Of a stretch of DNA of 64,000 nucleotides, positions 1 to 64,000 are shown piece by piece (within the stretch, counting starts at the first letter, position 1; every line of letters starts with the position of its first letter). The translations under genes and the position numbers were made by a program. The notes below the pieces were generated by a model. The model worked only from the letters and a program-made list of their open reading frames with translations. It had not been told where the DNA came from and searched no databases. Source of the stretch: Candidatus Moraniibacteriota bacterium (lineage in GTDB: Bacteria; Patescibacteriota; Minisyncoccia; Moranbacterales; UBA1568); NCBI GenBank assembly GCA_963743885.1, contig CAVURJ010000001.1, positions 438,321 to 502,320 of the forward strand, in the 5' to 3' direction.

Positions 1-186
1 GCAGACAATAGGATTTGGATAGGCATGACTTATGAAATGCTCGTAGCTGGGTATGGAAAACCAAACAGTATCAATCCTTCAAATTACGGTTCGGGAACTC
101 AAACCCAGTATTGCTACACTGGCCACAACAGCCCGAACTGCTTCTATGATAATAATAATGATGGAATAATAGATGCTTACAATTAA
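1..186 (+). CDS. 3' end of an upstream gene (partial); C-terminal fragment ...RIWIGMTYEMLVAGYGKPNS...DAYN*
   Basis: Open frame 1 from window start to TAA at 184-186; low-GC island context. Confidence 0.35.
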   Translation, partial: ADNRIWIGMTYEMLVAGYGKPNSINPSNYGSGTQTQYCYTGHNSPNCFYDNNNDGIIDAYN

Positions 187-197
187 ACTCTAATCCT

Positions 198-557
198 ATG
201 AAAAAGTGCTCATTTTGTTCCGAGGAAATCCAAGACGAAGCTATCAAATGTCGTCATTGCAAAAGTAATCTAGTAGCGACCGAGACAGTTCAACAGAGCA
301 TTGCAAGTGGTGTCCCTCGCTGCCAGGCATGTGGAGGGGAAATGAAAAAATCAAAAGAGAGTAAGTCGTCTGCCTCAGGCTGTATAGTTCTTATTATCGG
401 CTTGATTTGTCTGGTATTTTTTCCTATTGGAACAATTATTGGAATTATTCTTATCTTAGTTGGGCTGTCTTACGCAACGAAGAAGCGTGGCCTGTGGGTC
501 TGTAAGGGCTGTGGAAGTCAGATTGAGAGGAAGATATCGTGGTTTGAGCTTGGATGA
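198..557 (+). CDS. small zinc-ribbon membrane protein (CxxC...CxxC N-terminus plus a TM helix)
   Basis: ORF track; motifs CSFC...CRHC and CQAC; hydrophobic segment IVLIIGLICLVFFPIGTIIGIILILVGL; same N-terminal architecture as the paralog block at 10.2-16.8 kb. Confidence 0.55.
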   Translation: MKKCSFCSEEIQDEAIKCRHCKSNLVATETVQQSIASGVPRCQACGGEMKKSKESKSSASGCIVLIIGLICLVFFPIGTIIGIILILVGLSYATKKRGLWVCKGCGSQIERKISWFELG

Positions 558-651
558 CAATAACTCGATGTTTTTTTGAGTTATGCACCCGCTTATTAAA
601 TCAGGGTTATTTGGAAAAGTCCGTAGAATCGACTAGTTTCACCCACACTTT

Positions 652-1302
652 ATGGAGCTCTCGGAAGAGCGTATCAAGGAGTTCCAGGAGATATTCAGGA
701 AGGAATATGGCAGAGAATTGACCTGGGAAGAGGCGACGGAATCCGCTAGGAATCTGCTAGGTCTCTACGAGGTCCTTTATGAGGTAGCTGAGAAGGAATT
801 TTTCCGTAAGGAGAGGCTTAAGAAGAGTCCGGGCGGCTTCTATCTGGAAGCCGAGCATACGTATACGTGCTGCGTCTGTGGGCAGGATATGCCAGGAGAG
901 CGGGTGTGGTATGACCAGTATGGTATCAAATGTCCTCCTTGCCAGGCGGCCGTGAAGAAGCGGCTGATACCGGCTGCGTCTTGTAAGAGCCGTGGCAGTC
1001 GGTATTCGATGTGGGAGTTCGATTACTATTTCGGCATCAAGGCTCCGACTATCAGGAAGTTCATCCGGCAGGGGAAGCTGAAATCCCGTATCGTTCCGGG
1101 GTTAGCTGGAGGGAAGCATTTCGAATTCCTGCTTATAAGGGATAATAAAGGGGTTCTTCCGAAAAAACCGAAGAGTTTTCTCGTATGGGAAGGGAAGTTG
1201 GCGCATGTCGAATATGCGCCAGTTTCGTTACCTGATTTCATGGAAGAAGTCCGTGGGAAGGGGGTTTCGGAAAGGCTGGAATTGGATGCCTCGAGTATTT
1301 GA
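652..1302 (+). CDS. hypothetical protein with a Cys4 zinc-finger-like motif (CCVCG...CPPC)
   Basis: 216-aa ORF; its stop overlaps the start region of the next gene (TTGA). Confidence 0.5.
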   Translation: MELSEERIKEFQEIFRKEYGRELTWEEATESARNLLGLYEVLYEVAEKEFFRKERLKKSPGGFYLEAEHTYTCCVCGQDMPGERVWYDQYGIKCPPCQAAVKKRLIPAASCKSRGSRYSMWEFDYYFGIKAPTIRKFIRQGKLKSRIVPGLAGGKHFEFLLIRDNKGVLPKKPKSFLVWEGKLAHVEYAPVSLPDFMEEVRGKGVSERLELDASSI

Positions 1303-1373
1303 TATGTAGCTTTACTTTAGGCATAAAGTGGCATAGTGTAGAGAAGGGCGATAAGAAAGCGCTATCTATTTTT

Positions 1374-4300
1374 ATGGAATCCAGAGACAATCTTTCAAAT
1401 TTCATCAAGTATTGTTTGGGGTATATCAACCTGACTCGTCGGCAGGGGCTTTCTGTTGGCCGGAAAGAGGCTGTTGTTGTCCCTGAAGAATATTTAAGTC
1501 TTGAACATCTTCTTGATGGTGATTTGGATGGGAATATGGGAGAGGTAATTTCTCTCGAAACATTTCATCAGTATGCACCGAAGGATGTCCCCGAAGAGAT
1601 GAGGGGCGCTTACAAACTGGAAAAACAGTTGGCTGAGAAGATAGAAAATATCTATAACAAACATCGTAATGACCAGTTCAGGAAACAGGTCCTTCTTCAG
1701 TTTGGGTTTTTCGAGGTAGAGTTGCCAGTTGAAGAGGGGGTTGCTCCGGCTGGAGATGATGAACAATCCGTTCAGTCGCAGCTCCCTCTTATGCCAGAGG
1801 AGCCAAAAATAAAAGAGCCGAAGCGTGAGAAATATCCGATATTCACTATCCCGGTAAGGATAGAAAAGGATGATGACGGGAAATATGTCCTGTATACAGT
1901 GGATACGGAGTTCCAAGTAAATACGGGGGGTCTTGAAGCTATTTTGGATGAATCCTCGTACTATCAGCTTCTGGAAGAAATCGGGAAATACGAGATGGGA
2001 GAGAGGCTTACGTTGCCGCTTAGCAATCTTGAGATTTTTCGTGAAATCTGGGAAAAAATCGAATCATATCTGAAGTTGGGGGATGCTGTTTTTGATGGAG
2101 ATTCATTCAAGCTGAATGAAATGAATTTGGTCCTCAGTGCGAAAGCAAACTTCTTTTTGTCGGAGGATTTGAGAAAGCTTTTTGAATTTTCGGAAGACGA
2201 GCTTAAGGGTACGGCGCTTGCGACATGGATTAACAATGATGGGCTTGCTAGTAGTGATGAATCTGATGAAGAGGAGAGTTCTTCCGGATTGTATTTCCCG
2301 TTTTCATATGACAAGTATCAATTGCGGATTCTTTCTTTATTGAAAAACAAGGCGTTCATAGTTGAGGGTCCGCCTGGCACCGGAAAGTCGCAGACCATCT
2401 CTAACTTGCTGTGCCATTTGGCGGCAAGTGGAAAAAAAGTTCTTTTCGTCAGCCAGAAAGCGCAGGCGTTAAAGGTTGTAAAGGATAAGCTCAAATCGTT
2501 GAATATCGATTATCTTTTTGGGTATGTTCCGAACCCCGCATCGAATCAATTGAGCGAAATTGACGAGTTTGATGGAATCGCACCGCAACTGCTGGCCATG
2601 AGCTCCCATGTGAGCAAGCTGCAGGACGGTTCGTATGATGGGCTGAGAAAGCGAGAGCCTATCAGTCTTGAGTCGGCCGCAGAGAAGGCAGTCAGATTAA
2701 CGAAAAATATCAATGAGTCGATTGGGGTTCAGAGAGAAGTTGTTAGGCTTAATGAAGAGCTGGTGTCTTTGAATGAGTACGAGATGTCGATAACTGACCT
2801 TGATGCTTTTAAGGAAAGTTTTGGGGACAGTAATTGGAAGCAGATTGTCGCCCTGAAGAAGCGCATCGAGACATTGGTTGAGGGATTGAAGAGGTACAGT
2901 GCCTCAGAATCCAAGAAAGATATGGACGGGGTGTTTGCTGATTTAGACTTTGATGATGCGAAATATTCGTCTGCAATACGGGCGATAAAGGAGGATGTCT
3001 CGCAGACTGCTTATGATAGGCATTCAAAAGTCGTTAGAACAATAAATACGACTGCAAGAAATTTGAGATTAAGAAAGGAACGAGCCGCTTTGCCGAGAGA
3101 AATTATCGATTATATTGACGAGAAATTAAAATCCGATATTTCACGTAGAGAGGCTGTCGATATATTGAGTCCCTTGTTGGATTATTGTGAGTTTTTTGAG
3201 GTGAAAAAGCTTTTGGAGGAGGATAGAGAGAAGCTTGAGGTGTCATTGAATAAGTGCGGCGTATCCAAAGAGGAATTCCAGATAATTAGTGACATGATAT
3301 CGGAAACATCTTCAGAGAAGCTTGAAGAAATAAAAGGGAAGATTGTAAGGGTTCAAGAGATTAAGTCTGAGTTAGAGAAGCTTCAGATTGAAGATTCTCA
3401 GGAGTATTCAAAACAGCTGACAGATCTTTTGGGGGCATCCGATAAGCGCGTAGCTATCTATATACAGAATATCTTAAATAAGAATATCTTTGATAAAAGC
3501 AAAAGCGTAGCTGTAATCCAGAAGATTAGAAGGTTAGCAAAAAGCCTGGGTAAGTCGAAAACTGCATTTAAGACATTTGACCGTTTGCGACGTGACCCGG
3601 ACAATTTTGACACGATACTCGACCTTATCCCGATATGGATAATGGAGCTTGATGATGCAAGCAGAATCATACCGCTTGAGGCGGGGATATTCGATTATGT
3701 GATTCTTGATGAAGCTTCACAGTGCAATGTTGCGTATACCCTTCCGGTGATGTTTAGAAGCAAGCAGGCGATATTTGTTGGTGATAGTGAGCAGATGCGT
3801 GATAGCACGATTATGTTCAAGGCGAACAAGTCGTTTGATGAACTTGCTCGTCGATATCGTATACCGGAAGAATTACAGATAAAAAGTACTGGCGAAACGG
3901 TTCAGTCGGTTCTTGATATTGCCTATCTAAGAGGATTTCAGAGCAGGACACTTACATATCACTACCGCTCTCCAAAGGAGCTGATTGGATTCAGCAACAA
4001 CTACTTTTACACTCCGAAAGGGAAGGAGCTGATATCTCTTAATAGTCATTACCTTACATACAAGGATACCAATAGAATCATGCTCGTTCATGAGGTTGAA
4101 GTGGACTGGGGTCAGGAGATATCTGATTCTTCAAATATAGCTGAGGCAAAGCGCATATTGGAGCTCTTTAGGGAATTACGAAGCGATGAGAGATATAAGG
4201 ATAAGTCTATCGGTATCCTGACGTTTTTCAATGCTCAAGCATCGTGCATACGTGACTTATTTGAAAGTGAAGGATTAAAGGAAGAAGATGATAATTACGT

Positions 4301-4940
4301 GGTAAGTATTATCGATGGAATCCAGGGTGATGAAAAAGATATCATCATATATTCTTTCGTCATAAAGAAGCCGGAGCAGAAGAGGATGTATCAGCCGTTA
4401 ACGGGTGAGGGTGGAGACGTTCAGCGTGATATTAATATGGGTCGTGTGAACGTTGCTTTTTCGAGAGCTCGTCTGCAGGTGCATTGCTTTACCAGTATTC
4501 CCGTCGATGAATTCCCGGAGAATATATGGATAAAGAAATTCTTGCAGTATGCAGGCGAGAACGGAGAAATTGATTTTTATTCGACTGATTTGAAGCCGTT
4601 TGATTCTTATTTTGAAGAGGAATTTTATTCTGTGATAAGGTCAGGGCTAGGGAAGGGATATATTATTCAAAATCAAGTCGGAAGCTGCGGTTTCAAGATT
4701 GACTTTGTTGCTACGAATACAAAAAATGGGAAGAGAATCGCAATTGAATGTGACGGCCCAACTCATTTTAAAGATGAGCTCGATGAGGAACTCGGTATTT
4801 ATGTTGAAAGCGATTATGAAAGACAAGCTGTATTGGAAGCATCAGGATGGAAATTCTATCGTTTGCGATATTCTGATTGGGTTGATGAGAAATTTGAAAA
4901 AGAGAACGTAGTGTCAGATATTAAAAAGCTTTTGATATAG
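1374..4940 (+). CDS. SF1B (Upf1/DNA2-like) helicase with a C-terminal DUF559/Vsr-type endonuclease-like domain; Hhe-like defence protein candidate (alternative TTG start at 1299)
   Basis: Walker A VEGPPGTGKSQT; motif II ILDEASQ; VGDSEQM; YHYRS; GILTFFNAQ; DGIQGDEKDIIIYS; VNVAFSRAR; C-terminal IAIECDGPTHF...WKFYRLRYSDW matches the DUF559/REase fold. Confidence 0.85.
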   Translation: MESRDNLSNFIKYCLGYINLTRRQGLSVGRKEAVVVPEEYLSLEHLLDGDLDGNMGEVISLETFHQYAPKDVPEEMRGAYKLEKQLAEKIENIYNKHRNDQFRKQVLLQFGFFEVELPVEEGVAPAGDDEQSVQSQLPLMPEEPKIKEPKREKYPIFTIPVRIEKDDDGKYVLYTVDTEFQVNTGGLEAILDESSYYQLLEEIGKYEMGERLTLPLSNLEIFREIWEKIESYLKLGDAVFDGDSFKLNEMNLVLSAKANFFLSEDLRKLFEFSEDELKGTALATWINNDGLASSDESDEEESSSGLYFPFSYDKYQLRILSLLKNKAFIVEGPPGTGKSQTISNLLCHLAASGKKVLFVSQKAQALKVVKDKLKSLNIDYLFGYVPNPASNQLSEIDEFDGIAPQLLAMSSHVSKLQDGSYDGLRKREPISLESAAEKAVRLTKNINESIGVQREVVRLNEELVSLNEYEMSITDLDAFKESFGDSNWKQIVALKKRIETLVEGLKRYSASESKKDMDGVFADLDFDDAKYSSAIRAIKEDVSQTAYDRHSKVVRTINTTARNLRLRKERAALPREIIDYIDEKLKSDISRREAVDILSPLLDYCEFFEVKKLLEEDREKLEVSLNKCGVSKEEFQIISDMISETSSEKLEEIKGKIVRVQEIKSELEKLQIEDSQEYSKQLTDLLGASDKRVAIYIQNILNKNIFDKSKSVAVIQKIRRLAKSLGKSKTAFKTFDRLRRDPDNFDTILDLIPIWIMELDDASRIIPLEAGIFDYVILDEASQCNVAYTLPVMFRSKQAIFVGDSEQMRDSTIMFKANKSFDELARRYRIPEELQIKSTGETVQSVLDIAYLRGFQSRTLTYHYRSPKELIGFSNNYFYTPKGKELISLNSHYLTYKDTNRIMLVHEVEVDWGQEISDSSNIAEAKRILELFRELRSDERYKDKSIGILTFFNAQASCIRDLFESEGLKEEDDNYVVSIIDGIQGDEKDIIIYSFVIKKPEQKRMYQPLTGEGGDVQRDINMGRVNVAFSRARLQVHCFTSIPVDEFPENIWIKKFLQYAGENGEIDFYSTDLKPFDSYFEEEFYSVIRSGLGKGYIIQNQVGSCGFKIDFVATNTKNGKRIAIECDGPTHFKDELDEELGIYVESDYERQAVLEASGWKFYRLRYSDWVDEKFEKENVVSDIKKLLI

Positions 4941-4945
4941 ATTCT

Positions 4946-5896
4946 ATGGATTCAGGACAGAAGACTGACTATAGTGGAGTTGTAAAAATAATCCTTGTGA
5001 TAGCGCTTTTCCCGTTTGTCGTTGTTTGGTATGTATGGACGAAGACTAATTGGACAAAGCAAAATAAATGGATTGTGACCGCCGCCGTAGCGGTTCTTTC
5101 TTTGCTTATCATAAATTCTTCTAATGGGAGTGCGACAACTCGACAAGCAGAGGCATGGCGGCAGGCAGAGAAGATTAAACAAGAACCAGTCCAGCAGAGA
5201 TTGGTTGAAAAGGAAGATGTTCGGCAGGAGCCAGAACAACAGGTTATTGCAGAGGTAGCCGAACAAGAAAATGTTCCAGAAGAAGTATTTAAGGTTACTC
5301 GTGTTGTTGATGGCGATACTATACAGCTTGAGAATGGACAGAAGGTGCGGTATATCGGCATCGATACTCCGGAGACTGTCGAACCGAGAAAGCCTGTGCA
5401 ATGTTTTGGAAAAGAGGCAAGCGACAAGAATAAGGAGCTTGTAGAGGGGCAGGAGGTGCGTCTGGTGAAGGACACCTCTGAAACCGATAAATATGACCGG
5501 CTGCTTCGATACGTGTATGTTGGGGATACGTTCGTGAACGACTATCTTGTCCGGAATGGTTATGCTCATTCTTCGAGCTATCCGCCGGATATAAAGAATC
5601 AAGACCAGCTCCGTCTTGCTGAGCAAGAAGCCAGGGAAAATAAGCGGGGATTGTGGGCTGATAATGCCTGTAAGGAAGATGTTGTTGAAGCCCCTATTGT
5701 TTCTGCAGTAGCGACTGGTGCTGCAGCGGCTTCTGTTGTTGAAAGTACGCCATCTTCTGGTGGGGTGGTTAAAAAGAGCACGACTAGTATCTGTCATGCG
5801 CCAGGAACGACTTATTATGCTAAAACAAAGAATTATACCCCTTATAATTCGATAGAGGAGTGCTTGAAGAGCGGGGGAAGATTGCCGAAGAGATAA
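4946..5896 (+). CDS. membrane-anchored thermonuclease (SNase/micrococcal-nuclease family) with a Cys/His-containing C-terminal tail
   Basis: N-terminal TM helix; SNase core VVDGDTIQL...RYIGIDTPE...RLLRYVYV...EARENKRGLW; 5-nt gap after the helicase gene. Confidence 0.85.
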   Translation: MDSGQKTDYSGVVKIILVIALFPFVVVWYVWTKTNWTKQNKWIVTAAVAVLSLLIINSSNGSATTRQAEAWRQAEKIKQEPVQQRLVEKEDVRQEPEQQVIAEVAEQENVPEEVFKVTRVVDGDTIQLENGQKVRYIGIDTPETVEPRKPVQCFGKEASDKNKELVEGQEVRLVKDTSETDKYDRLLRYVYVGDTFVNDYLVRNGYAHSSSYPPDIKNQDQLRLAEQEARENKRGLWADNACKEDVVEAPIVSAVATGAAAASVVESTPSSGGVVKKSTTSICHAPGTTYYAKTKNYTPYNSIEECLKSGGRLPKR

Positions 5897-5911
5897 GGGA
5901 AGGTATTTGTA

Positions 5912-6418
5912 ATGTTGGTGGCGTGGATTCATATGAAGACTAAAGGTTGGTATAAGAAAGTCTTGTTTGAAAATACAAGAGAAGTATTGAGCATTGGGAT
6001 GACTTATGTAATTACCGCTCTTGTTCTTTTACTCTGGAATTTTGCACTTGGTATAAAGTTTGAATGGCATGAAATATCACCATTCTCGGAGCCAAGTGTT
6101 TTTATTCGTATATTTTATAGCGCATTCACCTTTGTCACTCTAGGATGGTTGTTATATACGATTCATTTCTATAAAGTATTACATGATATTCTCGTAAAGA
6201 TTTTTGGCTTATGGAGTGTTTATTCTTTTATCAAGGCAATAGTCTGGGCGTTTTTGATGGCAGTTTCTTATTTTTATGTTGTCCCATGGCTGTTTGATGT
6301 TTTGAATGCTGGGACATCGGTTTTGTTTAATATTGCTAACCTAGTGCTGTATCTTATTCCTCCAGTCGGGATATCTATGATAGTCGGAACGATTTATCTT
6401 TTTTTGAAGAAAAGCTGA
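5912..6418 (+). CDS. polytopic membrane protein, unknown function
   Basis: 168-aa ORF with 4-5 hydrophobic helices; 15-nt gap after the nuclease gene. Confidence 0.55.
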   Translation: MLVAWIHMKTKGWYKKVLFENTREVLSIGMTYVITALVLLLWNFALGIKFEWHEISPFSEPSVFIRIFYSAFTFVTLGWLLYTIHFYKVLHDILVKIFGLWSVYSFIKAIVWAFLMAVSYFYVVPWLFDVLNAGTSVLFNIANLVLYLIPPVGISMIVGTIYLFLKKS

Positions 6419-6475
6419 AGGATTTATATCGGTGGACAACATCTCGTATCATGATAATTCATCCAGTATATTTTT

Positions 6476-8086
6476 ATGATAAATAAAATTCGTATTGTTA
6501 ATTTTCGTTCGATACAAAATTTAGAGATTCACCCGCACAATCTTTGCGTATTGATAGGTCCAAATAGCTCTGGAAAAACAAACGTGCTGAAGGCGTTAGA
6601 TATTTTGCTTGGAGAGACATATCCAACTGAGCGAGCTTTTAGCAAGGATGATTTTTATGGGAGAAATTCAAATTTGGAAATTCTAATACAAGTGTGGTTT
6701 AAAGAGCCGCTTGAAGCTTGTAAATTGACATCTGTAGCTACAAGGAGAAAGGAGCAGTGTTTGATATCGAGCTTGAGACTCACACATACTAAGAATGATA
6801 ACGAATTTTTTCAGACAAAATTTATTGCTATTGACGTTGATGGAAATGAGTACTGGGCGTCTGGAGATGTTAGAGAAAAAGTGAATTTCATATATATACC
6901 ATCCGAGAGGAATTTAGAGAAGCAAATGTCGGTCAGTCAATGGTCTTTGTTGGGGAGAATACTCCGTAAGATTGATGAGAATTTCAGAAAAAATAGCCTT
7001 GGAGACGGCCCTAGTGAGATGGAGGAGGATTTTAGAGAGTCCATGAGTGAGCCGAAGAGAATTCTTGAAGCGGAATTGCCGAATGGCATGTTGAGTTATG
7101 CGAAATTTAAGCAGGTATTTACGGGTATTTGTAAGGAAAATGCAAATGGGTTAGCGAATGATTTTGACCTTGATTTGGAAATTTATGACCCGCTGTTTTA
7201 TTATAAGACGATTCAGCTGCTTGGGAGAGAGGAGATGGGGACCTTTAACATCCATGAGCTTGGGTCGGGGGTGCAAAACCTGGTGTTATTATCGCTGTTT
7301 AGGACTTATGCAAAATTAATGAAGAACAAAGCTGTTCTGGCTATCGAAGAGCCGGAAATCTATTTATATCCACAGGCGCAGAGGCAGCTTTATTCGAACT
7401 TTATTGGCATGGCGTATCCAGAATCTGGTAGTCAGGATGGAACCCAAATAATTTATACGACTCACAATCCAAACTTTGTAGATGCCACTAGGGCGAATGA
7501 GGTTGAAATTCTTCAGAAAAGCGCTTCAAGAGGGACTTGTTTGCTTCCAAAGAGTGAGTATGTAACATCGGAGAGGTCTGAGCAGGATAGGTTTAAGACG
7601 TATGCTCATTTTAATACTGAGAGGAACGAGATATTCTTTGCAAAGAAAGTGCTTCTGGTTGAAGGGGACTCTGACAAGATTATGTGGTCGACTCTTCTTG
7701 GTGAAAAATGGGAAATCCTTATAAATAAAGAAGGTATATCTATTATTGAATGCGGAGGGAAAACCGGAGTTCTGTATTTTATTGGCGTGTGCAGATTTAT
7801 GGGGATAGATTATTTCGCTATATGGGACGCAGATAATGGAGATGATGAGGTTAATGATAGACACGGGCTTTTTAGTGCGACTATCAGTGAAGGAAGGGGA
7901 TTGGAAATTCCTGGTAACCTCGAACAATTTCTATCAAGTAAATTCGATGCAGTTAGTTACCCGCAATTTGTATTTTCACAAAGCAATAAGATTGAACATG
8001 CTTTTGAGTGGGCTAACTCAGTTAATATTTCGGATATCCCAGAAGAATTTCTTTCTATTAAAAATTTTTTCATGTTGGCGGACTGA
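6476..8086 (+). CDS. OLD-family ATP-dependent endonuclease (N-terminal ABC-type ATPase plus C-terminal TOPRIM)
   Basis: Walker A LIGPNSSGKTN; Walker B-like LAIEEPEIYLYPQAQ; TOPRIM signature LLVEGDSDKIMW...IIECGGKTGV. Confidence 0.85.
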   Translation: MINKIRIVNFRSIQNLEIHPHNLCVLIGPNSSGKTNVLKALDILLGETYPTERAFSKDDFYGRNSNLEILIQVWFKEPLEACKLTSVATRRKEQCLISSLRLTHTKNDNEFFQTKFIAIDVDGNEYWASGDVREKVNFIYIPSERNLEKQMSVSQWSLLGRILRKIDENFRKNSLGDGPSEMEEDFRESMSEPKRILEAELPNGMLSYAKFKQVFTGICKENANGLANDFDLDLEIYDPLFYYKTIQLLGREEMGTFNIHELGSGVQNLVLLSLFRTYAKLMKNKAVLAIEEPEIYLYPQAQRQLYSNFIGMAYPESGSQDGTQIIYTTHNPNFVDATRANEVEILQKSASRGTCLLPKSEYVTSERSEQDRFKTYAHFNTERNEIFFAKKVLLVEGDSDKIMWSTLLGEKWEILINKEGISIIECGGKTGVLYFIGVCRFMGIDYFAIWDADNGDDEVNDRHGLFSATISEGRGLEIPGNLEQFLSSKFDAVSYPQFVFSQSNKIEHAFEWANSVNISDIPEEFLSIKNFFMLAD

Positions 8087-8092
8087 CCCCTT

Positions 8093-8875
8093 ATGTTTAA
8101 GAGTCATATTGAATATGTAGATGTTGACTTATCTGTTTTTAATGATGCTGAGAATAAGAATTTTCGGTCCATGTTGAGTTTTTTTAAAGATGAGGTTTTC
8201 TTTTTTAAGAGGCTGAGTGCTTTGTTTGTAGCATCAAATAAGAAGGTTGGAGACGAATACATCGTTATTATTGAATTATTTCAGCTTTGTAATCATAATT
8301 TAGCTTTTTCTTTCCTTAATATCCTTCGAGGTCATTTTAAAGAACCATGTATCATAAGTAGAAACTCGATTGAGGCTGTGGCTCAGGCGACTATAATAAA
8401 GGAGAATCTTCGATTTAATAATGAAACGTGGTGTAGGGGTGAAAAGGGAAAAGAAAATATTAAGGCATTTAAGGAGTTATTTAAAAAAGATAAATTTAGG
8501 AATTGTAAAAACAAGGATGAATTGAAGGTTTTTTTCAGAATGTTTTCATCATTTGGTCACTCGAACATACTTAATGGGATACATCGCACAAAAAAAGAAG
8601 GAGATAAGTTACTATTTGGTTTTTTCGATGTAGAAGTTGATAATCTTGAAGCCTGGATGGTGAGGTATCTGAATTATATTATCGTGGTTTATAGTATAAT
8701 TTTGGAGGAATTTTCTGATATTTTTCGTGATTTCGGTATAGCCTCTCCCGATGACGTAAAGAAGCTAAGGGAGGAGCATAGGGTGTATATGGAGACCAGA
8801 CGAGGGCTACTGAGTCAATTTGGGAAATATGATTTTGTAGAAGAATATGAGGACGTAAATAAAAAAGAAGGCTAG
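8093..8875 (+). CDS. hypothetical cytoplasmic protein, no recognisable domain; co-operonic with the OLD nuclease
   Basis: 260-aa ORF starting 6 nt after the OLD stop; AT-rich codon usage as in the rest of the island. Confidence 0.55.
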   Translation: MFKSHIEYVDVDLSVFNDAENKNFRSMLSFFKDEVFFFKRLSALFVASNKKVGDEYIVIIELFQLCNHNLAFSFLNILRGHFKEPCIISRNSIEAVAQATIIKENLRFNNETWCRGEKGKENIKAFKELFKKDKFRNCKNKDELKVFFRMFSSFGHSNILNGIHRTKKEGDKLLFGFFDVEVDNLEAWMVRYLNYIIVVYSIILEEFSDIFRDFGIASPDDVKKLREEHRVYMETRRGLLSQFGKYDFVEEYEDVNKKEG

Positions 8876-8887
8876 TATAAGAGATGT

Positions 8888-9868
8888 ATGAAATATCAAG
8901 TACTTGCCGGAATTAATGGTCCGTTTTTGCCGGATTCTTATAAAGTTTCTGATATTTTTTTGTTTCGGAAACCGCCTTTTTCTCTTCAAGCAAAATTTTC
9001 TTCGGAAATTACAGATGAGCAACCCTTGGTAGATAGGGGTGTTAATCATCGAATTCGATTTAATGCGAAAAAGCCACGTTTTAGAAAATTTAGCTCCGAA
9101 CACTGCATTGAGATTATCTTGGAAAGCGAAAGCCCTCATTGGGCCATTGAATTTGCAAAATTAAGGATAGAACAGTTAGTTGAAGCATTGACTGTGGCTT
9201 CGTTTAATGTGGATAAGGTGCATCCACGTACTGGGCGTAGGTTACTGCATGGTATTAATGATATTTATCAATATCAGATAGAGGGAGTATTTGATGAGAA
9301 GGGTATCCCTGTTGATGGTGCCGATATAGAAGGGACAGCTATTAATTTTTTCCCCGAAAAATTTCCTACTGATTTCGAACAATTAGCGAATGATATTTTA
9401 AGGTGTAATGATACAACCTTGATAAAGGCGATGTTTTATCTAAAGAGAGCGAAAATGTTTTCATATGAGTATTATTCCGAATTGGAAGTGTTCCTCAATT
9501 CGATGAAATGTATAGAACTTCTTGTTAACAGGTTTTATCCTCATGGCTTGGAGAAAAAAGATCATAAGAAAGCTTCTTTCAAAGAAAAGCTGAATGGGTT
9601 TGATAGTAATCCAGGCGTTGCAAGTATACTTGGGATTGATAGTAATTATAATAGTTTGACACAAGACGGTTGGGACTGTAGGAACACCATGGACATGGCG
9701 CATGCTAGTGAATATTTTAAGTTAATTGCTCAGCCATTTCCAGAGGAGATAAATCGTGTAGCGTATTATTTCGTTTTGAAATACGTACAATATTTAAAGA
9801 AAAATCAACCAGATGATTTTTGGGAAATGAAAGACTTGGATGATGAATGGTGGGAAATGTTTAGGTAA
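8888..9868 (+). CDS. hypothetical protein, no recognisable domain; third gene of the OLD-linked trio
   Basis: 326-aa ORF 12 nt after the previous stop; AAGAGA 5 nt upstream of the ATG. Confidence 0.55.
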   Translation: MKYQVLAGINGPFLPDSYKVSDIFLFRKPPFSLQAKFSSEITDEQPLVDRGVNHRIRFNAKKPRFRKFSSEHCIEIILESESPHWAIEFAKLRIEQLVEALTVASFNVDKVHPRTGRRLLHGINDIYQYQIEGVFDEKGIPVDGADIEGTAINFFPEKFPTDFEQLANDILRCNDTTLIKAMFYLKRAKMFSYEYYSELEVFLNSMKCIELLVNRFYPHGLEKKDHKKASFKEKLNGFDSNPGVASILGIDSNYNSLTQDGWDCRNTMDMAHASEYFKLIAQPFPEEINRVAYYFVLKYVQYLKKNQPDDFWEMKDLDDEWWEMFR

Positions 9869-10094
9869 ATTTTTGCGAAAAACATCGTGATTTTTGTTAT
9901 CACCCTCGAATCACCTCCTTTCTAGGGAGATAATGGTGTACAAAATAAACATTGTCTTCGGATGATGTTTATCAAGAGTTGATACCTAGTATCAAATTCT
10001 TAACCAATATGGTCGTTCATTACGCTTTATCTGTAGGAGCTTCGGCAATGACAGACGTAGTAATGAAACATAGTAGCCATAGAGACCTCTGTCC

Positions 10095-10152
10095 AAGGAC
10101 TAACCGCAAAAGATTTATCTGCCGTAAGGTAGATTTCGATTCTATATTGTTT
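10095..10152. repeat. 58-bp direct repeat, copy 1 (AAGGACTAACCGCAAAAGATTTATCTGCCGtAAGGTAGATTTCGATTCTATATTGTTT)
   Basis: Identical except one T/C to 16819-16876; ORF-track entries 9952..10170 and 16667..16885 share the peptide NRKRFICRKVDFDSILF only because they translate this repeat. Confidence 0.85.
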
Positions 10153-10159
10153 GCAAAAT

Positions 10160-10183
10160 CCAGCCTGTAATGGGCTGGTTTTT
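10160..10183 (+). terminator. rho-independent terminator-like hairpin (CCAGCC-TGTAAT-GGGCTGG plus T5)
   Basis: Perfect 6-7 bp stem followed by TTTTT immediately after the first 58-bp direct-repeat copy. Confidence 0.5.
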
Positions 10184-10235
10184 GCTATGGAAAGGGTATA
10201 TAATCAGGCCAGATATTAATTCGATAGCGACTATT

Positions 10236-11012
10236 ATGAGGAACTGCGAGAAGTGCGGAGCTGCCAATGAGGCAGATGTTCGTTTTTGTGTTAATTGCGG
10301 GAATAGGCTTACGGACAATCCTGCTCCTATTGCACCGAGACCAGTTGCGCATATGGATATGCCTGCTCCGAAAGCGGTATCTCCGGCTCAGCACAAAGCA
10401 CCTGGGAACCAATATTGCGAGAAGTGTGGAGCTGCCAATGAGATGGACGTCCGTTTTTGCGTGAATTGCGGGAGCGCTATGGCATCGGTTGGAAATCCTA
10501 GTTTTTCGAATGGACAAGGGAGCATGAATAGGATGTATCAGTCGGCGCAGCCGATAGCGGATCGATATGTGTCCGATGAAGAGATGGTGCACCTTCGATC
10601 CGTACCGAACCCAGTGATGGTGATCTGGGAGAGTCTCCTGTTTCCGGAAAAAATGATCGCTATCGGGGCAATCCTGAATTGTCTGGTAGCCCTCTTCTGG
10701 GTGGCTGATGAGTACCTGTCCGTGTTTATGGCTATCCTCTACTTCGCTACCATGGCGGCCTCCCTGGTGCTGATCCATCTTTCAAGGGGGATCTCTCTGT
10801 TGAAGAAAGCCGAACTGTCTCGCTGGCAGGTTGCTATTGGCGCCTTCTGGCTATCTTGGCTGCTGAATATCGTCTTTAGGGGTACCGAGTATTATGGTGA
10901 TGTGTATGCTCTTTTCGTCTTCAATGCCATCACTTCCATCGCCATGTTTTCCGGGGCGATTATGTTGCAGGGGACGATACTGCAGCATATCTTCCAGCAG
11001 AAGAATAAATAA
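10236..11012 (+). CDS. double zinc-ribbon membrane protein (two CxxCG...CxxCG modules plus multiple TM helices)
   Basis: MRNCEKCGAANEADVRFCVNCG and CEKCGAANEMDVRFCVNCG; C-terminal half hydrophobic. Confidence 0.6.
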   Translation: MRNCEKCGAANEADVRFCVNCGNRLTDNPAPIAPRPVAHMDMPAPKAVSPAQHKAPGNQYCEKCGAANEMDVRFCVNCGSAMASVGNPSFSNGQGSMNRMYQSAQPIADRYVSDEEMVHLRSVPNPVMVIWESLLFPEKMIAIGAILNCLVALFWVADEYLSVFMAILYFATMAASLVLIHLSRGISLLKKAELSRWQVAIGAFWLSWLLNIVFRGTEYYGDVYALFVFNAITSIAMFSGAIMLQGTILQHIFQQKNK

Positions 11013-11022
11013 TTTTAAAACT

Positions 11023-12315
11023 ATGTTCTGCTCGAGCTGTGGTACGGAAAATTCAGGGGGAGCGAACTTCTGCAAGAATTGCGGAGTGCCTATTAGTGGC
11101 AACCAACTCGAAGATTTTCCCCTCATAAAGGAAAATCCGCTTTTTAAAAATAAGAAAAAAAGCGCAGGTCTTTTAGTTTTAGCCGTGTTTGTTTGTGGTG
11201 GCGCTTTGTTTAGTTATGACTATTATGATAAAAATCATTCTTATGTCAGATATACCGATTCTGCGACAGATAATACACCTTCTGCAAAAGCTACAATTCC
11301 AGCATCTGATGATAACTTCACAATAGACAAAAATGGCACGCTGACAAAATACATTGGATCTGACAGAAATGTTGTTATTCCTGATGGAGTGAAAAGTATT
11401 GGCAGCAATGCGTTTATCGGAATAGTAACGAATATCGGTAGTGATGGGAAGTTTACTGTTGGAGGTGACAACATTACCAGTGTTGTCATTCCAAATAGCG
11501 TCACAAGCATCGCAAGCGAAGCATTTTCCAATGGATGCAGAGAGATCAAGGAAATAGTCATTCCAAATAGCGTCACAAGTATCGGGGATGAGGCCTTCAG
11601 TCCTTGCAGATCGCTTGTCAGACTGACTTTGCCAAAAACTATTGCAAGTGTCGGGAATAAAGTTTTTGCAAATTCATTATTAAAAGAACCGGTAATTTTA
11701 AATAATGGCAAAAGACTTGTCTATGCTCCGCATTTTGATGAATCATATGTCATACCGGACGGAGTGGAGGATATTTCCGGAGCATTTGCAACTTATGTAG
11801 TTGGCGGTGGAAATCTTTCAAACATAACGATTCCGAATAGCGTCAAGACTATCGGCGATTCTGCTTTTAGTGGCTGTTATGGACTCACAGATATATCAAT
11901 ACCAAATTCAGTCAAGACTATCGGCGCTAGCGTTTTTTATGATACGCATATCACCAATTTGGTTTTTCCGGATAGTATCATTAGTTTGGGAAAAAATGTA
12001 TTGGGATGTGAAATCTCCGGCGGCGGCAGTGATATCACAGGCTTGACGATTCCAGGAAGCATCAAAAATATCGAAGAATCAACATTTAGCAATTGTTCGA
12101 ATCTCAAACGAGTAATCATATCTGACGGAGTGAAAAGTATCGGAGAGAGTGCTTTTTTTATGGGAGGCCTCACTAGTATTACAATTCCAAAAAGCGTAAC
12201 TGATATTCATTATAATGCGTTTGGAAAAAACAAAAAACTTGAAATAAGCGGTTATAAAAATTCCTATGCCGAAGAATTTGCTAAGACTTATGGGCATCCC
12301 TTTAGCGCTTTATAA
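11023..12315 (+). CDS. zinc-ribbon-anchored surface protein with BspA-type leucine-rich repeats
   Basis: N-terminus MFCSSCGTENSGGANFCKNCG then a TM helix; repeated IPNSVTSIG/IPNSVKTIG...AF..C..L units typical of BspA-like LRRs. Confidence 0.65.
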   Translation: MFCSSCGTENSGGANFCKNCGVPISGNQLEDFPLIKENPLFKNKKKSAGLLVLAVFVCGGALFSYDYYDKNHSYVRYTDSATDNTPSAKATIPASDDNFTIDKNGTLTKYIGSDRNVVIPDGVKSIGSNAFIGIVTNIGSDGKFTVGGDNITSVVIPNSVTSIASEAFSNGCREIKEIVIPNSVTSIGDEAFSPCRSLVRLTLPKTIASVGNKVFANSLLKEPVILNNGKRLVYAPHFDESYVIPDGVEDISGAFATYVVGGGNLSNITIPNSVKTIGDSAFSGCYGLTDISIPNSVKTIGASVFYDTHITNLVFPDSIISLGKNVLGCEISGGGSDITGLTIPGSIKNIEESTFSNCSNLKRVIISDGVKSIGESAFFMGGLTSITIPKSVTDIHYNAFGKNKKLEISGYKNSYAEEFAKTYGHPFSAL

Positions 12316-12343
12316 GTAAATTTTATAAATATTAATAAAAATT

Positions 12344-14848
12344 ATGTATTGTAAAAATTGTGGCGCTCAAAATTCAGATTCTGCGAAGTTTTGCAAGAGT
12401 TGCGGAGAAAATCTTTTTCAGGTTCGAAATAAAGTTCCTCAAGTAAAACAAAAAAAAATAGTTCCGCAAGAAGTAAAAAAATGGAATTGGGGCGCATTTA
12501 TTTTTGGATGGATATGGTGCGTAGGTCATAAGCAATGGTTGTTGGCTATTGCAAGTTTGTTTCTTACGGCAGTTATTTTTGTCGCGTCTTTTTTTATTGG
12601 CAATATAATTCGTTCTGTTGTTTTTTTTATTCCTGCTACTAAAGACAACTTGATTATTAGTGGCATATTTAGCTTTTTGATTCCGCTCCTTATATTTATT
12701 TCTGCCTTTATTGCTAAAGCTGTTTTTTGGGGAAAAAGAGGTAATGAGTGGGCTTGGATGAAAGGAAAATATGAAACTCCTCAGCAACTTTTTGCAAAAG
12801 AGAGGAAATGGAGAAATTGGGCGATTGGATTGCCTGTTTTCTCCATGCTATTTGTCGCGTTGACTACTGGTGGATTGCATTGGTTTGCTTTGTATCAAGA
12901 AAGTCATTATACACCTGTTGAGGCTTCTTTTGTTAAGATTTATGACGGCTTTGGAATTGGAGCGGATGGGGGTTCCCTTTGGGCGTGGGGAAATAACGAT
13001 AATGGAGAGCTTGGCGATGGCACAACAACAAACAGAAAGACGCCCAAGCAAATCATAACAAGTGGTGTAAAAGAAGTGGTAAAAACATGTAATTCTGGCT
13101 GTAGCGTCTTTGTAATAAAAACGGATGGTAGTCTTTGGGGTTGGGGGGATAATAGTGGTAGTTTGTTGGGTGATGGATCATCAGGTGATAAGAATAATTC
13201 ATTGATACCTAAGCAAATAATTTCAAGCGGGATAAAGCAAGTAGAGGTTTATTCAACTTATTATGGTTATCCTGGTGGGTGGGCATTTGTTGTGAAAACG
13301 GATGGCAGTCTTTGGGGTTGGGGGGATAATTCCAATGGAGAGCTTGGCGACGGAACCACAATAGCGCACATTTATACGCCTAAGCAAATAATAGCCGAGG
13401 ACGTATCAGTAGTTAAAATAAGTGGTGACAATACCTTTATTCTGAAAACAGACGGTTCTCTTTGGGGTTGGGGAAAAAATTATGGCTTGCTCGGCGATGG
13501 GAGTAAAAAAATAGTTTATACCCCTAAGAAAATAATTGATAGTGGAGTAAAAAAAATAGTTTCGGGTGATAAAGATATTTTTGTCATAAAAACAGACGGT
13601 TCTCTTTGGGGATGGGGAGAAAATAAATATGGCCAGCTTGGCAAAGTTTCAGATACTTCCAAGCCAACGCAAATAATTGCTAGTGGGGTAAAAGAGGCGG
13701 TTAGCAATTATGGCACTGTCTTTGTCATAAAAACAGACGGTTCGCTTTGGGGGTGGGGCTGCAACAGTTCGGGTCAACTTGGCGATGGAGCCAAGGTGGA
13801 CATCTCTACTCCAAAACAAATAATTGAAACCGGCGTGGCGGATATTGCATTAAATTATAGCAGTACCTTTGCTATAAAAACAGATAGCAGTCTCTGGGGG
13901 TGGGGAGGAAACGCCTATATTGGACTTGGTATTGGTGATGGAACTATGCAGGAAAGTTTCATACCGATACAAATAATTTCAAATGGGGTGATTGATATAA
14001 ATACAAGTAACGGATCTGTGTTTGCTCTGAAAAAAGATGGCTCTCTTTGGTCGTGGGGGTATAATGGTAGCGGATCATCTTGGTTGTACTGGCCTTGGGG
14101 AGGTGGTGGTCATCTTGGCGATGGAACAGCAATAAACAGAAATACTCCAAAGCAAATAACCACGGGTAGCGGTTTGAATCTCTCATTGGCGGCATCATTG
14201 GAACAATCGGCAGCAACACCCGTAAAAGAAATACCTGCGGATGATTTTGTTTGTGGAACGTCGCAAGTCAAGGACGCTGATGATAACGGATATAAGACCA
14301 TTAAAGTGGGGAGCCAATGCTGGATGGCATCTAATATGAAAGTCGGAAAGAAGATCAATGGCACGAAAGATCAGGCTAACAATGGAAAGATTGAAAGGTG
14401 GTGTTATGATGATAAAAGCGATAATTGTAAGAATGATGGCGGACTTTATTCTTGGGATGAAGCGATGCAATATTCCGCTCAGGCTCAGGGAATCTGTCCG
14501 ACCGGATGGCACATCCCTACTAATACCGATTGGTATGCACTGGAAAATTATTTGAAAGATCCCGGAAAGACCTGTGATGCTTCTCGAAGTAGCGCCGACT
14601 GTGCCGGTGCTGGAACAAAACTTATGAGTGACGGATCATCTAGAATGGATTTCCCCCTAGCTGGAGGCCGAGTTTATGTCAATGGATCGTTCTTTGGTCG
14701 GGGCACAGATGCATCTTTATGGTCTTCTACCGCCGAGGCCTCCACGTCGAATGCGTGGGGCAGATTCTTGGATTCTGGTAAATCCACGGTCAATAGTGGG
14801 ACGAGTATCAAGGCAAATGGCAATTCAGTACGATGCGTAAAAAACTAG
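12344..14848 (+). CDS. zinc-ribbon-anchored membrane protein with RCC1-like beta-propeller repeats and a C-terminal Fibrobacter-succinogenes-major-paralogous (Fib_succ_major) domain
   Basis: MYCKNCGAQNSDSAKFCKSCG; about 10 repeats of IKTDGSLWGWG.N..G.LGDG; C-terminal ...KVGSQCWMASNM...GGLYSWDEAM...CPTGWHIPT...NSVRCVKN. Confidence 0.7.
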   Translation: MYCKNCGAQNSDSAKFCKSCGENLFQVRNKVPQVKQKKIVPQEVKKWNWGAFIFGWIWCVGHKQWLLAIASLFLTAVIFVASFFIGNIIRSVVFFIPATKDNLIISGIFSFLIPLLIFISAFIAKAVFWGKRGNEWAWMKGKYETPQQLFAKERKWRNWAIGLPVFSMLFVALTTGGLHWFALYQESHYTPVEASFVKIYDGFGIGADGGSLWAWGNNDNGELGDGTTTNRKTPKQIITSGVKEVVKTCNSGCSVFVIKTDGSLWGWGDNSGSLLGDGSSGDKNNSLIPKQIISSGIKQVEVYSTYYGYPGGWAFVVKTDGSLWGWGDNSNGELGDGTTIAHIYTPKQIIAEDVSVVKISGDNTFILKTDGSLWGWGKNYGLLGDGSKKIVYTPKKIIDSGVKKIVSGDKDIFVIKTDGSLWGWGENKYGQLGKVSDTSKPTQIIASGVKEAVSNYGTVFVIKTDGSLWGWGCNSSGQLGDGAKVDISTPKQIIETGVADIALNYSSTFAIKTDSSLWGWGGNAYIGLGIGDGTMQESFIPIQIISNGVIDINTSNGSVFALKKDGSLWSWGYNGSGSSWLYWPWGGGGHLGDGTAINRNTPKQITTGSGLNLSLAASLEQSAATPVKEIPADDFVCGTSQVKDADDNGYKTIKVGSQCWMASNMKVGKKINGTKDQANNGKIERWCYDDKSDNCKNDGGLYSWDEAMQYSAQAQGICPTGWHIPTNTDWYALENYLKDPGKTCDASRSSADCAGAGTKLMSDGSSRMDFPLAGGRVYVNGSFFGRGTDASLWSSTAEASTSNAWGRFLDSGKSTVNSGTSIKANGNSVRCVKN

Positions 14849-14851
14849 CAT

Positions 14852-15040
14852 ATGTTTTGTAAGAATTGCGGCATAGAAAACATGGAGGTAGCTAGGTTTT
14901 GCAAGAATTGTGGGACCGTTTTGAATGACATTGGATCAACCAAATGTGTAGCAAAGCCATCGGATCAAACCTTGGGATGGAGTGGATGGATAGGCCTGAT
15001 CCTTTTTCTCGCAGTATTTATATTGCGGTTTATTATGTAA
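14852..15040 (+). CDS. small zinc-ribbon membrane protein
   Basis: MFCKNCGIENMEVARFCKNCG plus a C-terminal TM helix; 62 aa. Confidence 0.5.
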   Translation: MFCKNCGIENMEVARFCKNCGTVLNDIGSTKCVAKPSDQTLGWSGWIGLILFLAVFILRFIM

Positions 15041-15106
15041 TCGGTGATGACTTTGTCTATATTGGTTCGAAAATCAAGGTTGATGAATAAATTTAATTAG
15101 AAGCCT

Positions 15107-15850
15107 ATGCTCTGTCAAAATTGCGGAAGCGAAAACTCAAACGAAGCAAAGTTCTGCAAGAATTGCGGCAAGGTTTTGACGGGAAAAAAAAGCCTGTCGG
15201 ATAGAGCTTCTGAATTCATCAAAACTCCCACGGGGAAATTTACGGTAGGGATATTGGTTGTCTTTGTAGTTGGCGGAGTAGTTGCAAGAGGGTTATCCAA
15301 GAGCAAACAGATCGAAACTTCGGCAATTAGCGCCTCTGCCCAGCAAGAGCAACAAATTACGGATCCTCTGAGTGAAATTGTCGCTAACCCTTCTGATGAT
15401 AATGCACTGGCTGAACAAAAAAATAATAAAACAAAAAAATCTAAAAGTGATTCAAAAAATCCCGATATATACATAGATCCTGGCACGGGGGAGAAGGTAG
15501 TTACAATACCTGGGAAAACACCGGAGAACACTAATGGGCACAATATAACGATGCTTGGATTCGCTCATTTAGTGAATGATTATGGCATGACATTCGAACA
15601 AGTGAAGAAACTCCAATCGGAGTTTGAGGACTATTCTTCAAAAAAAGATGCTTCATTCCATGAACTTAGCCTAACTTTAAAAGAAATAAGAACAACTGTA
15701 GATTCATCCAATGGTACTGCAGAGTTGAGTATACCAATAGTACTTGATCGTAAAGAAAAAGAAATTGCAAAAGTTTCTTATTTTGGTATAGATAATCCAA
15801 CGCTTACTATTTATAATTCTGACGATGTTCAGGTGTATAGTTCTAAATAA
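15107..15850 (+). CDS. zinc-ribbon-anchored membrane protein
   Basis: MLCQNCGSENSNEAKFCKNCG plus TM; the 5' about 75 nt are near-identical to the gene at 15895. Confidence 0.6.
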   Translation: MLCQNCGSENSNEAKFCKNCGKVLTGKKSLSDRASEFIKTPTGKFTVGILVVFVVGGVVARGLSKSKQIETSAISASAQQEQQITDPLSEIVANPSDDNALAEQKNNKTKKSKSDSKNPDIYIDPGTGEKVVTIPGKTPENTNGHNITMLGFAHLVNDYGMTFEQVKKLQSEFEDYSSKKDASFHELSLTLKEIRTTVDSSNGTAELSIPIVLDRKEKEIAKVSYFGIDNPTLTIYNSDDVQVYSSK

Positions 15851-15894
15851 TTTAAGATGCTATTAGTAAGTTGGTGGTGTTTAATCTGAGGCCT

Positions 15895-16827
15895 ATGCTC
15901 TGTCAAAATTGCGGAAGCGAAAACTCGAATGAGGCCAAGTTCTGCAAGAATTGCGGAAATCAATTTGGTAATGAGCAATTAAAAAATATCACACAGAAAA
16001 CAAGCGTGTTTTTTAAGAACGATAAAAAAATCGTTATTTGGATATTGGTTATTGTTGGCTTGTTTTTGGCTGCTGGAATCAGTTGGGGTATGTTCTTAAC
16101 ATCTCGTTCTAATTCAAATAATTCAATTGTCACAAATTTATTTGATTCACAAAAAGATACAAACACTGAAACCTTTTTTGAAAAAGCCTCTGAACTAACA
16201 AATTTGTTTAGTACCTGCGCAACAATGACATCAGGTCAAAGCTGTACTTTTGGTGGTCTCACTTATGGTGCAGTCAAGGCGGAAGACGGGAGAATATGGT
16301 TGGACAGAAATCTTGGTGCAACACGAGTGGCCAAAAAATCTGAAGATAAAGAGGCGTATGGTTGGTATTTTCAATGGGGGCGTGCTGCTGATGGTCATCA
16401 GATTCCAACAAGCGGAGCCACGGATAAGCTTAGCACAACCGATACCCCGAATCACGACAAGTTTATTGAGAGTGGCTATCCTTATAATTGGCGCAGTACG
16501 GAGAATGATAATCTTTGGCAAGAAGTAGGTGGGATTAATAATCCATGCCCTGGAGGATGGCGGGTACCAACAGCAAGCGAATGTAAAAAATTATTTTCCT
16601 CTGCTAATATTACCAACTCTTCAACAGCCTTCAGCTCATCATTGAAATTACCTTGGGCTGGATTCCGTGTATTTGCTGATATGTTTTATTATAGTTTTGG
16701 CGGATTCTGGTCTAGTAATTTTTCTGGTGACCAGGCTTACGTTGCGGGCTTTGATTTATCCAAGGCAGCTTATGATAGCCGCCAATGGCCCGTCAGAGGG
16801 TGGCCAGTTCGTTGTATTAAGGACTAA
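15895..16827 (+). CDS. zinc-ribbon-anchored membrane protein with a Fib_succ_major ectodomain
   Basis: MLCQNCGSENSNEAKFCKNCG plus TM; C-terminal ...GRIWLDRNLGA...PCPGGWRVPT...WPVRCIKD. Confidence 0.65.
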   Translation: MLCQNCGSENSNEAKFCKNCGNQFGNEQLKNITQKTSVFFKNDKKIVIWILVIVGLFLAAGISWGMFLTSRSNSNNSIVTNLFDSQKDTNTETFFEKASELTNLFSTCATMTSGQSCTFGGLTYGAVKAEDGRIWLDRNLGATRVAKKSEDKEAYGWYFQWGRAADGHQIPTSGATDKLSTTDTPNHDKFIESGYPYNWRSTENDNLWQEVGGINNPCPGGWRVPTASECKKLFSSANITNSSTAFSSSLKLPWAGFRVFADMFYYSFGGFWSSNFSGDQAYVAGFDLSKAAYDSRQWPVRGWPVRCIKD

Positions 16828-16876
16828 CCGCAAAAGATTTATCTGCCGCAAGGTAGATTTCGATTCTATATTGTTT
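16819..16876. repeat. 58-bp direct repeat, copy 2; overlaps the last codons of gene 15895..16827 and marks the low-GC/high-GC boundary
   Basis: 57/58 identity with 10095-10152; followed by nested palindromes at 16882-16925 and a perfect 18-bp palindrome at 16970-16987. Confidence 0.85.
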
Positions 16877-16938
16877 ACCCAGTGAAATTACTCATTTGAT
16901 GAGTACTCGTGTAACGAGATTTCACAGGGTTCAGAAAG

Positions 16939-16960
16939 CACTCCGAATGGAGTGTTTTTT
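16939..16960 (+). terminator. terminator-like hairpin CACTCC-GAAT-GGAGTG plus T6
   Basis: Stem-loop followed by TTTTTT just past the island boundary. Confidence 0.45.
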
Positions 16961-17058
16961 GTTTGACCACGTCGTTCGCGAACGACGATGGTTGACTTCC
17001 GGGCTATTTCCCGCTAGACTCTGGGCGCGAGATTCGTTCGTTCCAAAAGGAGGCAACA

Positions 17059-17478
17059 ATGAGCGATAAGGTGAAGTTTTCCGATCTTCCGTTTCCTGGC
17101 ATACCGAAAGGCGATCCGTGCCATTTCCGGCTCGAGGTCACGGGCAAGGATGGACAGCGGCTCGTCCATGATTTCCTCATCAATCCGGCGGATGGCTGCG
17201 TTTGGGGTGAGGCCAAGGAACTCGGTCGTGGGCTCCAGGGGCTTCTCAAGGGCATCAAGTGGGGAGATGATCCCAAAACGGTCTTTAATCGGGATGTCAT
17301 TTATGCGCTGACTTCGATGGAGAAAGCCCTTAGCCGCGACTCCAGCATGGTGGTCAGGGATCGGGCTCGGGGGTTGGGCGCGACGTTCACTTCCATCAAG
17401 GTGTCTGGTTCCCGCGATTGTGGGCGGCTCATGAAGGCGCTCAAGGGCGTCTCGAAGGAGCTTTTGCGCCGCAAGTGA
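17059..17478 (+). CDS. hypothetical protein
   Basis: AAAGGAGG 6 nt upstream of the ATG; 139 aa. Confidence 0.55.
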   Translation: MSDKVKFSDLPFPGIPKGDPCHFRLEVTGKDGQRLVHDFLINPADGCVWGEAKELGRGLQGLLKGIKWGDDPKTVFNRDVIYALTSMEKALSRDSSMVVRDRARGLGATFTSIKVSGSRDCGRLMKALKGVSKELLRRK

Positions 17479-17548
17479 AGAGACGATGAACATCGACAAG
17501 TCGGTCCGTTTCCTGAATGGGGAGCGGACCTTTTTCTTTCCAAAGAAA

Positions 17549-17600
17549 AAGCCGCCCGGTTCCTAGTGGAAGGGGCGGCGTGCTCCGCGTTGCGGAGGCT
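17549..17600 (-). terminator. bipartite two-hairpin terminator module (copy 1) serving the minus-strand gene 17604..18047
   Basis: GCCGCCCGGTTCCTAGTGGAAGGGGCGGC plus CTCCGCGTTGCGGAG; on the minus strand followed by T-run; near-identical copy at 18166-18217. Confidence 0.55.
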
Positions 17601-17603
17601 TGA

Positions 17604-18047
17604 CTACTTGGAGGCGTCGTACCGGTTGATTGGCACGTCCTGGCCGGTATCGGAGCTGAAGAGGATGATCGGACCGCTGAATGTGGCCGTCGAGGCGTAG
17701 TCACCGTTGTGGTTAGTGATCTTGTCGTCACTCCATCCGAACGTGAGGTTCGAGGCCTCATTCTTCATCTCGACCCACGGGTTGAGTTTGGTGCGGCGCG
17801 TGCCATCGGTACTGGTTTCTTCTGAACACAGATGTCCTTGCTTGGAGCATCGCTCCCAGAAGTCGAGCTTCACGCCTCCAATCTGCTGTTCGTAGAGCTT
17901 CAGCTGTTCCGCTCGTTCTGTTTTGCGGTGTTCGCGGAGCATCTTGCCGACGTCGATGCCGTTGGAGAACATGATGATGGTCACAAGACTGATACCGATG
18001 ATGAACACCGAAAGGATGACCCAAGCGGTTTGTTTGAATGCATGCAT
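17604..18047 (-). CDS. membrane-anchored hypothetical protein
   Basis: GGAGG 6 nt upstream of the ATG on the minus strand; N-terminal TM helix. Confidence 0.6.
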   Translation of the reverse strand: MHAFKQTAWVILSVFIIGISLVTIIMFSNGIDVGKMLREHRKTERAEQLKLYEQQIGGVKLDFWERCSKQGHLCSEETSTDGTRRTKLNPWVEMKNEASNLTFGWSDDKITNHNGDYASTATFSGPIILFSSDTGQDVPINRYDASK

Positions 18048-18165
18048 GGCGAACCTCCAAATGGAAAAGGACTGCGGATAAAAACCTATTTACAACCATA
18101 ACCGTACATTATACACCTTTTTTAGTGTTCTGTCAATCATGAAAAAGAGCTTAGGAAAAAGAAAA

Positions 18166-18217
18166 GCCGCCCGGTTCCTAGTGGATGGGCGGCGTGCTCC
18201 GTGTTGCGGAGTCAGAC
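18166..18217 (-). terminator. bipartite two-hairpin terminator module (copy 2) after gene 18250..18517
   Basis: Same hairpin sequence as 17549-17600 with 2 substitutions. Confidence 0.55.
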
Positions 18218-18249
18218 GCGATGGAGTCTGTCGGTGGACGTCATTCAGA

Positions 18250-18517
18250 TCATGAAAGATCGGTATCTTGAGGGGCGGGGCAGTTTGCGAGCTCTTGGCA
18301 CCGGGACGACGACCTGTGGAATCCTCGGATCCAGAGCTGTTCTCGCGAGTTCCCGCTCGTACCGTTTGAGTGCGACATAGTTCGCGGATGACTCGATGAT
18401 ATCGAGGCCGGCGGCTGTAGCGACGATGAAGATCGCGATGATGGTGAGACCGATCGGGGCGAACAGCTTTCCGGAGGATTTCCAGAGGATCCGTATGATG
18501 ACGTGGGGGCGTAACAT
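18250..18517 (-). CDS. small membrane protein, hypothetical
   Basis: AGGGAGGG 8 nt upstream of the ATG (minus strand); overlapping longer ORFs in other frames lack RBS. Confidence 0.5.
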
Positions 18518-18667
18518 GGTATGATCCCTCCCTTTGAAAAGGACTGCAGCAAGCTTTCTGCTTTTGTATACTCCCTTGCTGGCCGGCTGTCAAATGCGCT
18601 CCAGATTGACTGATGGCCATATTCCTGCGATACTCTATGGAAGTTCTTTTCTATAAGGAGTGGCGCC

Positions 18668-19243
18668 ATGGTACGCATGATTGCAGCAGCAGGGCTGTTT
18701 ATGTTCGTCGGTCTGCTCGGGTATCTGCTGAAGAGAAGGTTCGATCAGCCGTTTGAGATTGAACGCAAGTTCCTGGTCAAGGATTTTTCGTTCACGATGA
18801 TTCCGGACGATGCGATGTCGGATGTGAGGGTGGCGGATATCTTTCAGGACTATCTTGTTTCGAAACCTGGTGTGACGCGCCGGGTACGCCAGTCGACGAC
18901 TGATGGCGAGACGACCTATACGTACACTGAGAAGCGGCCGACCTGGAGGAGGGGAACCTGCTACGAGAAGGAGCGGGAGATCTCTGAAACGGAATACCGC
19001 GCGCTGCTCGTCGAACGTGATCCGACCACGCGGACAATCCACAAGATGCGGTATACGTTCTGGTATCGCGGGCACTGGCTGGAGCTCGATGTCTTCGCAA
19101 GCCTGTCGGACTATCCGGATCTCGTGATGCTCGAAGCCGAGCTCAAGAACATCGATGAGCCGCTCGAGCTACCGCCGTGGCTCCATCTTGAAGAAGTCAC
19201 TGACGATCCGCGCTACAAGAATCGCGCGCTCGCCGCGCTGTAA
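18668..19243 (+). CDS. CYTH-domain protein (triphosphate tunnel metalloenzyme / CyaB-ThTPase family) with an N-terminal TM helix
   Basis: Signature EIERKFLV near the N-terminus of the soluble domain; 191 aa. Confidence 0.65.
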   Translation: MVRMIAAAGLFMFVGLLGYLLKRRFDQPFEIERKFLVKDFSFTMIPDDAMSDVRVADIFQDYLVSKPGVTRRVRQSTTDGETTYTYTEKRPTWRRGTCYEKEREISETEYRALLVERDPTTRTIHKMRYTFWYRGHWLELDVFASLSDYPDLVMLEAELKNIDEPLELPPWLHLEEVTDDPRYKNRALAAL

Positions 19244-19361
19244 AAACGACGCCGGTATCATGGAAACATGGGCCGGCTTTTTCTTTTTTTGAAAAATAGG
19301 CAAATAAAAACCGCCCTTCGATGAACTCGGGGCGGCCGACACACTGATGATTCGATGATTC

Positions 19362-19604
19362 TCAGGTATCGTAGTTGATGGAACGGCCCAGTTCTTCCTC
19401 GCGATCGTAATACCAGATAGCGCGTTGGATAGATGAGCCGTCGCTTGGCCTTGTCTGCTGTCCGCCCCCGTCAGAAACGACGGGTAGGGTTCCGCCGGAT
19501 GTTTCCGTGGCGGGTTCGCTTGGTGGCGGGGAATTCCCTCGAGCTGTTGCCAGTACGAGGAGTACCCCCGCGATGGCGGCAGTGACAGTGGGCGCGTGTT
19601 TCAA
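19362..19604 (-). CDS. small secreted/lipoprotein-like protein (TTG start)
   Basis: AAGGAGG, 6-nt spacer, TTG on the minus strand; signal-peptide-like KHAPTVTAAIAGVLLVLATARG; the longer 119-aa ORF lacks RBS. Confidence 0.4.
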   Translation of the reverse strand: MKHAPTVTAAIAGVLLVLATARGNSPPPSEPATETSGGTLPVVSDGGGQQTRPSDGSSIQRAIWYYDREEELGRSINYDT

Positions 19605-19757
19605 ATGAAGCCTCCTTTCTTGCTGGTTGTGAAAAAGCCCATTTGAAAACCATTCTATTATACACCTTTTCATATGTTTTGTCAATCGTCGATATATGGC
19701 TTTCTTGAGGTGAAAAATCACATCTTGAAGTGATGGTCGGCGCCAATCCGGCCGGAT

Positions 19758-20996
19758 ATGAGGTATAATAATCGTATGGCATTCTTCCGAAACATCTTTC
19801 GGGCGGTTTCTTTGCTGCTCCTCATATTTGCTGCATACGTCGTGACGTATGTGTTTTTCCGTGACCAGGGGGTGCGGATGCCGGCGGGTGGTGTTGCTGA
19901 TTCCTTCATCCGCCAGGTGACTGAGACAGCGAGGGAGGCAGTGAAGCTTCCGGCTCCCGAAGGCGCCAAGGAGCAGCCGTTCTCATGGAAGTATCGCGGC
20001 AGGGAATATCGGATTGGCCAGACGCTCTATGAGTCGTACTATCGATACTATGCGTCGCTGCCGGTCGGCGTGCCGGATGATGGTAGTTCCGAGCTCACGC
20101 TTCGCAGAGCGGGCAACGCGATGTTCATGACTCCGGCCGAAGGTGATGATGCGGTGAGGCGTCTTGCGGAAGCGCTCCGCACGCTCGGGAAGGAGCAGCA
20201 GCTCTCTGATGATCGGATTGCCGAGCTTGCTCTCGCGTTCGTGCAGTCCATTCCTTATGATCAGGGCAAGCTTGATCGGCGGACAGCGGGGCGGGATGGC
20301 ACGACGGAAAAAATATTCTATCCGTATGAGACGCTCTATTTGAAGACGGGAGTCTGCCAGGATAAGAGCTACCTTGCATACATGCTCCTCCGTGAGCTCG
20401 GCTATGGTGTCTCTATTTTCCTGTTTCCGGATCCGAAGGACAATCATATGGCGGTTGGCATCAAGTGTCCGGCAGCGTACGCCAACTACGGGTCGGGCTA
20501 CTGCTTCGCTGAGACAACGAGCACGGGCAACAAGATTGGTATGATACCTGACCTCATTCCGGGGAGTCGCGTTGCGACAGCGGATATCGAGATCGCAGCG
20601 GCGGAGAGTGGACAGGGCGATGGGTACCAGCCGCTTGGGCACGTCGAGATCATGAATGAATCAGCGGGCCGGGAGTATGCGGGCATCGTCGAGACGATCG
20701 CGACGCAGAAAGAGATCGAGCGGCTGAAGAATGCTATCGCTGCCGACAAGCGGACACTCAAGTCGGAGAAGGCGGCGATCGATGCGGCACAGGCCGAGCT
20801 CGACAAAATGATGAAGAAGCTTAATAAGCTCATGGATGCGGGGGAGTATGAAGAGTATAATGATCTTGTGAAGAAGTACAACAAGGCGCTCGATGTCCTG
20901 AAGAAGGATATCAAGGTATACAACGCGAAGATCGCTTCGAGCAATGCGACTATCGAGAAGTACAACCGGCTCATCCGAAGCTTCTACCAGCAGTAG
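19758..20996 (+). CDS. transglutaminase-like cysteine-protease-domain protein with an N-terminal TM helix and a C-terminal coiled coil
   Basis: Core GVCQDKSYLAYMLLRELGY (catalytic Cys) followed by NHMAVGI (His) and Asp; C-terminal heptad-rich K/E segment. Confidence 0.6.
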   Translation: MRYNNRMAFFRNIFRAVSLLLLIFAAYVVTYVFFRDQGVRMPAGGVADSFIRQVTETAREAVKLPAPEGAKEQPFSWKYRGREYRIGQTLYESYYRYYASLPVGVPDDGSSELTLRRAGNAMFMTPAEGDDAVRRLAEALRTLGKEQQLSDDRIAELALAFVQSIPYDQGKLDRRTAGRDGTTEKIFYPYETLYLKTGVCQDKSYLAYMLLRELGYGVSIFLFPDPKDNHMAVGIKCPAAYANYGSGYCFAETTSTGNKIGMIPDLIPGSRVATADIEIAAAESGQGDGYQPLGHVEIMNESAGREYAGIVETIATQKEIERLKNAIAADKRTLKSEKAAIDAAQAELDKMMKKLNKLMDAGEYEEYNDLVKKYNKALDVLKKDIKVYNAKIASSNATIEKYNRLIRSFYQQ

Positions 20997-21072
20997 GTGA
21001 TGCGTCTGATGCGCGCGTCGGGTCGTATCCGTAAGTAGTGGGATTTTTTGGATAGGCATTGAGAAAAAAGAT

Positions 21073-21669
21073 ATGGATATGAAGAAGGCGGTCCTGATAC
21101 AATCGGTGGTCCTTGGAGTGGCGCTCGCGCTACCGGTCTCTGCGGCGATGCCGCAGCAGACGGTCGCTGATTGTGTCGAACGGACAGGCAGGACGGAAGC
21201 GGACTGTGCCGAGATGATAGCGAGGTCCAAGGATAGTAGGCCGCCGGAGGGCGGTCCAGCAGAGCAAGGAGGGGATGGTAATAACGTGCAGGTGGACGAG
21301 GATATTGAACGTGCGGAAACCGTCTCGGAACGCTCTACGAAGATGCGGACCGATCGCGAGCGCCGCTATGCGCGGATGCAGGAGCGTATCGGGAAGATCA
21401 TCACGTATCTTGATGAGCAGGGTGCTGATACGGCTGTTGTGAAGGGATATCTTGATGTATTCAAGACGAAGGTTGCCGATATCTTGACTGCGTATGATGC
21501 GTACATAGCCACGCTCAAGACGTATGAGAGTGATGGGAGTGTTGCCAACAAGGCGGCTATCGCCGTATCGAAGGATAGCTTGCGAACGCGTATCATAGAC
21601 GCAAGCGAATATTACCGGTCGACGATCGTGACGATGCTCCGAGCGCTTATTGATGCTTTACCTGAATAA
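21073..21669 (+). CDS. secreted hypothetical protein (signal peptide)
   Basis: MDMKKAVLIQSVVLGVALALPVSAA; 198 aa. Confidence 0.55.
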   Translation: MDMKKAVLIQSVVLGVALALPVSAAMPQQTVADCVERTGRTEADCAEMIARSKDSRPPEGGPAEQGGDGNNVQVDEDIERAETVSERSTKMRTDRERRYARMQERIGKIITYLDEQGADTAVVKGYLDVFKTKVADILTAYDAYIATLKTYESDGSVANKAAIAVSKDSLRTRIIDASEYYRSTIVTMLRALIDALPE

Positions 21670-21679
21670 CTCGCAGATT

Positions 21680-21946
21680 ATGTCGAAAAAGAGCATTTTA
21701 TTTACCGTCGGAGCGGTATTGTGTGTCATGGCGGCCATCGCTTCGGTCGGCTGGGTTGTGGCGACGGAAATCAGCAAGAATAGGCAGGCGGTGCCGGCAG
21801 AGATGAAGCGCCCGGTCCGCACGGGACAGGAGATGGTCCGCAGGCCCGACCAGGAGATCGTCGTCAAGGATAAAACGAGCGCCAAGCAGATGCTCGATGT
21901 CCTCAATCAGGACGTGAGCAGCCTCGAGCGCGACGGAGTGGAGTAG
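21680..21946 (+). CDS. small membrane protein, hypothetical
   Basis: MSKKSILFTVGAVLCVMAAIASVGWVVA TM anchor; followed by a terminator at 21965-21988. Confidence 0.4.
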   Translation: MSKKSILFTVGAVLCVMAAIASVGWVVATEISKNRQAVPAEMKRPVRTGQEMVRRPDQEIVVKDKTSAKQMLDVLNQDVSSLERDGVE

Positions 21947-22037
21947 TCTTCTTTACTAAAGGGAGCGCCTCTCAATGAGGCGCTTTTTCGTTTTTGGAGT
22001 ATACTGCGAGGGGCATAACTATTGGCCGATATGATGT

Positions 22038-22466
22038 ATGGATAAGTACGAACTCGTGACCAAACTGAAGGAACAGCACCAAGCCCTCCTTCATGATCTT
22101 GATGGTATAGCTCGTCTGGCGGCTGCGCCAGTCGAAGGCACTGATAGGGAGATATGCTCTGGTCTCGAACAGTTCAAGACGGACCTTCTTTCTCATCTGA
22201 AACTGGAGGACGGAGTCTTTTATCCTGATTACCTCGACAAGGTGGCCTGGCGCGGGATAGATGTGAGTGGCGTCGAGGAATTCATCCGGCAGATGGGCGT
22301 CATCGCCAAAGCGGTCACAGCGTTTTTGGAGAAATATGCTGCGCCAGAGTCTGTCAGCGCCTCGTACGCGAGTTTCGGCAAGGAGCTCAAGGAAGTAGCT
22401 GGTACGCTTGCTGACCGCATTGAGACAGAAGAAGAGGGGGTATACGATGTCTATCTCTCCATGTAG
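22038..22466 (+). CDS. hypothetical protein, possibly a hemerythrin-like metal-binding fold
   Basis: His/Glu spacing (EQHQALLHDL...LSHLKLEDGVFYPDY); weak assignment. Confidence 0.45.
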   Translation: MDKYELVTKLKEQHQALLHDLDGIARLAAAPVEGTDREICSGLEQFKTDLLSHLKLEDGVFYPDYLDKVAWRGIDVSGVEEFIRQMGVIAKAVTAFLEKYAAPESVSASYASFGKELKEVAGTLADRIETEEEGVYDVYLSM

Positions 22467-22537
22467 CTGGGTAGATTTTCTGCTCCCGGTCCCGACTGGG
22501 AGCTTTTTTGTTTGACAGGATTTCCTGGGGTGTTGTA

Positions 22538-22560
22538 TACTTCATTATGTAAATGAAGTA
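22538..22560. promoter_or_regulatory. candidate LexA operator: perfect 9-bp inverted repeat TACTTCATT-N5-AATGAAGTA, 13 nt upstream of lexA
   Basis: Perfect dyad seen directly; its position in the lexA promoter region suggests autoregulation. Confidence 0.5.
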
Positions 22561-22572
22561 AACTAAAACAGT

Positions 22573-23223
22573 ATGCAGATACTGACACCAAAGCAGAAGA
22601 TCGTCCTGCAGGCGATCAAGGAATTCTTCTCGGAGAACGGCACGATGCCGACGGTCCGGGAGATTCAGACCATGTCGGAGCGGCTAGGACTCAAGTTGAA
22701 GAGTCTCCGGAGCTTCTTCATCTATCTCAATGAGCTTGAGGAGAAGGGGTACATTGAGCGGACGAGCGAGGATCGCGGTATCAAGCTCAAGGGTATAACG
22801 CGCGAATCCTTCATCGACGTACCGGTCTTCGGTATGGCCAATGCCGGCGCGGCGACGATGTTCGCGGACCAGTATATCGAAGGGTATCTCAAGGTGTCCA
22901 AGCGCATCGTGCGCACCGCATCGAGCGTTTTCGCGATCCAGGTCTCGGGGACGTCCATGAACAAGGCGAAGGTTGGCGGCAAGACAATCCAGAATGGTGA
23001 TTTCATTCTCGTCGATTCTTCCTGGAAGCACTATGATAATGGTGACCGCGTGCTCGTCGTCATCGACGGCTTAGCGACGGTCAAGACGTACCGTACAGTG
23101 GATGGCAAGAATATCGCGCTCATCCCGGAGTCGACCGACAAGAAGCACAAGCCGATCTTCCTGACCGAGGACGACGATTTCGTCATCAACGGCAAGGTGA
23201 TCGATGTGCTCAAAATGAAGTAA
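22573..23223 (+). CDS. lexA: LexA repressor (S24 peptidase)
   Basis: N-terminal winged-helix (TMPTVREIQ...LEEKGYIER); C-terminal S24 with the Ser-Lys dyad (VSGTSM ... K); 216 aa. Confidence 0.9.
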   Translation: MQILTPKQKIVLQAIKEFFSENGTMPTVREIQTMSERLGLKLKSLRSFFIYLNELEEKGYIERTSEDRGIKLKGITRESFIDVPVFGMANAGAATMFADQYIEGYLKVSKRIVRTASSVFAIQVSGTSMNKAKVGGKTIQNGDFILVDSSWKHYDNGDRVLVVIDGLATVKTYRTVDGKNIALIPESTDKKHKPIFLTEDDDFVINGKVIDVLKMK

Positions 23224-23292
23224 ATAATTGAGCATTTCCGGCTTTTAAGGAAAAGCGCTATACTGGCGATATAATATCGTAAGCTTTTTCTT

Positions 23293-24057
23293 ATGCAGGA
23301 GGATATGTTGAGGTATGCGAAGACCGGAGCGTTCGTCTTGGTCGCTTTCGCCGCAGTCATCTATTCGTACCAGTACGCCCGTTTTGTCGGGAACGCTTAT
23401 CCAGGCAAGACCTTCTCAGTCGAAGGCGTCGGAGAGATCGATAGCGTGCCGGATGTCGCATCCTTTTCTGTGAGCGTCATCACTGAGGGCGGACGGAATG
23501 TCGCCGATGCTCAGAGGATGAATACCGAGAAGATGAATCGCATCAATGCCTATGTCAAAGAGCAGGGCATCGAGGCCAAGGATCTCAAGACATCGCAGTA
23601 CAACGTCTCGCCGCGTTATGATTATCCTCCTTGCAAAGACGGTGTCTGCCCGCGGCCAGCTATTTCTGGCTACTCCATATCACAGTCACTTGATGTGAAG
23701 GTGCGCGAGACGGAGAAGCTTGGTGACCTTCTCTCCGGTGTAGTGGAGAACGGCGGTAACAGCGTCTCGGATATCCGTTTCGTGGTGGATGATGAGGATG
23801 CAGCCAAGGCTGAGGCGCGGGATGAAGCGATAGACAAGGCTAAGAAGAAGGCGAAGGCGATGGCCAAGGCTGGTGGTTTCCGCATCGGCAAGGTCGTGTC
23901 GATCTACGAGAGCTCCTCATCCCCGATGCCGATGGATGCCTATGGTCGTGGTGGTATGGAGATGAGCGACATGAAGGCGATGGCGGCGCCGACTATCGAG
24001 CCTGGCACGCAGACGTCGCAGGTCCAGGTATCGGTGACGTATGAGATCCTCGACTAA
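23293..24057 (+). CDS. SIMPL/DUF541-domain protein (26-kDa periplasmic immunogenic protein family); possible TTG start at 23308 with AGGAGG upstream
   Basis: FSVSVITEGGRNVADAQ...YNVSPRYDY...VSVTYEI pattern of the SIMPL family; signal-anchor. Confidence 0.75.
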   Translation: MQEDMLRYAKTGAFVLVAFAAVIYSYQYARFVGNAYPGKTFSVEGVGEIDSVPDVASFSVSVITEGGRNVADAQRMNTEKMNRINAYVKEQGIEAKDLKTSQYNVSPRYDYPPCKDGVCPRPAISGYSISQSLDVKVRETEKLGDLLSGVVENGGNSVSDIRFVVDDEDAAKAEARDEAIDKAKKKAKAMAKAGGFRIGKVVSIYESSSSPMPMDAYGRGGMEMSDMKAMAAPTIEPGTQTSQVQVSVTYEILD

Positions 24058-24244
24058 GTAACTATCTCAAATCTCACCGCTCAAAAAAAATTAGAAACAC
24101 GCTTGCCGGCTGAAATTCGCTTATTTTGGCTGCAAAATCCGAATGCTTCGTCAGGTTACCTTCTAGGTAGCCTTTCCAAACCCTTCGAATTTTTCGCTCA
24201 AAATAAGCGAATTTACAGCTCGACATGAGATTTGAGATAGTTAC
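24058..24244. repeat. 187-bp element with nested perfect inverted repeats (outer 19 bp 24058-24076/24226-24244; inner 16 bp 24113-24128/24199-24214)
   Basis: Reverse-complement arms verified by eye; lies between the SIMPL gene and the ECF sigma gene. Confidence 0.8.
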
Positions 24245-24381
24245 TAGTATGACGCTTTTGGAACGGGCCGGATTTCCGGCTCGTTTTTCTTTTGCGCCGG
24301 AAGAGACGGGCCGCGCGTAGTGATAGGGAGCGGCACGGAGGCTGCTTTTTGATGTTACAATAGGAGGAGAGAATTTTCTGA

Positions 24382-24963
24382 TTGACGGATGGTATGGATG
24401 ACAAGGCTCTCATAGAGGCGCATCTCGCAGGGGATGAACAGGCGTTCGAACAGCTACTGGGCAAGTATCTGTCGCCGGTTTACAATTTCGTCTTCCAGAT
24501 GGCCCGCGATCGTGAGGTGGCGGATGATATCGTCCAAGAGACCTTCATCAAGGCCTGGAAAAATCTCTCCGGCTTTGATCGGGAGAGGAGCTTCAAGACG
24601 TGGCTTTTTACGATCGCCAAGCATACTGCTTTTGATTACTTCAAAAAGAAGAAAGCGTTGCCGTTTTCGGCGTTTGATGATGGCGAGGGCGGGAGCGTCT
24701 TCGAGGAAGTGGGGGGCGATCAGGTATTGCCTGATGAGATCTTGGGGCGCGAGGAGGCCGTAGCTGACCTTGATCGAGCGCTGGCAAAACTCCCCGATGG
24801 GTCGCGCAATATCCTTCTTTTGGCGTATCGGGAAGATCTTTCACTTCAGGAGATCGCTGAGGTTCTCGGAGAGCCGTATAATACCGTGAAAAGCCGCCAT
24901 AACAGGGCTATCCGCAAGCTTCGGCAGGTGATGTCGGAAGATGCGCCAGGAACCGTCCAGTAG
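24382..24963 (+). CDS. RNA polymerase ECF-type sigma-70 factor
   Basis: Region 2 (VYNFVFQMARDREVADDIVQETFIKAW) and region 4 (LSLQEIAEVLGEPYNTVKSRHNRAIRKLR); TTG or ATG start ambiguous. Confidence 0.85.
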   Translation: MTDGMDDKALIEAHLAGDEQAFEQLLGKYLSPVYNFVFQMARDREVADDIVQETFIKAWKNLSGFDRERSFKTWLFTIAKHTAFDYFKKKKALPFSAFDDGEGGSVFEEVGGDQVLPDEILGREEAVADLDRALAKLPDGSRNILLLAYREDLSLQEIAEVLGEPYNTVKSRHNRAIRKLRQVMSEDAPGTVQ

Positions 24964-25124
24964 TCGTATAATGAGCAAAGGCTATGCCCGGTAGTAGAAC
25001 TTCGAAAAGTTCCATCGGGCAACAAGAAAAGATTTGTACATATTTTCCCACGGTCGTAGAGAAATGTGTACACTATAAAAAAGAAGCATAATCAAGCCAA
25101 TCATTCGAAGTTTCACTACTGGGT

Positions 25125-25562
25125 ATGAATACTCTCAATACCATCTTCAAGCACATCGCTCCTTCCGTCCTGCCGGCCCCCGGCCTTGCGGAGCGGATTC
25201 TTGCTGCTATCGCTTCCGAGCTTGATCGGCGTGTGCGGCGTGAACGCCGGGCGGCCTATGCTGGCATGGCACTTTCGGCGGCGGTCGCATCGGCTGCTGG
25301 GGCGGGATACGGCGGGGAGCTTGCCCAGTCGGATTTTTGGAGCATCGTTTCGCTCGCTTTTTCGGATGCGAGTGCGTTGGCCGGATACTGGGACAGTTTC
25401 CTGTATTCGCTCATCGAGACGTTTCCGGCGGCGGCTGTCGCTGCTTTCGTCCTGCCGGTCTTCGTCTTCCTCATCTCACTCGGCATGTACTCGCGGTTCC
25501 GTCAGGATGCTGATCGGCAGAGCCGGTATCCCGGTGTGGGGCATCATGCTTCCGCCGCCTGA
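25125..25562 (+). CDS. putative membrane anti-sigma factor / hypothetical membrane protein
   Basis: Downstream of the ECF sigma; Ala-rich with a C-terminal TM; function inferred from position only. Confidence 0.4.
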   Translation: MNTLNTIFKHIAPSVLPAPGLAERILAAIASELDRRVRRERRAAYAGMALSAAVASAAGAGYGGELAQSDFWSIVSLAFSDASALAGYWDSFLYSLIETFPAAAVAAFVLPVFVFLISLGMYSRFRQDADRQSRYPGVGHHASAA

Positions 25563-25613
25563 TTTCTTATCCTATATCATTTATCCCTCATCTCTTAACT
25601 CTTCTTCAAAAAT

Positions 25614-26117
25614 ATGGATATCAAGAATCTCTCCCAATCGAAAGCCTTCCGTGTCGCGGTCATTGTGACGGGCGTCCTTTTGGTTGCGCTTCTCAGTTTT
25701 TCAGCTGGTGTGAACGTCGGTTTGCGCAAGGCCAAGTTTTCCTATGCGTTCGGTGAACAGTATGAGCGCAATTTCGGCGGTGGACCACTTGCTATCGGCA
25801 AGGGGCCGATGATGGGTGGCTCTGGCAAGATGATGCCGCTTGCCGGCATTGATGACAAGGAGTTTCGCAATGGGCATGGATTGATCGGCGAGATCATTTC
25901 GATGACCGAGAGCTCGCTCATCGTTGAGGACATCTTCGGTAACGAAAACACCGTTTCGCTCGGCAAGGAGACGATCGTCAAAGACGGCCGCAAGGACGTG
26001 ACGGTCTCTGCGCTCAAGACAGGCGATCGGATAGCTGTAATCGGTAAGCCCGATGAGCAGGCTGGTGCGGTCGAGGCACGCTTCATCCGTATCCTGCCGG
26101 TACCGGCAGGCGAGTAA
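25614..26117 (+). CDS. membrane-anchored hypothetical protein
   Basis: N-terminal TM then a soluble domain; 167 aa. Confidence 0.5.
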   Translation: MDIKNLSQSKAFRVAVIVTGVLLVALLSFSAGVNVGLRKAKFSYAFGEQYERNFGGGPLAIGKGPMMGGSGKMMPLAGIDDKEFRNGHGLIGEIISMTESSLIVEDIFGNENTVSLGKETIVKDGRKDVTVSALKTGDRIAVIGKPDEQAGAVEARFIRILPVPAGE

Positions 26118-26137
26118 TCCGATCTATCCCTTAGTAT

Positions 26138-27241
26138 ATGAGTATCATCAGGAGCATTGTCGCGGCTATGCGCGCGCATTGGAAGCTGTCGATTGTTATT
26201 GTGACCGTCTTGATTGGCGGATATTATTACATGTCTTCCTCTTCGTCGCAGCAGGCGGCGCCGACGACCGTGACCAAAGCTGAGGCGGTGAAGCGCGGCG
26301 ATCTTCGCGTAAGCGTGTCCGGCAGCGGTCAGGTGGAGGCGGCTTCCCAGGTCGACTTGACGCCGGTCATCGCCGGCGATGGTATCGATGTCATGCGCGT
26401 GCTCGTCAAAAACAACCAAGAAGTGAAGAAGGGGCAAGTCATCGCAGTGCTTGATACTGAGGATGCCGTGCGTGCTATCGAGAGCGCTGAGCTCGATCTG
26501 CGCGATGTGAAGACGAGGCAGCAACAGACAGCGAGTCAGTACAAGGGCGATACCAAGAGCGATATGCTGAACCGCCGGTTGCAGGAAATCGCCTTGAAGC
26601 AGAGCCAGAACAATCTCGACAAAGCCAAGGAAAAGCTCCAAGACTATTCCATCAAGGCGCCCTTTGATGGTGTCGTGACCGGCCTCTCTGTCGAGGCTGG
26701 AGACTCGGTTTCTCGCTCGACTATCATCGCGTCTGTCATTACGCGTGATATGCAGGTGACGGTCTCGCTCAATGAGGTGGATGCTGCCAGAGTAGCAGAG
26801 GGCAATAACGTCACGCTTTCCTTTGACGCGCTACCCGAGCTTGCTCTCTCTGGAAAAATATCCCGTATCGATACAATCGGCACGACCACGCAGAACGTCG
26901 TTTCCTATGACGCGGAGATCGAGCTTGATAAGCAAGACGTGTCGCTCCGTCCTGGTATGAGCGCGAGCGCCGAGATCGCTGTTGCCGAAAGGCAGGCAGT
27001 GCTCCTCGTGCCGAATGCTGCTTTGGTGACGGCTGACGGCAAGACGACCGTGAAGATGACACAAGGGACAAGAGCGGTTGTGACAGGGTTGACTGATGAT
27101 GTGTACACGGAGATCGTGAGCGGCCTATCGGAAGGCGACAAGGTACTCATTGAGACTACTGCCACTGCTACCAAGTCCGGCAGCTCGAGCGTCTTCAGTT
27201 CACTCTTCCGCACGCCTGGTTCCGGGAGTAGAAATAGGTAG
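26138..27241 (+). CDS. efflux transporter periplasmic adaptor (membrane fusion protein, HlyD/MacA family)
   Basis: N-terminal TM; biotinyl/lipoyl-like hairpin (IAGDGIDVMRVLVKNNQEVKKGQVIAVLD); coiled-coil and beta-barrel segments. Confidence 0.85.
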   Translation: MSIIRSIVAAMRAHWKLSIVIVTVLIGGYYYMSSSSSQQAAPTTVTKAEAVKRGDLRVSVSGSGQVEAASQVDLTPVIAGDGIDVMRVLVKNNQEVKKGQVIAVLDTEDAVRAIESAELDLRDVKTRQQQTASQYKGDTKSDMLNRRLQEIALKQSQNNLDKAKEKLQDYSIKAPFDGVVTGLSVEAGDSVSRSTIIASVITRDMQVTVSLNEVDAARVAEGNNVTLSFDALPELALSGKISRIDTIGTTTQNVVSYDAEIELDKQDVSLRPGMSASAEIAVAERQAVLLVPNAALVTADGKTTVKMTQGTRAVVTGLTDDVYTEIVSGLSEGDKVLIETTATATKSGSSSVFSSLFRTPGSGSRNR

Positions 27242-27251
27242 AACTACTCGT

Positions 27252-27935
27252 ATGATCCGATGCAGGGATATTAGGAAGACCTACTACAATGAGGGCAACG
27301 CGACCGAGGTGCTCAAGGGTGTCTCATTCGATATCCAAGATGGCGAGTTCGTCTCAATCATGGGGCCGTCCGGTTCCGGCAAATCGACGCTCATGCATAT
27401 CCTGGGCGCGCTCGATAGTCCGACGGGCGGGCAGTATCTGCTTGATGGCAAGGATATGTCGAGTCTTTCAGATGATGAGCTCGCGCGTATCCGCCGCGAT
27501 AAGATCGGGTTCGTGTTTCAGGCGTTCAATCTGTTGCCGAGGACGAGCGTGATCCGCAATGTTATGTTGCCGCTTATCTATCAGGAAGTGCCGATCGCAG
27601 AGCGGGAGAAGCGCGTCGAGGATGCGCTCCGGGCGGTCGGGCTTGATGAGGAGCGCTGGCAGCATCATTCCAATCAGCTTTCTGGCGGACAGATGCAGCG
27701 TGTGGCGATTGCTCGAGCGCTCGTCAATCAGCCGTCGCTCATCCTCGCAGACGAGCCGACCGGCAATCTTGATACCAAGACTGGCGAGCTCGTACTCCAG
27801 ACGTTCGAGCGGCTCAATCGTGAGCATGGGCATACGATCATCCTCATCACGCATGAGCCGGAAGTCGCTGCACATGCCGATCGCACGCTCATGATCCGTG
27901 ATGGGTTGCTTGTCTCGGATACCCGAAACAAATAG
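27252..27935 (+). CDS. ABC transporter ATP-binding protein (MacB/LolD type)
   Basis: Walker A GPSGSGKST; signature LSGGQMQRVAIARAL; Walker B ILADEPTGNLD; H-loop ITHE. Confidence 0.9.
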   Translation: MIRCRDIRKTYYNEGNATEVLKGVSFDIQDGEFVSIMGPSGSGKSTLMHILGALDSPTGGQYLLDGKDMSSLSDDELARIRRDKIGFVFQAFNLLPRTSVIRNVMLPLIYQEVPIAEREKRVEDALRAVGLDEERWQHHSNQLSGGQMQRVAIARALVNQPSLILADEPTGNLDTKTGELVLQTFERLNREHGHTIILITHEPEVAAHADRTLMIRDGLLVSDTRNK

Positions 27936-27959
27936 ACTTAAGCTGTTTTGCTCATACGT

Positions 27960-29186
27960 ATGTTTGCATCCGATCTCGTTCAAGAAATCTATACGTCCGT
28001 GACGGTCAATAAGTCTCGGTCTGGTTTGACGGTGCTTGGCATCGTGATCGGTATCGCGTCAGTCATCATCATGGTGGCGATCGGTCGCGGTGCACAGAGT
28101 ACGATCGAGGCGAGTATCCAGTCGATAGGGTCGAATTTGCTTATGGTCCGTCCAGGAGCTGAACATGCGCCTGGTTCTCCCGTCGTTGGTTCACAGGGCT
28201 CGGCGCAGTCTCTGGTACTTGATGATGTCGATGCACTCAAGAAGGGAGTGCCCGCTATAGAACTGGTGGCACCGGAGGCTTCTTCACGGAGTAAGCAGGT
28301 AACAGCCGAAGGGCAGAATACCAACACGGGTATCACTGGTGTGACGGCTGAGTATGCAAAGGTACGAAGCATCGGCGTCGCTTCCGGATCGTTCATCACA
28401 GCATCGCACGTGAAGAGTCTGGCCAAGGTCGCTGTCATCGGCCCCGACGTCAAGACGGCGCTCTATGGCGAAGGAGCTGCTGATCCGATTGGTAAGAAGA
28501 TCCGTATTGCTGGAACTGATTTCACGGTCATCGGTGTGACGGCTGCCAAGGGTGGGTCAGGTTTCGGCAGTGCTGACGATGTCATCTACGTACCGCTCTC
28601 GACGGCACAGCAGTTCTTCACGGGCAGCGAATCCCTTTCCATGATCAATATCAACGTGAAGAGCGGTGAGGATATGAATGCGGCATCGGCCGCAGCTAAG
28701 ACGGTGCTTCTTGCGAGTCATGGGATCACGGATGCCACGCAGGCTGACTTTTCTATCATGAACCAGGCGGACATCGTCTCGACGGCTTCGTCGGTGACAG
28801 GGACCTTCACGGCGCTTCTGGCGGCGGTCGCTGGCATCTCGCTCGTCGTGGGCGGTATCGGCATCATGAATATGATGCTCACGACTGTCACAGAGCGGAC
28901 GCGCGAGATAGGACTGCGCAAGGCGATCGGCGCTGAAGGGTGGGATATCCGCAAGCAATTCCTTTTCGAGGCTATCACACTCACATTCTTCGGCGGGGCG
29001 ATCGGCATCCTGCTCGGCTGGACTGTGGCGCTCGTTGCCAATTCGTATGGTGTGACTGCGTCCGTTTCTACGAGCTCTGTCCTCTTGGCCTTCGCGGTTT
29101 CAACGGCGATCGGCATCGTCTTCGGGTACTATCCGGCCAGCCGTGCGGCGCGTCTCAGCCCGATTGAAGCGCTCCGGTACGAGTGA
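27960..29186 (+). CDS. ABC transporter permease (MacB-like periplasmic domain plus FtsX 4-TM domain)
   Basis: Typical MacB_PCD/FtsX layout: N-terminal TM, large periplasmic domain, three C-terminal TMs; ORF frame extends to a TTG at 27948. Confidence 0.85.
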   Translation: MFASDLVQEIYTSVTVNKSRSGLTVLGIVIGIASVIIMVAIGRGAQSTIEASIQSIGSNLLMVRPGAEHAPGSPVVGSQGSAQSLVLDDVDALKKGVPAIELVAPEASSRSKQVTAEGQNTNTGITGVTAEYAKVRSIGVASGSFITASHVKSLAKVAVIGPDVKTALYGEGAADPIGKKIRIAGTDFTVIGVTAAKGGSGFGSADDVIYVPLSTAQQFFTGSESLSMININVKSGEDMNAASAAAKTVLLASHGITDATQADFSIMNQADIVSTASSVTGTFTALLAAVAGISLVVGGIGIMNMMLTTVTERTREIGLRKAIGAEGWDIRKQFLFEAITLTFFGGAIGILLGWTVALVANSYGVTASVSTSSVLLAFAVSTAIGIVFGYYPASRAARLSPIEALRYE

Positions 29187-29272
29187 GAGAGGAAGAGGTA
29201 AAAGATAGGAAACATATTGAAGAAAGAAAAGACCCGGCAGGATTTCCTGTCGGGCTTTGTTGCACGGTTCGT

Positions 29273-29662
29273 TCAGAGTGCGAAGTAGCGGATCTGGTAA
29301 GCGTCCTTTTTGGGTACTCGCTCGAGAGAGTAGAAGAGCTTGTGGCTTTTGCTCCGGTAGATGGGCACGCCGAGAATATCGGAGATGAACCTCTCGGCAT
29401 CGTGGACACTTTCAGCCAGCCGTTGGCCGAGGAGCAGATTGACGAGATTCATGTGGCTGCGGTGACGCACGAGGCGAAGCCTGGAGTGGAAGGGCCCCTC
29501 GAAGATACGCCGGAAACGCTCACCAGTTTCGATGGCGTCAGGATGAAGCTGACGATAGCTGGGTTGCCTCAGACGGCGGATGTCAAAATCAAAATCTTCT
29601 GGCAGAAGCGTCGTTGTGGCGTGCTCGTCGGGACGTTTGAAAGGGAGCACTTTTGCTGGCAT
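29273..29662 (-). CDS. hypothetical protein (129 aa)
   Basis: AGGAG 8 nt upstream of the ATG on the minus strand; convergent with the permease gene with a shared hairpin at 29233-29262; the longer ORF-track version lacks RBS. Confidence 0.45.
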   Translation of the reverse strand: MPAKVLPFKRPDEHATTTLLPEDFDFDIRRLRQPSYRQLHPDAIETGERFRRIFEGPFHSRLRLVRHRSHMNLVNLLLGQRLAESVHDAERFISDILGVPIYRSKSHKLFYSLERVPKKDAYQIRYFAL

Positions 29663-29785
29663 GATGTGAACTCCTGTTGTGAAAGATCGATAGCGTATTA
29701 TGTCATCGAAATAGGTAACTGTCAAACGGTTTCTTTGACGGAAGGAGGGAATCGTGGCAGGCTGATACATGAAAGGCATACCTCT

Positions 29786-30323
29786 ATGGCTCATCTTGTT
29801 ACGCCGGAAGTGAAATTTCCGATAGACCCGTACATCCCAGACGGTCTGCCGTTCGGCAAGCGTGCCGAGCACAATGGCGTCTTTTGGGGCGTGCATCTGG
29901 GCGAGGATTGTGTCGTACCTGCTGGGACGGATGTTCGGGCGATTGGTCGTGGTAAGGTCGTCTATTCAGCGCTCCATGAAGGGACGGCGGAAAAGGGCAA
30001 TTGGGGGCATATCATGATCATTCGGCATAAGCAGCCGAAGACGAAGCTCGTCTTCTATTCGCTCTACGCGCATCTGGGAAAATGCTTCAGAGAATATTGG
30101 CGATCGGGTAGAGGTGGGGGAGCCGATCGGCTTCGTGGGTGAGGGGGATACCCCGGAGAACGGCTTCTGGCCAGCCCATCTCCATTTCGCTATTTATGCC
30201 GGCCCATGGAAGAATGAGGTGCTTCCTGGCTACTGGAAAGAAGGGGAGAAGCGGACGCGTCCCGAGTGGTGGCGGGTACCGAACGAATTCATCCGCGGGT
30301 ATGGTACATTGACGGGAGAGTGA
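29786..30323 (+). pseudogene. M23 family metallopeptidase (LytM domain) disrupted by an apparent +1 frameshift near the A-run at 30079-30083
   Basis: Frame A: GVHLGEDCVVPAGTDV...NWGHIMIIRH...YSLYAHLGK; frame B continues ...ENIGDRVEVGEPIGFVGEGDTPENGFWPAHLHFAIY; deleting 1 nt restores a canonical M23 domain. Confidence 0.6.
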
Positions 30324-30386
30324 TTCCTGGCGTATACTGCACCGCTGGTCCTTTTACAACCTTTTCCGTCCGAAGGAGGGCGAACC

Positions 30387-31079
30387 ATGAAGACAAGTAT
30401 CTTCCCGCCCACTCGTGGCGGGCATTTTTCCTGGTGCACCAGAGTTGATGAGCATCATGGATGTTTCAGCTGCAAATCCCAAGCGTATTTGTTCGCATTC
30501 GGGTTCAGTCTGCTGCTTTTCGTATTCGAGCTGTATGGTGGCCTTGTGACCGGGAGTCTTGGTCTCCTTTCTGACGCATTCCATGTGCTTTTCGATGCAC
30601 TTGGTTATCTGATCGGTCTTGCTGCTGTGCGGCACGGCATGATGGTTGCCGCCGACCATGCGCGCTTCCATGATGTGCAGTCCCGCTACGAAGCGCTCAT
30701 GGGACTCTTCTTGTCCATCGTCGCTTTCTTCATCTTCGAAGAGGCGTATGAGCGGTTCATGATCGGTGTGCCGCCGGAAATCATCGAAATCAGTCTCTTG
30801 TTCTGGGTCGCTTTTGCTGGTCTTATGGGCAATTTGGCTGTACTCCAGATGTTTCGATTGTTCAGCGCTCAGGACAAGATATTGCGCGCCAATATCTGGC
30901 ACACGTTCGGTGATGCGGTATCGTCAGTCTTCGTAGTCTTGAATGCAGCGATTTTCGCGTTTACCACTGATCCGTTCTGGCATTATCTTGATATCGTAGC
31001 CTCAGTCCTCATTGCTTCATTGCTTTTGTGGCAAGCTGTCGGGCTTCTGTCCGGTACTGGTCATACGCACGAGCATTGA
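30387..31079 (+). CDS. cation diffusion facilitator (CDF) family transporter, short form lacking the C-terminal cytoplasmic domain
   Basis: AAGGAGGG RBS; TM2 motif SLGLLSDAFHVLFDALGY and HD in TM5 typical of CDF; His-rich C-terminus GTGHTHEH. Confidence 0.7.
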   Translation: MKTSIFPPTRGGHFSWCTRVDEHHGCFSCKSQAYLFAFGFSLLLFVFELYGGLVTGSLGLLSDAFHVLFDALGYLIGLAAVRHGMMVAADHARFHDVQSRYEALMGLFLSIVAFFIFEEAYERFMIGVPPEIIEISLLFWVAFAGLMGNLAVLQMFRLFSAQDKILRANIWHTFGDAVSSVFVVLNAAIFAFTTDPFWHYLDIVASVLIASLLLWQAVGLLSGTGHTHEH

Positions 31080-31084
31080 AAAGA

Positions 31085-31124
31085 GCCCTTCCGGGAAACT
31101 CTCCGGAAGGGCTTCTTCTTTTTG
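31085..31124 (+). terminator. rho-independent terminator (10-bp stem GCCCTTCCGG/CCGGAAGGGC plus T-rich tail)
   Basis: Perfect 10-bp stem directly after the CDF gene stop. Confidence 0.7.
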
Positions 31125-31169
31125 TGGAATTGACCATTACGCGCCTTTCCGGTATAACTGAAAGGTGCT

Positions 31170-31243
31170 GCGCTCGTAGCTCAGTGGATTAGAGCATCTG
31201 GCTTCGAACCAGAGGGTCGGGGGTTCGATCCCCTCCGAGCGCA
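31170..31243 (+). tRNA. tRNA-Arg (anticodon TCG)
   Basis: Manual fold: acceptor GCGCTCG/CGAGCGC; D-arm TAGCTCAGTGGATTAGAGCA; anticodon loop CTTCGAA; T-arm GGGGGTTCGATCCCCTC; discriminator A; no encoded CCA. Confidence 0.85.
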
Positions 31244-31281
31244 CAATCGACGAAGGAGATTTGCCTCGGAGCAAGCCAACT
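31231..31281. repeat. 51-bp direct repeat copy 1 (tRNA-Arg 3' 13 nt plus 38 nt of trailer)
   Basis: Identical to 31410-31460; contains the hairpin GCCAACTGCTTGGC motif at its end. Confidence 0.8.
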
Positions 31282-31409
31282 GCTTGGCTTGCGCAGGGGA
31301 TCGAAAGCCGGAACGCTGCACGAGTTTCCGCCAGAGGCGGAAGGCGAGTGCCGTGAGGCGGGGTCGCGAAATTTTTCCGTCAGGAAAAATATTCGTGACC
31401 GATCCGCAT

Positions 31410-31460
31410 CCCTCCGAGCGCACAATCGACGAAGGAGATTTGCCTCGGAGCAAGCCAACT
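31410..31460. repeat. 51-bp direct repeat copy 2 (displaced tRNA-Arg 3' end plus trailer), followed by a 20-nt palindrome insertion
   Basis: Exact copy of 31231-31281; a third partial copy (CCGAGCGCACAAT) lies at 31532-31544. Confidence 0.8.
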
Positions 31461-31480
31461 CCTGCCTGCCGGTAGGCAGG
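31461..31480. repeat. 20-nt palindrome CCTGCCTGCCGGTAGGCAGG (member of a dispersed palindrome family)
   Basis: Related copies at 39802-39818, 50096-50115 (perfect palindrome) and 56181-56200 (reverse orientation). Confidence 0.7.
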
Positions 31481-31755
31481 GCTTGGCTTACGTATCTGAT
31501 TCCCTCTCACCTCGATTCGAGTCGAAGCGGGCCGAGCGCACAATTGACGAGTTTCTCATTTTTTGGTATCCTATGCGCATTGCTTAGTGAAAGCAATTTT
31601 TGTTGCATATCGCATACAAAATCGAGAGTGGATACCTGCCCGAACGTACCGTTCGGTACGGGCGGGGCTCAGTTGGTAGATCCGCCAGCTGGCGGACTCT
31701 CAAGCCAATGGTCGGCGACCGTTGGGGATAGAGTCTTCGGTTAAAGGATTCAGAT

Positions 31756-31831
31756 GGGTGTATAGCTCAGTTGGTAGAGCAGTGGCCTCTTAAGCCAACG
31801 GTCGCAGGTTCGAATCCTGCTACACCCACCA
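31756..31831 (+). tRNA. tRNA-Lys (anticodon CTT), CCA encoded
   Basis: GGGTGTA acceptor; D-arm TAGCTCAGTTGGTAGAGCA; anticodon loop CTCTTAA; T-arm GCAGGTTCGAATCCTGC; TACACCC-A-CCA. Confidence 0.85.
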
Positions 31832-31847
31832 GGAAGAGATTCGGTTT

Positions 31848-31919
31848 GCCCCGATAGCTTAATGGATAAAGCAGGACTCTTCTAAGGTCTTGATGGGGGT
31901 TCGATTCCCTCTCGGGGCA
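31848..31919 (+). tRNA. tRNA-Arg (anticodon TCT)
   Basis: GCCCCGA/TCGGGGC acceptor; anticodon loop CTTCTAA; T-arm GGGGGTTCGATTCCCTC. Confidence 0.8.
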
Positions 31920-32121
31920 CAAAAAGAGTACCTCGCAGTGGATACCCGCCCGACACGCTTGACGCGAGTCATGCGGGCGGGGAGCGGAGCCTTCTAAGCT
32001 ATTGGTCGTTGGTTCCCCGCCAGAATGACTCTGTCGGGCTGGGATTCCAACCCGGAGCACAAATAGCCCGATGAGAACCGATAGGGTTTTCCTTTTAGGG
32101 CACAGTCTTAGAACCTGCTGG

Positions 32122-32196
32122 GGTGGCCATCGTTCAATGGTAGGACAATGGTTTGTGGTACCATGAATCAGGGTTCGATTCCCTGTGGTCACCCCA
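32122..32196 (+). tRNA. tRNA-His (anticodon GTG) with encoded G-1 and CCA
   Basis: G-1 pairing with C73; acceptor GTGGCCA/TGGTCAC; anticodon stem-loop ATGGT-TTGTGGT-ACCAT; T-arm CAGGGTTCGATTCCCTG. Confidence 0.85.
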
Positions 32197-32329
32197 GCGG
32201 GTTTTATGTTGCCTTATATTTTAATGATAGGTCTGCCAGTTGGCGGATTGTAGTTACCCCTGTGGGGGTTTTATTTTGCTTAAAAAAACTCCCGGAAACC
32301 GCGTGGGTTCCGGGATGGCGCCGAGAAGG

Positions 32330-32449
32330 TCAGATGTTGGGTTTGTTGGTGCAGCCTTGCACTGGAATGCCGTTGCTACAGCCGTCGCCGTCGGGGATGA
32401 AGGACTTCTTGCCGCTCTGGTTGCTGATCCAGCTTGGGTCATGTTTCAT
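32330..32449 (-). CDS. small Cys-containing peptide (39 aa) MKHDPSWISNQSGKKSFIPDGDGCSNGIPVQGCTNKPNI
   Basis: AAGGAG 6 nt upstream of the ATG on the minus strand; terminator-like hairpin at about 32290-32330 downstream; immediately downstream of the VanW gene. Confidence 0.4.
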   Translation of the reverse strand: MKHDPSWISNQSGKKSFIPDGDGCSNGIPVQGCTNKPNI

Positions 32450-32525
32450 GACGCTCTCCTTTTGCTTGGTTGCGGGTGGAACTACTTCCAGTATGTGCTG
32501 GATAATAGACGATGTCAATCCTGGC

Positions 32526-33815
32526 TTACGGATGGATTGCTTTGTAGGCTTTCCATTCTCTTGCGGACCAATCCTTTGGTTTTTCTGTGAGGATTGTTTC
32601 CTCTCCTGGGTGCGGGAAGAGGCTTGGGGATTTGTAGTTGCTCCAGAAGCTGTCCTTGATGATGGCTTCTCCGGAAGCGTCTGTGACGAGCTGGCTGAAG
32701 ACGGTCTTCATACTGCCGTCTGGGTTGCTCTCGAGGATGTGCGGCCCGTCGACGGTCGTAGTGCGTCCGTCCTTGGTGCCGTAGAAATTGAAGGTGAGCT
32801 CGGTGCCATCGACGACGGGCTGCATGAGGATATAGCCTGGGGTGTTGTTCACAAAGCGCAGGTCGGGCTTGGGGATATAGATAGTCGCATCCATGCCGTA
32901 GGGATAGTAGTAACGGACGGGGTAGGCATGGTTGCGGCGTTCGGCGATCTTGAGGCCGCTGTAAACGGCGGCGCGGAAGACGGTGCTTGAGACCTGGCAG
33001 ATACCACCGCCGAACTCAGGCTGTGTCTTGTTGTCCTTGATGACAAGCTCAGGAAGGTAGCCATGCTCGCCGTCCACTTCACCTAAGACTTCGACGAAGG
33101 AAAAGGTCTTGCCAGGGGCGATGAGGGCGCCGTCGAACTGCTTGAGCGCGTGTTTGATATTGTAGATGCGGTTCTTTGGTGAGCCGCGGAAGTTGGATCG
33201 GCCGCTGCCGACGAGCTCCTTGAGACCCAGGCGTTCGAGGTCGGTGCTCGCGACCGTCGCCGGTACAGTCTCCGTAGGCAGAGCGATCTCCGCTACCGTG
33301 CTGTCTCCGGATTCGATGCTCCGCGCCAGGACTTCGACGCTTTCTTCTTGTGAGAGTTTGAGTCCGACAATCTCCTGTTTCGCGACGGTGATGGCGCCGT
33401 TTTCATCGGCCGAAAAGACGGCGTTTTCCGGGTCGCGGGCGATGCGATCGGCGAGAGCGGAGACGAAGGTTTTGATCGCCTCGCGGTCAGTCGTGCTTTC
33501 GAGACCGATCACGACGTGCGAGCGAACGGATCGGGAGACAGAGAAATCGCAGTAGCTCGGAATGGTCGGACAGTAGTCCGAGTTTTCTATCTCCGAACGG
33601 CGGTTGGTATCGATGGAGAGCGTGGTCTCGAGACGGAGCCAGGAGATGATCGTCTCGCGAGGGATGGTCTCGGTGTAGTCCGAGGCGCGGAGCGTGACGG
33701 AGGAGGGGATGCGACTGGCTGCGTCGGCATGCGCCGGCAGGACAGCGAAAAGTGCCAGCGCGAGAATCGCTGGGCGCATGAGGAGAATCGTTTGTCTGAT
33801 GGATACGTTGGACAT
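32526..33815 (-). CDS. VanW-family protein with an N-terminal signal peptide
   Basis: VanW motif GGGICQVSSTVFRAAVYSG and downstream Y..G.DAT; start chosen at MSNVSIRQTILLMRPAILALALFAVLPAHA; the longer upstream ORF portion is Arg-rich junk. Confidence 0.75.
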   Translation of the reverse strand: MSNVSIRQTILLMRPAILALALFAVLPAHADAASRIPSSVTLRASDYTETIPRETIISWLRLETTLSIDTNRRSEIENSDYCPTIPSYCDFSVSRSVRSHVVIGLESTTDREAIKTFVSALADRIARDPENAVFSADENGAITVAKQEIVGLKLSQEESVEVLARSIESGDSTVAEIALPTETVPATVASTDLERLGLKELVGSGRSNFRGSPKNRIYNIKHALKQFDGALIAPGKTFSFVEVLGEVDGEHGYLPELVIKDNKTQPEFGGGICQVSSTVFRAAVYSGLKIAERRNHAYPVRYYYPYGMDATIYIPKPDLRFVNNTPGYILMQPVVDGTELTFNFYGTKDGRTTTVDGPHILESNPDGSMKTVFSQLVTDASGEAIIKDSFWSNYKSPSLFPHPGEETILTEKPKDWSAREWKAYKAIHP

Positions 33816-33892
33816 ACTACTGAAGGGGAAAGAAAACCGGCTCCGCAAAACGGAACCGGCATCGAGTATTCCGTCGATCCGGATACGGAGGC

Positions 33893-34429
33893 TTAGAAGC
33901 CGCGCACCTGGATCTTCTTGGTTTTGGTCGTATCGGCCTTCGGAAGGCGAATCGTGAGGATACCGTTCTTGAGGGAAGCGTCGACTTTCTCTGGGACGAC
34001 GTCGACCGGCAGGAGGACGGAGCGGGAGAAACCTCCCCAATAGCACTCCTGGTAGTAGTAGTTGCCGTTCTCGACGACCTCTTCGTTCTTGCGCTCGCCC
34101 TTGATGGTGACCATGTCGTTGTTGATCGAGACATCCAGGTCCTCAGGCTTCACGCCGGCGATGGTCGACTTGATGACGATATCGTTCTCGGTTTGATAGA
34201 CATCAATCGTCAGCTGGCCCTCGGCGCCGTCGCTTTCGCTCTGGAAAGCAGCCGGAGCAGCCCAGGAATCCTGCGTGTGCTGGGGGAAGGCGGGTTCGTT
34301 CATAGGGATGTTTGTTTCTTCTTCGTTATTGTAGATCGGCACGGTCGCTGCTGGCTGGAAATCATCGCTTTCGATGCTTTTGGCGCCGGTGAGACGTTCG
34401 AAGAAGGAATGCTTCTGTTTTGTCACCAT
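33893..34429 (-). CDS. Hsp20/alpha-crystallin family small heat-shock protein
   Basis: ACD core LTIDVYQTENDIVIKSTIAGVKPEDLDVSINNDMVTIKGER...GFSRSVLLP...ASLKNGILTIRLPK. Confidence 0.85.
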   Translation of the reverse strand: MVTKQKHSFFERLTGAKSIESDDFQPAATVPIYNNEEETNIPMNEPAFPQHTQDSWAAPAAFQSESDGAEGQLTIDVYQTENDIVIKSTIAGVKPEDLDVSINNDMVTIKGERKNEEVVENGNYYYQECYWGGFSRSVLLPVDVVPEKVDASLKNGILTIRLPKADTTKTKKIQVRGF

Positions 34430-34513
34430 AGGTTCTGGTTGGTTAGGTTATGTCTCTAGTATAACGGGTATCGTCCAGGGGGGCAATACCTGTTTCGTGC
34501 ACAATAGAGGCTT

Positions 34514-35071
34514 CTAGTAAGCCGGGAAAACGAGGTAAGCGGTGATATTGTAGGCGATATGGACGCCAGCTGCCAGAATGAAGGCGAGCCATGGTCGGAA
34601 GCGGCTGTCCGGGATGAGCGCCGAGGCGGCGAGGAGGAGGCTGGTAATGGTGTGAATAGCGACGATTCCAGTGATCGGAGCAGCCTCGAGCCCGATGGTA
34701 TGCCAGGCTGACCAGGCTTCCGGCAGGGAGAAGCCGAGACCGAAGAAGAGGCCGAGGAGGAGTGCTCCTTTGAGGGCGGGGGCGTTTTCGCGGAGGCGGA
34801 GGACACGGTAGCGGATGAGGAAGAGATATTTCGAGGCTTCCTCGATGAGTGCGCCGAGGAGGAGCGTGGTGAGGATCGTGATCGAGAGACCGCTCTCGGA
34901 AACAGGGAGCGGCGTGACGGAGGAGTTTTCGGAAAAGGTGAACAAGCTGAAGACGAGGAGCTCAGCGATGAGAGCGAAGGCAGCTGCGAGGGCACCGAAA
35001 ACCATTATCATAGAGGATGGGTTATGGGGGGAGAGCGTGGATAGATGCCACGTTTCTTTTAATTCTTCCAC
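34514..35071 (-). CDS. polytopic membrane protein, possibly a CPBP-family intramembrane protease-like protein
   Basis: Six hydrophobic helices; EExxK and HxxxN-like motifs (GALIEEASKY; AGVHIAYN); GTG start abuts the RBS, so the start is uncertain. Confidence 0.45.
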   Translation of the reverse strand: MEELKETWHLSTLSPHNPSSMIMVFGALAAAFALIAELLVFSLFTFSENSSVTPLPVSESGLSITILTTLLLGALIEEASKYLFLIRYRVLRLRENAPALKGALLLGLFFGLGFSLPEAWSAWHTIGLEAAPITGIVAIHTITSLLLAASALIPDSRFRPWLAFILAAGVHIAYNITAYLVFPAY

Positions 35072-35170
35072 CCCTCCTTTCTAAGGAGGGGGTAGGGGGA
35101 GGTTAGTGCAAAGATATTTATTAACAAACCCCTCCTTAATCCTCCCCTTGGAAAGGAGAGGAGGATTATG

Positions 35171-37804
35171 CTACGAGAGCGAGGTGAGATGAGCTTCGAT
35201 ATCAGCGAGCTCTTTTTCAGCAGCGGCGAGCTTTTCGCGTTCAGCTGCTACGACTTCCGGCTTGGCGCGCTCAACGAAGTTTGCATTGCCGAGCTTGGTC
35301 TGAAGTGATGTGATATACTTTTCCTTTTCGGCCTTCTCCTTCTCGAAGCGTTCGCGCTCTTTGGTGGTATCGACGACACCATCGAGATGGAGGAAGACCC
35401 GGAGGAGTCCATATTGAACAAGGACGGAGTTTTCTGGGGCGATACGAGAGGAGTGTTCTTGTAGTTTGCTTATGCGTGCCAGACGTTTGAAGGTTTCTTC
35501 GTTCTTCCCTTCTGTGAGCGCCTTGTATGATCCTCCGTAGGCACTTACGACCATCTTCGTTGCCGGCTCGATGTGGTAGGTGGCGCGGATATTACGGATC
35601 TCGCTGATGAGGCCTTTCACGAGCTCGAAGCGGTTTTCGTTAGCGATTTCTTGATGTGTCTCCGGGAAGGCGGGCCACTTCGCGACCATGAGGAATTCAC
35701 TTCCGTCGAAATGGAAGGTCTGATGGATCGCTTCGGTGACGAAAGGCATGAAGGGGTGCCAGAGCTTGAGGATGATGTCGAAAGCGTACCGCAGGAGCGC
35801 GTCGTTCTTCTCGACCTTGTGGATCTCCACGTACCAGTCGGCGAAATCACCCCAGGTGAATTCGCGGAGTTCTTCGGCAGCGAGCGAGAGCTCGTAGCGA
35901 TCGAGATGGCCGGTAACGCTCTTAGTGACCGTTTCTAGCTTCGCAAGAATCCATCGATCCGCACCCGTCTTCGCTTCTGGTGTTCCCTGTTCGTTGTTCG
36001 TTGTTCCCTGGCTTCCGATATATCGGCCAAGATTCCACAGCTTGTTGGTGAAATTGCGCATCGCGATGATCTTCTCATCGGAGAGCTTCATATCGTTGCC
36101 AGGGGTACTGCCTGAGACGAGTGCCATGCGGAGCGCGTCGGCGCCGTGCTCTTCGGAGACGGTGAGCGGATCGATCACATTACCAAGTGATTTGGACATC
36201 TTGCGACCCTGTTCGTCGCGGACGAGGCCGTGGAGATAGACAGTATCGAAGGGATGTGTGCCGATCAGATATTCTGTCATGAGGATCATGCGGGCCACCC
36301 AGAAGAACAAGATGTCATAGCCGGTCTCAAGGAGCGAGGTCGGATGGAATGCTTTGAGGTCCTTCGCATCAATGTTGGGCCAGCCCAAAGTCGAGAATGT
36401 CCAGAGTCCGGAGGAGAACCAGGTATCGAGCGTGTCGGGATCCTGTGTCCAGTCGTCGCCCTCTGGCGCTTCGATGCCGCAGTAGGTTTCTTCGCCGCGA
36501 TACCATACCGGGATCTGATGACCGAACCAGATCTGGCGCGAGATGCACCAGTCGCGGAGATTGTCGATCCAGTGGAAGTAGGTCTTTCCAAAGCGCTCCG
36601 GCAGGATGGCGACGCGTTTCGATGTCACAGCCTCCTGCATGAGAGTCTTCAGTGTTACGGTGCGACCATCGCGTTCGAATTCCTTGTTCACGCCGACGAA
36701 CCATTGTCGCTTGATCTGTGGCTCGATGACACCCTCGCCGCGGCTGTTGATAGCGATATTGTGGACGTAGCCTTCCTCGATCTTCACGACGAGGCCCTTC
36801 GTTTGTAGCCTCTCGATCATTTTGACACGTGCTTCGGCGATCGGCAGACCGACGAATTCGCCTGCGATCGGCAGGAGCCTGCCGCTTTCGTCGATGATCT
36901 GCTCCCGGTCGAGGCCGTGGCGTTCAGCGATATCAAAGTCGGTGTGGTCGTGCCACGGAGTGATGGTCATGACGCCAGTGCCGAATTCGCGGTCGATGAC
37001 GGCATCCTTCACGATAGTCGCGGTCACGGGACCATTGATCCATTCGAGCTCGATCTGTTGGCCATCCGCGTATTCGGCGTAGCGTTCGTCATCCGGATGC
37101 ATGACGATGTATTTGTCTCCGAATTTGGTCTCGGGACGGGCGGTCGAGATGACGAACGGGCCGTACTGGAGGTAGTAGAAGGGGATCTTCTCTTCTTTCC
37201 ATTCGATTTCGTCGTCGGAGACGGTCGTTTGGAGATTTGGATCCCAATTGACGATGCGGTCGCCGCGATAGATGAGTCCGTCATCATACATCCGCTTGAA
37301 GGCGGTGCGGACGGCGAGATTGCGCTTGTCATCGAGCGTGTAGGCTTCGCGCGACCAGTCGAGGGACGAGCCCATCTTCTTGGTCTGGCGTACGATAGTG
37401 TCATGGCTGTCCTGTGCAAACGCTTCGACGCGCGCGAGGAATGCTTCGCGGCCGAGATCATGGCGGGTCTTGCCCTCTTCCTTCGTGAGGATCTTCTCGA
37501 CTTTGCTCTGCGTCGCGATGGCGGCGTGGTCGGTACCTGGGAGCCAGAGCGTGCGTTCGCCCTTCATGCGGTGGTAGCGGACGACCGCATCCTCGATGGC
37601 GAGCATAGCGGCGTGGCCGGCATGGAGCGTACCAGTAACATTCGGTGGGGGAAGGACGATCGAGAAGTGCGGCGCCTTCTCATCAGCGATACCTTTTTCG
37701 ATGCAGGTGTCAGGATTGAAGAGTCCGCTCTTCTCCCAGTCGGAGTAGAGCCGGTCTTCCCATTCCTGGGCGTTGTAGGCTTTCGGTATTTCCTGGTCGT
37801 TCAT
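35171..37804 (-). CDS. valS: valine--tRNA ligase
   Basis: HIGH (PNVTGTLHAGHA) and KMSKS (KMSKSLGN) motifs; editing-domain insertions; C-terminal coiled coil; 877 aa. Confidence 0.95.
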   Translation of the reverse strand: MNDQEIPKAYNAQEWEDRLYSDWEKSGLFNPDTCIEKGIADEKAPHFSIVLPPPNVTGTLHAGHAAMLAIEDAVVRYHRMKGERTLWLPGTDHAAIATQSKVEKILTKEEGKTRHDLGREAFLARVEAFAQDSHDTIVRQTKKMGSSLDWSREAYTLDDKRNLAVRTAFKRMYDDGLIYRGDRIVNWDPNLQTTVSDDEIEWKEEKIPFYYLQYGPFVISTARPETKFGDKYIVMHPDDERYAEYADGQQIELEWINGPVTATIVKDAVIDREFGTGVMTITPWHDHTDFDIAERHGLDREQIIDESGRLLPIAGEFVGLPIAEARVKMIERLQTKGLVVKIEEGYVHNIAINSRGEGVIEPQIKRQWFVGVNKEFERDGRTVTLKTLMQEAVTSKRVAILPERFGKTYFHWIDNLRDWCISRQIWFGHQIPVWYRGEETYCGIEAPEGDDWTQDPDTLDTWFSSGLWTFSTLGWPNIDAKDLKAFHPTSLLETGYDILFFWVARMILMTEYLIGTHPFDTVYLHGLVRDEQGRKMSKSLGNVIDPLTVSEEHGADALRMALVSGSTPGNDMKLSDEKIIAMRNFTNKLWNLGRYIGSQGTTNNEQGTPEAKTGADRWILAKLETVTKSVTGHLDRYELSLAAEELREFTWGDFADWYVEIHKVEKNDALLRYAFDIILKLWHPFMPFVTEAIHQTFHFDGSEFLMVAKWPAFPETHQEIANENRFELVKGLISEIRNIRATYHIEPATKMVVSAYGGSYKALTEGKNEETFKRLARISKLQEHSSRIAPENSVLVQYGLLRVFLHLDGVVDTTKERERFEKEKAEKEKYITSLQTKLGNANFVERAKPEVVAAEREKLAAAEKELADIEAHLTSLS

Positions 37805-38130
37805 ACCCGGTAGTGAAACTTCAATTATTTCTTAATAGGATTTTTATAAGGCGGACTTCAAATAGAGGAAAGCGTGTGCTGTATCGTTGTATCGTGAATG
37901 CTTGATTGAAGTTCTACTACCGGGCATATTCGTATTCCGGTACGCATTATATTGCTCAGGGTATCATGGAAAAGGCTTGTTTTCAAGCCGTGCCGCTTAT
38001 GAGCGTGGGGACAGCGGGGCATGTCGAGACCCGGTATGGACAAGCGTGGCGCGCGCGTGGTATCGTCCAGTGTTGGGATTTTTCCAGCCGCTTTGTTCCT
38101 AGCGAAAAGGGAAGGTTCTTTTGGGAGAGA

Positions 38131-38532
38131 ATGATGTCTGGAGAATATACTGGCCGTATCAGATTCGTTGCTGCGCCGAAAGGACAGGCGCCGCTGTGGG
38201 TGCGGGAAGCCTGGATCGGAGTAACCGTTCCGTGTTCGCCGTTTACCGATACCCCTCCGAGCGGAAGTCTTCGCGGAGTGGAAAATGGTGCGGCAGTCGC
38301 CAGTTACGAGTGCGCGCTCGTCCCGCAGAAGGAAGCGATCGATGCGCTCGAGCAGCACAATGCGGAAGCGGCGAAGTGGTGGCGGCAGAATGGTTTCGGC
38401 TCGGAGTTCGCTCCGGTGTTCGCCTTCAATGCCGAGTCGTTCGAGGTCATCGACGGTGTCCAGAAGGCAGTAATGATTGTCCATGACGATATGGAGACCG
38501 GCCATTGGGAGCCGCATGATTCCGGGCGTTAG
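38131..38532 (+). CDS. hypothetical protein; upstream in-frame starts possible back to 37906
   Basis: GGGAGAG adjacent to the ATGATG at 38131; opposite-strand ORF 37858..38517 is an alternative, so coding is uncertain. Confidence 0.35.
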   Translation: MMSGEYTGRIRFVAAPKGQAPLWVREAWIGVTVPCSPFTDTPPSGSLRGVENGAAVASYECALVPQKEAIDALEQHNAEAAKWWRQNGFGSEFAPVFAFNAESFEVIDGVQKAVMIVHDDMETGHWEPHDSGR

Positions 38533-38566
38533 CCAGGACCATCCAAGGCATCCGAAGAAGTAACCA

Positions 38567-38602
38567 GAACCGCGTAGAGCAATGCTCGGCGGTTCTTTTT
38601 TT
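38567..38602 (+). terminator. rho-independent terminator (GAACCGC-N15-GCGGTTC plus T7)
   Basis: 7-bp perfect stem plus TTTTTTT. Confidence 0.6.
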
Positions 38603-38664
38603 AGGAAAAGAAAAAACCGCTGGGCGATACCATGCGGTCGGGTCGGTGGGGTGGAAACGGCGTG

Positions 38665-38940
38665 TCACGGGCGGATGATGACGACCTCGTAGTCGTAAGC
38701 GCATACCAGCCGGTCACCGTCGCGGCGGAGCACGCTTTTTCGGTCGAGCGAGATGATGCCGATTTGGCCATCCTTGGCGGACGGGTCGATCATGACCTGG
38801 TAGAGAGCGTCTCCGGAAACCGCTTCCTCGAAAGAGGTTTCAGCGAAGTGGAATACCTTGCCATCGCCCGCCTTGAGCGAACTCAGGGCGACGGGTTGCG
38901 GTTTGTTCTTCTTGTTTCGAACAGTTACTTTCTGAGGCAT
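38665..38940 (-). CDS. hypothetical protein (91 aa)
   Basis: AGGAGG 8 nt upstream of the ATG on the minus strand. Confidence 0.55.
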   Translation of the reverse strand: MPQKVTVRNKKNKPQPVALSSLKAGDGKVFHFAETSFEEAVSGDALYQVMIDPSAKDGQIGIISLDRKSVLRRDGDRLVCAYDYEVVIIRP

Positions 38941-39040
38941 TTGTACATCCTCCTGTAGTGGAATGAACTTGCGAATGAGCCGATTCGCTCATCGGGAGAG
39001 AATAGCTGTTTTAGGCCACTCTGTCAATGCTCGGGGATAC

Positions 39041-40234
39041 TTACTTCAGTGGAAGATTGGCGTTTGGGTCGAGAGTGAGGTGCGTTTTCATGAGCGCTTC
39101 GCGTTCGGTATCGTTCATGCGATCGTAGCGGTAGGCGGCGGCGACGCCGATCATAGCGGCGTTGTCGAGCGAGTAGATGAATTCGGGTGTGAGGAACTGC
39201 GTGTCGGGGAAATCCCGGGTGATCATCGTCTGCAACCGTTCGCGCAGGCGCATGTTGGCCGAGACACCGCCGGCGATGACGAAGGTCTGGGCGCCATAGA
39301 GTGCGAGCGCTTTCCTCGTCTTTGCAACGAGCACATCGACGACCGCTTCCTGGAACTCGTGGCAGACCATATCGATGAAAGCGTCATCTTTTTTCTCTTC
39401 CTCGTGCTTCTTCAGGAAATACAATACGGAAGTCTTGAGTCCGGAAAATGAGAAGTCATAATTTTCCGCATCGATCATCGGACGGGGGAAAGTGATGATA
39501 GGAGATAAGGGATGAGTGATAAGTGATGAAGAAGTGCGAAACGTGTCGGCTCGTCGTGCGACGATGGGACCGCCTGGGTAATCCAGTCCGAGCATCTTGG
39601 CGACTTTGTCGAAGGCTTCGCCGGCCGCATCGTCCTGCGTCTCGCCGAGGAGTTCGTACTGGAAATGGTCCTGCATGAGCATGAGCTGTGTGTGTCCACC
39701 GGAAACAACGAGTGCAAGAAGCGGAAACGCTTCTCTTGATTTATGATTTATGATTGATGATTTATGAATGGTTTCGGAATTTGGGATTTGATCATTGCCC
39801 GCCTGCCGGCGAGGCAGGGAATTTATTTGGCTATTTGGGTTTTGAGTTTTGGAATTTACGCTAACGAAGTTAGCGTAAATGTGTCCTTCGAGATGGTTGA
39901 TCCCAATCAAAGGCTTCTTCCAGGCGAGAGCGAGCGTCCGTGCGGCCGAGACGCCGATGATGAGCGCCGGCATGAGGCCTGGGCCTTCAGTGACAGCGAT
40001 CAGGTCGATATCGTCAGGTGTCATCTCCGCGCGCTCGAGCGTCTCCTCAATGACGGGGACGATGTTCTTGATATGTTCGCGCGAAGCGAGGTCAGGTACG
40101 ACGCCTCCCCATTTCGCATGGAGCGAGGCTTGGGAAGAGACGACGTTCGCGATCACGGACGCAGCACCATCCGTCCACTTGATTACAGCGGCCGCGGTTT
40201 CGTCACAAGATGTCTCGATAGAGAGGATGTTCAT
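39041..40234 (-). CDS. tsaD: tRNA N6-adenosine threonylcarbamoyltransferase TsaD (Kae1/YgjD family) carrying an in-frame insertion of about 35 aa
   Basis: MNILSIETSCDETAAAV...GINHLEGH...VVSGGHTQL...DDAAGEAFDK...GGVSAN; insertion between HLEGHIYANF and FPLLALVVSGGHT compared with E. coli TsaD (recalled from memory). Confidence 0.9.
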   Translation of the reverse strand: MNILSIETSCDETAAAVIKWTDGAASVIANVVSSQASLHAKWGGVVPDLASREHIKNIVPVIEETLERAEMTPDDIDLIAVTEGPGLMPALIIGVSAARTLALAWKKPLIGINHLEGHIYANFVSVNSKTQNPNSQINSLPRRQAGNDQIPNSETIHKSSIINHKSREAFPLLALVVSGGHTQLMLMQDHFQYELLGETQDDAAGEAFDKVAKMLGLDYPGGPIVARRADTFRTSSSLITHPLSPIITFPRPMIDAENYDFSFSGLKTSVLYFLKKHEEEKKDDAFIDMVCHEFQEAVVDVLVAKTRKALALYGAQTFVIAGGVSANMRLRERLQTMITRDFPDTQFLTPEFIYSLDNAAMIGVAAAYRYDRMNDTEREALMKTHLTLDPNANLPLK

Positions 40235-40314
40235 GCTAGTACTCTACCGACCAGAGCGGGAAATGGCAAGAAACACCCCGTGGAGAGGTGTTTCCTAGAG
40301 GGACCGCGGTGGCC

Positions 40315-40563
40315 TTAGCGGAGAAGCTTGACGATCCAGATGAGGACGACAGCGCCGACCAAGGCGACGATAAAGCTTCCGATGTTAAAGCCAGTGACGC
40401 TGCCACCGATGCCGAGGAGACTGAAAATCCAGCTGCCGAGTGCGGCGCCGATGATGCCGACGACGATGTTGAGGAAGATGCCTTGTTGGCCATCAGTCCC
40501 CATGATCATCGAGGCGACCCAGCCGACGATGCCTCCAAAAACGATGTAGATGAGAAGACTCAT
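40315..40563 (-). CDS. GlsB/YeaQ/YmgE-family stress-response membrane protein
   Basis: 82 aa; Gly-rich two-TM pattern IVGWVASMIMG...GIIGAALGSWIF typical of the family. Confidence 0.75.
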   Translation of the reverse strand: MSLLIYIVFGGIVGWVASMIMGTDGQQGIFLNIVVGIIGAALGSWIFSLLGIGGSVTGFNIGSFIVALVGAVVLIWIVKLLR

Positions 40564-40581
40564 AAGAGTGTGTGTTACGAA

Positions 40582-41013
40582 TTACTGATCTTGACGATCA
40601 AGTTTTGCTGCAGCCTCCGGAGTGGAGACTGTTTTCCCCATCATGAGCAGCTTGATGATGCCCCAGGCGACGACGTAGTAGACGAACAGAGCGAGGATCG
40701 TGGTCCATTCGAAGACGCTGCCTTGTGCCCGAGACGTCTGGAACACGGCGACGAACGGCGCGACTAGCGGCGCAGTCACCATGTAGATGAAATCGGTAAA
40801 ACCGGCACCAGTGTTGGCGCCGAGAAGTTTCAAGACGAGACGGAAAGCGAGCAAGACTTCGACGAGACCGAGGATATACCAGACGATCTGCGTGCCACGA
40901 TAGAGAGGCTGTGTGCTACCGGATGATTGAGCATCCATAGAGTTAAAATTAATAATTACAGGCGTTGTTCCGAAGAACGAGGTAGAACCATACGCGTATG
41001 TAATTATTACCAA
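40582..41013 (-). CDS. YggT-family membrane protein (start uncertain: TTG at 41013 or ATG at 40938)
   Basis: YggT-like segment GFTDFIYMVTAPLVAPF and two TM helices. Confidence 0.55.
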   Translation of the reverse strand: MVIITYAYGSTSFFGTTPVIINFNSMDAQSSGSTQPLYRGTQIVWYILGLVEVLLAFRLVLKLLGANTGAGFTDFIYMVTAPLVAPFVAVFQTSRAQGSVFEWTTILALFVYYVVAWGIIKLLMMGKTVSTPEAAAKLDRQDQ

Positions 41014-41557
41014 ACGTAGCGAGCGAAATGAGAGTTTGCTTTCATTTCCGAGCGCAGTGCTGGTAAAATCGGGCCAATACCTCGCGGTTTACCGCTGAGG
41101 GATTGAGTCCAGGGCTGGCCCTGGGTTTAATGCCCGTTATCAATTTTCACTCTTCCTATCGTTGCTATCTTTACTTTCAGTATACTCTCTTTGGCTTGGA
41201 ATAGCGAATGAACTATATTCGCTGATTAGAGGGGAAAATGGTGAGAAAAAATAGAAAGGGGAGTCACCGGATGTTGTCCGATAACTCCCCACCGTACTGC
41301 ACAGACCACAATCGCACACAGCGCTTTTTCCACGGATATTTTTTGGAATCGGCAGTTTTCAATCGTAGGGGATCCTATTTCAAGGGCGGCTCCACACTGC
41401 CCGGAAGCAGGTTTCATAGCCTCGGACCTATCCAGTGCACCTGCGATCTAGTGTTTGACCAGCCACGGAGAGTCGAACTCCGCGTGTTGCCCACAACTGT
41501 TGTTTTGGTCTGCAGGGGAGATGTTAGGATAGAAGTCATTCCTTGTCAATCAGCTAC

Positions 41558-41585
41558 TTGCTTTTCGGCGGATTCCTGCTATAAT
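41558..41585 (+). promoter_or_regulatory. sigma-70-type promoter (TTGCTT-N16-TATAAT) about 100 nt upstream of tRNA-Glu
   Basis: Perfect -10 TATAAT and 4/6 -35 with 16-nt spacing. Confidence 0.5.
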
Positions 41586-41683
41586 GCCTCCGCAGATGAC
41601 TTCTGCTTTTTTCTTTGTTTCAGCTCCATATCTTCACTTGGTTTTTGTGATTTGGAGATTGTAACTTGCGCGTCGCGCGCCAT

Positions 41684-41755
41684 GGCCCCATCGTCTATCG
41701 GTTAGGACAGCGGCTTTTCAAGCCGTTAAGAGGGGTTCGACTCCCCTTGGGGCTA
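41684..41755 (+). tRNA. tRNA-Glu (anticodon TTC)
   Basis: Acceptor GGCCCCA/TGGGGCT (G1-U72 wobble); anticodon stem-loop GCGGC-TTTTCAA-GCCGT; T-arm AGGGGTTCGACTCCCCT. Confidence 0.8.
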
Positions 41756-41972
41756 CATGTACCAACAAAAAGCACTCTCGTTCAGAGGGTGTTTTTTTGT
41801 TGGTATTTCTATCCAAGGGGAGTCGAACGGGCAGGAGTGAGCCCTTTCGCGAAGGCGAAACTGGCGAGTGTCGACGGATGCGCGCGAGCAAGCATTCGGC
41901 GCTGCCCAGGGCAACGAAGTCGTCAGCAGACGACGAGGCGGAACTCCCCTTGGCCGAAGTCCAATCTTGATG

Positions 41973-42524
41973 TTATCTGATATCGGAAAGGCAGTTACTA
42001 AACTTTTCTGCATTAAAAGTATAGAATCCGATTGTTAAAATTTCTTTGTCGGTATCAATTGTATGAATATAAAGTCTGTCGTGCAGTAAGAGTGGATAAT
42101 CAGAATTGTTAAGTGTGATCATGAAAAGACTACCATGATATTTTTTTAGATAAGCGGAAATATAACAATCTACCCGACTGACTTGCTTGAGTTGTTTGTT
42201 TGAATATATATTTGATATTTCGATAGCACCTTCAAGGATGTTGCTATCGATTGGCATCGTAAATCCAGAAAGCGCATCAAGAAAATTTGTTTTCGTTTCT
42301 ATTTGAGATTTTGTCTGACATCCTCTCAAGAATTCAAACTTTATAAATTCATTGATTATTGGAACGCAATTGAAATCTTGAAGCAAAGAAAAGAGCCCAT
42401 CAAAATGTTGAGTATCAACGTATTGATGAGCTTTTGCTATAAAGCAAGTATCAAGCAGAACATGTTTGCGATCGATCGCTTCTCCTAATTGTTCCCTGGT
42501 CATCATAACAGGAATGATGTTCAT
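41973..42524 (-). CDS. PIN-domain protein (VapC-like toxin nuclease candidate)
   Basis: Four acidic positions in PIN order: VLLDTCFIA ... INEFIKFE ... RVDCYISAY ... ITLNNSDYP; sits in an AT-rich islet (about 41990-42700) next to tRNA-Glu. Confidence 0.6.
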   Translation of the reverse strand: MNIIPVMMTREQLGEAIDRKHVLLDTCFIAKAHQYVDTQHFDGLFSLLQDFNCVPIINEFIKFEFLRGCQTKSQIETKTNFLDALSGFTMPIDSNILEGAIEISNIYSNKQLKQVSRVDCYISAYLKKYHGSLFMITLNNSDYPLLLHDRLYIHTIDTDKEILTIGFYTFNAEKFSNCLSDIR

Positions 42525-42687
42525 TACGACCTATTGCTTCGGCATCAGCAACGTTAATGGCTCTTGCCAATGTTCGTAAGTGATCAAGATCCCATGTATA
42601 AGACGAGGCCTTACTTTTTGTCGGGGCCTGTTTTTTCTGTGGCTGATGAGAGTTTTCCATAAACCTTTCTTTCTTCAAGAATAGCAC
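42451..42687 (-). CDS. small upstream ORF, possible cognate antitoxin (overlaps the PIN gene start by about 70 nt in another frame)
   Basis: 78-aa ORF; no recognisable fold; the overlap geometry is unusual, so it may be spurious or the toxin start may be further downstream. Confidence 0.25.
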   Translation of the reverse strand: MLFLKKERFMENSHQPQKKQAPTKSKASSYTWDLDHLRTLARAINVADAEAIGRNEHHSCYDDQGTIRRSDRSQTCSA

Positions 42688-42821
42688 AAATTATTCCTCC
42701 ATTCCACTTTTCTCCGCTACCGTGCCGTACGTGAGCGCGCTCCGCCGGATGATGTAGCTTGACTTTCCCATTACCAGAGCGTAAGCTGGGATTTCCTTTT
42801 TCCTTACCAACGAGGTGCGAG

Positions 42822-43187
42822 ATGAAAGAAAGCGAAGGAGTGCCGGTCTTTTCGATTCCTCTAGCTCTTTGGCTAGGGTGTTGTCCGGATGGGAGCCATT
42901 ACCGTCCTGTCGAAAATGGGGACTTGCGGGTAGGGCAGAGGATCCTGAAGGTGGAGATACCGCTCAATACGAACGTTTCGGGATCGATGGGGAATCACCC
43001 GGATGTCCTGACCGTCGCCAAGGTGGCCGAGTATGACCAGGAAGTGGTCTGTAGGGGCACCGATGGCGAGGAGACTTTTCCGATCGCCCGGATGATTGCT
43101 GGGAACATCGTATTCTTCGAACATCCGCTTTGGGGGTCGAAGTGGCGGAGAGGTATCGTCGGGACCGCCTTCATCGTCGAGCGCTGA
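42822..43187 (+). CDS. hypothetical protein
   Basis: GAGGTG 5 nt upstream of the ATG; no similarity recognised. Confidence 0.35.
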   Translation: MKESEGVPVFSIPLALWLGCCPDGSHYRPVENGDLRVGQRILKVEIPLNTNVSGSMGNHPDVLTVAKVAEYDQEVVCRGTDGEETFPIARMIAGNIVFFEHPLWGSKWRRGIVGTAFIVER

Positions 43188-43203
43188 TCAACGCATCGTC
43201 CAG

Positions 43204-43356
43204 CAGGGTTTCGGAATCATCCGGACCCTGTTTTTTTGTCCAAAAGAAGCCATTTTTTGACTCTGGACAAAAGCATGAAAAAGTGCTATACTGCACGGTC
43301 AAGTGAGATTGTACTCGCTGACAAGTTCCCCGAAGCCAACCTACAGGAGGTTTGTC
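43204..43356 (+). promoter_or_regulatory. regulatory cassette copy 1: terminator hairpin, then IR operator TTGTCCA-N21-TGGACAA overlapping the -35, then promoter TGGACA-N17-TATACT (43264-43292), then leader hairpin and AGGAGG
   Basis: Near-identical cassettes at 45151-45301 and 45785-45911. Confidence 0.65.
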
Positions 43357-43641
43357 ATGAAAACGTTTCAGTCTCAGCCGTCTTTGGTCCGGATCATCTT
43401 TGGTGTCCTCTTCGCTATCATCGGTATCTGCGCCATCATGACGAGCATTAGTCTGGAAGCGACGGCTCTCCTCATCTGGGAGATCCTGGAACCGACGACT
43501 ATTTACAATGCTCGCCAGCTGGCAGAGGACAAGGCATTCGCGACAAGCTATGCCATCGCAGGCGGCTTTCTGTTTCTGATCAGCCTCTTTGCTGGTTACA
43601 TCGCTTACCGCCTGCTCAAGACCAACAAAAAGAGCGGGTAG
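43357..43641 (+). CDS. small two-TM membrane protein
   Basis: CAGGAGG, 7-nt spacer, ATG; 94 aa. Confidence 0.55.
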   Translation: MKTFQSQPSLVRIIFGVLFAIIGICAIMTSISLEATALLIWEILEPTTIYNARQLAEDKAFATSYAIAGGFLFLISLFAGYIAYRLLKTNKKSG

Positions 43642-43868
43642 CGCCAGAGCAGCCGCGTCTGTTCGTCGGGCCTCATCGTAACCACGGTGGGGCTTTTTTG
43701 TTTTTTATGGTGTATAATAAAAAGGTAATTTGTAGCCTTTATAGTATGGATACTAGTCAGCCTCAAGCGGATAAAATCAAAGCAGAGGTAGATGAAATCT
43801 TAGTGGAACTCGATCAAGAGTTGAAAGAGTTGGATGAAAAAGAAGGGAATAATTAACCATATATTGTT

Positions 43869-44441
43869 ATGGGATTCGAATCATTTCCACAACCAACGCC
43901 GAAAAGCGAGCAAGAGAAGAAACGTGGAGGGCTTTCCGATGAAGAGCGCGACAAGATTTTTATAGATGTTCGGGCAAGCGAAGAAAGAAGAGCGCGATCA
44001 GGCAAGCCTCTCTCATCTGAACGAGCAGATTTGTTCAGCCGTTTTTCGGAAAAGCTGAGAGGAAAAGCGGCTGCATACGCTGCGGCTTTCGCATTGGCTG
44101 GGGCGGGAGTGGCCTATGGTATTTCCCAGTACGAAAGTGGGGATACGGAAAAGGTTGATGGCGGACAAACAGCAGAGCAGGTAGTCAAGGATCTGCAGCA
44201 GCAAGACGCTCAATCGGGCTTGGAGAGTGAAGCTCCGGAACAGAAATGGCGCCGACATTTCGGAGCTATGAGCGATAGTCAACCAGAAGAGGTAAGACTA
44301 TATCACTTGGAACAAGCGAAAGCAGCCGCCAATGACATGGTTGCGATTGAAAAGGCCGATGGAGATAATGCTCTTTTGGCTATTAGGTCTTATGAGCGAA
44401 TGCATGATCTTGAGAGGAAGATGAAAGGCGTTACAGAGTAG
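43869..44441 (+). CDS. hypothetical protein (lower-GC islet)
   Basis: 190-aa ORF; charged, Ala-rich central hydrophobic segment. Confidence 0.5.
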   Translation: MGFESFPQPTPKSEQEKKRGGLSDEERDKIFIDVRASEERRARSGKPLSSERADLFSRFSEKLRGKAAAYAAAFALAGAGVAYGISQYESGDTEKVDGGQTAEQVVKDLQQQDAQSGLESEAPEQKWRRHFGAMSDSQPEEVRLYHLEQAKAAANDMVAIEKADGDNALLAIRSYERMHDLERKMKGVTE

Positions 44442-44458
44442 CATTTTTACTTTTTTCT

Positions 44459-45094
44459 ATGAGCTTTGAAACACCTTCAATATCGGTTCAGGACAATAAG
44501 GGGAAAGAAAAGAAAAAGCAATTGAGTGGCGCTGTGGCCGGGGCTCTGCTTTCTGTGGGAATGATGGCTGGTCAGGCTGTTGAAGCGCAGGCAGCTCCAG
44601 ATCAGGAAAGACATGAGCAAATGGAGCAGGTTGCCTCTGGCGTGCTCTCACACAGTAATGAAGCATTTATTGTGGCTTTGAAAAAGGGAAGTTCTCTGCT
44701 TCAAACGGAGTTCCAAAAGGGAATGCAGGATAGAGGAAGCTATTCTTGCGATGATGTCACCATCCAGGTAGGAGGCGAGGCGTTCACTTGCCAAAGCATG
44801 AAGCTATCGAGCAGTTGCGGTGTCCCTTATGGCGAAGTCAAGATAGAAAAAGGGGAGAGGATGATTATTCTCTCTTTCTATAAGCCCGGGCCATGCAAAA
44901 ACGGAGCGATACCGGAGGATATCGAAGGGAAAAAGGCGTTTCATTACTACATGGATTCGAAGTATGAAGAAGTCCGTGGGCCAATCGCTTGGAGTTGGGA
45001 TGTGAATGGCGTTAAGAAGCTTGCTGGAGCGGAAGGAGTTTTTCCTCTCGACGGTGTCCAATTGAAGGGGGTACTGGAGAAATATGGAAAATAA
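44459..45094 (+). CDS. hypothetical secreted/membrane-anchored protein
   Basis: 211 aa; N-terminal hydrophobic LSGAVAGALLSVGMMAGQAVEAQA. Confidence 0.5.
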   Translation: MSFETPSISVQDNKGKEKKKQLSGAVAGALLSVGMMAGQAVEAQAAPDQERHEQMEQVASGVLSHSNEAFIVALKKGSSLLQTEFQKGMQDRGSYSCDDVTIQVGGEAFTCQSMKLSSSCGVPYGEVKIEKGERMIILSFYKPGPCKNGAIPEDIEGKKAFHYYMDSKYEEVRGPIAWSWDVNGVKKLAGAEGVFPLDGVQLKGVLEKYGK

Positions 45095-45150
45095 CCGGCG
45101 TGAACTTTAAAGTAAGTCTCTGGTCTGATCCATATTTGATTGCGCTGGAG

Positions 45151-45301
45151 CAGGGTTTCGGAATCATCCGGACCCTGTTTTTTTATCTTGAAGAAGCCAT
45201 CTTTCGACCCTGGACAAAACAGGAAAAGTATGCTATACTGTACGGTCAGGTGAGATTGTACTCGCTGACAAGTTTTGAAGTCAACCTACAGGAGGTTCAC
45301 C
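45151..45301 (+). promoter_or_regulatory. regulatory cassette copy 2 (terminator hairpin, IR operator, promoter TGGACA-N17-TATACT at 45211-45239, leader hairpin, AGGAGG)
   Basis: About 90% identical to copy 1 over about 150 nt. Confidence 0.65.
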
Positions 45302-45688
45302 ATGAAGTCCTTTTTCATCGCAGTTGCCATGTTGTTTGCCGCCTCCGTCGTGAATGCCGAACCTGCAAAGCCGGCCTATTGTTCCGGTAGCGCGTCGATC
45401 CTCAAGTCGGTGATCGACAAGGCTGGCGATTACAACATCGATGACGGCACGCATCAGCGCGAATACATCGCTCTTTGCGAGAAGGCGACGGCCAAGTTGC
45501 CGGTTGCCCAGCAGAAGGCTGTGTACGATGCAGTCACCAGCAAGAAGGTGCGGTTCCAGAATCCGTTCAAGGACGAGATCATGAAGTATCTCGACGTGTT
45601 TACCACGCTGCACAACGCTTGCCTTCCGTGTGGCGGCGGTTATCCGTGCTATGCGCCGGTGACCATCATCGAGAAGGTGAAACCCTGA
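45302..45688 (+). CDS. small secreted Cys-containing protein (128 aa)
   Basis: Signal peptide MKSFFIAVAMLFAASVVNA; followed by a conserved 3' module and terminator at 45692-45747. Confidence 0.55.
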   Translation: MKSFFIAVAMLFAASVVNAEPAKPAYCSGSASILKSVIDKAGDYNIDDGTHQREYIALCEKATAKLPVAQQKAVYDAVTSKKVRFQNPFKDEIMKYLDVFTTLHNACLPCGGGYPCYAPVTIIEKVKP

Positions 45689-45784
45689 TTTCGCCAAGGC
45701 CGCTCCAACATGAGCTATTACGACCTGCCTAACAAGAGGTCGTTTTTCTTTTTTTCAAAACTATACCTCTAGCACGTTATCGAG

Positions 45785-45911
45785 CAGGGCTTCGGAAGTT
45801 TCCGGACCCTGTTTTTTTGTCCAAAAGACGCCATCTTTCGACCCTGGACAAAACGTCAGAAATATGCTATCATATAGGGTCCAATTCGGACGTTCTCAAC
45901 AGGAGAATCTC
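45785..45911 (+). promoter_or_regulatory. regulatory cassette copy 3 (terminator hairpin, IR operator, promoter TGGACA-N17-TATCAT at 45845-45873, AGGAGA)
   Basis: Same architecture; the leader differs from copies 1 and 2. Confidence 0.6.
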
Positions 45912-46112
45912 GTGGTAACACGTGTCAGGAAGGTTTCTGGTTCTTCGCGGCAACTCGCGGAATCGCCCTCCGAAGGTACCTACCGAGGTTTCGGAACGGT
46001 TCCCGGCGAGACCATCGATCAATTCCATGATCGGATGTTCGACATCAATCCGCTCGAGGCGATGATGTACGAACTCGAAGTGGGACTTGAACAATCCCTG
46101 CGCACCAACTAA
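45912..46112 (+). CDS. small hypothetical protein (66 aa, GTG start)
   Basis: AGGAGA, 5-nt spacer, GTG; followed by the same conserved 3' module/terminator (46115-46170) as gene 45302..45688. Confidence 0.45.
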   Translation: MVTRVRKVSGSSRQLAESPSEGTYRGFGTVPGETIDQFHDRMFDINPLEAMMYELEVGLEQSLRTN

Positions 46113-46182
46113 ACGCCAAGGCTGCTCCAACAGGAGCTACAACGACCCGCCTAACAAGAGGTCGTTTTTCTTTTGCGAATTT

Positions 46183-47433
46183 TTATACTTCCAGCGTATT
46201 GGTCTCCGCTACCTTCCCATACTCGAACGCACTCGGGCGGATGGTACGGGTTTGGGTAGCGTAGTCGACATGGACGAGACCGAAGCGGAGCCAGAATCCA
46301 TGGGCGAGTTCGAGATTGTCAAGGAGTGACCAGTAGAAGTAACCACGCACGTCGACCCCGGCCTCTATGGCGCGGTGGAGGGCGGTGAGTGCTTCGGGGA
46401 TGAAACGCTGTCGCATCTCATCGGACGCGTCCGCGATGCCGTTTTCTGTGATGTAGATCGGTTTGCCGTAGCGGGTGAGCTCGACTAGGGCATGATAAAG
46501 CGACTCGGGATGATACTCCCAGCCGAAGTCGGTCTGTTCTTTGTTCGGATTTTTGTTGAAGCCGTTGTCGATGACATTTCTATTGTAGTGATTGAGGCCG
46601 ATGAAGTCCTGGTGGTCCTTGATGCGGTTGATGAAGAATGAATTCCAGCCCCAGTCGGCGAGCGCCTTGAGAAGATGATTGATGAAGGTTGGTCGGGCCA
46701 TTTCGAAGTAGATCTGATGTTTGGCGATGCCGACCTGCGCTCCTGGGAAACGCTGTTTGATGGCTGTGTAGGCGAGACGATGGGCAGCGGCGAGACGGAA
46801 GAGCGAGAGGAGAAAGAGCCGCGGGCATTTCTCCTGTGGCGGCCAGGCACCCTTGAGGTAGGCATATCCAGCATGAATATCTGGTTCATTGAGCGTAACC
46901 CAGAAGGTGACTTCGAATCCGAATTCCTCAGCCATTTTTTTTGCGTATCGTGCAAAGTATTCTGGGAATTTTTTTGATGTGATACCTCCTTCTTTTGCGA
47001 GCCATTGTGGGATATAGAAGTGAAGTAGCGTGACGAATGGTTCCATACCGTGTTCACGGAGTGCATGGATCACTTCGCGATAATGCTCTATTTCTTTCTC
47101 ATCCCATTTGCCTTCTTCTGGTTCTATCCGAGACCACTCGATGGAGAAACGATGGGCGTTGTGATGAAGTTTTTTTGCAATGTCAAAATCCTCACGGAAG
47201 CGGTTATAGTGATCGCATGCAATGCCGGCGATGTAGTTTTTCGGATTGGTAGCCTCTTGCTCGAATTTTTTCCAATTTGGGTTCCACCAAAAAATATTCT
47301 TGGAGTTTTTTGCGCGCGCATCTGCCGTCCGGGGTTCCCACTCACCCCAGTCGTTTTTTGTATTGCCTTCGACTTGGTGAGATGAGGTGCCAGCGCCCCA
47401 GTAGAAGTTTTTCGGAAAGTTGAGCTGGGACAT
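46183..47433 (-). CDS. GH1-family beta-glucosidase
   Basis: N-terminal FPKNFYWGAGTSSHQVEG; catalytic acid/base TLNEP and nucleophile YITENG motifs; about 416 aa. Confidence 0.9.
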   Translation of the reverse strand: MSQLNFPKNFYWGAGTSSHQVEGNTKNDWGEWEPRTADARAKNSKNIFWWNPNWKKFEQEATNPKNYIAGIACDHYNRFREDFDIAKKLHHNAHRFSIEWSRIEPEEGKWDEKEIEHYREVIHALREHGMEPFVTLLHFYIPQWLAKEGGITSKKFPEYFARYAKKMAEEFGFEVTFWVTLNEPDIHAGYAYLKGAWPPQEKCPRLFLLSLFRLAAAHRLAYTAIKQRFPGAQVGIAKHQIYFEMARPTFINHLLKALADWGWNSFFINRIKDHQDFIGLNHYNRNVIDNGFNKNPNKEQTDFGWEYHPESLYHALVELTRYGKPIYITENGIADASDEMRQRFIPEALTALHRAIEAGVDVRGYFYWSLLDNLELAHGFWLRFGLVHVDYATQTRTIRPSAFEYGKVAETNTLEV

Positions 47434-47591
47434 AGAGCGGGGGAGATAAGTGATAAGAGATGAGTGATGTAAGAAAAAGCAGGATACGAATCCTGACTGG
47501 ATTGTAGCGCACTCCAAACAAAAAGAAAAAAGCCTTGCGCGGATATTGCCGCAAGGCTTTCTTAGGGGTCCTGGGATCAGGACGGGGGTAG

Positions 47592-48050
47592 CTAAGAGAG
47601 ACTGATTTCCTTCAGCTTCTGTCGAATGGCCTCGGCGAGCTTGCTGTCGTCGATGCCGCCGCCCTTGGCTGGATAGTGCTTCTTGAGGTAATCCCACATG
47701 TCGTTGCCGTCGTGGATTTGCAGTGGGTCCTCGTCGCTCGCGAGCAGATGGAGCATGAATGGCAGCATGCCGGCATGGATACCGGCGGAAGCCGTGAGGT
47801 GCATCGCGAGTACTGATAGCCACATATGGTCACGAATCGAGCTGACCACCAGGGATTCGAAGTTCGGTGGCACCTTCTTCAGCCGTTGGTGACTGGCGCA
47901 GCGGCCCCTCTTGTAGTAGGCACATCCGGTGGTGCAAGGAAGGATACACGGCAAGCAAAGATCAGACTTGTGTATCGGAGGAACTGGGTCGTGATTGTTC
48001 TGCTGGAGTAGGCAGTGTTCTATTGCGGATGCAAAAACGGAAGTTATCAT
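47592..48050 (-). CDS. Cys-rich hypothetical protein
   Basis: GAGGAGAGG 4 nt upstream of the ATG on the minus strand; cluster CLPCILPCTTGCAYYKRGRC. Confidence 0.5.
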   Translation of the reverse strand: MITSVFASAIEHCLLQQNNHDPVPPIHKSDLCLPCILPCTTGCAYYKRGRCASHQRLKKVPPNFESLVVSSIRDHMWLSVLAMHLTASAGIHAGMLPFMLHLLASDEDPLQIHDGNDMWDYLKKHYPAKGGGIDDSKLAEAIRQKLKEISLS

Positions 48051-48384
48051 GAAACCTCTCCTCGAAGTTGAGAAAATCGATCTGTTGTTAAGCCTGTCGA
48101 GGGGTATTTCCACATGACCGTATATTATGCATTAAAAAATATGTACTGTCAATGATATTTGATAAGAAAATTGACTTTTTCCCTTAAATAGGGTATTTTT
48201 GCAGTGGTATACTAGAAAAAAATACAGGATACAAAGCCCGAAACCTGGATCCCGGGTCCCTCCAAAGGCGGGCAGGCAATCCCAGGATGATATCGGAGGT
48301 GTTGGTTTGTGTTTTGAAAATTGAGTTTTGAGTTTTGCTTGGTTTTTGTGATTTGTAAGTTGTGTTTTCTCTGTCTGCAGAGCT

Positions 48385-50082
48385 ATGGATCCAAACTTTC
48401 ACTTTCCTGACCCGAAAACCACCGTTCCGAGTGAGCGCCGCGTGCAGCGCTTCTTCGAGCTTATCCCGGGAACCATGACGTGGACGACGCTCCTTGGCAT
48501 GCTCGTCCTCTCGTACTTCCTGCCGGTGTGGGCGGCGATCTTCGTTGTTGTCTTTGATATCTACTGGATTCACAAGGCACTCTATATCTCGCTCTTTTCC
48601 GTGGCGGGCAATTATGACGTGAACGAAGGCAAGCGCATCGACTGGTGGGACCGTTGCCAAAATATCGCGCACCCGGAGGCGTACAGCGAGATCCTCAAGA
48701 CTCGCATCAAGAGCATCTATGATGGCATGCGGGAGATGCCGATCTTCGCGCTTCGCAATCGTCGCACGGCGATGCGGGAGATCAAACGCTTGAAGAAGAT
48801 CCGCCGCGAGACCCGCGTGCTCATCCCGATAGAGGACAAGATCATGGACTGGCGCGAGGTGGTCCATGTCGTGCTTCTGCCGACAGCAGGGGAGCCGGCC
48901 GATGTCATCGAGCCTGCCATCCAGTCGCTCGCGGAGAGCAATTTCCCGAAGGAGCAGATGATCATCCTCCTTGCGACCGAGGAGCGCGAGGATCCGGAGA
49001 CGCGCCTGCCGAAGGTGGAGTATCTCAAGAAGAAGTTTGACGGCGTGTTCCGTGATTTCCTTGTGACGACGCATATCGTCGAGGCGGGAGAGATGAAGTG
49101 CAAGGCGTCCAATGCCGGTTTCGCGGCACGCGAGCTCATGAAGTACCTCGATGAGCGCGGTATCGACTACAAGCGTGTGCTCTTCTCGAACTTCGACTGT
49201 GACAGCGTAGCGCACAAGGAATACTTCGCGGCGCTCACCTATGAATACATCATCGATCCGAAGCGTCTGCAGCGTGCGTATCAGCCGCTCCCGATGTACC
49301 ACAACAATCTCTGGGATACCAACGCCTTCGTGCGTCTCGTGGTGACCGGCTCGTCCTTCTGGCACCTGTACCAGTCGACGCGCAAGGAGATGGTGACCTT
49401 CTCGTCGCACTCGGAGCCTTTTGATACCTTGGTCAAAGTCGGCTTCTGGCCGGTGAACATGATCAGTGAGGACTCGGTCATCTATTGGAAGTGCCTCGCG
49501 TACTATCATGGTGACTACCGCGTGCAGCCGATCCATCTGCCGATCTCGCTCGATGCGGTGCTCGCGGAGACATACTGGAAGACGCTCAAGAACCAGTACA
49601 AGCAGAAGCGCCGCTGGGCCTATGGCATCGAGAACTTCCCGGTGACGATGCGCGCCATCTGGCCGGACAAGGGGATCAAGTTCTTCACGAAGGCTCGTAT
49701 CACCTTCGAGATGCTTGAGGGCCACTACTCATGGGCGACGACGTCCTTCATCCTGACGTTCCTCGGCTGGCTGCCGCTCGTTTTGGGTGGGTCGGCATTC
49801 CGCCAGAGCGTGCTTGCGCACAACTTGCCGTTCATCACGGAGACGCTCATGACGGTCGGCATGATGGGTCTCTTGGTCTCTATCCCGATGTCGCTCCTGT
49901 CGCTGCCGCCGCGGCCCAAGCGCTACCATTGGTCACGGCATTTCCTGATGCTCTTCCAGTGGATCCTCATCCCGCTCGTCGGATTTCTCTCGGCATTCCC
50001 GGCCATCGATTCACAGACGCGCATTCTCCTCGGTAAATACTTCGGTGAGTTCTGGGTGACGGAAAAAATGCGGAAGAATTAG
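48385..50082 (+). CDS. processive family-2 glycosyltransferase (cellulose/hyaluronan-synthase-like), multi-TM
   Basis: GT-A core with DCD (SNFDCDS) and Q(Q/R)xRW motif QYKQKRRWAYG; N- and C-terminal TM bundles. Confidence 0.85.
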   Translation: MDPNFHFPDPKTTVPSERRVQRFFELIPGTMTWTTLLGMLVLSYFLPVWAAIFVVVFDIYWIHKALYISLFSVAGNYDVNEGKRIDWWDRCQNIAHPEAYSEILKTRIKSIYDGMREMPIFALRNRRTAMREIKRLKKIRRETRVLIPIEDKIMDWREVVHVVLLPTAGEPADVIEPAIQSLAESNFPKEQMIILLATEEREDPETRLPKVEYLKKKFDGVFRDFLVTTHIVEAGEMKCKASNAGFAARELMKYLDERGIDYKRVLFSNFDCDSVAHKEYFAALTYEYIIDPKRLQRAYQPLPMYHNNLWDTNAFVRLVVTGSSFWHLYQSTRKEMVTFSSHSEPFDTLVKVGFWPVNMISEDSVIYWKCLAYYHGDYRVQPIHLPISLDAVLAETYWKTLKNQYKQKRRWAYGIENFPVTMRAIWPDKGIKFFTKARITFEMLEGHYSWATTSFILTFLGWLPLVLGGSAFRQSVLAHNLPFITETLMTVGMMGLLVSIPMSLLSLPPRPKRYHWSRHFLMLFQWILIPLVGFLSAFPAIDSQTRILLGKYFGEFWVTEKMRKN

Positions 50083-50095
50083 ATTTACGATTTTT

Positions 50096-50115
50096 CCTGC
50101 CTGCCGGCAGGCAGG
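50096..50115. repeat. perfect 20-nt palindrome CCTGCCTGCCGGCAGGCAGG
   Basis: Self-complementary; same family as 31461-31480. Confidence 0.75.
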
Positions 50116-50292
50116 GATTTTAGAATAGAATGCAAGAAGGAAAGATAAGAGAAGAAGATTTTTGATTCAATACAAGAAAAGCCCCGTCCTTCGGTTGAAG
50201 GGCGGGGTTTCGTTTCGTGCGGTTCACACGTCGTGGAGATGCGAGAGGAGCGGTGGAGTAGCCACGGGCTCGAGGCTATCGCGCAGGATCTC

Positions 50293-50676
50293 CTAAATCG
50301 GCCGTTGGAGCGGAGAGATGTAGAAACGGCGAGGATCCAGTTTGCCGAATAGACCTGGGGTCGCGGCTTCTGGAATGACGTCCTTGTCTTCGAGGTCGGT
50401 AATGCCGGCGACGAACTTCTCGACGAAGCTGAAGAGAGAGCGGTTGATGCCATCGGGCTGTTTCACGAAGAATGAGATCATCCCGTTGTCGTTTTTGACC
50501 CGGAGGTCAGTCGCGCGGATCTCGAAGCAGGCCGTAGACCGGCCTCGCCAGATCATTCCCGTGATGAAGGTCGTAGAGTAGAGGATGCCCGGTTGTCTTG
50601 GGAGGAATACGAGGCCGGGGTTGATGAACTTGCGCTTTTCATCGAAGTACAGCTTGAAACCGTTGTGTTCGGCCAT
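50293..50676 (-). CDS. hypothetical protein (127 aa)
   Basis: AAGGAG 6 nt upstream of the ATG on the minus strand. Confidence 0.55.
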   Translation of the reverse strand: MAEHNGFKLYFDEKRKFINPGLVFLPRQPGILYSTTFITGMIWRGRSTACFEIRATDLRVKNDNGMISFFVKQPDGINRSLFSFVEKFVAGITDLEDKDVIPEAATPGLFGKLDPRRFYISPLQRPI

Positions 50677-50767
50677 GATGAGCTCCTTGGGTTGTTGGAT
50701 GAACTGGATTATTTGTATCAGAAATGGCTTATTTATGCAACTATCCTGTATTTACCACCTTTTGACC

Positions 50768-50798
50768 CTTTACAAAACCGATAAAAGGGTGTATAATG
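50768..50798 (+). promoter_or_regulatory. strong sigma-70 promoter TTTACA-N17-TGtATAAT (extended -10)
   Basis: Consensus -10 with upstream TG and 17-nt spacer; drives gene 50859..51230. Confidence 0.55.
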
Positions 50799-50858
50799 TA
50801 TTGTTTAGTTCTTTAAGTGTGAAGTTTTGTCCAACGTTTTTTCTCGAGGGAGAGAAAG

Positions 50859-51230
50859 ATGGAAATGCTGCAAATCGAAGTGGTCCGCGTCCTGGGTAAC
50901 GGTCGTCAGATCGTGCGTCAACAAGTGATTGACGTGCCGGCTAAGAAGTACCAGTCTGACGCGTTGTATCCGCCGTATCCGATCGTTCGGCGCCAGCGTT
51001 CTGCTCAGTCGTTGCATCGTTTGAACGAAAAGTCGTTGTGCGGCAACTCCGGCTATGTTCTTCATACGACTGTCGCATCGAAGCGCATCCAGCCGATGAG
51101 TCCGGAGTACTACGACAGGCAGCAGCATACCCTCTCCAGGCAGTATCAGAAGTCTGATGCACAGCGGGGGAAGGAGCAGCGCAAGCGGGTCCATAAGCCG
51201 GACTACCGGCACGTGGATGTCTACCACTGA
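50859..51230 (+). CDS. hypothetical basic protein (123 aa)
   Basis: GAGGGAGAG RBS; R/K/Q/Y-rich sequence. Confidence 0.5.
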   Translation: MEMLQIEVVRVLGNGRQIVRQQVIDVPAKKYQSDALYPPYPIVRRQRSAQSLHRLNEKSLCGNSGYVLHTTVASKRIQPMSPEYYDRQQHTLSRQYQKSDAQRGKEQRKRVHKPDYRHVDVYH

Positions 51231-51324
51231 TCGGTAGGCAAGCGGCAAAGAAGGGGTTTGTCTGGAATACAGATGAACCCCTTTAAAATTCCCTAAATCC
51301 TCCCATATTATTTTTTTCTTTACG

Positions 51325-51362
51325 TATCACTATAATTGTGCGGTCGTCATAAAATAGTGATA
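51325..51362. repeat. 38-bp direct repeat copy 1 with internal 9-bp inverted repeat (TATCACTAT-N20-ATAGTGATA)
   Basis: Identical copy at 52054-52091; the two copies flank the PaaX-like gene. Confidence 0.8.
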
Positions 51363-51438
51363 TACTGAAAACGTAAAAATAACGTAAAAATAGAGAAAAT
51401 AAAAAATATAACGGTGCTAATGATATATACAACGATGT

Positions 51439-52032
51439 ATGAACAAGAAAAAAACAGCATCTCAGAAAACGGCAAGACTGGAAAAGATCAATCTTCAGGG
51501 TATTGTTCTTGGGGCGGTGGGATTAGCTGGTGTGATGGCAATCGCACTTGCTGCGCCGAACGCTCTTCAGGCAATCAAGGTATTTCGTAATTTCGGCGAT
51601 GCGAAGGTGAGAACCCGGTATCGATATTCGGTAAATACGACAATTAGACGTCTTCAGAAGAAGGGACTGATTGCTGTTGAACAGCATGGTGGAAAACCAT
51701 GCTACCGTCTGACAGAGCGGGGAGCTCTCGAGCTTGTCCGATATAAGATGAAAGAGAAGACGATTACGCGGCGACGTTGGGATGGAAAGTGGCGTGTTGT
51801 TATTTTTGATGTAAAAGAAGACCAGCGTACTATTCGAAACCGGATCCGGACGATGCTTTTTGAATTCGGTTTTGTCCGCCTACAGGATAGTGTCTGGGTG
51901 TCGCCGTATGAATGTGAAGAAGTGATCCAGCTTTTGAAAGCGAAATGTCGGATCGGTAAGGATGTGCTCTATATCACCGCTGAGAAAATCGAACAGGACG
52001 GTTTTTTGCGGAAGCACTTTGATCTGAAATAG
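51439..52032 (+). CDS. PaaX-like transcriptional regulator (Cas2-like fold C-terminal domain) with an N-terminal TM segment
   Basis: WDGKWRVVIFDVKEDQRTIRNRIRTMLFEFGFVRLQDSVWVSPYE matches the PaaX_C pattern (W.g.W..v.fdv......R......L...G...lq.SVwvsP). Confidence 0.6.
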   Translation: MNKKKTASQKTARLEKINLQGIVLGAVGLAGVMAIALAAPNALQAIKVFRNFGDAKVRTRYRYSVNTTIRRLQKKGLIAVEQHGGKPCYRLTERGALELVRYKMKEKTITRRRWDGKWRVVIFDVKEDQRTIRNRIRTMLFEFGFVRLQDSVWVSPYECEEVIQLLKAKCRIGKDVLYITAEKIEQDGFLRKHFDLK

Positions 52033-52053
52033 CATTTTTTTTGTTTTATTGCA

Positions 52054-52091
52054 TATCACTATAATTGTGCGGTCGTCATAAAATAGTGATA
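52054..52091. repeat. 38-bp direct repeat copy 2 (TATCACTATAATTGTGCGGTCGTCATAAAATAGTGATA)
   Basis: Exact copy of 51325-51362. Confidence 0.8.
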
Positions 52092-52190
52092 CGTTGGTAA
52101 TAAAAAATTAGGGAGATTGAGAAGGATAAAAGGACAAGAAGGGGAAAATAAGGAGAAAAAATACGGACAGAGAATATAGGGAGAAGGTGG

Positions 52191-54278
52191 TTACTCCAAG
52201 TGGATTTTTTCTTCGAATTTCTGGAGAGCATCGCGGAGGAGCGGATGCTCTTCGAGCCGTGGATCAGATTTCAGGATGGCCGCAGCTTCATTCCGTGCGA
52301 TAGTGATGAGCTTCATGTTGGTGAGGTTCTCCATGGCGATGTCGGGGAGGCCGGACTGGCGTGTGCCGAAGAAGGCACCGGGTCCGCGGAAGGCGAGATC
52401 AGCTTCTGCGATATCGAAGCCGCTTGTTGTCTTTGTCAGGACTCGCAGTCTTTCGTTGCTAGCAGCGTTTTTGCCTGGCAAGAGAAAGCAATAGGACTGG
52501 TGTTCGCCTCGGCCGACGCGGCCGCGGAACTGGTGAAGCTGCGAGAGGCCGAAGCGCTCGGCTTCCTCGATCATGATGATAGTGGCGTTCGGCACGTCGA
52601 TACCGACCTCGACGACTGCGGTCGCGACGAGAATATCGTATTTCTTCTCATGGAAGTCGCGCATGACGGCTTCTTTTTCTTTTGCCTTGAGTTTGCCGTG
52701 GAGGAGTCCGATGGAGAGGTGCGGGAAGACATCCTTCGCGAGACGTTCCTGTTCGGCGACGGCGGCCTTCACGTCCTTCATGGCCTCGGATTCTTCGACG
52801 AGGGGCAGGATGACGAAGGCCTGGCGACCTTTCTGAGCCTCGCTTCGCATGAACTCATAGACCTGTTCGCGTTTTTTGTCCGTATCGGCGAGCCGGGTGA
52901 TGATCGGTTTCCGGTCTCGCGGCATCTCGTCGAGGATCGAGACGTCGAGATTGCCGAAGAGTGCGAGCGTGAAGGTGCGCGGGATAGGGGTAGCAGTCAT
53001 GGTCAGGAAATGACTCACATTTTGAGGTGTCGCATCGTGGACGGTCAGTACCGTGTCTTGGAGCTTCGCACGCTGGGCGACGCCGAAGCGGTGCTGCTCG
53101 TCGACGATGATGAGTGCGAGATCGCGGAAGGCGACGTCATCTTGGAGGAGGGCATGCGTACCGACGACGATGTCGGGGATGCCGGCGCCGATCGCTTTGA
53201 GGAGCGTGGGGCGGGTGACGGTGTCTCCATCCAAGATGCGATAGCTGCCCGTGAGGAGTGCGACGCTGTGTCCGGTATCGGCGAAGAGTCGTGAGAGGCT
53301 CTCGAAGTGCTGCCGGGCGAGGACTTCGGTCGGGGCGAGGAGCGCGGTCTGTGCTCCTTCTTCGGCTGTGACGAAAGCCGCGATCGCGGCGACGGCGGTC
53401 TTGCCACTTCCCACGTCACCATTCAAGAGTCGGTTCATCGGGTGGGTCGCGGAGAGGTCGGAGAGGATCTCACTCGCGGCTTTTTCTTGCGCTCCGGTGA
53501 GCGTGAAGGGGAGTGAGGCTTTGAAGCGTGCGAGCGCGGCGTCGTCGAAAGGGAGCGATTTCGCTTGCGCGGTCTCGAAGAGCGATCTGACTTGGAGCGT
53601 TTTCATCTGCACGAGGAGCATCTCGTCGAAGGCGAAGCGTTTCTGGGCGATGAGGCTATGCTCTGTGTCTTTGGGGAAGTGGACGTAGAAGAGAGCTGTT
53701 TTGAGCGAGGGGAGATGAAGCCGCTCGAGGATCTCCGCGGGGACGGGGTCATGGAAATCAGCGATCTGGGGGAAAAGCTCGGTGATCTGCCAGCGGAAGA
53801 ATTTGGACGTGAGGCCGGCGGTTTCGGGATAGACCGGGACGAGACGGCCGGTGTGGGTCGCATCGCGGGCGGAGCGTTCGACGGCCGGGTTTTGCATGAG
53901 GAAGCCGTCGCGGTCGCGCGAGACCTTGCCGCTCATGCGGACTACCATGCCGTCTTTCAGCATCTGCGATACGAAGCGCTGGTTGAACCAGAGAGCGCGT
54001 ATCCGGCTGCCATCTGTATCCTCGATGACGGCTTCGGTCAGGAACATTCGCTTCTTGAAAGTGCGGCCAGCTTCGATGGAGACGACCGTGCCGAGGATGG
54101 TGCAGCGTTCATCGGGGACGAGTTCGACGATTGGGCGGATGGCGGAGTAGTCTTCGTAGCGGTGCGGGAAGTGATGAAAGAGATCGCGCACGGTGAAAAT
54201 ATCCAGACGTGCGAGCTTCGCAAGCGTCGGTTGCTTGATGGAGGTGATTTGGGAAAGCGGGGTGTCAAAGGGGAGCAT
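52191..54278 (-). CDS. recG: ATP-dependent DNA helicase RecG
   Basis: N-terminal helix-hairpin-helix (LARLDIFTVRDLFHHFPHRYED); wedge domain; helicase motifs GDVGSGKT, DEQHRFGV, TATPIPRT; start chosen at MLPFDTPL; the ORF-track N-terminal extension is rejected. Confidence 0.9.
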   Translation of the reverse strand: MLPFDTPLSQITSIKQPTLAKLARLDIFTVRDLFHHFPHRYEDYSAIRPIVELVPDERCTILGTVVSIEAGRTFKKRMFLTEAVIEDTDGSRIRALWFNQRFVSQMLKDGMVVRMSGKVSRDRDGFLMQNPAVERSARDATHTGRLVPVYPETAGLTSKFFRWQITELFPQIADFHDPVPAEILERLHLPSLKTALFYVHFPKDTEHSLIAQKRFAFDEMLLVQMKTLQVRSLFETAQAKSLPFDDAALARFKASLPFTLTGAQEKAASEILSDLSATHPMNRLLNGDVGSGKTAVAAIAAFVTAEEGAQTALLAPTEVLARQHFESLSRLFADTGHSVALLTGSYRILDGDTVTRPTLLKAIGAGIPDIVVGTHALLQDDVAFRDLALIIVDEQHRFGVAQRAKLQDTVLTVHDATPQNVSHFLTMTATPIPRTFTLALFGNLDVSILDEMPRDRKPIITRLADTDKKREQVYEFMRSEAQKGRQAFVILPLVEESEAMKDVKAAVAEQERLAKDVFPHLSIGLLHGKLKAKEKEAVMRDFHEKKYDILVATAVVEVGIDVPNATIIMIEEAERFGLSQLHQFRGRVGRGEHQSYCFLLPGKNAASNERLRVLTKTTSGFDIAEADLAFRGPGAFFGTRQSGLPDIAMENLTNMKLITIARNEAAAILKSDPRLEEHPLLRDALQKFEEKIHLE

Positions 54279-54361
54279 GACTTCATTATATACTAGTGGC
54301 TTTTTTGTGCTAAAAAACAAGCCCCTCACACGCAGCGTATGCGGGAGGGGCGAGAGGGGGG

Positions 54362-54877
54362 TTAGCGGCTGCGCACTTTGCGCGGGAGCGAATCCCGAGT
54401 GTACCGCATGGTAGTCGATTGCAGCGGAGCTCGTTGCCAATCTTCGGGAAGGCTGGCGAGTGTTTCCATCCGCACGTGGGTGATATTGATGCCGACGCCG
54501 GTAGCGATCGCTCGCAGTTTACTCACGATGGTGAGGAGATCCTCGCCAGATAGGCGCTTGTGCTTTTTGCCAATCTGGCCGATCAGTATTGTCGGAGAGC
54601 CGCCGCCGAGGAAGGCATAGCCGAAGGAGTACTTGCTGAGATCATTGAAGAGCATGGCGCCGATGAAGTTGCTGCGTTCTTTCGGCGCGAGAGCTTTCTC
54701 GGTCCGGATTGCGAAGAATGCCGGGCCGTCATTGTTGACGTGGATGAAGCTTACCGCAGTATGTGGCTGCTGATAGCTGACTGGATCCTGGCGTTCCCCC
54801 CCAGTCTCCTGATGGCAGGAAACGGAGCGATGCGGGACAAGTCCGGACAGGATTCCTCTTTGGCCATCAATAATCAT
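54362..54877 (-). CDS. hypothetical protein (171 aa)
   Basis: AAGGAAG 7 nt upstream of the ATG on the minus strand; terminator-like hairpin between it and recG; the ORF-track 5' extension overlaps the aminotransferase gene and is rejected. Confidence 0.5.
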   Translation of the reverse strand: MIIDGQRGILSGLVPHRSVSCHQETGGERQDPVSYQQPHTAVSFIHVNNDGPAFFAIRTEKALAPKERSNFIGAMLFNDLSKYSFGYAFLGGGSPTILIGQIGKKHKRLSGEDLLTIVSKLRAIATGVGINITHVRMETLASLPEDWQRAPLQSTTMRYTRDSLPRKVRSR

Positions 54878-55012
54878 AAATCTGCTTCCTTTCTTCGGTT
54901 GTCGATGAACTACCGACGGAGAATACCCCAAATATATGATTTTGTCAATGCCTCGCTTCCGGGGCGGATTTTCCGTATAATGCCTATATCGTAATATCCT
55001 GAGCCCTCCATC

Positions 55013-55858
55013 ATGTCCGAATCCAAGAATCTCATCTGTTATTTCGACGGCCGGTTCCTGCCGCTGTCTGAGATTGTGCTCAGCCCGTATGATCTTGGCT
55101 TTCTGCGTGGGTATGCCGTCTTTGATGTGATGCCTATGGAGAATGGCAAACCATTTCTTTGGGAGAGGCATTTTGATCGGCTCGTCCGTTCGGCAGCGCC
55201 GCTCGGTCTCTCGGTACCAGTGGATAAGGAGGTTTATCGGAACATTCTCGATGAGCTCGTCGCGCGCAATCCAGGAGAGCGTCTTTCGTTCCGGACCGTG
55301 CTGTCTGGTGGCAAGAGCATGGATAGTTTCGTGCCACAATCAGGAGCGGAGACGTTCCTCGTGCTCGCCGAGCCGGCGCATACATATCCGAAAGAGATGT
55401 TTGAAGATGGTGTGAAAGCGATCACGCTCGAGTATGAGCGTCCGCTGCCACAGGTAAAGCTGGCGAACCATGCTATCGCTATCAGTGATCTGCCGCGCCG
55501 CCGCGAAGCCGGGGCTTTTGAAGCGATCTATGTGAATAGCGGAGAGATATCGGAAGCATCGCAGAGCAATGTCTTCATTGTGAAGGACGGGAAGCTTTCG
55601 ACGACATGGGAGAATGTGCTCCATGGCATCACGCAGGGGCTGGTGCTCGAGCTCGCCGAAGCTGCGGGCATCGTGGCAGAGAAGCGACGAGTCATGCTTG
55701 TTGAGCTACTTTCGGCTGATGAGGTGTTCATGACAGGATCGAGCAAGCGTATCGTGCCGGTGGTGCGGATCGACGAGACAGTGATCGGTGCGGGTACTCC
55801 CGGACCGGTCACGCGGCAGCTCTTGCAGGCGTTTGATGATTTCGCGAAGGCGTACTGA
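55013..55858 (+). CDS. class IV aminotransferase (branched-chain amino-acid or D-amino-acid aminotransferase)
   Basis: Fold-type IV signature ...EASQSNVFIVKDGKLSTTWENVLHGITQ...VFMTGSSKRIVPV. Confidence 0.85.
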   Translation: MSESKNLICYFDGRFLPLSEIVLSPYDLGFLRGYAVFDVMPMENGKPFLWERHFDRLVRSAAPLGLSVPVDKEVYRNILDELVARNPGERLSFRTVLSGGKSMDSFVPQSGAETFLVLAEPAHTYPKEMFEDGVKAITLEYERPLPQVKLANHAIAISDLPRRREAGAFEAIYVNSGEISEASQSNVFIVKDGKLSTTWENVLHGITQGLVLELAEAAGIVAEKRRVMLVELLSADEVFMTGSSKRIVPVVRIDETVIGAGTPGPVTRQLLQAFDDFAKAY

Positions 55859-55933
55859 CGAAATATCCTGGAAGCTTCTTCTGTTTGCCAAGAAGGAGGG
55901 CTTTGAGTACTATGAGAAGGCTGTGCGGATAAT

Positions 55934-56005
55934 GCGCTCGTCGTATAACGGATAAGACATCTCCCTCCGAAGGAGAAAACGCAGGTTCGACTCCTGCCGA
56001 GCGCA
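55934..56005 (+). tRNA. tRNA-Arg (anticodon CCG)
   Basis: Acceptor GCGCTCG/CGAGCGC; anticodon stem-loop TCTCC-CTCCGAA-GGAGA; T-arm GCAGGTTCGACTCCTGC; D-stem has one mismatch. Confidence 0.75.
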
Positions 56006-56180
56006 CAAAGTAAGTGAGGAGCATGCCAACTGCTTGGCATGCGCCAGGAGGAGAAAGTCGGAGCCCTGTCCGCGATAGCGGACGGCGAGACGGGGTCGAG
56101 AGGCTGTGAAAGCAGAACTCGTGACCGATTCCTGCCGAGCACACATGAACGAAGTGAATGGGCCGAGGAGCGAGTAAACT

Positions 56181-56200
56181 CTTGCCTACCGGCAGGCAGG
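56181..56200. repeat. 20-nt palindrome CTTGCCTACCGGCAGGCAGG (reverse-orientation member of the family) embedded in a longer dyad CGAGTAAA...TTTACTCG
   Basis: 19/20 match to the reverse complement of 31461-31480. Confidence 0.7.
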
Positions 56201-56322
56201 GCTTTACTCGCGCCAAGGAGGAGAACGCCGGAGTGATATTTCGTCAGAAGACGAAATCGCGAGGCGCTGCTCAGACAAGCCTTTGTGTCGACAAAAGCTT
56301 AGTCGAGGGAGACTCCTGCTCG

Positions 56323-56352
56323 CCTCGATTCGAGTCGAAGCGGGCCGAGCGC
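56323..56352. repeat. 30-nt element CCTCGATTCGAGTCGAAGCGGGCCGAGCGC, identical to 31510-31539, ending in the Arg-tRNA acceptor 3' sequence
   Basis: Exact 30/30 match between the trailers of tRNA-Arg(TCG) and tRNA-Arg(CCG). Confidence 0.8.
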
Positions 56353-56412
56353 GCAAAGTAAGCGAAGAAAAAAAGACTTCCCCGCATAGGGAAGTCTTTT
56401 TTGTAAACGATG

Positions 56413-56485
56413 TGCGCCCGGCAAGAATCGGACTTACGACCTTCTGGACCGCAACCAGACGCTCTATCCACTGAGCTACGGGCGC
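56413..56485 (-). tRNA. tRNA-Arg (anticodon GCG as read from the sequence)
   Basis: Reverse complement folds: acceptor GCGCCCG/CGGGCGC; D-arm TAGCTCAGTGGATAGAGCG; anticodon stem-loop TCTGG-TTGCGGT-CCAGA; T-arm GTAAGTCCGATTCTTGC. Confidence 0.75.
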
Positions 56486-56583
56486 ATTTAACAAAAAACT
56501 CACGACTTACGATTTACGACAAACAACGGTAAAACAGGTATTTTTCTGGTGTTGTGAGTCGTTCGTCGTTCGTCGTCAGTCAA

Positions 56584-57144
56584 TTAAATATGCAGCAATT
56601 TCTCCAATGTGTCAACTAGGCCTGGCTCGTGGATATCTTCCGGTATGGCTCGCGCGAGCAATTGCCGGAGCGATTCAGTATCGACAGTCATGATAGGAAT
56701 GTGGGCATATGGAACGAGCTTTCCGGTCGTTTTGATGCTAAGCAGTCCCTCGAAGGGCGGTTCGGTATAGATATGAAATGATTCGATGGTCCCAAGTTCG
56801 TAGAAGCTGTTTCCGGCGGCGATACCCTTAGTAGTGATGTGGAAGTCAAGTATCTGTTGACTGCGGTGCATGAGAAGATATCCGACGACGCCGATGAGTA
56901 TGAAAACAATCGCCATGAGTGGGCTATTGGTATAGAGAGCATAGCTGATGATGGCGATCAAGAGTACCGTGACGATAATTTTCGCGCGAGGTCCGAGTTC
57001 GAGCGGCTCGTGCTCTGGGGCTTGCCAGGAAAGGATGGCGTCGCCGTACTGTTTTGGGAGAGACGACGCAGCGGCGCGTACTGAAAAACTTGGTTCTTTT
57101 GGAACCTGTTTAGGGTGGTTGAGGGAAGGGTGGTGGACGGACAT
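56584..57144 (-). CDS. membrane hypothetical protein
   Basis: 186 aa with two central TM helices. Confidence 0.5.
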   Translation of the reverse strand: MSVHHPSLNHPKQVPKEPSFSVRAAASSLPKQYGDAILSWQAPEHEPLELGPRAKIIVTVLLIAIISYALYTNSPLMAIVFILIGVVGYLLMHRSQQILDFHITTKGIAAGNSFYELGTIESFHIYTEPPFEGLLSIKTTGKLVPYAHIPIMTVDTESLRQLLARAIPEDIHEPGLVDTLEKLLHI

Positions 57145-57274
57145 GGTTTTTTATCAAATTCTTTTGTTATGATAGCACGATGTTTGATTCTGCGATACAA
57201 GGTATGTATTGATGCAAATTTGGAATACTGATACAGTGTTTCCGTGAGCCTCTCTCGTTTATGAAGAGGTTTTA

Positions 57275-57334
57275 GGAAGCGTGGCCCCTTAGCCCAGGAC
57301 CAGTCTGCCTTGGGCGGGGAGTGGTTGAAAGCAA
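57275..57334 (+). repeat. pseudo 5' copy of tRNA-Ser(TGA): GGAAGCGTGGCC, a 31-nt palindromic insert, then GGAGTGGTTGAAAGCAA
   Basis: The first 12 nt are identical to the real tRNA 5' end at 57401; the insert is related to the one in the tRNA-Ser(GCT) pseudo-copy at 58568-58596. Confidence 0.6.
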
Positions 57335-57400
57335 TGGTTTTGCCGTCGCCCTTGGCGGGGTCCCGCTCAAGCGGGAAAAACTGTGCTATCTTGTTAAAGT

Positions 57401-57490
57401 GGAAGCGTGGCCGAGTGGTTGAAGGCAACAGTCTTGAAAACTGTCATACCCGAAAGGGTATCGTGAGTTCGAATCTCACCGCTTCCGCCA
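57401..57490 (+). tRNA. tRNA-Ser (anticodon TGA), long variable arm, CCA encoded
   Basis: GGAAGCG acceptor; anticodon loop CTTGAAA; variable arm CATACCCGAAAGGGTATC; T-arm GTGAGTTCGAATCTCAC; CGCTTCC-G-CCA. Confidence 0.85.
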
Positions 57491-57706
57491 GAAAAATAAT
57501 CCAGCCTTGTTGGTGTTTGGGACAAATGTCGAGAGTCTCTTGTTTGATGATGAGGGAGTGTTGTTTGGTTAATCCTGCATTAGTTACCCCTCTCCCTTGG
57601 CAATTTTGTGATTTTGTGGTATCATACTTTGTTCTCGTTGGGAGTTCTTTAGTGGCCAGCTGGAGCATGGTATCCGTTTGTTTGAGGTCTGTTCATAGGA
57701 GGAAAG

Positions 57707-57907
57707 GTGATGACTGTACGGGAAACCAGTCCAGGGACGTTCTATTGCGGCATATGCAGCAGGATCGTTTCTCCGCAGCACGACTGTCGCCCTGGAACCA
57801 CGCATAAGGGGTTTGATCATGGAAGTTCAGGGGTAGACAAATGCAGGAATTGCGGGGCCGTTGTTGGTCTCGGTTGCCAGCGTTGCCGCTATTGCGGGAA
57901 TACATGA
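57707..57907 (+). CDS. small Cys-rich (double CxxC) protein, 66 aa
   Basis: AGGAGG 7 nt upstream of the ATG; motifs CGICS...HDC and CRNCG...CQRCRYCG. Confidence 0.5.
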   Translation: MMTVRETSPGTFYCGICSRIVSPQHDCRPGTTHKGFDHGSSGVDKCRNCGAVVGLGCQRCRYCGNT

Positions 57908-58137
57908 GGCTATGCAATGCATTGGCCAAAGATGAGTGCGGAATCGTACTCATCTTTTTTTGTGTCCGCATAAAAAGATTTGCTTTTTTGGCTGTTTTGT
58001 GCTAGTTTGGAATCGTTGTAAGTTTTTCTCTCTGGAGTTTCGCTGACCGCGGAAGGAGTTGCCAAGCTCGGACCAGTCAAGCAGTGCCAGGTAAGGAGAA
58101 GGTCACCTTACACGGTAAATCAAGTTAGCAGTTCGAT

Positions 58138-58446
58138 ATGGCAACAAAGCTGTACGTCGGAGGCGTCGCTTACGCGTCGACCGAAGACACACTCCGCGAT
58201 GCGTTCGCGCAGGCCGGTAGCGTCGTTTCTGCCAAGATCATCATCGACAAGATGACAGGCCGCTCACGCGGTTTCGCCTTCGTCGAGATGACCACAGAGG
58301 AAGATGCCCAGAAGGCAATCGACATGTGGAATGGCAAGGAACTCGACGGCCGCACGCTGACCGTCAATGAAGCTCGCCCGCTCGAGGATCGTCCTCCGCG
58401 CCAGGGTGGCTACAACAACGGTGGTCAGGGTGGCAATCGTTGGTAG
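58138..58446 (+). CDS. RRM-domain RNA-binding protein with a Gly-rich tail
   Basis: RNP-2 KLYVGG and RNP-1 RGFAFVEM; C-terminal RQGGYNNGGQGGNRW; terminator at 58461-58489. Confidence 0.85.
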   Translation: MATKLYVGGVAYASTEDTLRDAFAQAGSVVSAKIIIDKMTGRSRGFAFVEMTTEEDAQKAIDMWNGKELDGRTLTVNEARPLEDRPPRQGGYNNGGQGGNRW

Positions 58447-58555
58447 TATTTGGCAAAAAAGCAGTCCCGCAAGGGACTGCTTTTGTTTTGGTGAGGATGG
58501 ATCGGATTCCTTGATTTCGATAAAAAAAGCTGATAGCATGAAGCGTATGCATATT

Positions 58556-58609
58556 GGAAAGGTGGCCCCAGCCCAAGGCTGGTCCGTCTTGGGCGGAGAG
58601 TGGCTGAAG
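58556..58609 (+). repeat. pseudo 5' copy of tRNA-Ser(GCT): GGAAAGGTGGCC, a 29-nt palindromic insert, then AGAGTGGCTGAAG
   Basis: The first 12 nt are identical to the real tRNA at 58882; overlaps the start region of the GIY-YIG gene. Confidence 0.6.
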
Positions 58610-58617
58610 TACGGCTT

Positions 58618-58878
58618 ATGTATTACGTCTACATACTCTGGAGCGAGAGAAATGGGCGATTGTATAAAGGCGTGACAAATGACCTCAAAAGAAGATTGAA
58701 GGAGCATAATGGTGGATCAGTGCCATTTACAAAAAGCCTTATTCCGTGGAAACTGATATATTATGAGGTGTTTTCTGAAAAAGAAGATGCAACAAGGGAG
58801 GAGAAGTTTTTGAAGAGCGGAAAAGGACGAGAGCGAATTCAATGGTTATTGAGAGGTGTTTTGGAAAAATTTGGATAG
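58618..58878 (+). CDS. GIY-YIG nuclease superfamily protein (YhbQ/UPF0213-like); in-frame GTG at 58600 also possible
   Basis: GIY-YIG core MYYVYILWSERNGRLYKGVTNDLKRRLKEHN; stop 3 nt upstream of tRNA-Ser(GCT). Confidence 0.75.
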   Translation: MYYVYILWSERNGRLYKGVTNDLKRRLKEHNGGSVPFTKSLIPWKLIYYEVFSEKEDATREEKFLKSGKGRERIQWLLRGVLEKFG

Positions 58879-58881
58879 TTT

Positions 58882-58972
58882 GGAAAGGTGGCCGAGCGGC
58901 TGAAGGCGGCGGATTGCTAATCCGTTATAGGGGGTTAAACCCCTATCGAGGGTTCGAATCCCTCCCTTTCCG
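58882..58972 (+). tRNA. tRNA-Ser (anticodon GCT), long variable arm
   Basis: Acceptor GGAAAGG/CCTTTCC; anticodon loop TTGCTAA; variable arm TATAGGGGGTTAAACCCCTATCG; T-arm GAGGGTTCGAATCCCTC; discriminator G. Confidence 0.85.
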
Positions 58973-59295
58973 CAGTGAACGGAGTGAACGAAGAAAAGGA
59001 GGAAGCCAACTGCTTGGCTTCCGAGAGGGATGAGAAAGACGGAGCGATGTTTCGCGAGCACGCGAAACCGCGAGTCGGGGTCGCGGAAATGTACGAGCGT
59101 CGGCGAGTACATTATCTGTGACCGAATCCTTTTTTGAACCGAAAGAATACAGGACCCCTGATGGGGTCCTGTATTCTTTTTGGTATGGGAATGGAAGGGA
59201 AGGATTCGAACGGGCAGGAACGATTCGCCAGCTGGCGGAGAAACTGGCGAGCGTCGATGGATGCGGGCGATCCTTCAAAAAAAGTAAGCGGGTAT

Positions 59296-60018
59296 TCAGC
59301 GAGCGATCACGATGCCGAAGACGGAGCGGGCGCCGGCCTTCCTGAGGACCTTGGCGCATTCTTCGAGTGTGGCGCCGGTCGTTGCGACATCGTCGATGAG
59401 CCAGACATTCTTATTCAGGATGTCTTTTTTCTTGCCTTGAGCGATGATGAAGGCGTCTTTCAGGTTGCGGAGACGTTTGGCGCGGGAGTCGGTCTTCATC
59501 TGCGGCCGGGTGTGGCGCTGTCTCAGGAGTAGATCTTCCGGTATCGGGATATCGAGTCCGGGTGCGAGGCAGTCGGCGAGATGGTGAGCGATGATGGTGG
59601 ATTGGTTGAAACCACGGAAGCGCAGGCGGCGGGGATGGAGCGGGATGGGGATGATGAGATCTGGTAGGAGGAGGCCGTTCCTATCGATGGCGTCGGCGAG
59701 GATATCGGTGAGCGGGAGAGCTGCGTCAGGCAGGAAGCGGTATTTGCACGTATGGATAGCGCGGGAGACGGCCGGGACGCGGTAGTAGGTCGCGGCGAAG
59801 AGTCCGGAGAGCGCGTGTTTTTCCGAACATGGGAGGCAGGTTTCTCCTGAAGGCGTGATGCGTTTCTGGCAGCTCGGGCAGCGCTGCTCGAGACGGAGCG
59901 GTATGCGTCTGCGGCAATTGTTGCAGATCCATGTGCCGGATGCTCCGCAGCCGAAGCAGAGGATAGGGAAGCAGAGATCGGCGATACGCTGGATGAGAGT
60001 GTGGAATCCGATAGACAT
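59296..60018 (-). CDS. comFC: ComF-family protein (ComFC phosphoribosyltransferase-like competence protein)
   Basis: N-terminal double CxxC zinc finger (CFGCG...CNNCRRR...CPSCQKR); C-terminal PRTase motif VWLIDDVATTGATL. Confidence 0.85.
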   Translation of the reverse strand: MSIGFHTLIQRIADLCFPILCFGCGASGTWICNNCRRRIPLRLEQRCPSCQKRITPSGETCLPCSEKHALSGLFAATYYRVPAVSRAIHTCKYRFLPDAALPLTDILADAIDRNGLLLPDLIIPIPLHPRRLRFRGFNQSTIIAHHLADCLAPGLDIPIPEDLLLRQRHTRPQMKTDSRAKRLRNLKDAFIIAQGKKKDILNKNVWLIDDVATTGATLEECAKVLRKAGARSVFGIVIAR

Positions 60019-60115
60019 AGTGTCTTTCTTCGTACGGAGGACTTTGAATTTCTCCGTACGCTATGATATAGTAGAGCATATCAGGAGGGTAACATCGGAC
60101 ACAAATACACAGGCC

Positions 60116-61198
60116 ATGTTCGGATTCAAGAAACCGCATTTTCTCGGCATCGATTTCGGGACGTCTTCTATCAAGGCGGTCGAACTTTCGGTTGTCGATG
60201 GTAAGCTCGTGCTTTCAAATTATGCTATTACCGACCTTGCCGTATTGGAACAGGGGAAGCTTTCTGCTCCCGGGAGATCGTTTGATGAGGAGGTGCTGCT
60301 GTATCTGCGGGCGTTGCTTGCTAAAATGAAACCAGAGAGTAAGCGTGGATATGTCGCTATGCCCGCTTTTATCGGTCTTATTTCGCTTATCGAGTTTCCA
60401 GAAATGGAAGAGAATGAGCTACAAGAGGCTATCAAGTATGAGGCGCACAAGTATATTCCGTCGCCGCTCGATGAAGTAGCGGTCAGTTGGGAAGTTATCG
60501 GCAAGCATCTGGATGAGAAGGATGGGAAGCAGAAGATGGAAGTGCTTCTCGTAGCGGCGCTCAACAAGGAAGTCAGTCGTTACGAACGTTATATCGAATC
60601 AGCCAGACTTGATCTTGCCTTTCTCGAGCTCGAGACATTCTCTCTTGTTAGGGCACTGGTCGGCAAGCAGAACGGTCTTCGTATACTCATCGATATCGGA
60701 GCGCGCGCGACCAACCTCATCCTTATCAAGGATGGCGTTGTCCGGGCAAGCCGCAATCTCGATGTTGGCGGGCGTGATGTGACGCGCACGATCATGGAAA
60801 GCCTGGATATAACGCAGGAGCGTGCTGAAGCTCTCAAGAAGAGTGGAAAGGATTTTCTTAATAATCCGGAATCGGCCCTCATGTTTCCGTCGCTCGATAT
60901 GATTTCCGGCGAGGCTATGCGCATGATATCCGCTCATAAGGCTAGGCACCCGGACGATCATTTGGAGGAAATCGTTCTTTCAGGCGGCACTTCTAAGATG
61001 GTCGGCTTGAAGGAGCGTTATGCACAATCGATTGGTGTTCCGGTATCGATTGGTAATCCATGGGAACATATCGAGTATCCGCCAGAGCTTGCTCCGGCGA
61101 TCGGGCGTCTCGGAGGCGAGTTTTCGGTAGCTCTCGGTCTTGCGCTCTCAGGTGCTGACGGAGTTTTGAAGGAACCTGGGAGATATGGAAACACGTAA
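60116..61198 (+). CDS. pilM: type IV pilus assembly protein PilM (actin-like ATPase fold)
   Basis: MFGFKKPHFLGIDFGTSSIKAVEL...; 360 aa; the ORF-track N-terminal extension is rejected. Confidence 0.85.
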   Translation: MFGFKKPHFLGIDFGTSSIKAVELSVVDGKLVLSNYAITDLAVLEQGKLSAPGRSFDEEVLLYLRALLAKMKPESKRGYVAMPAFIGLISLIEFPEMEENELQEAIKYEAHKYIPSPLDEVAVSWEVIGKHLDEKDGKQKMEVLLVAALNKEVSRYERYIESARLDLAFLELETFSLVRALVGKQNGLRILIDIGARATNLILIKDGVVRASRNLDVGGRDVTRTIMESLDITQERAEALKKSGKDFLNNPESALMFPSLDMISGEAMRMISAHKARHPDDHLEEIVLSGGTSKMVGLKERYAQSIGVPVSIGNPWEHIEYPPELAPAIGRLGGEFSVALGLALSGADGVLKEPGRYGNT

Positions 61199-61218
61199 GT
61201 CATATAAATAATAAAGCA

Positions 61219-61788
61219 ATGGACGGAATAAATCTTTTTCAGGCCGCGCACGAGCGCAAGGGCGCTGGTGCTCCGAAATCTTTTCTTGATAAGGGGTTCG
61301 TGATAGCTGCTACTATATTTTTTTCAGTGGCAGCCGTCTGGGGAGGGCTTTTGCTGTATACCAACTCGGTTGATGGGAAAATAAATGCTATCAGTGCTTC
61401 CGTGCAGACGGGGCTTGGATCGATATCAGGGAAAAGCGCTGACCGTGTCGGTGATTTTTCCGACCGCCTTTCTTTGATGGAAGCAGCGGCAGTGAATGCG
61501 GTTGAGCCGGGGGATGTGTTGGATCAGCTTGGGCGTATGACTGTTCAGGGGGTTGTGTTGACAGATTATGAATACGACGTAGAACATAAGGCGATACGCC
61601 TCGAGGGAGAGACGGATAATTTTCGGTATATAGGGCAACAGATGTTTTCTATGAAGCTCTCTGGATCGTTCTCTAGTATCATCGTCAGCTCTATTGAGAA
61701 GAAGGAGACCGGACTGATCCAATTCGTGCTGAAGGCCGATATCGTTGCTGCGGCCAAGAGTTCAGTTGTTGGCAGTGTTTCGAAATAG
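61219..61788 (+). CDS. pilN: type IV pilus assembly protein PilN-like (bitopic)
   Basis: Single N-terminal TM (VIAATIFFSVAAVWGGLLLY) then a periplasmic domain; position between pilM and pilO. Confidence 0.65.
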   Translation: MDGINLFQAAHERKGAGAPKSFLDKGFVIAATIFFSVAAVWGGLLLYTNSVDGKINAISASVQTGLGSISGKSADRVGDFSDRLSLMEAAAVNAVEPGDVLDQLGRMTVQGVVLTDYEYDVEHKAIRLEGETDNFRYIGQQMFSMKLSGSFSSIIVSSIEKKETGLIQFVLKADIVAAAKSSVVGSVSK

Positions 61789-61806
61789 TTAAATTACATC
61801 TTCATT

Positions 61807-62583
61807 ATGCATCTGAAAGTCTTTATTTTTCCAGCCATGGTGATCGCGGTTTTGGTCATGTCCATCGGCTTCATACGACCAGCTGTAGCCACTTTGAACG
61901 AGAAGAAAATCCAGCTTGCCATGAAGGAGGCCGAGCTCGGAAATCTGGATATGATCGTGGCTAATGTCACCGCATTGAACGGTTTCCTGGATAGTCGGCC
62001 GAAAACAGAGGCATTCGTGCATCAGTATCTTCCGGATGAGCTTGACCAGGAACGTGCCGTTGATACGTTCAATTTTCTCGCGTCCCGATCCGGACTTTCT
62101 ATTACGGATATGGATTTCAAAGATGTAAGCAACGTGATGCCTGTCGTGGCACCAGCTGAGGAACCGCTGGATGCCGGGGCGGTGGTGTCAGTGTTTTCTC
62201 GTCCGGTTGTCAGAAAATACACGGCGACGGTGACGGTGCGCGGATCATATGAGAGCATCCGGGCTTTTTTCGATCGAGTCGCCCACTCTGATAGGCTTAA
62301 GGAGGTTTCTTTGCTGGAAATTAAGCGTGATGAAGATCAATCCGAAGAGGGAGTCGGTGGAGATACCGACGTGGATGAGAGCACACAGGCATTGCTCGGA
62401 ACATTCTCTGCGGAGTTCAGTTATTTTCCACAGAGGCCGGTCGTGTCCGGTGTTTCGACCCCGGCATTCCAGAAATCGATGTTTGATACGACAGTCGCTG
62501 ACAATGCTGCAAGCATTGTGTCGGATCCTATACCGCAGCTTGACGTATCGTTGGCTGGGCGCGCCAATCCTTTTCAGCGGTGA
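61807..62583 (+). CDS. pilO: type IV pilus assembly protein PilO-like
   Basis: N-terminal TM, coiled-coil segment (NEKKIQLAMKEAELGNLDMIVANV), periplasmic domain; synteny. Confidence 0.6.
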   Translation: MHLKVFIFPAMVIAVLVMSIGFIRPAVATLNEKKIQLAMKEAELGNLDMIVANVTALNGFLDSRPKTEAFVHQYLPDELDQERAVDTFNFLASRSGLSITDMDFKDVSNVMPVVAPAEEPLDAGAVVSVFSRPVVRKYTATVTVRGSYESIRAFFDRVAHSDRLKEVSLLEIKRDEDQSEEGVGGDTDVDESTQALLGTFSAEFSYFPQRPVVSGVSTPAFQKSMFDTTVADNAASIVSDPIPQLDVSLAGRANPFQR

Positions 62584-62605
62584 AAGATAACGAAGAATAT
62601 ACGAT

Positions 62606-64000
62606 ATGTCAGAGGAGATGACCAGATCCAAAAAGGCATCGTTACCTACCTTGCGCGGGTCTTCATCTGCGGCGGCGCATGCCAAGGAGCTCGGCGTGCC
62701 GCTGCTTGAGAGTATGCCGAGGGATATTGACAAGCTGGTTGTTGATATTATCCCGGAGGAAGTGGCGAGAAGGTACGCCATGGTGGCTTTCCGTAAGGAT
62801 GAAAGCTCATTGCATGTCGCCATGGTCGACCCTCAGGATTTTGAGGCGCTCAATATGCTCCGTTTTCTGGCTGAGAAGGAGCATCTTGGCATCGAGGTTT
62901 ATATGGCTTCTCGCGAGATATTCGACGAGATAGCCAAGCTGTATACCGGAACAGATGCTGCCTTAAAAGAAGCGATTTTGTCACTGAAGAAGGATGATGA
63001 TATCGTCGAAGTCAAGGATGTTGCGGGTGGCTCGAAGGAGAGTGTTGCCACGGAACTTTTTCAGGACGCTCCAATCGCTAAATTCGTCGAAGTTATCGTG
63101 AAGCATGCTATAGAGAATCGGGCGAGCGATATTCACATCGAACCGATTGATGGAGGGTATAGGGTCCGGTTTCGCGTCGATGGACTACTCCGCGCCCAGC
63201 TGGTTTTTCCGAGTGAGGTCGGACGAGCGGTCATCTCGCGCATCAAGATCCTTTCCAATCTTAAAATAGACGAGAAACGCAAGCCGCAAGATGGACGGTT
63301 CCATTTTGATGGTGACCGCATCTCTGTTGACCTTCGCGTTTCGAGCTTGCCGGTTATCGATGGGGAGAAGATAGTGATCCGCGTATTGGATAAGGGATCG
63401 AATGTGAGTGATCTGGAGAAATTGGGGCTGTGGGGACGTAATCGGAATATTCTGGAAACCAGGATTCGCGAACCGTTCGGCATCATCCTCATTACTGGTC
63501 CGACTGGGTCAGGAAAATCGACGACGCTGTACGCTTTTCTTCAGATTCTGAATCAGGAGGAGCGCAACATCATTACGCTTGAGGATCCGGTGGAATATTT
63601 CGTCGAAGGGATCAATCAGAGCCAGATCCGTCCGGAAATCGGCTATACGTTCGCAAACGGCCTCCGATCGATCCTGCGTCAGGATCCGAATGTCATCATG
63701 GTTGGTGAAATCCGCGATGATGAGACGGCTGAACTCGCTATCCATGCAGCGCTTACCGGACACCTCGTGCTTTCGACGCTTCATACCAATGATGCGGCCG
63801 GTTCGATTCCAAGACTGGTCGATATGAATATCGAGCCGTTCCTGCTCGCTTCATCGCTGCAGGCCGTAGCGGCTCAGCGTCTGGTGCGACGCATCTGCGA
63901 TCATTGCAAGGAAGTGTTCCCACTGACGAAGCTGCAGGAAGAGCGTTTAGCAGGGATTTTTCAGGAAATAGCGCCGGAAGAAGTGAGGGCGTATAAGCTT
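62606..64000 (+). CDS. pilB: type IV pilus assembly ATPase PilB/GspE family (3' end beyond window)
   Basis: GspE N-terminal domain; Walker A GPTGSGKST; Asp box and His box (LTGHLVLSTLHTNDA); tetracysteine motif CDHCK; open to the window end. Confidence 0.85.
   Translation, partial: MSEEMTRSKKASLPTLRGSSSAAAHAKELGVPLLESMPRDIDKLVVDIIPEEVARRYAMVAFRKDESSLHVAMVDPQDFEALNMLRFLAEKEHLGIEVYMASREIFDEIAKLYTGTDAALKEAILSLKKDDDIVEVKDVAGGSKESVATELFQDAPIAKFVEVIVKHAIENRASDIHIEPIDGGYRVRFRVDGLLRAQLVFPSEVGRAVISRIKILSNLKIDEKRKPQDGRFHFDGDRISVDLRVSSLPVIDGEKIVIRVLDKGSNVSDLEKLGLWGRNRNILETRIREPFGIILITGPTGSGKSTTLYAFLQILNQEERNIITLEDPVEYFVEGINQSQIRPEIGYTFANGLRSILRQDPNVIMVGEIRDDETAELAIHAALTGHLVLSTLHTNDAAGSIPRLVDMNIEPFLLASSLQAVAAQRLVRRICDHCKEVFPLTKLQEERLAGIFQEIAPEEVRAYKL

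What the first reader, a model, noticed from the sequence alone, without database searches (positions are those of the whole stretch)
1299..6418. Hhe-like helicase-endonuclease fusion in an operon with a membrane thermonuclease and a membrane protein
The 1,200-aa protein combines a DUF4011-like N-terminus, a complete SF1B Upf1-like helicase and a C-terminal DUF559/Vsr-like endonuclease fold. From memory, this architecture was reported as the single-gene anti-phage system Hhe. Here it is followed at 5 nt by a membrane-anchored SNase-family nuclease and at 15 nt by a polytopic membrane protein. This three-gene arrangement (cytoplasmic helicase-nuclease, extracytoplasmic nuclease, membrane protein) is not one I recognise as described.
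Basis: partly seen in the sequence, partly recalled or inferred. Interest (0 to 1): 0.65.

Follow-up and report, generated by a model that had tools for sequence, protein, structure and literature searches.

The report
Helicase-nuclease defence gene with chance neighbours
The large gene is a shortened relative of the known single-gene anti-phage helicase-nucleases (Hhe, ProA), lying in a fast-changing low-GC island of a probable Patescibacteria genome; the membrane nuclease and membrane protein after it are separate island genes, not a conserved three-gene system.

Summary
The three genes are real and tightly packed on the + strand: helicase-nuclease 1374-4940, membrane-anchored SNase 4946-5896, and a 4-TM protein 5933-6418.

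The helicase has a complete SF1B Upf1-like core and a C-terminal MTES_1575/DUF559 nuclease. No DUF4011 is detectable. It matches the curated Hhe and ProA models and PADLOC PDC-S37 only over its C-terminal ~730 residues, far below the two curated cut-offs. It belongs to a widespread, unnamed ~1,190-aa family, found mostly in Patescibacteria.

The trio is not conserved.
- None of 65 other loci with a family member has the membrane gene.
- Only one (L127) has an SNase directly downstream, and that SNase is non-orthologous (40% identity).
- None of 54 loci carrying the membrane-protein family has the SNase or this helicase nearby.
- Seven other contexts of the SNase family lack both partners. There the SNase abuts various NTPase, nuclease or methyltransferase genes, often near serine recombinases.
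- Two near-identical relatives (98% DNA identity) diverge exactly at the helicase stop codon.

Best reading: an autonomous Hhe/ProA-like defence gene in a defence-island mosaic. A helicase-SNase link remains weakly possible. Defence activity and extracytoplasmic SNase location are inferred, not shown.

The parts
1374..4940 (+). Helicase-nuclease gene, 1188 aa. An alternative TTG start at 1299 would give 1213 aa. Member of an unnamed ~1,190-aa family related to Hhe, ProA and PDC-S37.
   Evidence: ORF. Identical to database protein P0001, with 119 further homologues listed at 49-63% identity. Pfam. PADLOC. NCBIfam.
1374..2333 (+). N-terminal domain (aa 1-320). Conserved within the family, with no recognisable family assignment; not detectably DUF4011.
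   Evidence: Invariant residues. No Pfam hit at E<=10. hhalign against a DUF4011 protein not significant. AF2 local pLDDT roughly 70-88 for aa 30-260.
2367..2390 (+). Walker A / motif I, GPPGTGKS (aa 332-339).
   Evidence: Invariant or nearly invariant in 28 homologues. P-loop Pfam hits at residues 321-388.
2541..3623 (+). All-helical insertion of about 360 aa (aa 390-750) between motifs I/Ia and motif II.
   Evidence: AF2 secondary structure, with pLDDT mostly 73-90 for aa 431-680. No Pfam hit. DUF4011 proteins have a comparable insertion, with the P-loop near residue 680 and motif II near 1300.
3708..4481 (+). Helicase motifs II-VI: DEASQ at aa 779-783, then GDSEQM, HYRS, GIQGDEKD and NVAFSRAR. 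Includes the AAA_12 domain at aa 855-1036.
4611..4895 (+). C-terminal PD-(D/E)xK nuclease of the MTES_1575 / DUF559 (Vsr-like) type, aa 1080-1174.
   Evidence: MTES_1575 62.5 bits and DUF559 22.7 bits. D1110, E1125, D1127 and H1131 invariant. Aligned to the MTES_1575 region of a DUF4011 protein.
4946..5896 (+). Membrane-anchored thermonuclease (SNase), 316 aa. Two TM segments (aa 12-30, 43-61), a Q/E-rich linker, the SNase domain (aa 133-239, nt 5342-5662), and a small Cys-containing C-terminal domain (aa ~270-315).
   Evidence: PF00565 97.3 bits. NCBIfam NucI 120.6 bits (below the 250 cut-off) and a weak 'sunset' hit. Hydropathy and K-rich loop. Canonical DGDT...RYIGIDTPE...RLLRYV motifs are visible in the translation.
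5933..6418 (+). 4-TM protein, 161 aa (168 aa if it starts at ATG 5912). Member of a small orphan family known almost only from Patescibacteria.
   Evidence: 103 homologues at 43-70% identity, none with a Pfam domain. Alignment. 121 clusters at 50% identity among 1.84 billion proteins. AF2 pLDDT 82.9. No PDB fold match.
6476..8086 (+). OLD-family ATPase/TOPRIM nuclease, 536 aa. A separate defence gene; not part of the proposed trio, but part of the same island.
   Evidence: AAA_15 150 bits and OLD-like_TOPRIM 64.6 bits. PADLOC Old/AriA/GajA. 60% identical to the OLD gene four genes downstream of the helicase in L063.
8093..9868 (+). Two genes of unknown function (260 aa and 326 aa) packed directly behind OLD.
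   Evidence: ORFs. No Pfam or NCBIfam hits. Also present on the identical 5.8-kb contig.
652..1302 (+). Upstream 216-aa gene with a weak HTH_17-like match. Homologues recur next to the 4-TM gene in other islands.
   Evidence: E=0.01. tblastn hits in L076 and L082 just downstream of the 4-TM gene. The L082 homologue has HTH_17 at E=3.7e-5.

Best explanation
Window 1-16.9 kb is a low-GC variable (defence) island in a small genome, probably Patescibacteria.

Gene 1374-4940 encodes a self-sufficient helicase-nuclease. It is a compact (1188 aa) relative of the single-gene anti-phage proteins Hhe and ProA/PDC-S37. Inferred mechanism, by analogy with SF1B helicases and Hhe: an ATP-driven 5'->3' translocase loads on foreign or aberrant nucleic acid, and its C-terminal Vsr/DUF559-type PD-(D/E)xK nuclease cuts it. 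The family-specific N-terminal domain and the long helical insertion would supply recognition or regulation.

The next two genes are independent island genes.
- The SNase belongs to a Patescibacterial family of membrane-anchored, outward-facing Ca-type thermonucleases. These recur at the edges of variable cargo on elements bearing serine recombinases. They most plausibly degrade extracellular DNA, for nucleotide scavenging, DNA uptake processing or exclusion of incoming DNA.
- The 4-TM protein belongs to an orphan family that is almost always the closely spaced last gene after a hypervariable upstream gene.

Shown: domain content, motif conservation, family relationships and the neighbourhood statistics. 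Inferred: defence activity, substrate, topology and the SNase's role.
For: Island: GC is 0.35-0.45 for 1-16 kb, against 0.49-0.575 over most of the rest (one bin at 0.45).

Helicase-nuclease identity. Hhe is described as a single gene with helicase and nuclease domains, in the SF1_Upf1 group.

Autonomy of the helicase:
- 62 genome loci plus L063, L127 and L128 carry family members. None has the 4-TM gene.
- In the 62 genome loci, SNase genes within 10 kb occur in 3-4 of 62, none directly adjacent.
- The commonest close downstream gene is a DUF2779/PD-(D/E)xK/RNase_H_2 nuclease (9-10 loci). The rest are heterogeneous.
- A large serine recombinase lies within 5 kb in 14 loci.
- L001 and L063 are 98% identical in DNA through the helicase and diverge right after its stop codon, where L001 has a 2.2-kb OLD gene insertion. 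A second swap follows after xseB.
- The four members of the window's subclade have four different downstream genes.

Independence of the 4-TM gene:
- 54 loci carry it; none has the SNase or this helicase nearby.
- In 44 of 46 loci it is preceded by a same-strand ORF, usually within about 30 nt. That ORF ranges from 88 to 1954 aa and includes TPR-PIN, UvrD-type, HsdS, AAA_15 and STAND proteins.

Independence of the SNase: seven other contexts were examined. It is followed by nSTAND5, an 816-aa protein plus DUF4238, KAP NTPase plus trypsin, a 798-aa protein, a 169-aa protein, Mrr_cat or an N6_N4 methyltransferase. Serine recombinases are nearby in four.

Composition is a mosaic: helicase 0.418, SNase 0.460, 4-TM 0.344, OLD 0.390.
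Against: - The three genes are co-directional with 5- and 15/36-nt gaps, and no terminator-like site lies in the gaps. Co-transcription is therefore likely.
- L127, whose helicase is 62.6% identical, also has a TM-anchored SNase 13 nt downstream. With about one SNase per 300 kb in the helicase flanks, two direct adjacencies in 66 loci has a nominal chance of roughly 0.02. That estimate is my own. It ignores the concentration of these SNases in islands.
- L029 has a TM-anchored HNH-like protein carrying the same C-terminal domain just upstream of its helicase.
- No family member has been tested for defence, and the family is absent from curated defence models at full length.
Confidence: 0.6

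Rival explanations
1. Two-gene module. The helicase-nuclease and a membrane-anchored SNase work together in this subclade, for example an outside nuclease destroying DNA at or after entry and an inside helicase-nuclease dealing with what gets through. The 4-TM gene would be a fortuitous neighbour.
For: - Helicase followed directly by a TM-SNase occurs twice in the four-member subclade: the window (5-nt gap) and L127 (13-nt gap).
- The two SNases are non-orthologous: 40% identical, with more than 120 clusters closer to the window's. That would imply independent recruitment.
- L124 has a PIF1 helicase 21 nt upstream of a window-type SNase.
- L029 has a TM-anchored HNH-like protein just upstream of a helicase homologue.
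Against: - None of the 62 genome loci has an adjacent SNase.
- L001 and L063, the closest relatives of L127, lack it.
- TM-SNases of this family abut many unrelated genes, so adjacency to any one island gene is expected now and then.
- The inferred topology puts the two enzymes in different compartments.
Confidence: 0.12
2. One reading: a three-gene defence system made of cytoplasmic helicase-nuclease, extracytoplasmic SNase and polytopic membrane protein.
For: Tight co-directional spacing without terminator-like sites. The same arrangement appears on an identical 5.8-kb contig from another sample, though that is the same sequence and not independent.
Against: - The 4-TM gene is never next to a helicase homologue (0 of 65) or an SNase (0 of 54, and 0 of 7 other contexts).
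- Each gene family has its own, different set of neighbours.
- GC differs by up to 0.12 between the genes.
Confidence: 0.04
3. The helicase-nuclease is not an immune gene. It would be a DNA repair, recombination or maintenance enzyme of mobile elements (Dna2/AddAB-like end processing), sometimes paired with a DUF2779 Cas4-like/RNaseH-like nuclease.
For: - DUF2779/PD-(D/E)xK nuclease genes lie within 5 kb in 12 of 62 loci.
- Serine recombinases are nearby in 14 loci and tyrosine integrases in 6.
- xseA/xseB are adjacent in L001 and L063.
- Dna2 is among the solved relatives.
- No experimental defence data exist for this family.
Against: - The best named matches are anti-phage families: ProA, PDC-S37, Hhe and Mokosh MkoA/MkoC.
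- It sits among OLD, RM-like and other defence-type genes, with rapid gene turnover.
- Distribution across phyla is patchy.
- It is essentially absent from viral contigs.
Confidence: 0.15

Closest known systems
Hhe (single-gene anti-phage helicase-nuclease; NCBIfam NF042953, PADLOC PDLC02194)
   Same: - SF1B Upf1-like helicase core
- Long insertion between motif I and motif II
- C-terminal MTES_1575/DUF559 (Vsr-like) nuclease
- About 30-33% identity over the last ~420-870 residues
- Stands alone as a single large gene in most loci
   Different: - No detectable DUF4011 domain
- 1188 aa, against profile lengths of 1797-1911 positions
- Scores 176.5 bits against a 2000-bit cut-off
- The N-terminal 320 residues have no match
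- Untested experimentally
ProA (NCBIfam NF058533 'anti-phage protein ProA') and PADLOC candidate PDC-S37
   Same: These are the best-scoring named models: ProA 268 bits, E=1.3e-79; PDC-S37 276 bits, E=1.4e-82. They cover residues ~452-1183, that is part of the insertion, helicase motifs II-VI and the nuclease.
   Different: - Far below the 1500-bit ProA cut-off
- The best-scoring matched stretch covers profile positions 995-1698 of 1903 (ProA) and 641-1338 of 1550 (PDC-S37)
- The window protein lacks their N-terminal region and their C-terminal extension; related plasmid proteins are annotated DUF3320 or DUF4011
- I found no paper describing ProA or PDC-S37
Staphylococcal thermonuclease family (PF00565; NucI, YncB-type membrane or secreted nucleases)
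   Same: Full SNase domain with the canonical Ca-binding and catalytic motifs. N-terminal membrane anchor with the catalytic domain predicted outside.
   Different: - 120.6 bits against a 250-bit cut-off for NucI, so not an equivalog
- Two TM segments, a long acidic/Q-rich linker and a small Cys-containing C-terminal domain
- Located in variable islands next to defence-type genes
Extracellular DNases carried by mobile elements that block natural transformation (e.g. IdeA of a Vibrio cholerae SXT-type ICE). Recalled from memory, not checked here.
   Same: A nuclease facing outward, carried by an integrative element, acting on incoming DNA.
   Different: Different nuclease family. No functional data here. 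The analogy is only a lead for the SNase's role.

Membership tests
Hhe | N-terminal DUF4011 domain (PF13195) | tested here: not met
   No hit at E<=0.01 for the whole protein, nor at E<=10 for residues 1-320. The same search finds DUF4011 at 145 bits in a bona fide member. hhalign of the N-terminal profile against that member gives E=0.23-0.35.
Hhe | SF1B (Upf1-like) helicase core with intact motifs | tested here: met
   AAA_11 and AAA_12. Motifs I-VI invariant in 28 homologues. IGHMBP2, Sen1, Upf1 and Dna2 are the best PDB sequence matches.
Hhe | C-terminal Vsr/DUF559-type PD-(D/E)xK endonuclease | tested here: met
   MTES_1575 62.5 bits (cut-off 38.2) and DUF559 22.7 bits (cut-off 20.6). Catalytic D/E/D/H residues invariant.
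Hhe | Full-length match to the curated equivalog model above its cut-off | tested here: not met
   NF042953: 176.5 bits against a 2000-bit cut-off; best-scoring stretch at profile positions 915-1669 of 1797. PADLOC Hhe: best-scoring stretch at profile positions 1355-1775 of 1911.
Hhe | Single gene sufficient for anti-phage protection | not testable with these tools
   Needs cloning and phage challenge. Genomic evidence only shows that the gene moves and persists without fixed partners.
ProA / PDC-S37 | Full-length match above the curated cut-off | tested here: not met
   NF058533: 268.2 bits against a 1500-bit cut-off, profile positions 995-1698 of 1903. PDC-S37: profile positions 641-1338 of 1550.
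Thermonuclease / SNase (PF00565) | SNase domain above the gathering score, with catalytic motifs | tested here: met
   97.3 bits against a cut-off of 21, covering the full profile 1-107. DGDT, RYIGIDTPE and RLLRYV are visible in the translation.
Thermonuclease / SNase (PF00565) | Extracytoplasmic location | tested here: inconclusive
   Two hydrophobic segments with a K-rich connecting loop predict an outward-facing catalytic domain. Relatives carry the extracellular Excalibur domain. This is hydropathy only, with no dedicated topology predictor or experiment.
Proposed three-gene system (helicase-nuclease + SNase + 4-TM protein) | Conserved co-occurrence of the three genes among homologues | tested here: not met
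   - 4-TM gene: 0 of 65 helicase loci
- SNase directly adjacent to the helicase: 1 of 65
- SNase or helicase family near the 4-TM gene: 0 of 54 loci
- Helicase or 4-TM gene in other SNase contexts: 0 of 7

Proposed three-gene system (helicase-nuclease + SNase + 4-TM protein) | Co-transcription as one operon | tested here: inconclusive
   Gaps of 5 and 15/36 nt with no terminator-like site in them. The same holds for the whole run 198-9868, and promoter-like sites are no more frequent than in shuffled sequence.

The most novel reading that the evidence does not exclude
The membrane-anchored SNase family may be a shared outward-facing partner of many different cytoplasmic NTPase or nuclease defence genes in Patescibacteria. 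Candidate partners seen here are this helicase-nuclease, PIF1, nSTAND, KAP NTPase and Mrr. That would make a two-compartment defence, or DNA-scavenging-coupled immunity, in organisms that depend on imported nucleotides.

In parallel, the orphan 4-TM family, always the closely spaced last gene behind a hypervariable island gene, may be a common membrane component of such cassettes rather than a passive flank.
Probability: 0.1. Interest if true: 0.6.

Novelty: new variant of a known kind. Interest (0 to 1): 0.3.

Why it matters

What remains useful:
- A large (hundreds to thousands of members), strongly conserved and uncharacterised family of compact Hhe/ProA-like helicase-nucleases, centred on Patescibacteria but spread across many phyla. 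It would be a smaller model for how this class of single-gene defences recognises its target.
- Direct evidence, from the 98%-identical pair L001/L063, that the position just 3' of this gene is an insertion hotspot for other defence genes.
- Two recurrent island-associated membrane gene families in Patescibacteria (the TM-SNase and the orphan 4-TM protein) whose roles are unknown.

Tried and rejected
- AlphaFold2 of the full helicase with 28 homologues gave a poor model (mean pLDDT 60.6, helicase core mostly below 50). The Foldseek search of the PDB with it returned nothing with E<=0.001, so no structural conclusion is drawn.
- The 4-TM model was good (pLDDT 82.9) but had no PDB match. Rare longer family members gave no Pfam clue.
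- Literature searches for PDC-S37 and ProA found no description.
- Scans of viral contigs found no 4-TM homologue and only one distant helicase relative, so a phage origin is not supported.
- The exact look-up of the window's own helicase gave no contig. The Patescibacteria assignment rests on the names of homologues and the 652-kb contig size.
- No direct or inverted repeats flank the SNase/4-TM pair.
- L029 and L033 first looked like SNase neighbours in the profile search. They match only the TM/linker and C-terminal domains, not the nuclease.
- A shared backbone between L127 and the SNase-bearing elements was not confirmed: the 382-aa and 384/369-aa proteins are unrelated.

Full report
**What is in the sequence**

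The first ~16.9 kb of the window has GC 0.35-0.45. Most of the remainder is 0.49-0.575, with one bin at 0.45. From 198 to 9868 all credible genes lie on the + strand with short gaps:

| Coordinates | Gene |
|---|---|
| 198-557 | Zn-ribbon/TM protein |
| 652-1302 | 216-aa protein with a weak HTH_17 match |
| 1374-4940 | Large helicase-nuclease (TTG at 1299 is an alternative start) |
| 4946-5896 | SNase |
| 5912/5933-6418 | Small polytopic membrane protein |
| 6476-8086 | OLD-family nuclease |
| 8093-8875, 8888-9868 | Two unknown genes |

Homologues of the membrane protein start at the Met encoded at 5933, which makes the second gap 36 nt. A consensus scan found no terminator-like site in these gaps. 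Promoter-like sites are no more frequent than in shuffled sequence.

**The large protein**

Pfam gives AAA_11, AAA_12 and several P-loop families at residues 321-388. At the C-terminus it gives MTES_1575 (62.5 bits) and DUF559 (22.7 bits, just above its cut-off).

In an alignment of 28 homologues all SF1B motifs are invariant or nearly so:
- Walker A: GPPGTGKS
- Motif II: DEASQ
- Further helicase motifs: GDSEQM, HYRS, GIQGDEKD, NVAFSRAR
- Nuclease signature: D1110, E1125-C-D1127-G-P-x-H1131

. The best solved relatives by sequence are IGHMBP2, Sen1, Upf1, Dna2 and ZNFX1. The enzyme therefore looks active as both helicase and nuclease.

Motif I and motif II are about 440 residues apart. A ~360-residue region within that stretch is predicted to be all-helical.

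The DUF4011 claim fails.
- There is no hit at E<=0.01 for the whole protein.
- There is none at E<=10 for residues 1-320.
- The same library finds DUF4011 at 145 bits in a real DUF4011 protein from a Pseudoalteromonas plasmid.
- Profile-sequence comparison of the family with that protein aligns only residues 749-1172 (33% identity, E=2e-37).
- The N-terminal sub-profile gives E=0.23-0.35.

**Relation to named families**

| Model | Score | Curated cut-off | Profile positions (best-scoring stretch) |
|---|---|---|---|
| PADLOC PDC-S37 | E=1.4e-82 | none | 641-1338 of 1550 |
| PADLOC Hhe | E=5.8e-39 | none | 1355-1775 of 1911 |
| NCBIfam ProA | 268 bits | 1500 bits | 995-1698 of 1903 |
| NCBIfam Hhe | 176.5 bits | 2000 bits | 915-1669 of 1797 |

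. PADLOC also matches the Mokosh helicases MkoA and MkoC.

Hhe is described in the literature as a single gene with helicase and nuclease domains, placed in the SF1_Upf1 group. I found no paper on ProA or PDC-S37.

The window protein is thus a relative of these proteins, not a member. It shares the helicase-with-insertion plus Vsr-like nuclease plan. It is 600-700 residues shorter, has a different N-terminal domain and lacks the C-terminal extension.

Its own family is large and well conserved. At least 120 clusters at 49-63% identity have lengths of mostly ~1,170-1,200 aa. They are mostly unnamed, or called 'AAA domain-containing' or 'DUF559 domain-containing' protein, and come mainly from Patescibacteria MAGs. 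Members also occur in MAGs labelled Gammaproteobacteria, Planctomycetales, Nitrospirae, Omnitrophota, Chlamydiia and others.

**Is the three-gene arrangement conserved? Helicase side**

I fetched 62 genome loci with family members, and three more through exact look-ups (L063, L127, L128).
- No locus has a homologue of the 4-TM protein, by tblastn or by a family HMM.
- In the 62 genome loci, true SNase genes occur within 10 kb in 3-4 loci, always kilobases away.
- Among 35 close same-strand downstream genes none is an SNase. The commonest is a ~490-aa DUF2779/PD-(D/E)xK/RNase_H_2 nuclease. Two are DUF2130 proteins and the rest are heterogeneous.
- A large serine recombinase lies within 5 kb in 14 loci.

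The one exception is L127. Its helicase is 62.6% identical to the window's. It is followed after 13 nt by a TM-anchored SNase with an Excalibur domain, then by a soluble protein with a weak PLD-like match.

That SNase is only 40% identical to the window's. More than 120 database clusters are closer to the window's SNase. L127's enzyme groups with a sister subgroup of the same TM-SNase family.

A neighbour-joining tree places the window, L127, L001 and L063 in one subclade. Their downstream genes all differ:
- Window: SNase
- L127: SNase-Excalibur
- L001: a 658-aa OLD-like gene
- L063: xseA/xseB

L001 and L063 are 98% identical in DNA through the helicase, and homology breaks directly after its stop codon. 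L001 carries a 2.2-kb OLD gene insertion there. A second replacement follows after xseB, where L063 has an OLD gene 60% identical to the window's. The 3' junction of this gene is therefore a site of rapid gene gain and loss.

**Membrane-protein side**

The 4-TM protein belongs to a compact orphan family.
- 103 homologues at 43-70% identity, none with a Pfam domain.
- 121 clusters at 50% identity among 1.84 billion proteins, nearly all 155-195 aa.
- A confident model (pLDDT 82.9) without PDB relatives.

In 54 metagenome loci none has an SNase or this helicase family. One locus has a distant SF1 helicase kilobases upstream.

In 44 of 46 loci with upstream sequence, the 4-TM gene is preceded by a same-strand ORF, usually overlapping it or within about 30 nt. 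That ORF ranges from 88 to 1954 aa. Examples include TPR-PIN proteins, UvrD-type helicases, a type I specificity subunit, an AAA_15 ATPase and a STAND NTPase, with HsdR/YgjP further upstream in several loci. Its position behind the SNase in the window is one more instance of that pattern, not a specific pairing.

**SNase side**

The SNase has a full PF00565 domain with canonical motifs. It has two N-terminal hydrophobic segments separated by a K-rich loop, which predicts an outward-facing enzyme. It ends in a small Cys-containing C-terminal domain, with a weak 'sunset' match.

Seven other contexts of this TM-SNase family were examined:

| Context (protein, locus) | Gene after the SNase | Other neighbours |
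|---|---|---|
| P0226, L118 | nSTAND5-like NTPase, 1286-1290 aa | NERD further downstream |
| P0229, L119/L120 | 816-aa protein, then DUF4238 | serine recombinase upstream |
| P0233, L121/L122 | KAP NTPase, then trypsin-like protease | Toprim primase-like gene upstream |
| P0237, L124 | 798-aa protein | PIF1 helicase 21 nt upstream; serine recombinase |
| P0241, L125 | 169-aa protein, then 419-aa protein and DUF4238 | serine recombinase upstream |
| P0236, L126 | Mrr_cat nuclease | serine recombinase downstream |
| P0252, L130 | N6_N4 methyltransferase | GIY-YIG upstream; NERD downstream |

Serine recombinases are nearby in four of the seven. None has the helicase family or the 4-TM gene. The only other copy of the window's arrangement is a 100%-identical 5.8-kb contig, which is the same sequence from another sample.

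**Weighing it**

Tight spacing does not single out the trio. The same spacing continues through OLD and the two unknown genes. About 37% of same-strand gene pairs in the window have gaps of 20 nt or less (crude gene calls). GC differs strongly between the genes: 0.418, 0.460 and 0.344.

The single recurrence of helicase followed by TM-SNase is worth noting. With roughly one SNase per 300 kb in the helicase flanks, two direct adjacencies in 66 loci has a nominal probability near 0.02. This is my estimate. These SNases are concentrated in the same kind of variable island as the helicase, so the true chance is higher. I give a functional helicase-SNase pairing about 0.12 and the full three-gene system about 0.04.

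**Most likely function**

The helicase-nuclease most likely acts alone as a nucleic-acid-targeting defence enzyme of the Hhe/ProA type. It would translocate 5'->3' with ATP and cut with the Vsr-like domain. The N-terminal domain and helical insertion would handle recognition or control. This is inference from family relationships.

The SNase most likely degrades extracellular DNA. The 4-TM protein's role is unknown. A non-defence role for the helicase in DNA repair or element maintenance cannot be excluded (about 0.15), given the recurrent DUF2779 nuclease and recombinase neighbours.

**Verdict**

- The novel three-gene system is not supported.
- Novelty: a new variant of a known kind of helicase-nuclease.
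- Interest: modest.

Noticed in passing
window 10095-10152 and 16819-16876: A 58-nt direct repeat, 98% identical, brackets a 6.7-kb block of five genes for Zn-ribbon/TM proteins with LRR_5, RCC1 and Fib_succ_major domains (10170-16827). The right copy lies at the end of the low-GC region. It could be an att-like pair or a duplicated 5' region.
   Followed up: no
L064-L117 (54 metagenome loci); window 5933-6418: The orphan 4-TM family is nearly always the closely spaced last gene behind a hypervariable upstream gene of 88-1954 aa, many of defence type. Downstream it is followed by a conserved 99-102-aa gene in 10 loci, or a reverse-strand 106-119-aa gene in 7. That fits either a hotspot anchor or a shared cassette component.
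   Followed up: partly
L118-L126, L130: The TM-anchored SNase family sits directly next to a different NTPase, nuclease or methyltransferase gene in most contexts examined (nSTAND5, KAP NTPase, PIF1, Mrr_cat, N6_N4 methyltransferase, unknown 798-816-aa proteins). Serine recombinases are often nearby.
   Followed up: partly
L001 13606-15848 versus L063 9441/9433: Two loci 98% identical in DNA differ by a 2.2-kb insertion of an OLD-family gene placed exactly after the helicase stop codon, and by a second gene swap after xseB. This is a clean example of defence-gene turnover.
   Followed up: yes
L006, L013, L014, L015, L049, L052, L057 and others, just downstream of the helicase homologue: A ~490-aa DUF2779 / PD-(D/E)xK (Cas4-like) / RNase_H_2 nuclease is the most frequent close downstream partner of the helicase family: 12 of 62 loci within 5 kb, 9-10 of them directly adjacent. 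It is absent from the window. It may form a two-gene variant of the system.
   Followed up: partly
window 4952-5932, - strand: A 326-aa antisense ORF spans the entire SNase gene. It is conserved in relatives only as the mirror image of the SNase coding sequence, so it is probably not a gene.
   Followed up: partly
L029 8900-9931: Directly upstream of a helicase homologue lies a TM-anchored protein with an HNH-like motif. It has the same small Cys-containing C-terminal domain as the window's SNase (KKS..ICH..G..YY....F.PY.S...CL.SGGRLPK).
   Followed up: no
window 6476-9868: An OLD-family nuclease (AAA_15 + TOPRIM) is followed at 6 and 12 nt by two genes of unknown function (260 and 326 aa). 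The OLD gene is 60% identical to one near the helicase in L063, but the two followers are not found there.
   Followed up: no
window 652-1302; L076 8856-9371; L082 8677-9303: The 216-aa gene upstream of the helicase (weak HTH_17) has homologues immediately downstream of the 4-TM gene in other islands. Weak N-terminal matches also occur near SNase-bearing elements (L119, L120, L124). It may be a regulator or excisionase-like gene of these islands.
   Followed up: no

Follow-up and report, generated by a model that had tools for sequence, protein, structure and literature searches.

The window (the whole stretch of DNA that was analysed, 64,000 nucleotides) holds a 6.7-kb block of six genes, g1 to g6, set between two 58-nt direct repeats and flanked by a second island (island A), rRNA-derived sequence and core genes. 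We compared the locus with five relatives, the close L006 and L019 and the more distant L003, L004 and L005, and annotated island A with Pfam, PADLOC and PHROGs. From left to right, the features are these:

1..9907, + strand: right part of island A, a separate low-GC phage-like/defence island (context, outside the block), with a ZnR-TM protein (198-557), a 216-aa protein (652-1302), a 1213-aa helicase-nuclease (1299-4940), an SNase (4946-5896), an OLD/GajA-like nuclease (6476-8086) and two genes with no assigned function (8093-8875, 8888-9868)
9908..9929, + strand: orphan 16S rRNA 3'-terminal fragment, 22 nt, GAATCACCTCCTTTCTAGGGAG, carrying the anti-Shine-Dalgarno end; the 16S body is absent to its left
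9930..10094, + strand: proximal 16S 3' trailer (transcribed spacer, hairpins), by similarity to L006, L003 and L004
10095..10152, + strand: direct repeat copy 1, predicted 3' strand of the pre-16S leader-trailer processing helix; 10095-10116 conserved, 10117-10136 a lineage-specific 20-nt GNRA hairpin insert (loop GTAA), 10137-10152 conserved
10160..10184, + strand: T1 terminator, CCAGCC-TGTAATG-GGCTGG (hairpin 10160-10178) and T run; first feature of the inserted DNA
10236..11012, + strand: g1, double zinc ribbon and multi-pass membrane domain (Pfam Zn_Ribbon_1 x2, DZR; hydropathy)
11023..12315, + strand: g2, zinc ribbon, TM residues 45-68, BspA-type LRR ectodomain (Pfam LRR_5, E = 7.8e-57)
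12344..14848, + strand: g3, zinc ribbon, TM segments, RCC1 propeller and Fib_succ_major (FISUMP) domain (Pfam WD40_RLD 3.6e-71, RCC1, Fib_succ_major 1.1e-28)
14852..15040, + strand: g4, 62 aa, zinc ribbon, TM segment and short tail (Pfam, hydropathy)
15107..15850, + strand: g5, zinc ribbon, TM segment and a 180-aa ectodomain with no Pfam match (Pfam, hydropathy)
15895..16827, + strand: g6, zinc ribbon, TM segment and FISUMP domain (Fib_succ_major/Lcl_C; Pfam, homologues)
16819..16876, + strand: direct repeat copy 2, hairpin loop GCAA; the original trailer end comes next
16877..16931, + strand: palindromic three-way-junction element (predicted fold), ACCCAGTGAAAT...ATTTCACAGGGTT, a native part of the trailer
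16932..16965, + strand: T2 terminator, native 16S trailer end, conserved in L005, L006 and L019
17059..17478, + strand: first core gene rightward, 139 aa, the anchor for orthologous loci

The six co-directional genes each encode an N-terminal zinc ribbon (Pfam) followed by a TM segment (hydropathy, g1-g6), and the two methods agree with the original prediction of six zinc-ribbon proteins that share a membrane anchor and differ in their ectodomains. The zinc ribbons are predicted to lie on the cytoplasmic side and the ectodomains, different in each protein, outside the cell. At the nucleotide level g5 and g6 are 90% identical over their 5' 80 nt. Both g3 and g6 have a Fib_succ_major domain and close with ...VRC[IV]K[DN], the C-terminus conserved in FISUMP proteins; the domain scores 101 bits in g3 and 28 bits in g6 by hmmscan, the latter under the 33.9-bit cutoff, while a database entry identical to g6 (P0006) has a precomputed PF09603 match. 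A search for g6 homologues returned 672 at E <= 0.001, and among the best 120 of these 672 most have PF09603 on record, the closest non-self homologue among the matches listed (again the best 120 of 672) being just 49% identical. The g6 protein ends ...VRCIKD-stop, and because ...RC[IVL]K[DN]-stop ends most of about 120 FISUMP homologues (the best 120 of 672), we consider its KD-stop native. Along with the distance of g6 from its listed homologues, base composition marks the block as foreign, with a GC3 of about 0.34 versus about 0.69 in the core (by gene, 0.33-0.44 in g2-g6, 0.58 in g1 and 0.61-0.79 in core genes).

The repeat pair (10095-10152 and 16819-16876) is identical at 57 of 58 positions, and the one-base difference noted at the outset proved to be T in copy 1 versus C in copy 2 at repeat position 31, which leaves 30 nt as the longest exact run common to both. 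A scan of the window allowing <=3 mismatches recovered these two copies of the 58-mer and no others (100 shuffles gave 0). As had been claimed, the second copy overlaps the stop region of the last paralog: its first 9 nt, AAG GAC TAA, encode the final two residues of g6 and its stop. Its placement at the junction between island and core likewise held, GC stepping there from about 0.41 to about 0.53, and the terminator hairpin said to follow the first copy is found as the terminator-like hairpin and T run of T1. The claim that the repeats bracket the block stood with one correction: they do bracket it, but copy 1 sits within 245 nt of core-derived DNA (9908-10152), outside the island DNA. A common intergenic element scattered over many unrelated sites, the finding that would have told against an acquired unit, was not borne out, the repeat having been found at this locus alone, once per relative and at the orthologous position. 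Scans of genome, metagenome and viral collections with exact-core patterns gave no match to the repeat core.

Comparison with the relatives, together with fold predictions, showed the 58-mer to be the 3' strand of the predicted 16S leader-trailer (processing) helix, with the lineage-specific 20-nt GNRA hairpin in mid-strand. It begins 166 nt (about 170) beyond the 16S 3' end, and in all five relatives the 16S end and its trailer run collinear with window positions 9908-10152 plus 16877-16965. A search for rRNA genes across the window found none, and the orphan fragment at 9908-9929 is identical to the Rfam-confirmed 16S end of L003 and to the 16S ends of L005 and L019. Window positions 9913-10152 are 99.2% identical to L006 positions 1-240, and positions 10002-10116 are 92% identical to L003 and L004. 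In L003 the 16S rRNA gene lies at 7401-8868 (Rfam, 1278 bits) with the homologous trailer directly 3' of it, and the repeat's homologue there is a 38-mer at 9007-9044, 3' of the 16S end at 8868; this 38-mer form, which has no hairpin insert, is also that of L004 and L005. Duplexes of trailer strand and 16S leader reached -40.8 kcal/mol in L003 (shuffles -16.0±3.0), with pairing over the full length, and -37.0 kcal/mol in a further relative, L017 (shuffles -15.8±2.9). Cofolded with the L003 leader, the window's own 58-mer gave -47.3 (shuffles -22.3±2.8) and paired over its full length, the 20-nt insert standing out as a side hairpin. Because the window genome's own 16S leader falls outside the window, the pairing is demonstrated in relatives only, and the 58-mer's role in pre-16S processing is predicted from it. 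The repeat is read as host sequence with its own role, a strand of the processing helix, and not as a recognisable element-specific att site. The 16S gene is unlinked in L003, and the source, a Moranbacteria-type CPR bacterium, likewise has a 16S rRNA gene with no 23S gene linked to it, an arrangement found in many CPR genomes (bioRxiv 10.1101/705046).

The relatives show what the locus looks like when nothing has been inserted. In L006 and L019 a single repeat copy stands between the same left and right flanks and the block is absent, which makes these true empty sites; L006 positions 183-935 are 88% identical to window positions 16819-17600, and in L019 the 16S end continues directly into the trailer, in the same layout as in L006. 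The more distant L003, L004 and L005 also lack the block, and in each a lone 38-mer follows the 16S trailer and precedes the ortholog of 17059-17478. The 139-aa core protein is 90% identical in L006, 89% in L019 and 70-71% in L003, L004 and L005, with synteny kept downstream. Five relatives with one copy, the same flanks and no block thus bear out the claim that the block is one acquired unit bounded by the repeats. The event was reconstructed from this one filled site and several empty ones, a second instance of the block being found in none of the genome, metagenome and viral collections searched.

To the left, the block is distinct from the phage-like island upstream, from which the 245 nt of core-derived DNA (16S 3' end and trailer, 9908-10152) separate it. 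Island A has a GC of 0.406 versus 0.532 in the core and stops exactly at the orphan 22-nt 16S 3' end, 187 nt left of copy 1, and the Logan gene list places a Dam methylase, ParB_N and TerL_ATPase in the 5.4 kb upstream of the window. No recombinase was found in the eight island A genes inside the window (9.9 kb), and Pfam detected neither recombinase or transposase domains in g1-g6 (for g5 even at E up to 5) nor a casposase or Cas1-like gene in the block. The suggestion that a recombinase gene might lie upstream of the window was followed up and gave nothing: the next 5.4 kb yielded no recombinase among its recorded Pfam matches, several of its genes having no match recorded. The two ends of the block are not related by terminal inverted repeats. 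Both junctions of the block are spanned in an independent assembly by Logan contigs from run ERR12035942, one covering 10082-15132 (copy 1 into g1) and the other 15897-27386 (g6 through copy 2 into the core); the contigs contain the integrated form only. Their break points follow a k=31 rule that was validated on the g5/g6 repeat, and imply a second copy of 9908-10111 with other flanks, overlapping the 58-mer by exactly a 17-nt core; this second copy could belong to a co-occurring strain.

The reading we favour, at a probability of roughly 55%, is that the block was placed behind the 16S trailer strand by one strand-anchored recombination event that duplicated the strand, with no catalyst encoded by the block. 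The conserved trailer strand would have been the place of exchange between incoming DNA and chromosome, as a homologous anchor or in a Campbell-type single crossover, and the left junction does sit in sequence conserved across the relatives. T1 matches the terminator that closes the 16S trailer of L003 and L004 at 24/26 nt (L003 9160-9185), a resemblance which suggests that the incoming DNA carried trailer-like sequence, a possible anchor. The right joint lies on the 9-nt microhomology AAGGACTAA, which closes the FISUMP gene with K-D-stop and also makes up the opening 9 nt of the trailer strand, where it is invariant in L003, L004, L005, L006 and L019; this points to an illegitimate step, beyond the site-specific or homologous recombination first suggested, and the g6 joint would have formed here. 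Under the favoured reading the 58-bp repeat would be a by-product of the recombination event. As the locus stands, copy 1 remains on the rRNA trailer and now reads into the block terminator T1, and copy 2 gives g6 its stop codon before the native trailer end (palindromic element, T2) and the core genes follow. Later recombination between the copies could remove the block. Against this reading, a Campbell crossover needs a near-identical 58-mer on the incoming DNA, the lineage-specific hairpin included, and the repeat ends that coincide with a functional RNA segment, the replacement terminator and the second mobile-looking island resemble, by analogy, integrase-driven tRNA/tmRNA islands.

That resemblance leads to a possible, more tentative account, in which site-specific integration with tandem accretion took place at an attachment site in the 16S 3' end and trailer. 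Island A would be autonomous, with its integrase beyond the window, and the block a non-autonomous, cis-mobilizable type using the same core, AAGGACTAACCGCAAAA, and supplying the remaining stem strand plus a terminator, which would restore the trailer as tRNA/tmRNA islands restore their target. Direct repeats that delimit the insertion exactly, empty sites in relatives and a repeat that takes in an entire functional RNA segment, with a trailer-type terminator after it, all fit such an account, as do the similarly low GC of island A and block, the abutment of island A on the orphan 16S 3' end, the TerL, ParB and Dam methylase genes beyond it, and the 17-nt core by which the implied second copy of 9908-10111 overlaps the 58-mer. 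There is also precedent in the tandem ssrA islands of Dehalococcoides, some of which have no integrase (PMC3146451). Against it stand the lack of an integrase in the block, in the part of island A within the window (9.9 kb) and among the recorded Pfam matches of the next 5.4 kb (several genes there having no record), and the finding of trailer or 16S-end sequence in none of the phage or viral contigs; moreover, the second copy of 9908-10111 could come from a co-occurring strain, and the native-looking C-terminus of g6 at the repeat edge demands a microhomology event anyway. A bolder version, which we regard as rather doubtful, would have the integrative elements of this CPR lineage attach at a dedicated site formed by the 16S 3' end and trailer, used both by island A and by the block as its integrase-less satellite. 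Island A would then recombine 17 nt short of the end of the mature 16S, carrying about 204 nt of 16S end and trailer as restoration, and the satellite would use the same 17-nt processing-stem core and restore the rest of the strand and the terminator.

The remaining explanations fare worse. Deletion between 58-bp direct repeats is possible and would leave exactly the empty sites seen, but an ancestral block lost from the relatives in this way is improbable, given its absence from all five across 70-90% protein identity and its foreign composition, and it leaves the origin of the repeat unexplained. Still less probable is a transposon or other element with a long target-site duplication: both copies do look like recipient sequence, down to the lineage-specific 20-nt hairpin, but transposase, casposase, Cas1-like gene (Pfam) and terminal inverted repeats are all absent, 58 bp is well beyond usual target duplications and the right junction lies inside the native stop region of a gene. 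That an assembly artefact joined unrelated contigs via the repeat is hardly credible even though breaks and misjoins are frequent around rRNA genes in metagenome assemblies and contigs of several relatives stop at the 16S 3' end, because the Logan contigs cross both junctions and an exact run of 30 nt, shorter than k=31, could not have misjoined them.

Set beside known systems, the block can be likened to the islands at the 3' end of stable-RNA genes (tRNA, tmRNA; the Dehalococcoides ssrA arrays, PMC3146451), in that low-GC accessory DNA breaks synteny directly behind a single-copy RNA gene, the flanks are direct repeats taken from the 3' region of that gene, the site is empty in relatives, another island stands in tandem at the locus, and some islands of the known arrays also have no integrase. 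It differs from tRNA/tmRNA islands in that its target is a 16S trailer and processing-stem strand, its repeat is a 58-bp leader-pairing strand instead of a T-arm or acceptor stem, the search for an integrase in the block was negative and a single instance is known. The block also recalls CIMEs in accretion with ICEs or IMEs (reviewed in PMC5704250), with its att-like repeats, no recombination or transfer genes and a larger mobile-looking neighbour; this likeness is drawn from layout, the island A recombinase, the common att core and excision all being putative. Homology-facilitated illegitimate recombination during DNA uptake is described as leaving 3-10 nt of microhomology at the joint (de Vries & Wackernagel 2002 and Prudhomme et al. 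2002, cited in PMC8504540) and usually deleting recipient DNA between anchor and joint. The block resembles such events in having one junction in the conserved rRNA trailer, a possible anchor, and the other at a 9-nt microhomology, but it duplicates 58 bp instead of deleting, which counts against the favoured reading. Insertions inside CPR rRNA genes were reportedly described by Brown and colleagues in 2015. Eukaryotes, too, have rDNA-specific elements that insert at rRNA genes (PMC10946416). Both share with the block the rRNA locus as insertion site, but the block is no intron, homing-endonuclease insertion or retroelement, lies outside the mature rRNA and brings six ordinary protein genes with a 58-bp duplication at its flanks. 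We know of no earlier bacterial mobile elements that target an rRNA gene as islands target tRNA/tmRNA genes, and were the attachment-site reading true, these would be the first.

New genes have here found their landing site in the tail of an rRNA gene. Since rRNA genes are the most conserved sequences of genomes and CPR bacteria usually have one copy, an insertion by which part of the pre-16S processing stem is doubled carries a risk and is informative for that reason. If the 16S trailer were a recurrent landing site, it would offer a portable, near-universal homology or attachment target by which surface-protein and defence genes could travel between CPR lineages, whose genomes are tiny and in which few mobile elements are recognised. 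Because 16S genes are points at which assemblies break, islands there would be systematically lost or mis-binned, and such breaks may conceal a class of accessory DNA in metagenome-assembled genomes. As for the cargo, CPR proteins with LRR, RCC1 and FISUMP ectodomains are thought to act in host attachment, and the block by analogy plausibly changes the cell surface; its six paralogous zinc-ribbon ectodomain proteins (LRR, RCC1+FISUMP, FISUMP) are host-attachment candidates, so presence or absence of the block at strain level may alter host range.

The native end of the trailer varies among the relatives as well, the palindromic element being present in 0 copies in L005 and L019, 1 in L006 and 2 in L003 and L004, where the interior of the first copy is inverted relative to that in the window.

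The original prediction described two 58-nt direct repeats enclosing a set of paralogous surface-protein genes, and every structural element of that description was recovered. The two copies (10095-10152 and 16819-16876) are identical at 57 of 58 positions. Allowing up to 3 mismatches, the 64-kb window has no third copy, and chance would be expected to yield none. Copy 2 overlaps the stop of the last paralog, beginning with AAG GAC TAA, the final two codons and stop of g6, and lies at the island/core junction, where GC rises to 0.53 from the 0.41 of the block (the DNA left of the block also has 0.41). After copy 1 comes a strong hairpin (10160-10178) resembling a terminator. Between the copies are six co-directional genes, to each of which domain assignments gave an N-terminal zinc ribbon, followed in every case (g1-g6) by a hydrophobic segment.

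Features of the locus in window coordinates, with g1 to g6 co-directional between the two repeat copies
1-9907, island A: PDC-S37/Hhe-like helicase-nuclease, SNase, OLD/GajA-like nuclease, zinc-ribbon membrane protein and several genes of unknown function
10095-10152, copy 1 of the 58-nt direct repeat
10160-10184, T1, the terminator after copy 1
g1, two zinc ribbons and a multi-pass membrane domain
g2, N-terminal zinc ribbon and BspA LRR_5 domain
g3, N-terminal zinc ribbon, RCC1 and Fib_succ_major
g4, N-terminal zinc ribbon, 62 aa
g5, N-terminal zinc ribbon and an ectodomain matching no known family
g6, N-terminal zinc ribbon and Fib_succ_major/Lcl_C
16819-16876, copy 2 of the repeat
16877-16931, palindromic element with a three-way-junction fold
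16932-16965, T2, the native trailer terminator
17059-17478, flanking core gene (139 aa)

Within this gene family, the zinc-ribbon-coding 5' ends of g5 (15092-15171) and g6 (15880-15959) share 90% identity across 80 nt, of which 36 consecutive nt match exactly, a run that breaks short-read assemblies, and the two ribbons of g1 (10245-10302 and 10416-10473) are 86% identical over 58 nt. Such resemblance at the nucleotide level suggests recent duplication or gene conversion, with the g5/g6 ends pointing to sequence exchange that may still be ongoing among the paralogs.

Homologs of the flanking core gene led us to five orthologous loci with DNA (L003, L004, L005, L006 and L019), the nearest named genomes being Candidatus Moranbacteria/Moraniibacteriota. 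L003 is a JGI contig of 43 kb on which the downstream genes follow the window's order. Directly upstream of these genes lies a complete 16S rRNA gene (7401-8868; Rfam, 1278 bits), and the sequence 3' of this gene is collinear with two separate pieces of the window, 9908-10152 and the palindromic element at 16877-16931. Window positions 9908-9929 (GAATCACCTCCTTTCTAGGGAG) are the anti-Shine-Dalgarno end of 16S, and the repeat begins 166 nt onward. T2, which extends to 16965, has counterparts in L005, L006 and L019, and L003 has a T1-type terminator at that point. The conserved trailer strand reads AAGGACTAACCGCAAA...AGATTTCGATTCTATATTGT; the counterpart of the repeat in L003, L004 and L005 is a 38-mer, to which the window and L006 add 20 nt (10117-10136) folding as a GNRA hairpin. 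The sole difference between the window copies sits in the loop of this insert (GTAA versus GCAA), with GNRA kept, and L019 carries a different hairpin of ~45 nt (about 291-335) at the same point. Small hairpin inserts concentrate in the middle of the trailer strand (10117-10136 and 16841-16860), a hot spot that is empty in L003, L004 and L005.

From end to end, the 38-mer is complementary to a segment that lies ~100-140 nt 5' of 16S, and pairing energies were well separated from those of shuffled sequences for the L003 38-mer and leader (-40.8 kcal/mol versus -16.0±3.0) and for the trailer strand and leader of L017, a more distant Moranbacteria genome (-37.0 versus -15.8±2.9). When cofolded with the L003 leader, the window 58-mer paired along its full length, the 20-nt insert projecting as a side hairpin (-47.3 versus -22.3±2.8). 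The repeat is the 3' strand of the classical leader-trailer helix of pre-16S rRNA, which from established rRNA biology would be a putative RNase III-type processing stem, and its place in this helix explains why a non-coding trailer stretch is 92% conserved where proteins are only ~70% identical. Protein genes, not 23S, follow the L003 16S gene, and such lineages often have unlinked rRNA genes (bioRxiv 10.1101/705046).

Pattern searches with the exact repeat core returned 0 matches in genome, metagenome and viral contig collections, and a pattern joining the two invariant halves across a gap of variable length returned 0 in metagenome and viral contig collections; since the gapped pattern does detect the repeat in the relatives' loci, these zeros indicate that the lineage is absent from the collections scanned. 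The 22-mer of the 16S end gave 0 matches in viral contigs, the trailer sequence gave none among GenBank phages, and a 412-aa core protein compared with genome contigs found only distant, non-syntenic matches, which place the organism near Candidatus Moranbacteria. Two other readings of the repeat were rejected: a paralog's 3' UTR remaining from gene duplication, given that nothing upstream of copy 1 is homologous to any paralog and the frame there is closed by a stop at 10080, and a dispersed intergenic element, given only two copies in the window and one in each relative's locus.

The relatives also reveal what the locus looks like when empty. In L006, an ENA contig from the sample under ERZ27272648 that shares 90% core-protein identity with the window, positions 1-240 correspond to window 9913-10152 at 99.2% and positions 183-935 to window 16819-17600 at 88%, such that the sequence is continuous through a single repeat copy and the block is absent. 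The same layout was seen in L019, a Logan contig from another run, SRR33452767 (protein identity 89%), and the more distant L003, L004 and L005 likewise have one repeat copy and no block. The inserted DNA amounts to 6,724 bp (10153-16876, or any equivalent phase), its GC3 is 0.33-0.44 in g2-g6 versus 0.61-0.79 in core genes, and the nearest homolog of g6 outside the source, among the best 120 of 672 homologs, is only 49% identical. With empty sites in relatives and a foreign composition, the suggested acquisition of the block as a unit is borne out as a derived insertion. Logan contigs from ERR12035942, an independent assembly possibly of the same sample as the source genome, cross both block junctions (window 10082-15132 and 15897-27386), and their other break points fall exactly as predicted for k=31 from the 36-nt g5/g6 repeat.

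The insertion encodes no self-moving function, and the sequence duplicated around it is the host's own trailer. We found no recombinase or transposase in the block and no terminal inverted repeats at its ends, and Pfam searches of ten further window ORFs near tRNA genes and GC dips returned no recombinase. The left junction runs from trailer to copy 1, GCAAAAT and T1, which is identical at 24 of 26 positions to the terminator closing the 16S trailer in L003 and L004, so that the incoming DNA probably started with trailer-like sequence. At the right junction (...CGT TGT ATT / AAG GAC TAA CCGC...), the end of g6 appears native in both length and sequence because a C-terminus of the form ...RC[IVL]K[DN]-stop is family-wide, occurring in the great majority of ~120 Fib_succ_major homologs (the best 120 of 672). 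The nine bases that end g6 also open the trailer strand, without variation, in every relative, and two independently constrained sequences sharing 9 nt right at the joint are a signature of annealing at microhomology. It is at the repeat's right edge (...ATTGTTT) that the relatives' trailers naturally diverge.

Our preferred account is one recombination event, in which the conserved trailer strand would have served the incoming DNA as homology and the other end of that DNA would have been joined at the 9-nt microhomology. The anchor could have been on one side only, in the manner of homology-facilitated illegitimate recombination (HFIR; microhomologies of 3-10 nt, as cited in PMC8504540), or the event could have involved a fragment circularised at AAGGACTAA repeats and then brought into the chromosome by a Campbell crossover. 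Each route fits imperfectly, as deletion is normal in HFIR whereas a duplication is seen here, and the circle would have to bring the lineage-specific hairpin. The main rival, integration driven by an integrase acting in trans, strikes us as possible but rather unlikely; it would suit a repeat that covers a whole functional RNA segment, a replacement terminator that comes after the repeat and a second mobile-looking island in tandem, a pattern that by analogy would match tRNA and tmRNA islands, whose tandem arrays include integrase-less members (PMC3146451; PMC5704250). A transposon with target-site duplication was rejected because transposase and terminal inverted repeats are both absent, and an integron-like cassette array because intI is missing, the repeat has just two copies and it is rRNA trailer.

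Whatever the mechanism, the structural reinterpretation of repeat and block is secure. In architecture the block behaves like islands at stable-RNA genes, but it differs from them in lacking the recombinase that defines such islands, and its target, the processing-stem strand of the 16S trailer, is new as a target; a full-text literature search found no bacterial example of islands targeted to the 16S 3' end or trailer.

To the left of the block lies island A, a distinct low-GC island of which window 1-9907 forms the right-hand part. The candidate anti-phage genes clustered at 1299-8086 encode a helicase of 1213 aa that bears a REase_MTES_1575/DUF559 nuclease at its C-terminus (PADLOC PDC-S37 1.5e-82, Hhe 7.6e-39), an SNase that is secreted or membrane-bound (4946-5896) and an ATPase-TOPRIM nuclease of the OLD/GajA type (6476-8086). 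Genes listed by Logan for the preceding 5.4 kb, outside the window, include Dam methylase, ParB_N and TerL, which together with the window genes make island A phage-like and at least 15.3 kb long. Island A terminates at 9907, flush against the last 22 nt of 16S (junction 9907/9908); no 16S body was found in the window or in the densely packed upstream contig (within 15 kb upstream), and in L019, L005 and L003 the body is continuous with the 16S-end sequence. The ERR12035942 contigs halt at 9937 and restart at 10082, which under the validated k=31 rule places 9908-10111 in that run with a second pair of flanks. This second copy may be the true 16S end, making a 204-bp repeat around an element that may have integrated at the 16S 3' end, and the putative repeat would share exactly AAGGACTAACCGCAAAA with the 58-mer; it could equally come from a co-occurring strain. 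Matches to the 167-aa gene preceding 16S in L003 did not include the source-genome ortholog, and the contigs found with this query end in or shortly after 16S. Nothing closely related to the 326-aa gene, g6, the helicase or the 216-aa gene was found in viral contigs, and a structure prediction seeking a hidden recombinase fold in the 326-aa protein adjoining the 16S fragment was set aside (pLDDT 41.7).

Several smaller elements lie nearby. The palindromic ~55-nt element, with ends CCCAGTGAAAT/ATTTCACAGGG (16877-16931; L003 9045-9152; L006 241-295), follows the trailer strand in 0 copies in L005 and L019, 1 in the window and L006, and 2 in L003 and L004, where the interior of the first copy runs in the opposite orientation to that in the window. 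It has no other copy in the window, and with no Rfam match across 9800-17200 at E up to 1 it is therefore not a known ribozyme or riboswitch. Between T2 and the promoter region of the core gene is a 29-nt hairpin-forming insert (16966-16994; CACGTCGTTCGCGAACGACGATGG...) missing from L005, L006 and L019, and L003 and L004 have there an ~800-bp insert with a 176-aa gene. Further along, a second GC dip (41000-45000, 0.41-0.50) beside tRNA-Glu (41684-41756) may be another small island; its three ORFs searched (41973-42524 on the minus strand, 43869-44441 and 44459-45094) had no Pfam match. A second repeat-flanked gene sits next door to the block, where copies of a hairpin-rich ~51-nt element, 94% identical (17547-17597 and 18162-18211), flank a small membrane-protein gene (17604-18047, minus strand); in L003 both copies likewise surround the homolog, in L005 a single copy is present and the gene absent, and between relatives with ~70% protein identity the element's conservation is 90-97%.

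Follow-up and report, generated by a model that had tools for sequence, protein, structure and literature searches.

Why should three small genes that have nothing in common be preceded by the same piece of intergenic DNA? This question is raised by a locus in a 64-kb stretch (the window) of a Ca. Moraniibacteriota (CPR) chromosome, for which an initial annotation proposed three copies of a composite cassette of terminator, operator, promoter and leader. Three direct copies of this 5' module do exist (43202-43327, 45149-45274 and 45783-45908), and with 0 matches in 100 shuffles the number expected by chance is nil. We explain the repeats as paralogous DNA copies of one composite intergenic module that would have been placed, in tandem, before three unrelated small genes, a reading to which we assign a probability of roughly 0.6. 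The earlier observation as a whole is partly confirmed and its interpretation, which included a common regulator and a gene-cassette system, is partly supported.

The 5' module has a size of about 100-155 nt. Over 126 nt, 87% of copy 2 and 70% of copy 3 are identical to copy 1, and the longest gapless stretches with at least 80% identity comprise 137 nt (copies 1 and 2), 103 nt (copies 2 and 3) and 92 nt (copies 1 and 3), all of them located between about -155 and -30 relative to the start codons. The left edge of the similarity is sharp, beginning within 3 nt of AGCAGGG, and the flanks directly outside the copies are unrelated (5-6 of 25 positions identical). The right edge varies; it is the ATG in copies 1 and 2 and lies about 10 nt past the -10 element in copy 3. 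All three copies found in the 64 kb share one orientation and one locus. Divergence is uneven, since the hairpin is identical at 36 of 36 positions and the leader at 27 of 28, compared with about 60-70% identity in the spacer between -35 and -10; this would fit old copies under purifying selection, and a shared regulator would give the same pattern. Furthermore, variant sites are shared in blocks (copies 1 and 2, 1 and 3, 2 and 3, then again 1 and 2), and this mosaic is only suggestive of exchange between the copies (runs test, p = 0.005; p = 0.18 once adjacent sites count as single events).

Table 1. Predicted features of the array and its surroundings in the window.
Feature	Positions	Strand	Basis or remark
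tRNA-Glu(UUC)	41684..41756	+	ARAGORN and Rfam; left anchor of variable hot spot
Strain-specific 4.4 kb island, tRNA-Glu to GH1	41757..46182		blastn synteny; contains the entire cassette array
GH1 3'-end remnant, 20 codons (IIRRSALTYGTVAEKSGMEE*)	42691..42751	-	direct repeat of the true GH1 end at 46183-46243
ORF-U, 121 aa	42822..43187	+	ATG after GAGGTG; own, different promoter-like site; no Pfam family
Copy 1 terminator	43204..43237	+	bulged 11-bp hairpin and T7; motif scan, fold
Copy 1 inverted repeat TTGTCCA-N21-TGGACAA	43236..43270	+	A/T-rich upstream block; right arm overlaps -35
Copy 1 promoter TGGACA, 17 nt, TG-n-TATACT	43264..43292	+	motif scan
Copy 1 5'UTR	43293..43356	+	stem-loop GTCAAGTGAG..CTCGCTGAC, then AGGAGG partly in small hairpin
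ORF1, 94 aa	43357..43641	+	two-segment membrane protein; no relatives found
ORF1 terminator	43668..43700	+	begins CGCCA just past the stop codon
Nested insert, lower GC	43700..45148	+	composition; own TATAAT promoter; three ORFs (36, 190, 211 aa)
Copy 2 terminator	45151..45184	+	hairpin and T7; identical to copy 1 over 36 nt
Copy 2 promoter TGGACA, 17 nt, TG-n-TATACT	45211..45239	+	motif scan
Copy 2 5'UTR	45240..45301	+	27/28 identical to copy 1 across the stem-loop; same AGGAGG
ORF2, 128 aa	45302..45688	+	signal peptide and several cysteines; one true homologue (P0012)
3' module copy A	45692..45752	+	GCTC-CAACAT-GAGC hairpin, then CGACCT..AGGTCG terminator and T5
Copy 3 terminator	45785..45818	+	hairpin and T7; redundant with 3' module terminator about 35 nt upstream
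Copy 3 inverted repeat TTGTCCA-N21-TGGACAA	45817..45851	+	pattern search
Copy 3 promoter TGGACA, 17 nt, TG-n-TATCAT	45845..45873	+	motif scan
ORF3, 66 aa	45912..46112	+	GTG start after AGGAGA; small conserved family
3' module copy B	46114..46174	+	second copy, after ORF3
Intact GH1 beta-glucosidase gene	46183..47433	-	Pfam PF00232; right anchor of hot spot
Related promoter (CCACCTTTTGACCCTTTACAAAAC...TGTATAATGTA)	50735..50809	+	drives 123-aa gene without Pfam family at 50859-51230
Related promoter (AAGCCATATATCGACGATTGACAAAAC...TGTATAAT)	19651..19717	-	drives 80-aa putative secreted protein
Related promoter	18097..18169	-	directly after terminator; drives 147-aa membrane-anchored protein

Most of the annotated parts could be recovered in each copy. 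The hairpin CAGGG(T/C)TTCGGA-loop-TCCGGACCCTG followed by T7 is present in all three; it folds with -18 kcal/mol (z = -3.8), and differences between the copies are confined to the bulge and the loop. Likewise, TGGACA, the 17-nt spacer and TATACT or TATCAT recur in each copy, supplemented by the TG of an extended -10, and each promoter matches the sigma-70 consensus at 10 of 12 positions in addition to this TG. Judged from these motifs, each copy combines an intrinsic terminator with a downstream promoter of the sigma-70 type that has an extended -10. Two other elements had been ascribed to every copy and occur in only two. The inverted repeat TTGTCCA-N21-TGGACAA is intact in copies 1 and 3, where perfect 9-nt arms (TTTTGTCCA and TGGACAAAA) are improbable by chance, but the left arm of copy 2 is degenerate (TTATCTT, 3 of 7 positions changed). 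The leader hairpin and AGGAGG belong to copies 1 and 2, which have the entire 5'UTR up to the ATG in common and in which AGGAGG is partly paired in a small hairpin, whereas copy 3 diverges about 10 nt after the -10, lacks both elements and uses AGGAGA and GTG instead of AGGAGG and ATG.

The genes behind these copies, with 94, 128 and 66 aa, were annotated as unrelated, and an all-against-all blastp bears this out, since no pair scored better than E about 1. A word-indexed protein search returned no relatives of ORF1 and ORF2. In a full HMMER search one true homologue of ORF2 was found (P0012), which adjoins yggT and a tRNA-Glu gene and lies behind a related promoter; the other matches are large repeat proteins, which we discount as spurious, since their scores add up over numerous stretches and the Pfam matches are incoherent. 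The ORF3 family shares the motif YRGFGTVPGET-DQFHDRMF. In three other contigs its members are equipped with promoters and terminators of their own that differ from those here, hence the module was not inherited together with ORF3. The 35-nt repeats flanking one of these homologues (in L082) were considered as kin of the module and rejected; they proved to be an intergenic repeat belonging to that genome itself, with no link to the window in nhmmer. AlphaFold models of ORF3 (pLDDT 59) and ORF2 (pLDDT 41) were of too low quality to support a fold search.

The 3' module, which had been described as an about 80-nt element common to units 2 and 3, is indeed shared (92% identity), but its length is 61 nt, and it sets in 1-3 nt past the stop codon. 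The terminator of ORF1 may be a much-diverged third version. Between ORF2 and ORF3 two terminators stand in series, the 3' module and the hairpin of copy 3. Redundancy of this kind is what one would expect of a module transferred in one piece. Moreover, a second, independent pair of shared 3' modules was found after unrelated genes at 17.5 and 18.2 kb, which means that module reuse recurs in this genome. A CAAC-loop hairpin is conserved in the 3' modules, with different stems in the 17.5/18.2 kb pair; a genome-wide 3' motif of CAAC-loop hairpin plus terminator was rejected, with 25 such hairpins observed in the window vs 27.9 expected.

The promoter core is more widely used than the complete module. 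Within the window it forms a family of six, the three copies and three other sites, and all six precede small genes without a Pfam family. The promoter at 50735..50809 is conserved in the relative L001, and a few members of the family are carried by relatives.

Regarding the genomic context, blastn synteny with 80 related Moraniibacteriota loci places the array in a strain-specific island at a hot spot, because the distance from tRNA-Glu to the 3' end of GH1 is 4427 nt here vs 74-1591 nt in 34 relatives. The island is missing from these 34 relatives sharing synteny, its ORFs were not found in any of the 80 loci, and neither the 5' nor the 3' modules occur in 1.17 Mb of related loci; when 80-87 related loci were searched with the modules by blastn and nhmmer, all matches were due to chance or to the promoter core. 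The exact pattern of hairpin and -35 (GGACCCTGTTTTT-N25-45-TGGACAAAA) had no match in GTDB species genomes, JGI metagenomes or IMG/VR. The island also contains a remnant of the GH1 end, 70% identical to the true end over 61 nt in a repeat search, whose translation matches the GH1 C-termini of relatives; the two GH1-end repeats bracket ORF-U, which would be terminated by the hairpin of copy 1, and the three units. The GC content of units 1-3 is genome-like, and a compositionally foreign look is limited to the nested insert at 43700-45148. An independent Logan contig of 1971 nt is bounded by copies 1 and 2 and spans this insert, and the Logan contigs of run ERR12035942, an independent assembly, stop exactly at copies 1 and 2; these ends are suggestive of real repeats rather than an assembly artefact. 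Phage and plasmid blastn searches of the island gave no match, viral relatives were not found, and none of the island proteins scored above threshold in scans with Pfam, PHROGs or PADLOC; the four marginal PHROGs matches (E 0.02-0.08) all belong to families of unknown function.

Taken together as a copied module, the parts would act in sequence. The 11-bp bulged hairpin and T7 should end transcription arriving from the upstream gene, and about 27 nt further on the A/T-rich block with its near-consensus, extended -10 promoter of the sigma-70 type would restart strong transcription. The 5' stem-loop of the mRNA should shield it against 5'-end-dependent decay, the strong Shine-Dalgarno sequence would drive translation, and the transcripts of units 2 and 3 are predicted to end at the shared two-hairpin 3' module. 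Each gene would thus become an insulated, self-sufficient monocistronic unit. The module would have spread by being copied as a block, via ectopic homologous or illegitimate recombination, rather than arising through convergent selection that acts on a binding site for a transcription factor. Probably the founder was the ORF2 unit, because its sole homologue elsewhere adjoins tRNA-Glu behind a related promoter.

The shared block next to the promoter had been taken as an operator through which one regulator controls all three genes. According to this reading, the block upstream of and overlapping the -35 would bind one DNA-binding regulator, perhaps also at the other three members of the promoter family, and the identity of the copies would be kept by selection for binding, which is compatible with an origin by copying. 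The perfect inverted repeat in copies 1 and 3, for which 0 matches are expected in shuffles, argues for it, as do the stronger conservation of functional elements compared to the spacer and the block CCAYCTTTYGAC(CC)T beside the -35, which recurs at 50755 and 19700 before other small Pfam-less genes. However, the same operator is not found at every member promoter: it is intact in two of the three copies, its left arm being lost in copy 2, and it is absent from the other three family promoters. Its right arm is simply the -35 of a promoter type that these three sites share. Measured between their centres, the half-sites are separated by 28 bp and hence lie on different helix faces. Looking for a TetR- or XRE-type gene with the same operator, as had been suggested, revealed none nearby; the only regulator candidate within 10 kb is a PaaX-like gene with a different palindrome, and the repeat occurs nowhere else, and not at any regulator gene, in the window or in 1.17 Mb of related loci. 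Furthermore, selection on a binding site cannot account for the identity of the terminator hairpin at 36 of 36 positions including the loop, nor for the shared 5'UTR and 3' modules. We regard a common regulator as rather unlikely, and the reuse of the module, as predicted here, is no evidence for a shared repressor.

A side effect of copying would be that flanks of 90-137 nt with at least 80% identity become substrates for homologous recombination, which could delete, duplicate or swap units, like the PeSL (promoter-early stem-loop) cassettes of T4-like phages (Arbiol et al., 2010, PMC2839356; Comeau et al., 2014, PMC4122927). It could then be that a PeSL-like cassette system, independent of a recombinase, operates in this cellular CPR chromosome with the modules as its functional elements. 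Homologous exchange among the 5' and among the 3' modules would take up, express, replace and discard small orphan genes at a hot spot linked to a tRNA gene, a proposal that we consider doubtful. Both systems are composites of a terminator stem-loop, a strong sigma-70-like promoter and an A/T-rich upstream block, in both each ORF is insulated, and in both the repeats provide homology for shuffling. In the array, too, the composite of promoter and terminator stem-loop fills the intergenic gap, and the ORFans beside it vary in presence among close relatives, the island being absent from related loci. In contrast to PeSL, however, the array lies in a cellular CPR chromosome and not in the hyperplastic region of a T4-like phage, with no phage genes or matches; only three copies exist in the 64-kb window; the stem-loop stands 27 nt before the promoter, whereas it overlaps the promoter in PeSL; and there is an extra shared 3' module. 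In PeSL, recombination between copies gives indels or mini-circles; in the array, an indirect mosaic of shared variants is seen (p = 0.005 or, with adjacent sites collapsed, 0.18).

Copying as a block also relates the module to other known classes. Putative mobile promoters (Matus-Garcia, Nijveen and van Passel, 2012) are, in the summary given in PMC3575422, defined by at least 80% identity over at least 50 nt, at -150 to -50 upstream of non-paralogous coding sequences in one genome. The 137, 103 and 92 nt shared by copies 1 and 2, 2 and 3, and 1 and 3 agree with this definition, as does the lack of similarity among ORF1-3 (blastp, none better than E about 1), and the repeat has no Rfam, tRNA, phage or plasmid match that would identify it as a known IS element, tRNA or Rfam RNA. 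This class is, however, purely operational, without a defined mechanism; the repeat studied here extends to a terminator, in two copies to the complete 5'UTR, and to a 3' module, and its copies are adjacent in one island instead of being dispersed. Phage 'morons', autonomous units of promoter, gene and terminator (PMC2839356), resemble the array as single genes with own promoter and terminator that are added between existing genes, but they lack shared conserved flanks and are defined in prophages, whereas the GC content of units 1-3 is genome-like.

Far less probable is a miniature non-autonomous transposable element of the Correia or MITE type, with an outward promoter and its transposase elsewhere in the genome. 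The sharp left boundary and the size of 100-155 nt, which is within the MITE range, would suit such an element, Correia elements carry promoters and terminators (as cited in PMC3575422), and the array shares with Correia, ERIC and REPIN sequences that short intergenic repeats bring transcription signals to neighbouring genes. But the only inverted repeats are internal (hairpin; TTGTCCA/TGGACAA), the ends of the module have none, and a target-site duplication is missing. Moreover, the right boundary is the ATG in copies 1 and 2 but lies about 10 nt past the -10 in copy 3, all copies have one orientation and one locus instead of being dispersed within the window, and no transposase is among the 25 families listed for the long ORFs of the window. 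We judge it similarly improbable that the leader and the 3' modules are cis-regulatory RNAs (riboswitch, thermometer or protein-binding UTR) conserved for that function. The leader hairpin with 27 of 28 identical positions in copies 1 and 2, the partly paired AGGAGG in both, and the CAAC-loop hairpin conserved in the 3' modules, also in the 17.5/18.2 kb pair, would be in line with this, but no Rfam family reached threshold for the modules, the leader folds are no more stable than shuffles (z = -1.2 and -0.35), copy 3 has no leader, CAAC-loop hairpins are not enriched in the window, and conservation begins in untranscribed DNA upstream of the promoter.

The likeness to a gene-cassette system drawn in the initial annotation holds for the conserved flanks around unrelated ORFs, the variable island and the self-contained units, but it does not extend to an integron-type site-specific system, in which the 3' module or the hairpin would be an attC-like site for an integrase. 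Integron cassettes are generally promoterless. Array and integron do have in common a single orientation, unrelated small ORFs and a conserved structured element that directly follows the stop codon, and GCCTAAC in the 3' module fits the inverse core RYYYAAC. However, neither a GTTRRRY partner nor a paired attC-type site was found on either strand of 43100-46300, and the attC hypothesis was rejected; no integrase appeared in Pfam scans of neighbouring genes or among 25 of 56 families listed (47 long ORFs), and in the regions scanned there was neither an adjacent IntI nor a promoterless cassette, every unit having its own promoter. We give this explanation hardly any credence. The chance that one gene was simply triplicated in place together with its flanking DNA, or that the assembly is at fault, is practically negligible. 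All three copies do lie close together, within 3 kb, but the homologous ORFs that the initial annotation had named as the sign of it are not there, ORF1-3 differing in length and type without similarity in blastp, the copies have diverged (87% and 70%), and an independent assembly breaks at the repeats.

The array, read as copies of one regulatory module, is clear but rather ordinary promoter reuse; with just three copies and sequence as its basis, it remains a tidy example rather than a new principle. CPR bacteria have tiny genomes and few regulators, and to our knowledge next to nothing is known of the way in which genes that they have newly acquired are expressed. Placing a terminator-promoter-leader block on unrelated genes would be a simple answer, by which newcomers are insulated and strongly expressed without new regulation, and the shared flanks would make such genes easily lost or exchanged. 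For this lineage, for which we know of no genetic tools, the module is a candidate set of strong promoter, terminator and 5'UTR. If a PeSL-like cassette system were indeed at work, the second pair of 3' modules and the six-member promoter family would point to a general route by which new small secreted and membrane proteins are brought into use.

Three small genes of the window (ORF1 to ORF3) are each preceded by a copy of the same 5' module, a terminator hairpin joined to a promoter, and these copies are direct repeats. With up to 3 mismatches allowed, hairpin and -35 block searches of the 64 kb returned exactly these three sites, and no match is expected in shuffled sequence. Every copy opens with CAGGG-(T/C)-TTCGGA-loop-TCCGGA-CCCTG and a T7 tract; the fold is at -18 kcal/mol (z = -3.8), and only bulge and loop vary among the copies. 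In all three, the promoter scan gave TGGACA, a 17-nt spacer, and TATACT or TATCAT with a TG extension. The initial annotation had assigned a leader hairpin and AGGAGG to each copy; in copies 1 and 2 the likeness indeed continues through a 5' stem-loop and AGGAGG as far as the ATG, but copy 3 diverges about 10 nt past the -10, lacks the shared leader and carries AGGAGA plus GTG instead. Its statement that the downstream genes are unrelated holds, as the proteins of 94, 128 and 66 aa show no mutual similarity.

Coordinates of module copies, promoter family sites and related repeats (window positions unless stated)
Feature	Position	Strand	Remarks
5' module copy 1	43202-43327	+	reference for identity values
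5' module copy 2	45149-45274	+	87% identity with copy 1, 126 nt
5' module copy 3	45783-45908	+	70% identity with copy 1, 126 nt
Further promoter family site	19718-19631	-	
Further promoter family site	50755-50806	+	
Further promoter family site	18174-18099	-	
Second 3' module pair	17541-17601 and 18152-18213	-	about 50 nt, about 94% identity
GH1 3'-end remnant	42691-42751	-	20 codons, 3.4 kb from the stop codon of the intact gene
True GH1 end	46183-46243	-	
Repeat GAGCTGGGGYTGTGGGACGAAGTTGGRAC in L082	2-59, 472-528, 1084-1121, 1515-1539		positions of the L082 contig

Reuse also concerns the 3' side. A 61-nt 3' module, present in two copies of 92% identity, starts 1-3 nt past the ORF2 and ORF3 stop codons; in its fold, a small hairpin comes first and a terminator hairpin with T5 second. 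A second pair of 3' modules, built of a CTCCG-CAAC(A/G)-CGGAG hairpin and a large-loop terminator, follows unrelated genes of 90 aa (at 18.2 kb) and 147 aa (at 17.5 kb), and one of the two directly precedes a promoter of the cassette family. Module reuse thus recurs in this genome. Between ORF2 and ORF3 two terminators stand in succession, a redundancy best explained by copying of the module as a block. Furthermore, the variants that two copies have in common are grouped into blocks along the module (1 and 2, 1 and 3, 2 and 3, then again 1 and 2), which hints at exchange between copies (runs test, p = 0.005, or 0.18 with adjacent sites merged).

The promoter itself belongs to a wider family. 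The profile built on the three copies also matches three further sites, and the joint profile has exactly six members in the window and a few matches in relatives (two in L001, the closest relative, and others in the related loci L010, L004 and L085). All six promoters precede small genes (66-147 aa) without a Pfam family, most of which encode a signal peptide or membrane segment. Shared by the family are an upstream block CCAYCTTTYGAC, a -35 with AAAC after it, an A-rich spacer that closes with TG, the -10 and GTAYGG; the specific hairpin with T7 and the near-identical flanks are confined to the three copies of the array. In L001, about 300 GC-rich nt (5570-5870) 3' of a family promoter contain only a 4-codon ORF and may represent a non-coding RNA; at the corresponding site the window has a PaaX-like insert. 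There, a 78-nt direct repeat (51304-51381 and 52033-52110, 79% identity) with the palindrome ATCACTAT-N24-ATAGTGAT lies on both sides of a PaaX/Cas2-like regulator gene (51439-52032), in a region that differs from L001.

Among the rival readings (ALTERNATIVES), a regulon survives best, in which a shared operator would place all three genes under one regulator, as had been proposed from an inverted repeat TTGTCCA-N21-TGGACAA in every copy. In its favour, copies 1 and 3 have perfect 9-nt arms and the functional elements are better conserved than the spacer, but the repeat is intact in these two copies only, the left arm being broken in copy 2. Moreover, the "right arm" is simply the -35 region of the promoter family, the other family promoters lack the inverted repeat, its half-sites lie 28 bp apart, and no regulator lies nearby, all of which weakens the one-regulator proposal. 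The remaining readings fare worse: an integron-type cassette array lacks integron-type sites, with no integrase found among the nearby genes; a MITE-type element lacks terminal inverted repeats and target duplications; a structured RNA is opposed by zero Rfam family matches and leader folds that are not unusually stable; and for a phage or plasmid origin no relatives were found.

The array lies in an island between tRNA-Glu and the GH1 gene. The proteins of the window map to a contig of 652,564 bp. A search with the neighbouring 565-aa glycosyltransferase yielded 80 loci, almost all under the label Candidatus Moraniibacteriota or Moranbacteria, and gene order is conserved on either side of the region. 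In the 34 relatives with both genes, tRNA-Glu and the GH1 3' end are separated by 74-1591 nt of varied content; in the window the gap measures 4427 nt (41757-46182), and neither the island ORFs nor the 5' and 3' modules were found in the related loci. Mosaic in structure, the island combines an inverted tRNA-Glu 3' fragment, a low-GC gene, a GH1 remnant, the 121-aa gene ORF-U, unit 1, a 1.4-kb insert of lower GC with its own promoter, and units 2 and 3. The GH1 remnant and the true GH1 end form a 61-nt direct repeat (70% identity) bracketing the array, the pattern that would be left by an element inserting in the 3' end of a gene with a replacement end; no integrase accompanies the bracketed segment. 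Independent Logan contigs of run ERR12035942, one spanning 43208-45178 and another starting at 45155, have their ends within copies 1 and 2, which is what true repeats would produce.

Several other observations concern tRNA genes and repeats. A GC-rich 140-nt element (41813-41953, minus strand), which begins and finishes with the tRNA-Glu 3' end in inverted copy, has a folding energy of -64 kcal/mol (z = -3.5) and is also conserved in the related loci L020 and L016; 28 of the 34 relatives have tRNA-Glu itself on the opposite strand. L020 has two extra tandem tRNA-Glu 3'-end fragments (GTTCGACTCCCCTTGG; 7540-7650) before a low-GC gene of about 330 aa, which looks like repeated integration at tRNA-Glu. 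Between yggT and tRNA-Glu, about 540 nt with few ORFs (41140-41680) contain on the minus strand a promoter-like site (41549-41521) and a strong 14-bp terminator (41290-41258), match no Rfam family and may encode an undescribed small RNA; L012 and L020 conserve the adjoining stretch 41004-41140 at different positions. Near two tRNA clusters (31222-31922, 55984-56356, also 58998), tRNA-Arg 3'-end fragments and neighbouring segments of 46-54 nt occur as repeats (80-98% identity), which may be further integration scars. Finally, a 58-nt direct repeat (10095-10152 and 16819-16876, 98% identity) brackets a 6.7-kb gene block encoding zinc-ribbon N-termini, BspA-type LRR, RCC1 repeats and Fib_succ_major domains.

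Homologues of the small genes show whether the flanks travel with them. ORF3 is a member of a small conserved family (motif YRGFGTVPGET-DQFHDRMF), whose homologues on three other contigs stand alone and differ in both promoter and terminator; hence, the module was not inherited with ORF3. In L082 (Logan SRR34292212), a contig with an ORF3 homologue, a 35-nt repeat fills every intergenic gap over 1.5 kb and represents a different intergenic repeat family of another uncultured genome. ORF2 has one convincing homologue, P0012 (52% identity over about 60 residues), whose gene directly follows yggT and tRNA-Glu, i.e. occupies the same hot spot, and is preceded by a terminator and a promoter matching the family profile (E = 0.004). 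Therefore, the ORF2 unit is the likely founder. The search for relatives of ORF1 found none.

From canonical motifs and established knowledge on intrinsic terminators, extended -10 promoters and mRNA stabilisation by 5' stem-loops, we infer that the hairpin with T7 would stop transcription arriving from upstream, the module promoter would start it anew, the 5' stem-loop and strong ribosome-binding site would yield high expression, and the 3' module would terminate the transcript. Transcripts would then start near 43299, 45246 and 45880 and stop at the T7 tracts (43237, 45184, 45818) and T5 tracts (45749, 46171). The array falls under the operational definition of a putative mobile promoter (PMC3575422). 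In anatomy and likely consequences, the closest known system is the PeSL cassettes found in T4-like phages (PMC2839356, PMC4122927), where motifs combining a terminator with a promoter flank orphan ORFs of variable regions and mediate shuffling. However, the array stands outside the PeSL family because it resides on a cellular chromosome and recombination within it is putative. The array is a well-defined and real instance of a regulatory module being reused, in an island of a CPR genome, and is of a kind that is already known.
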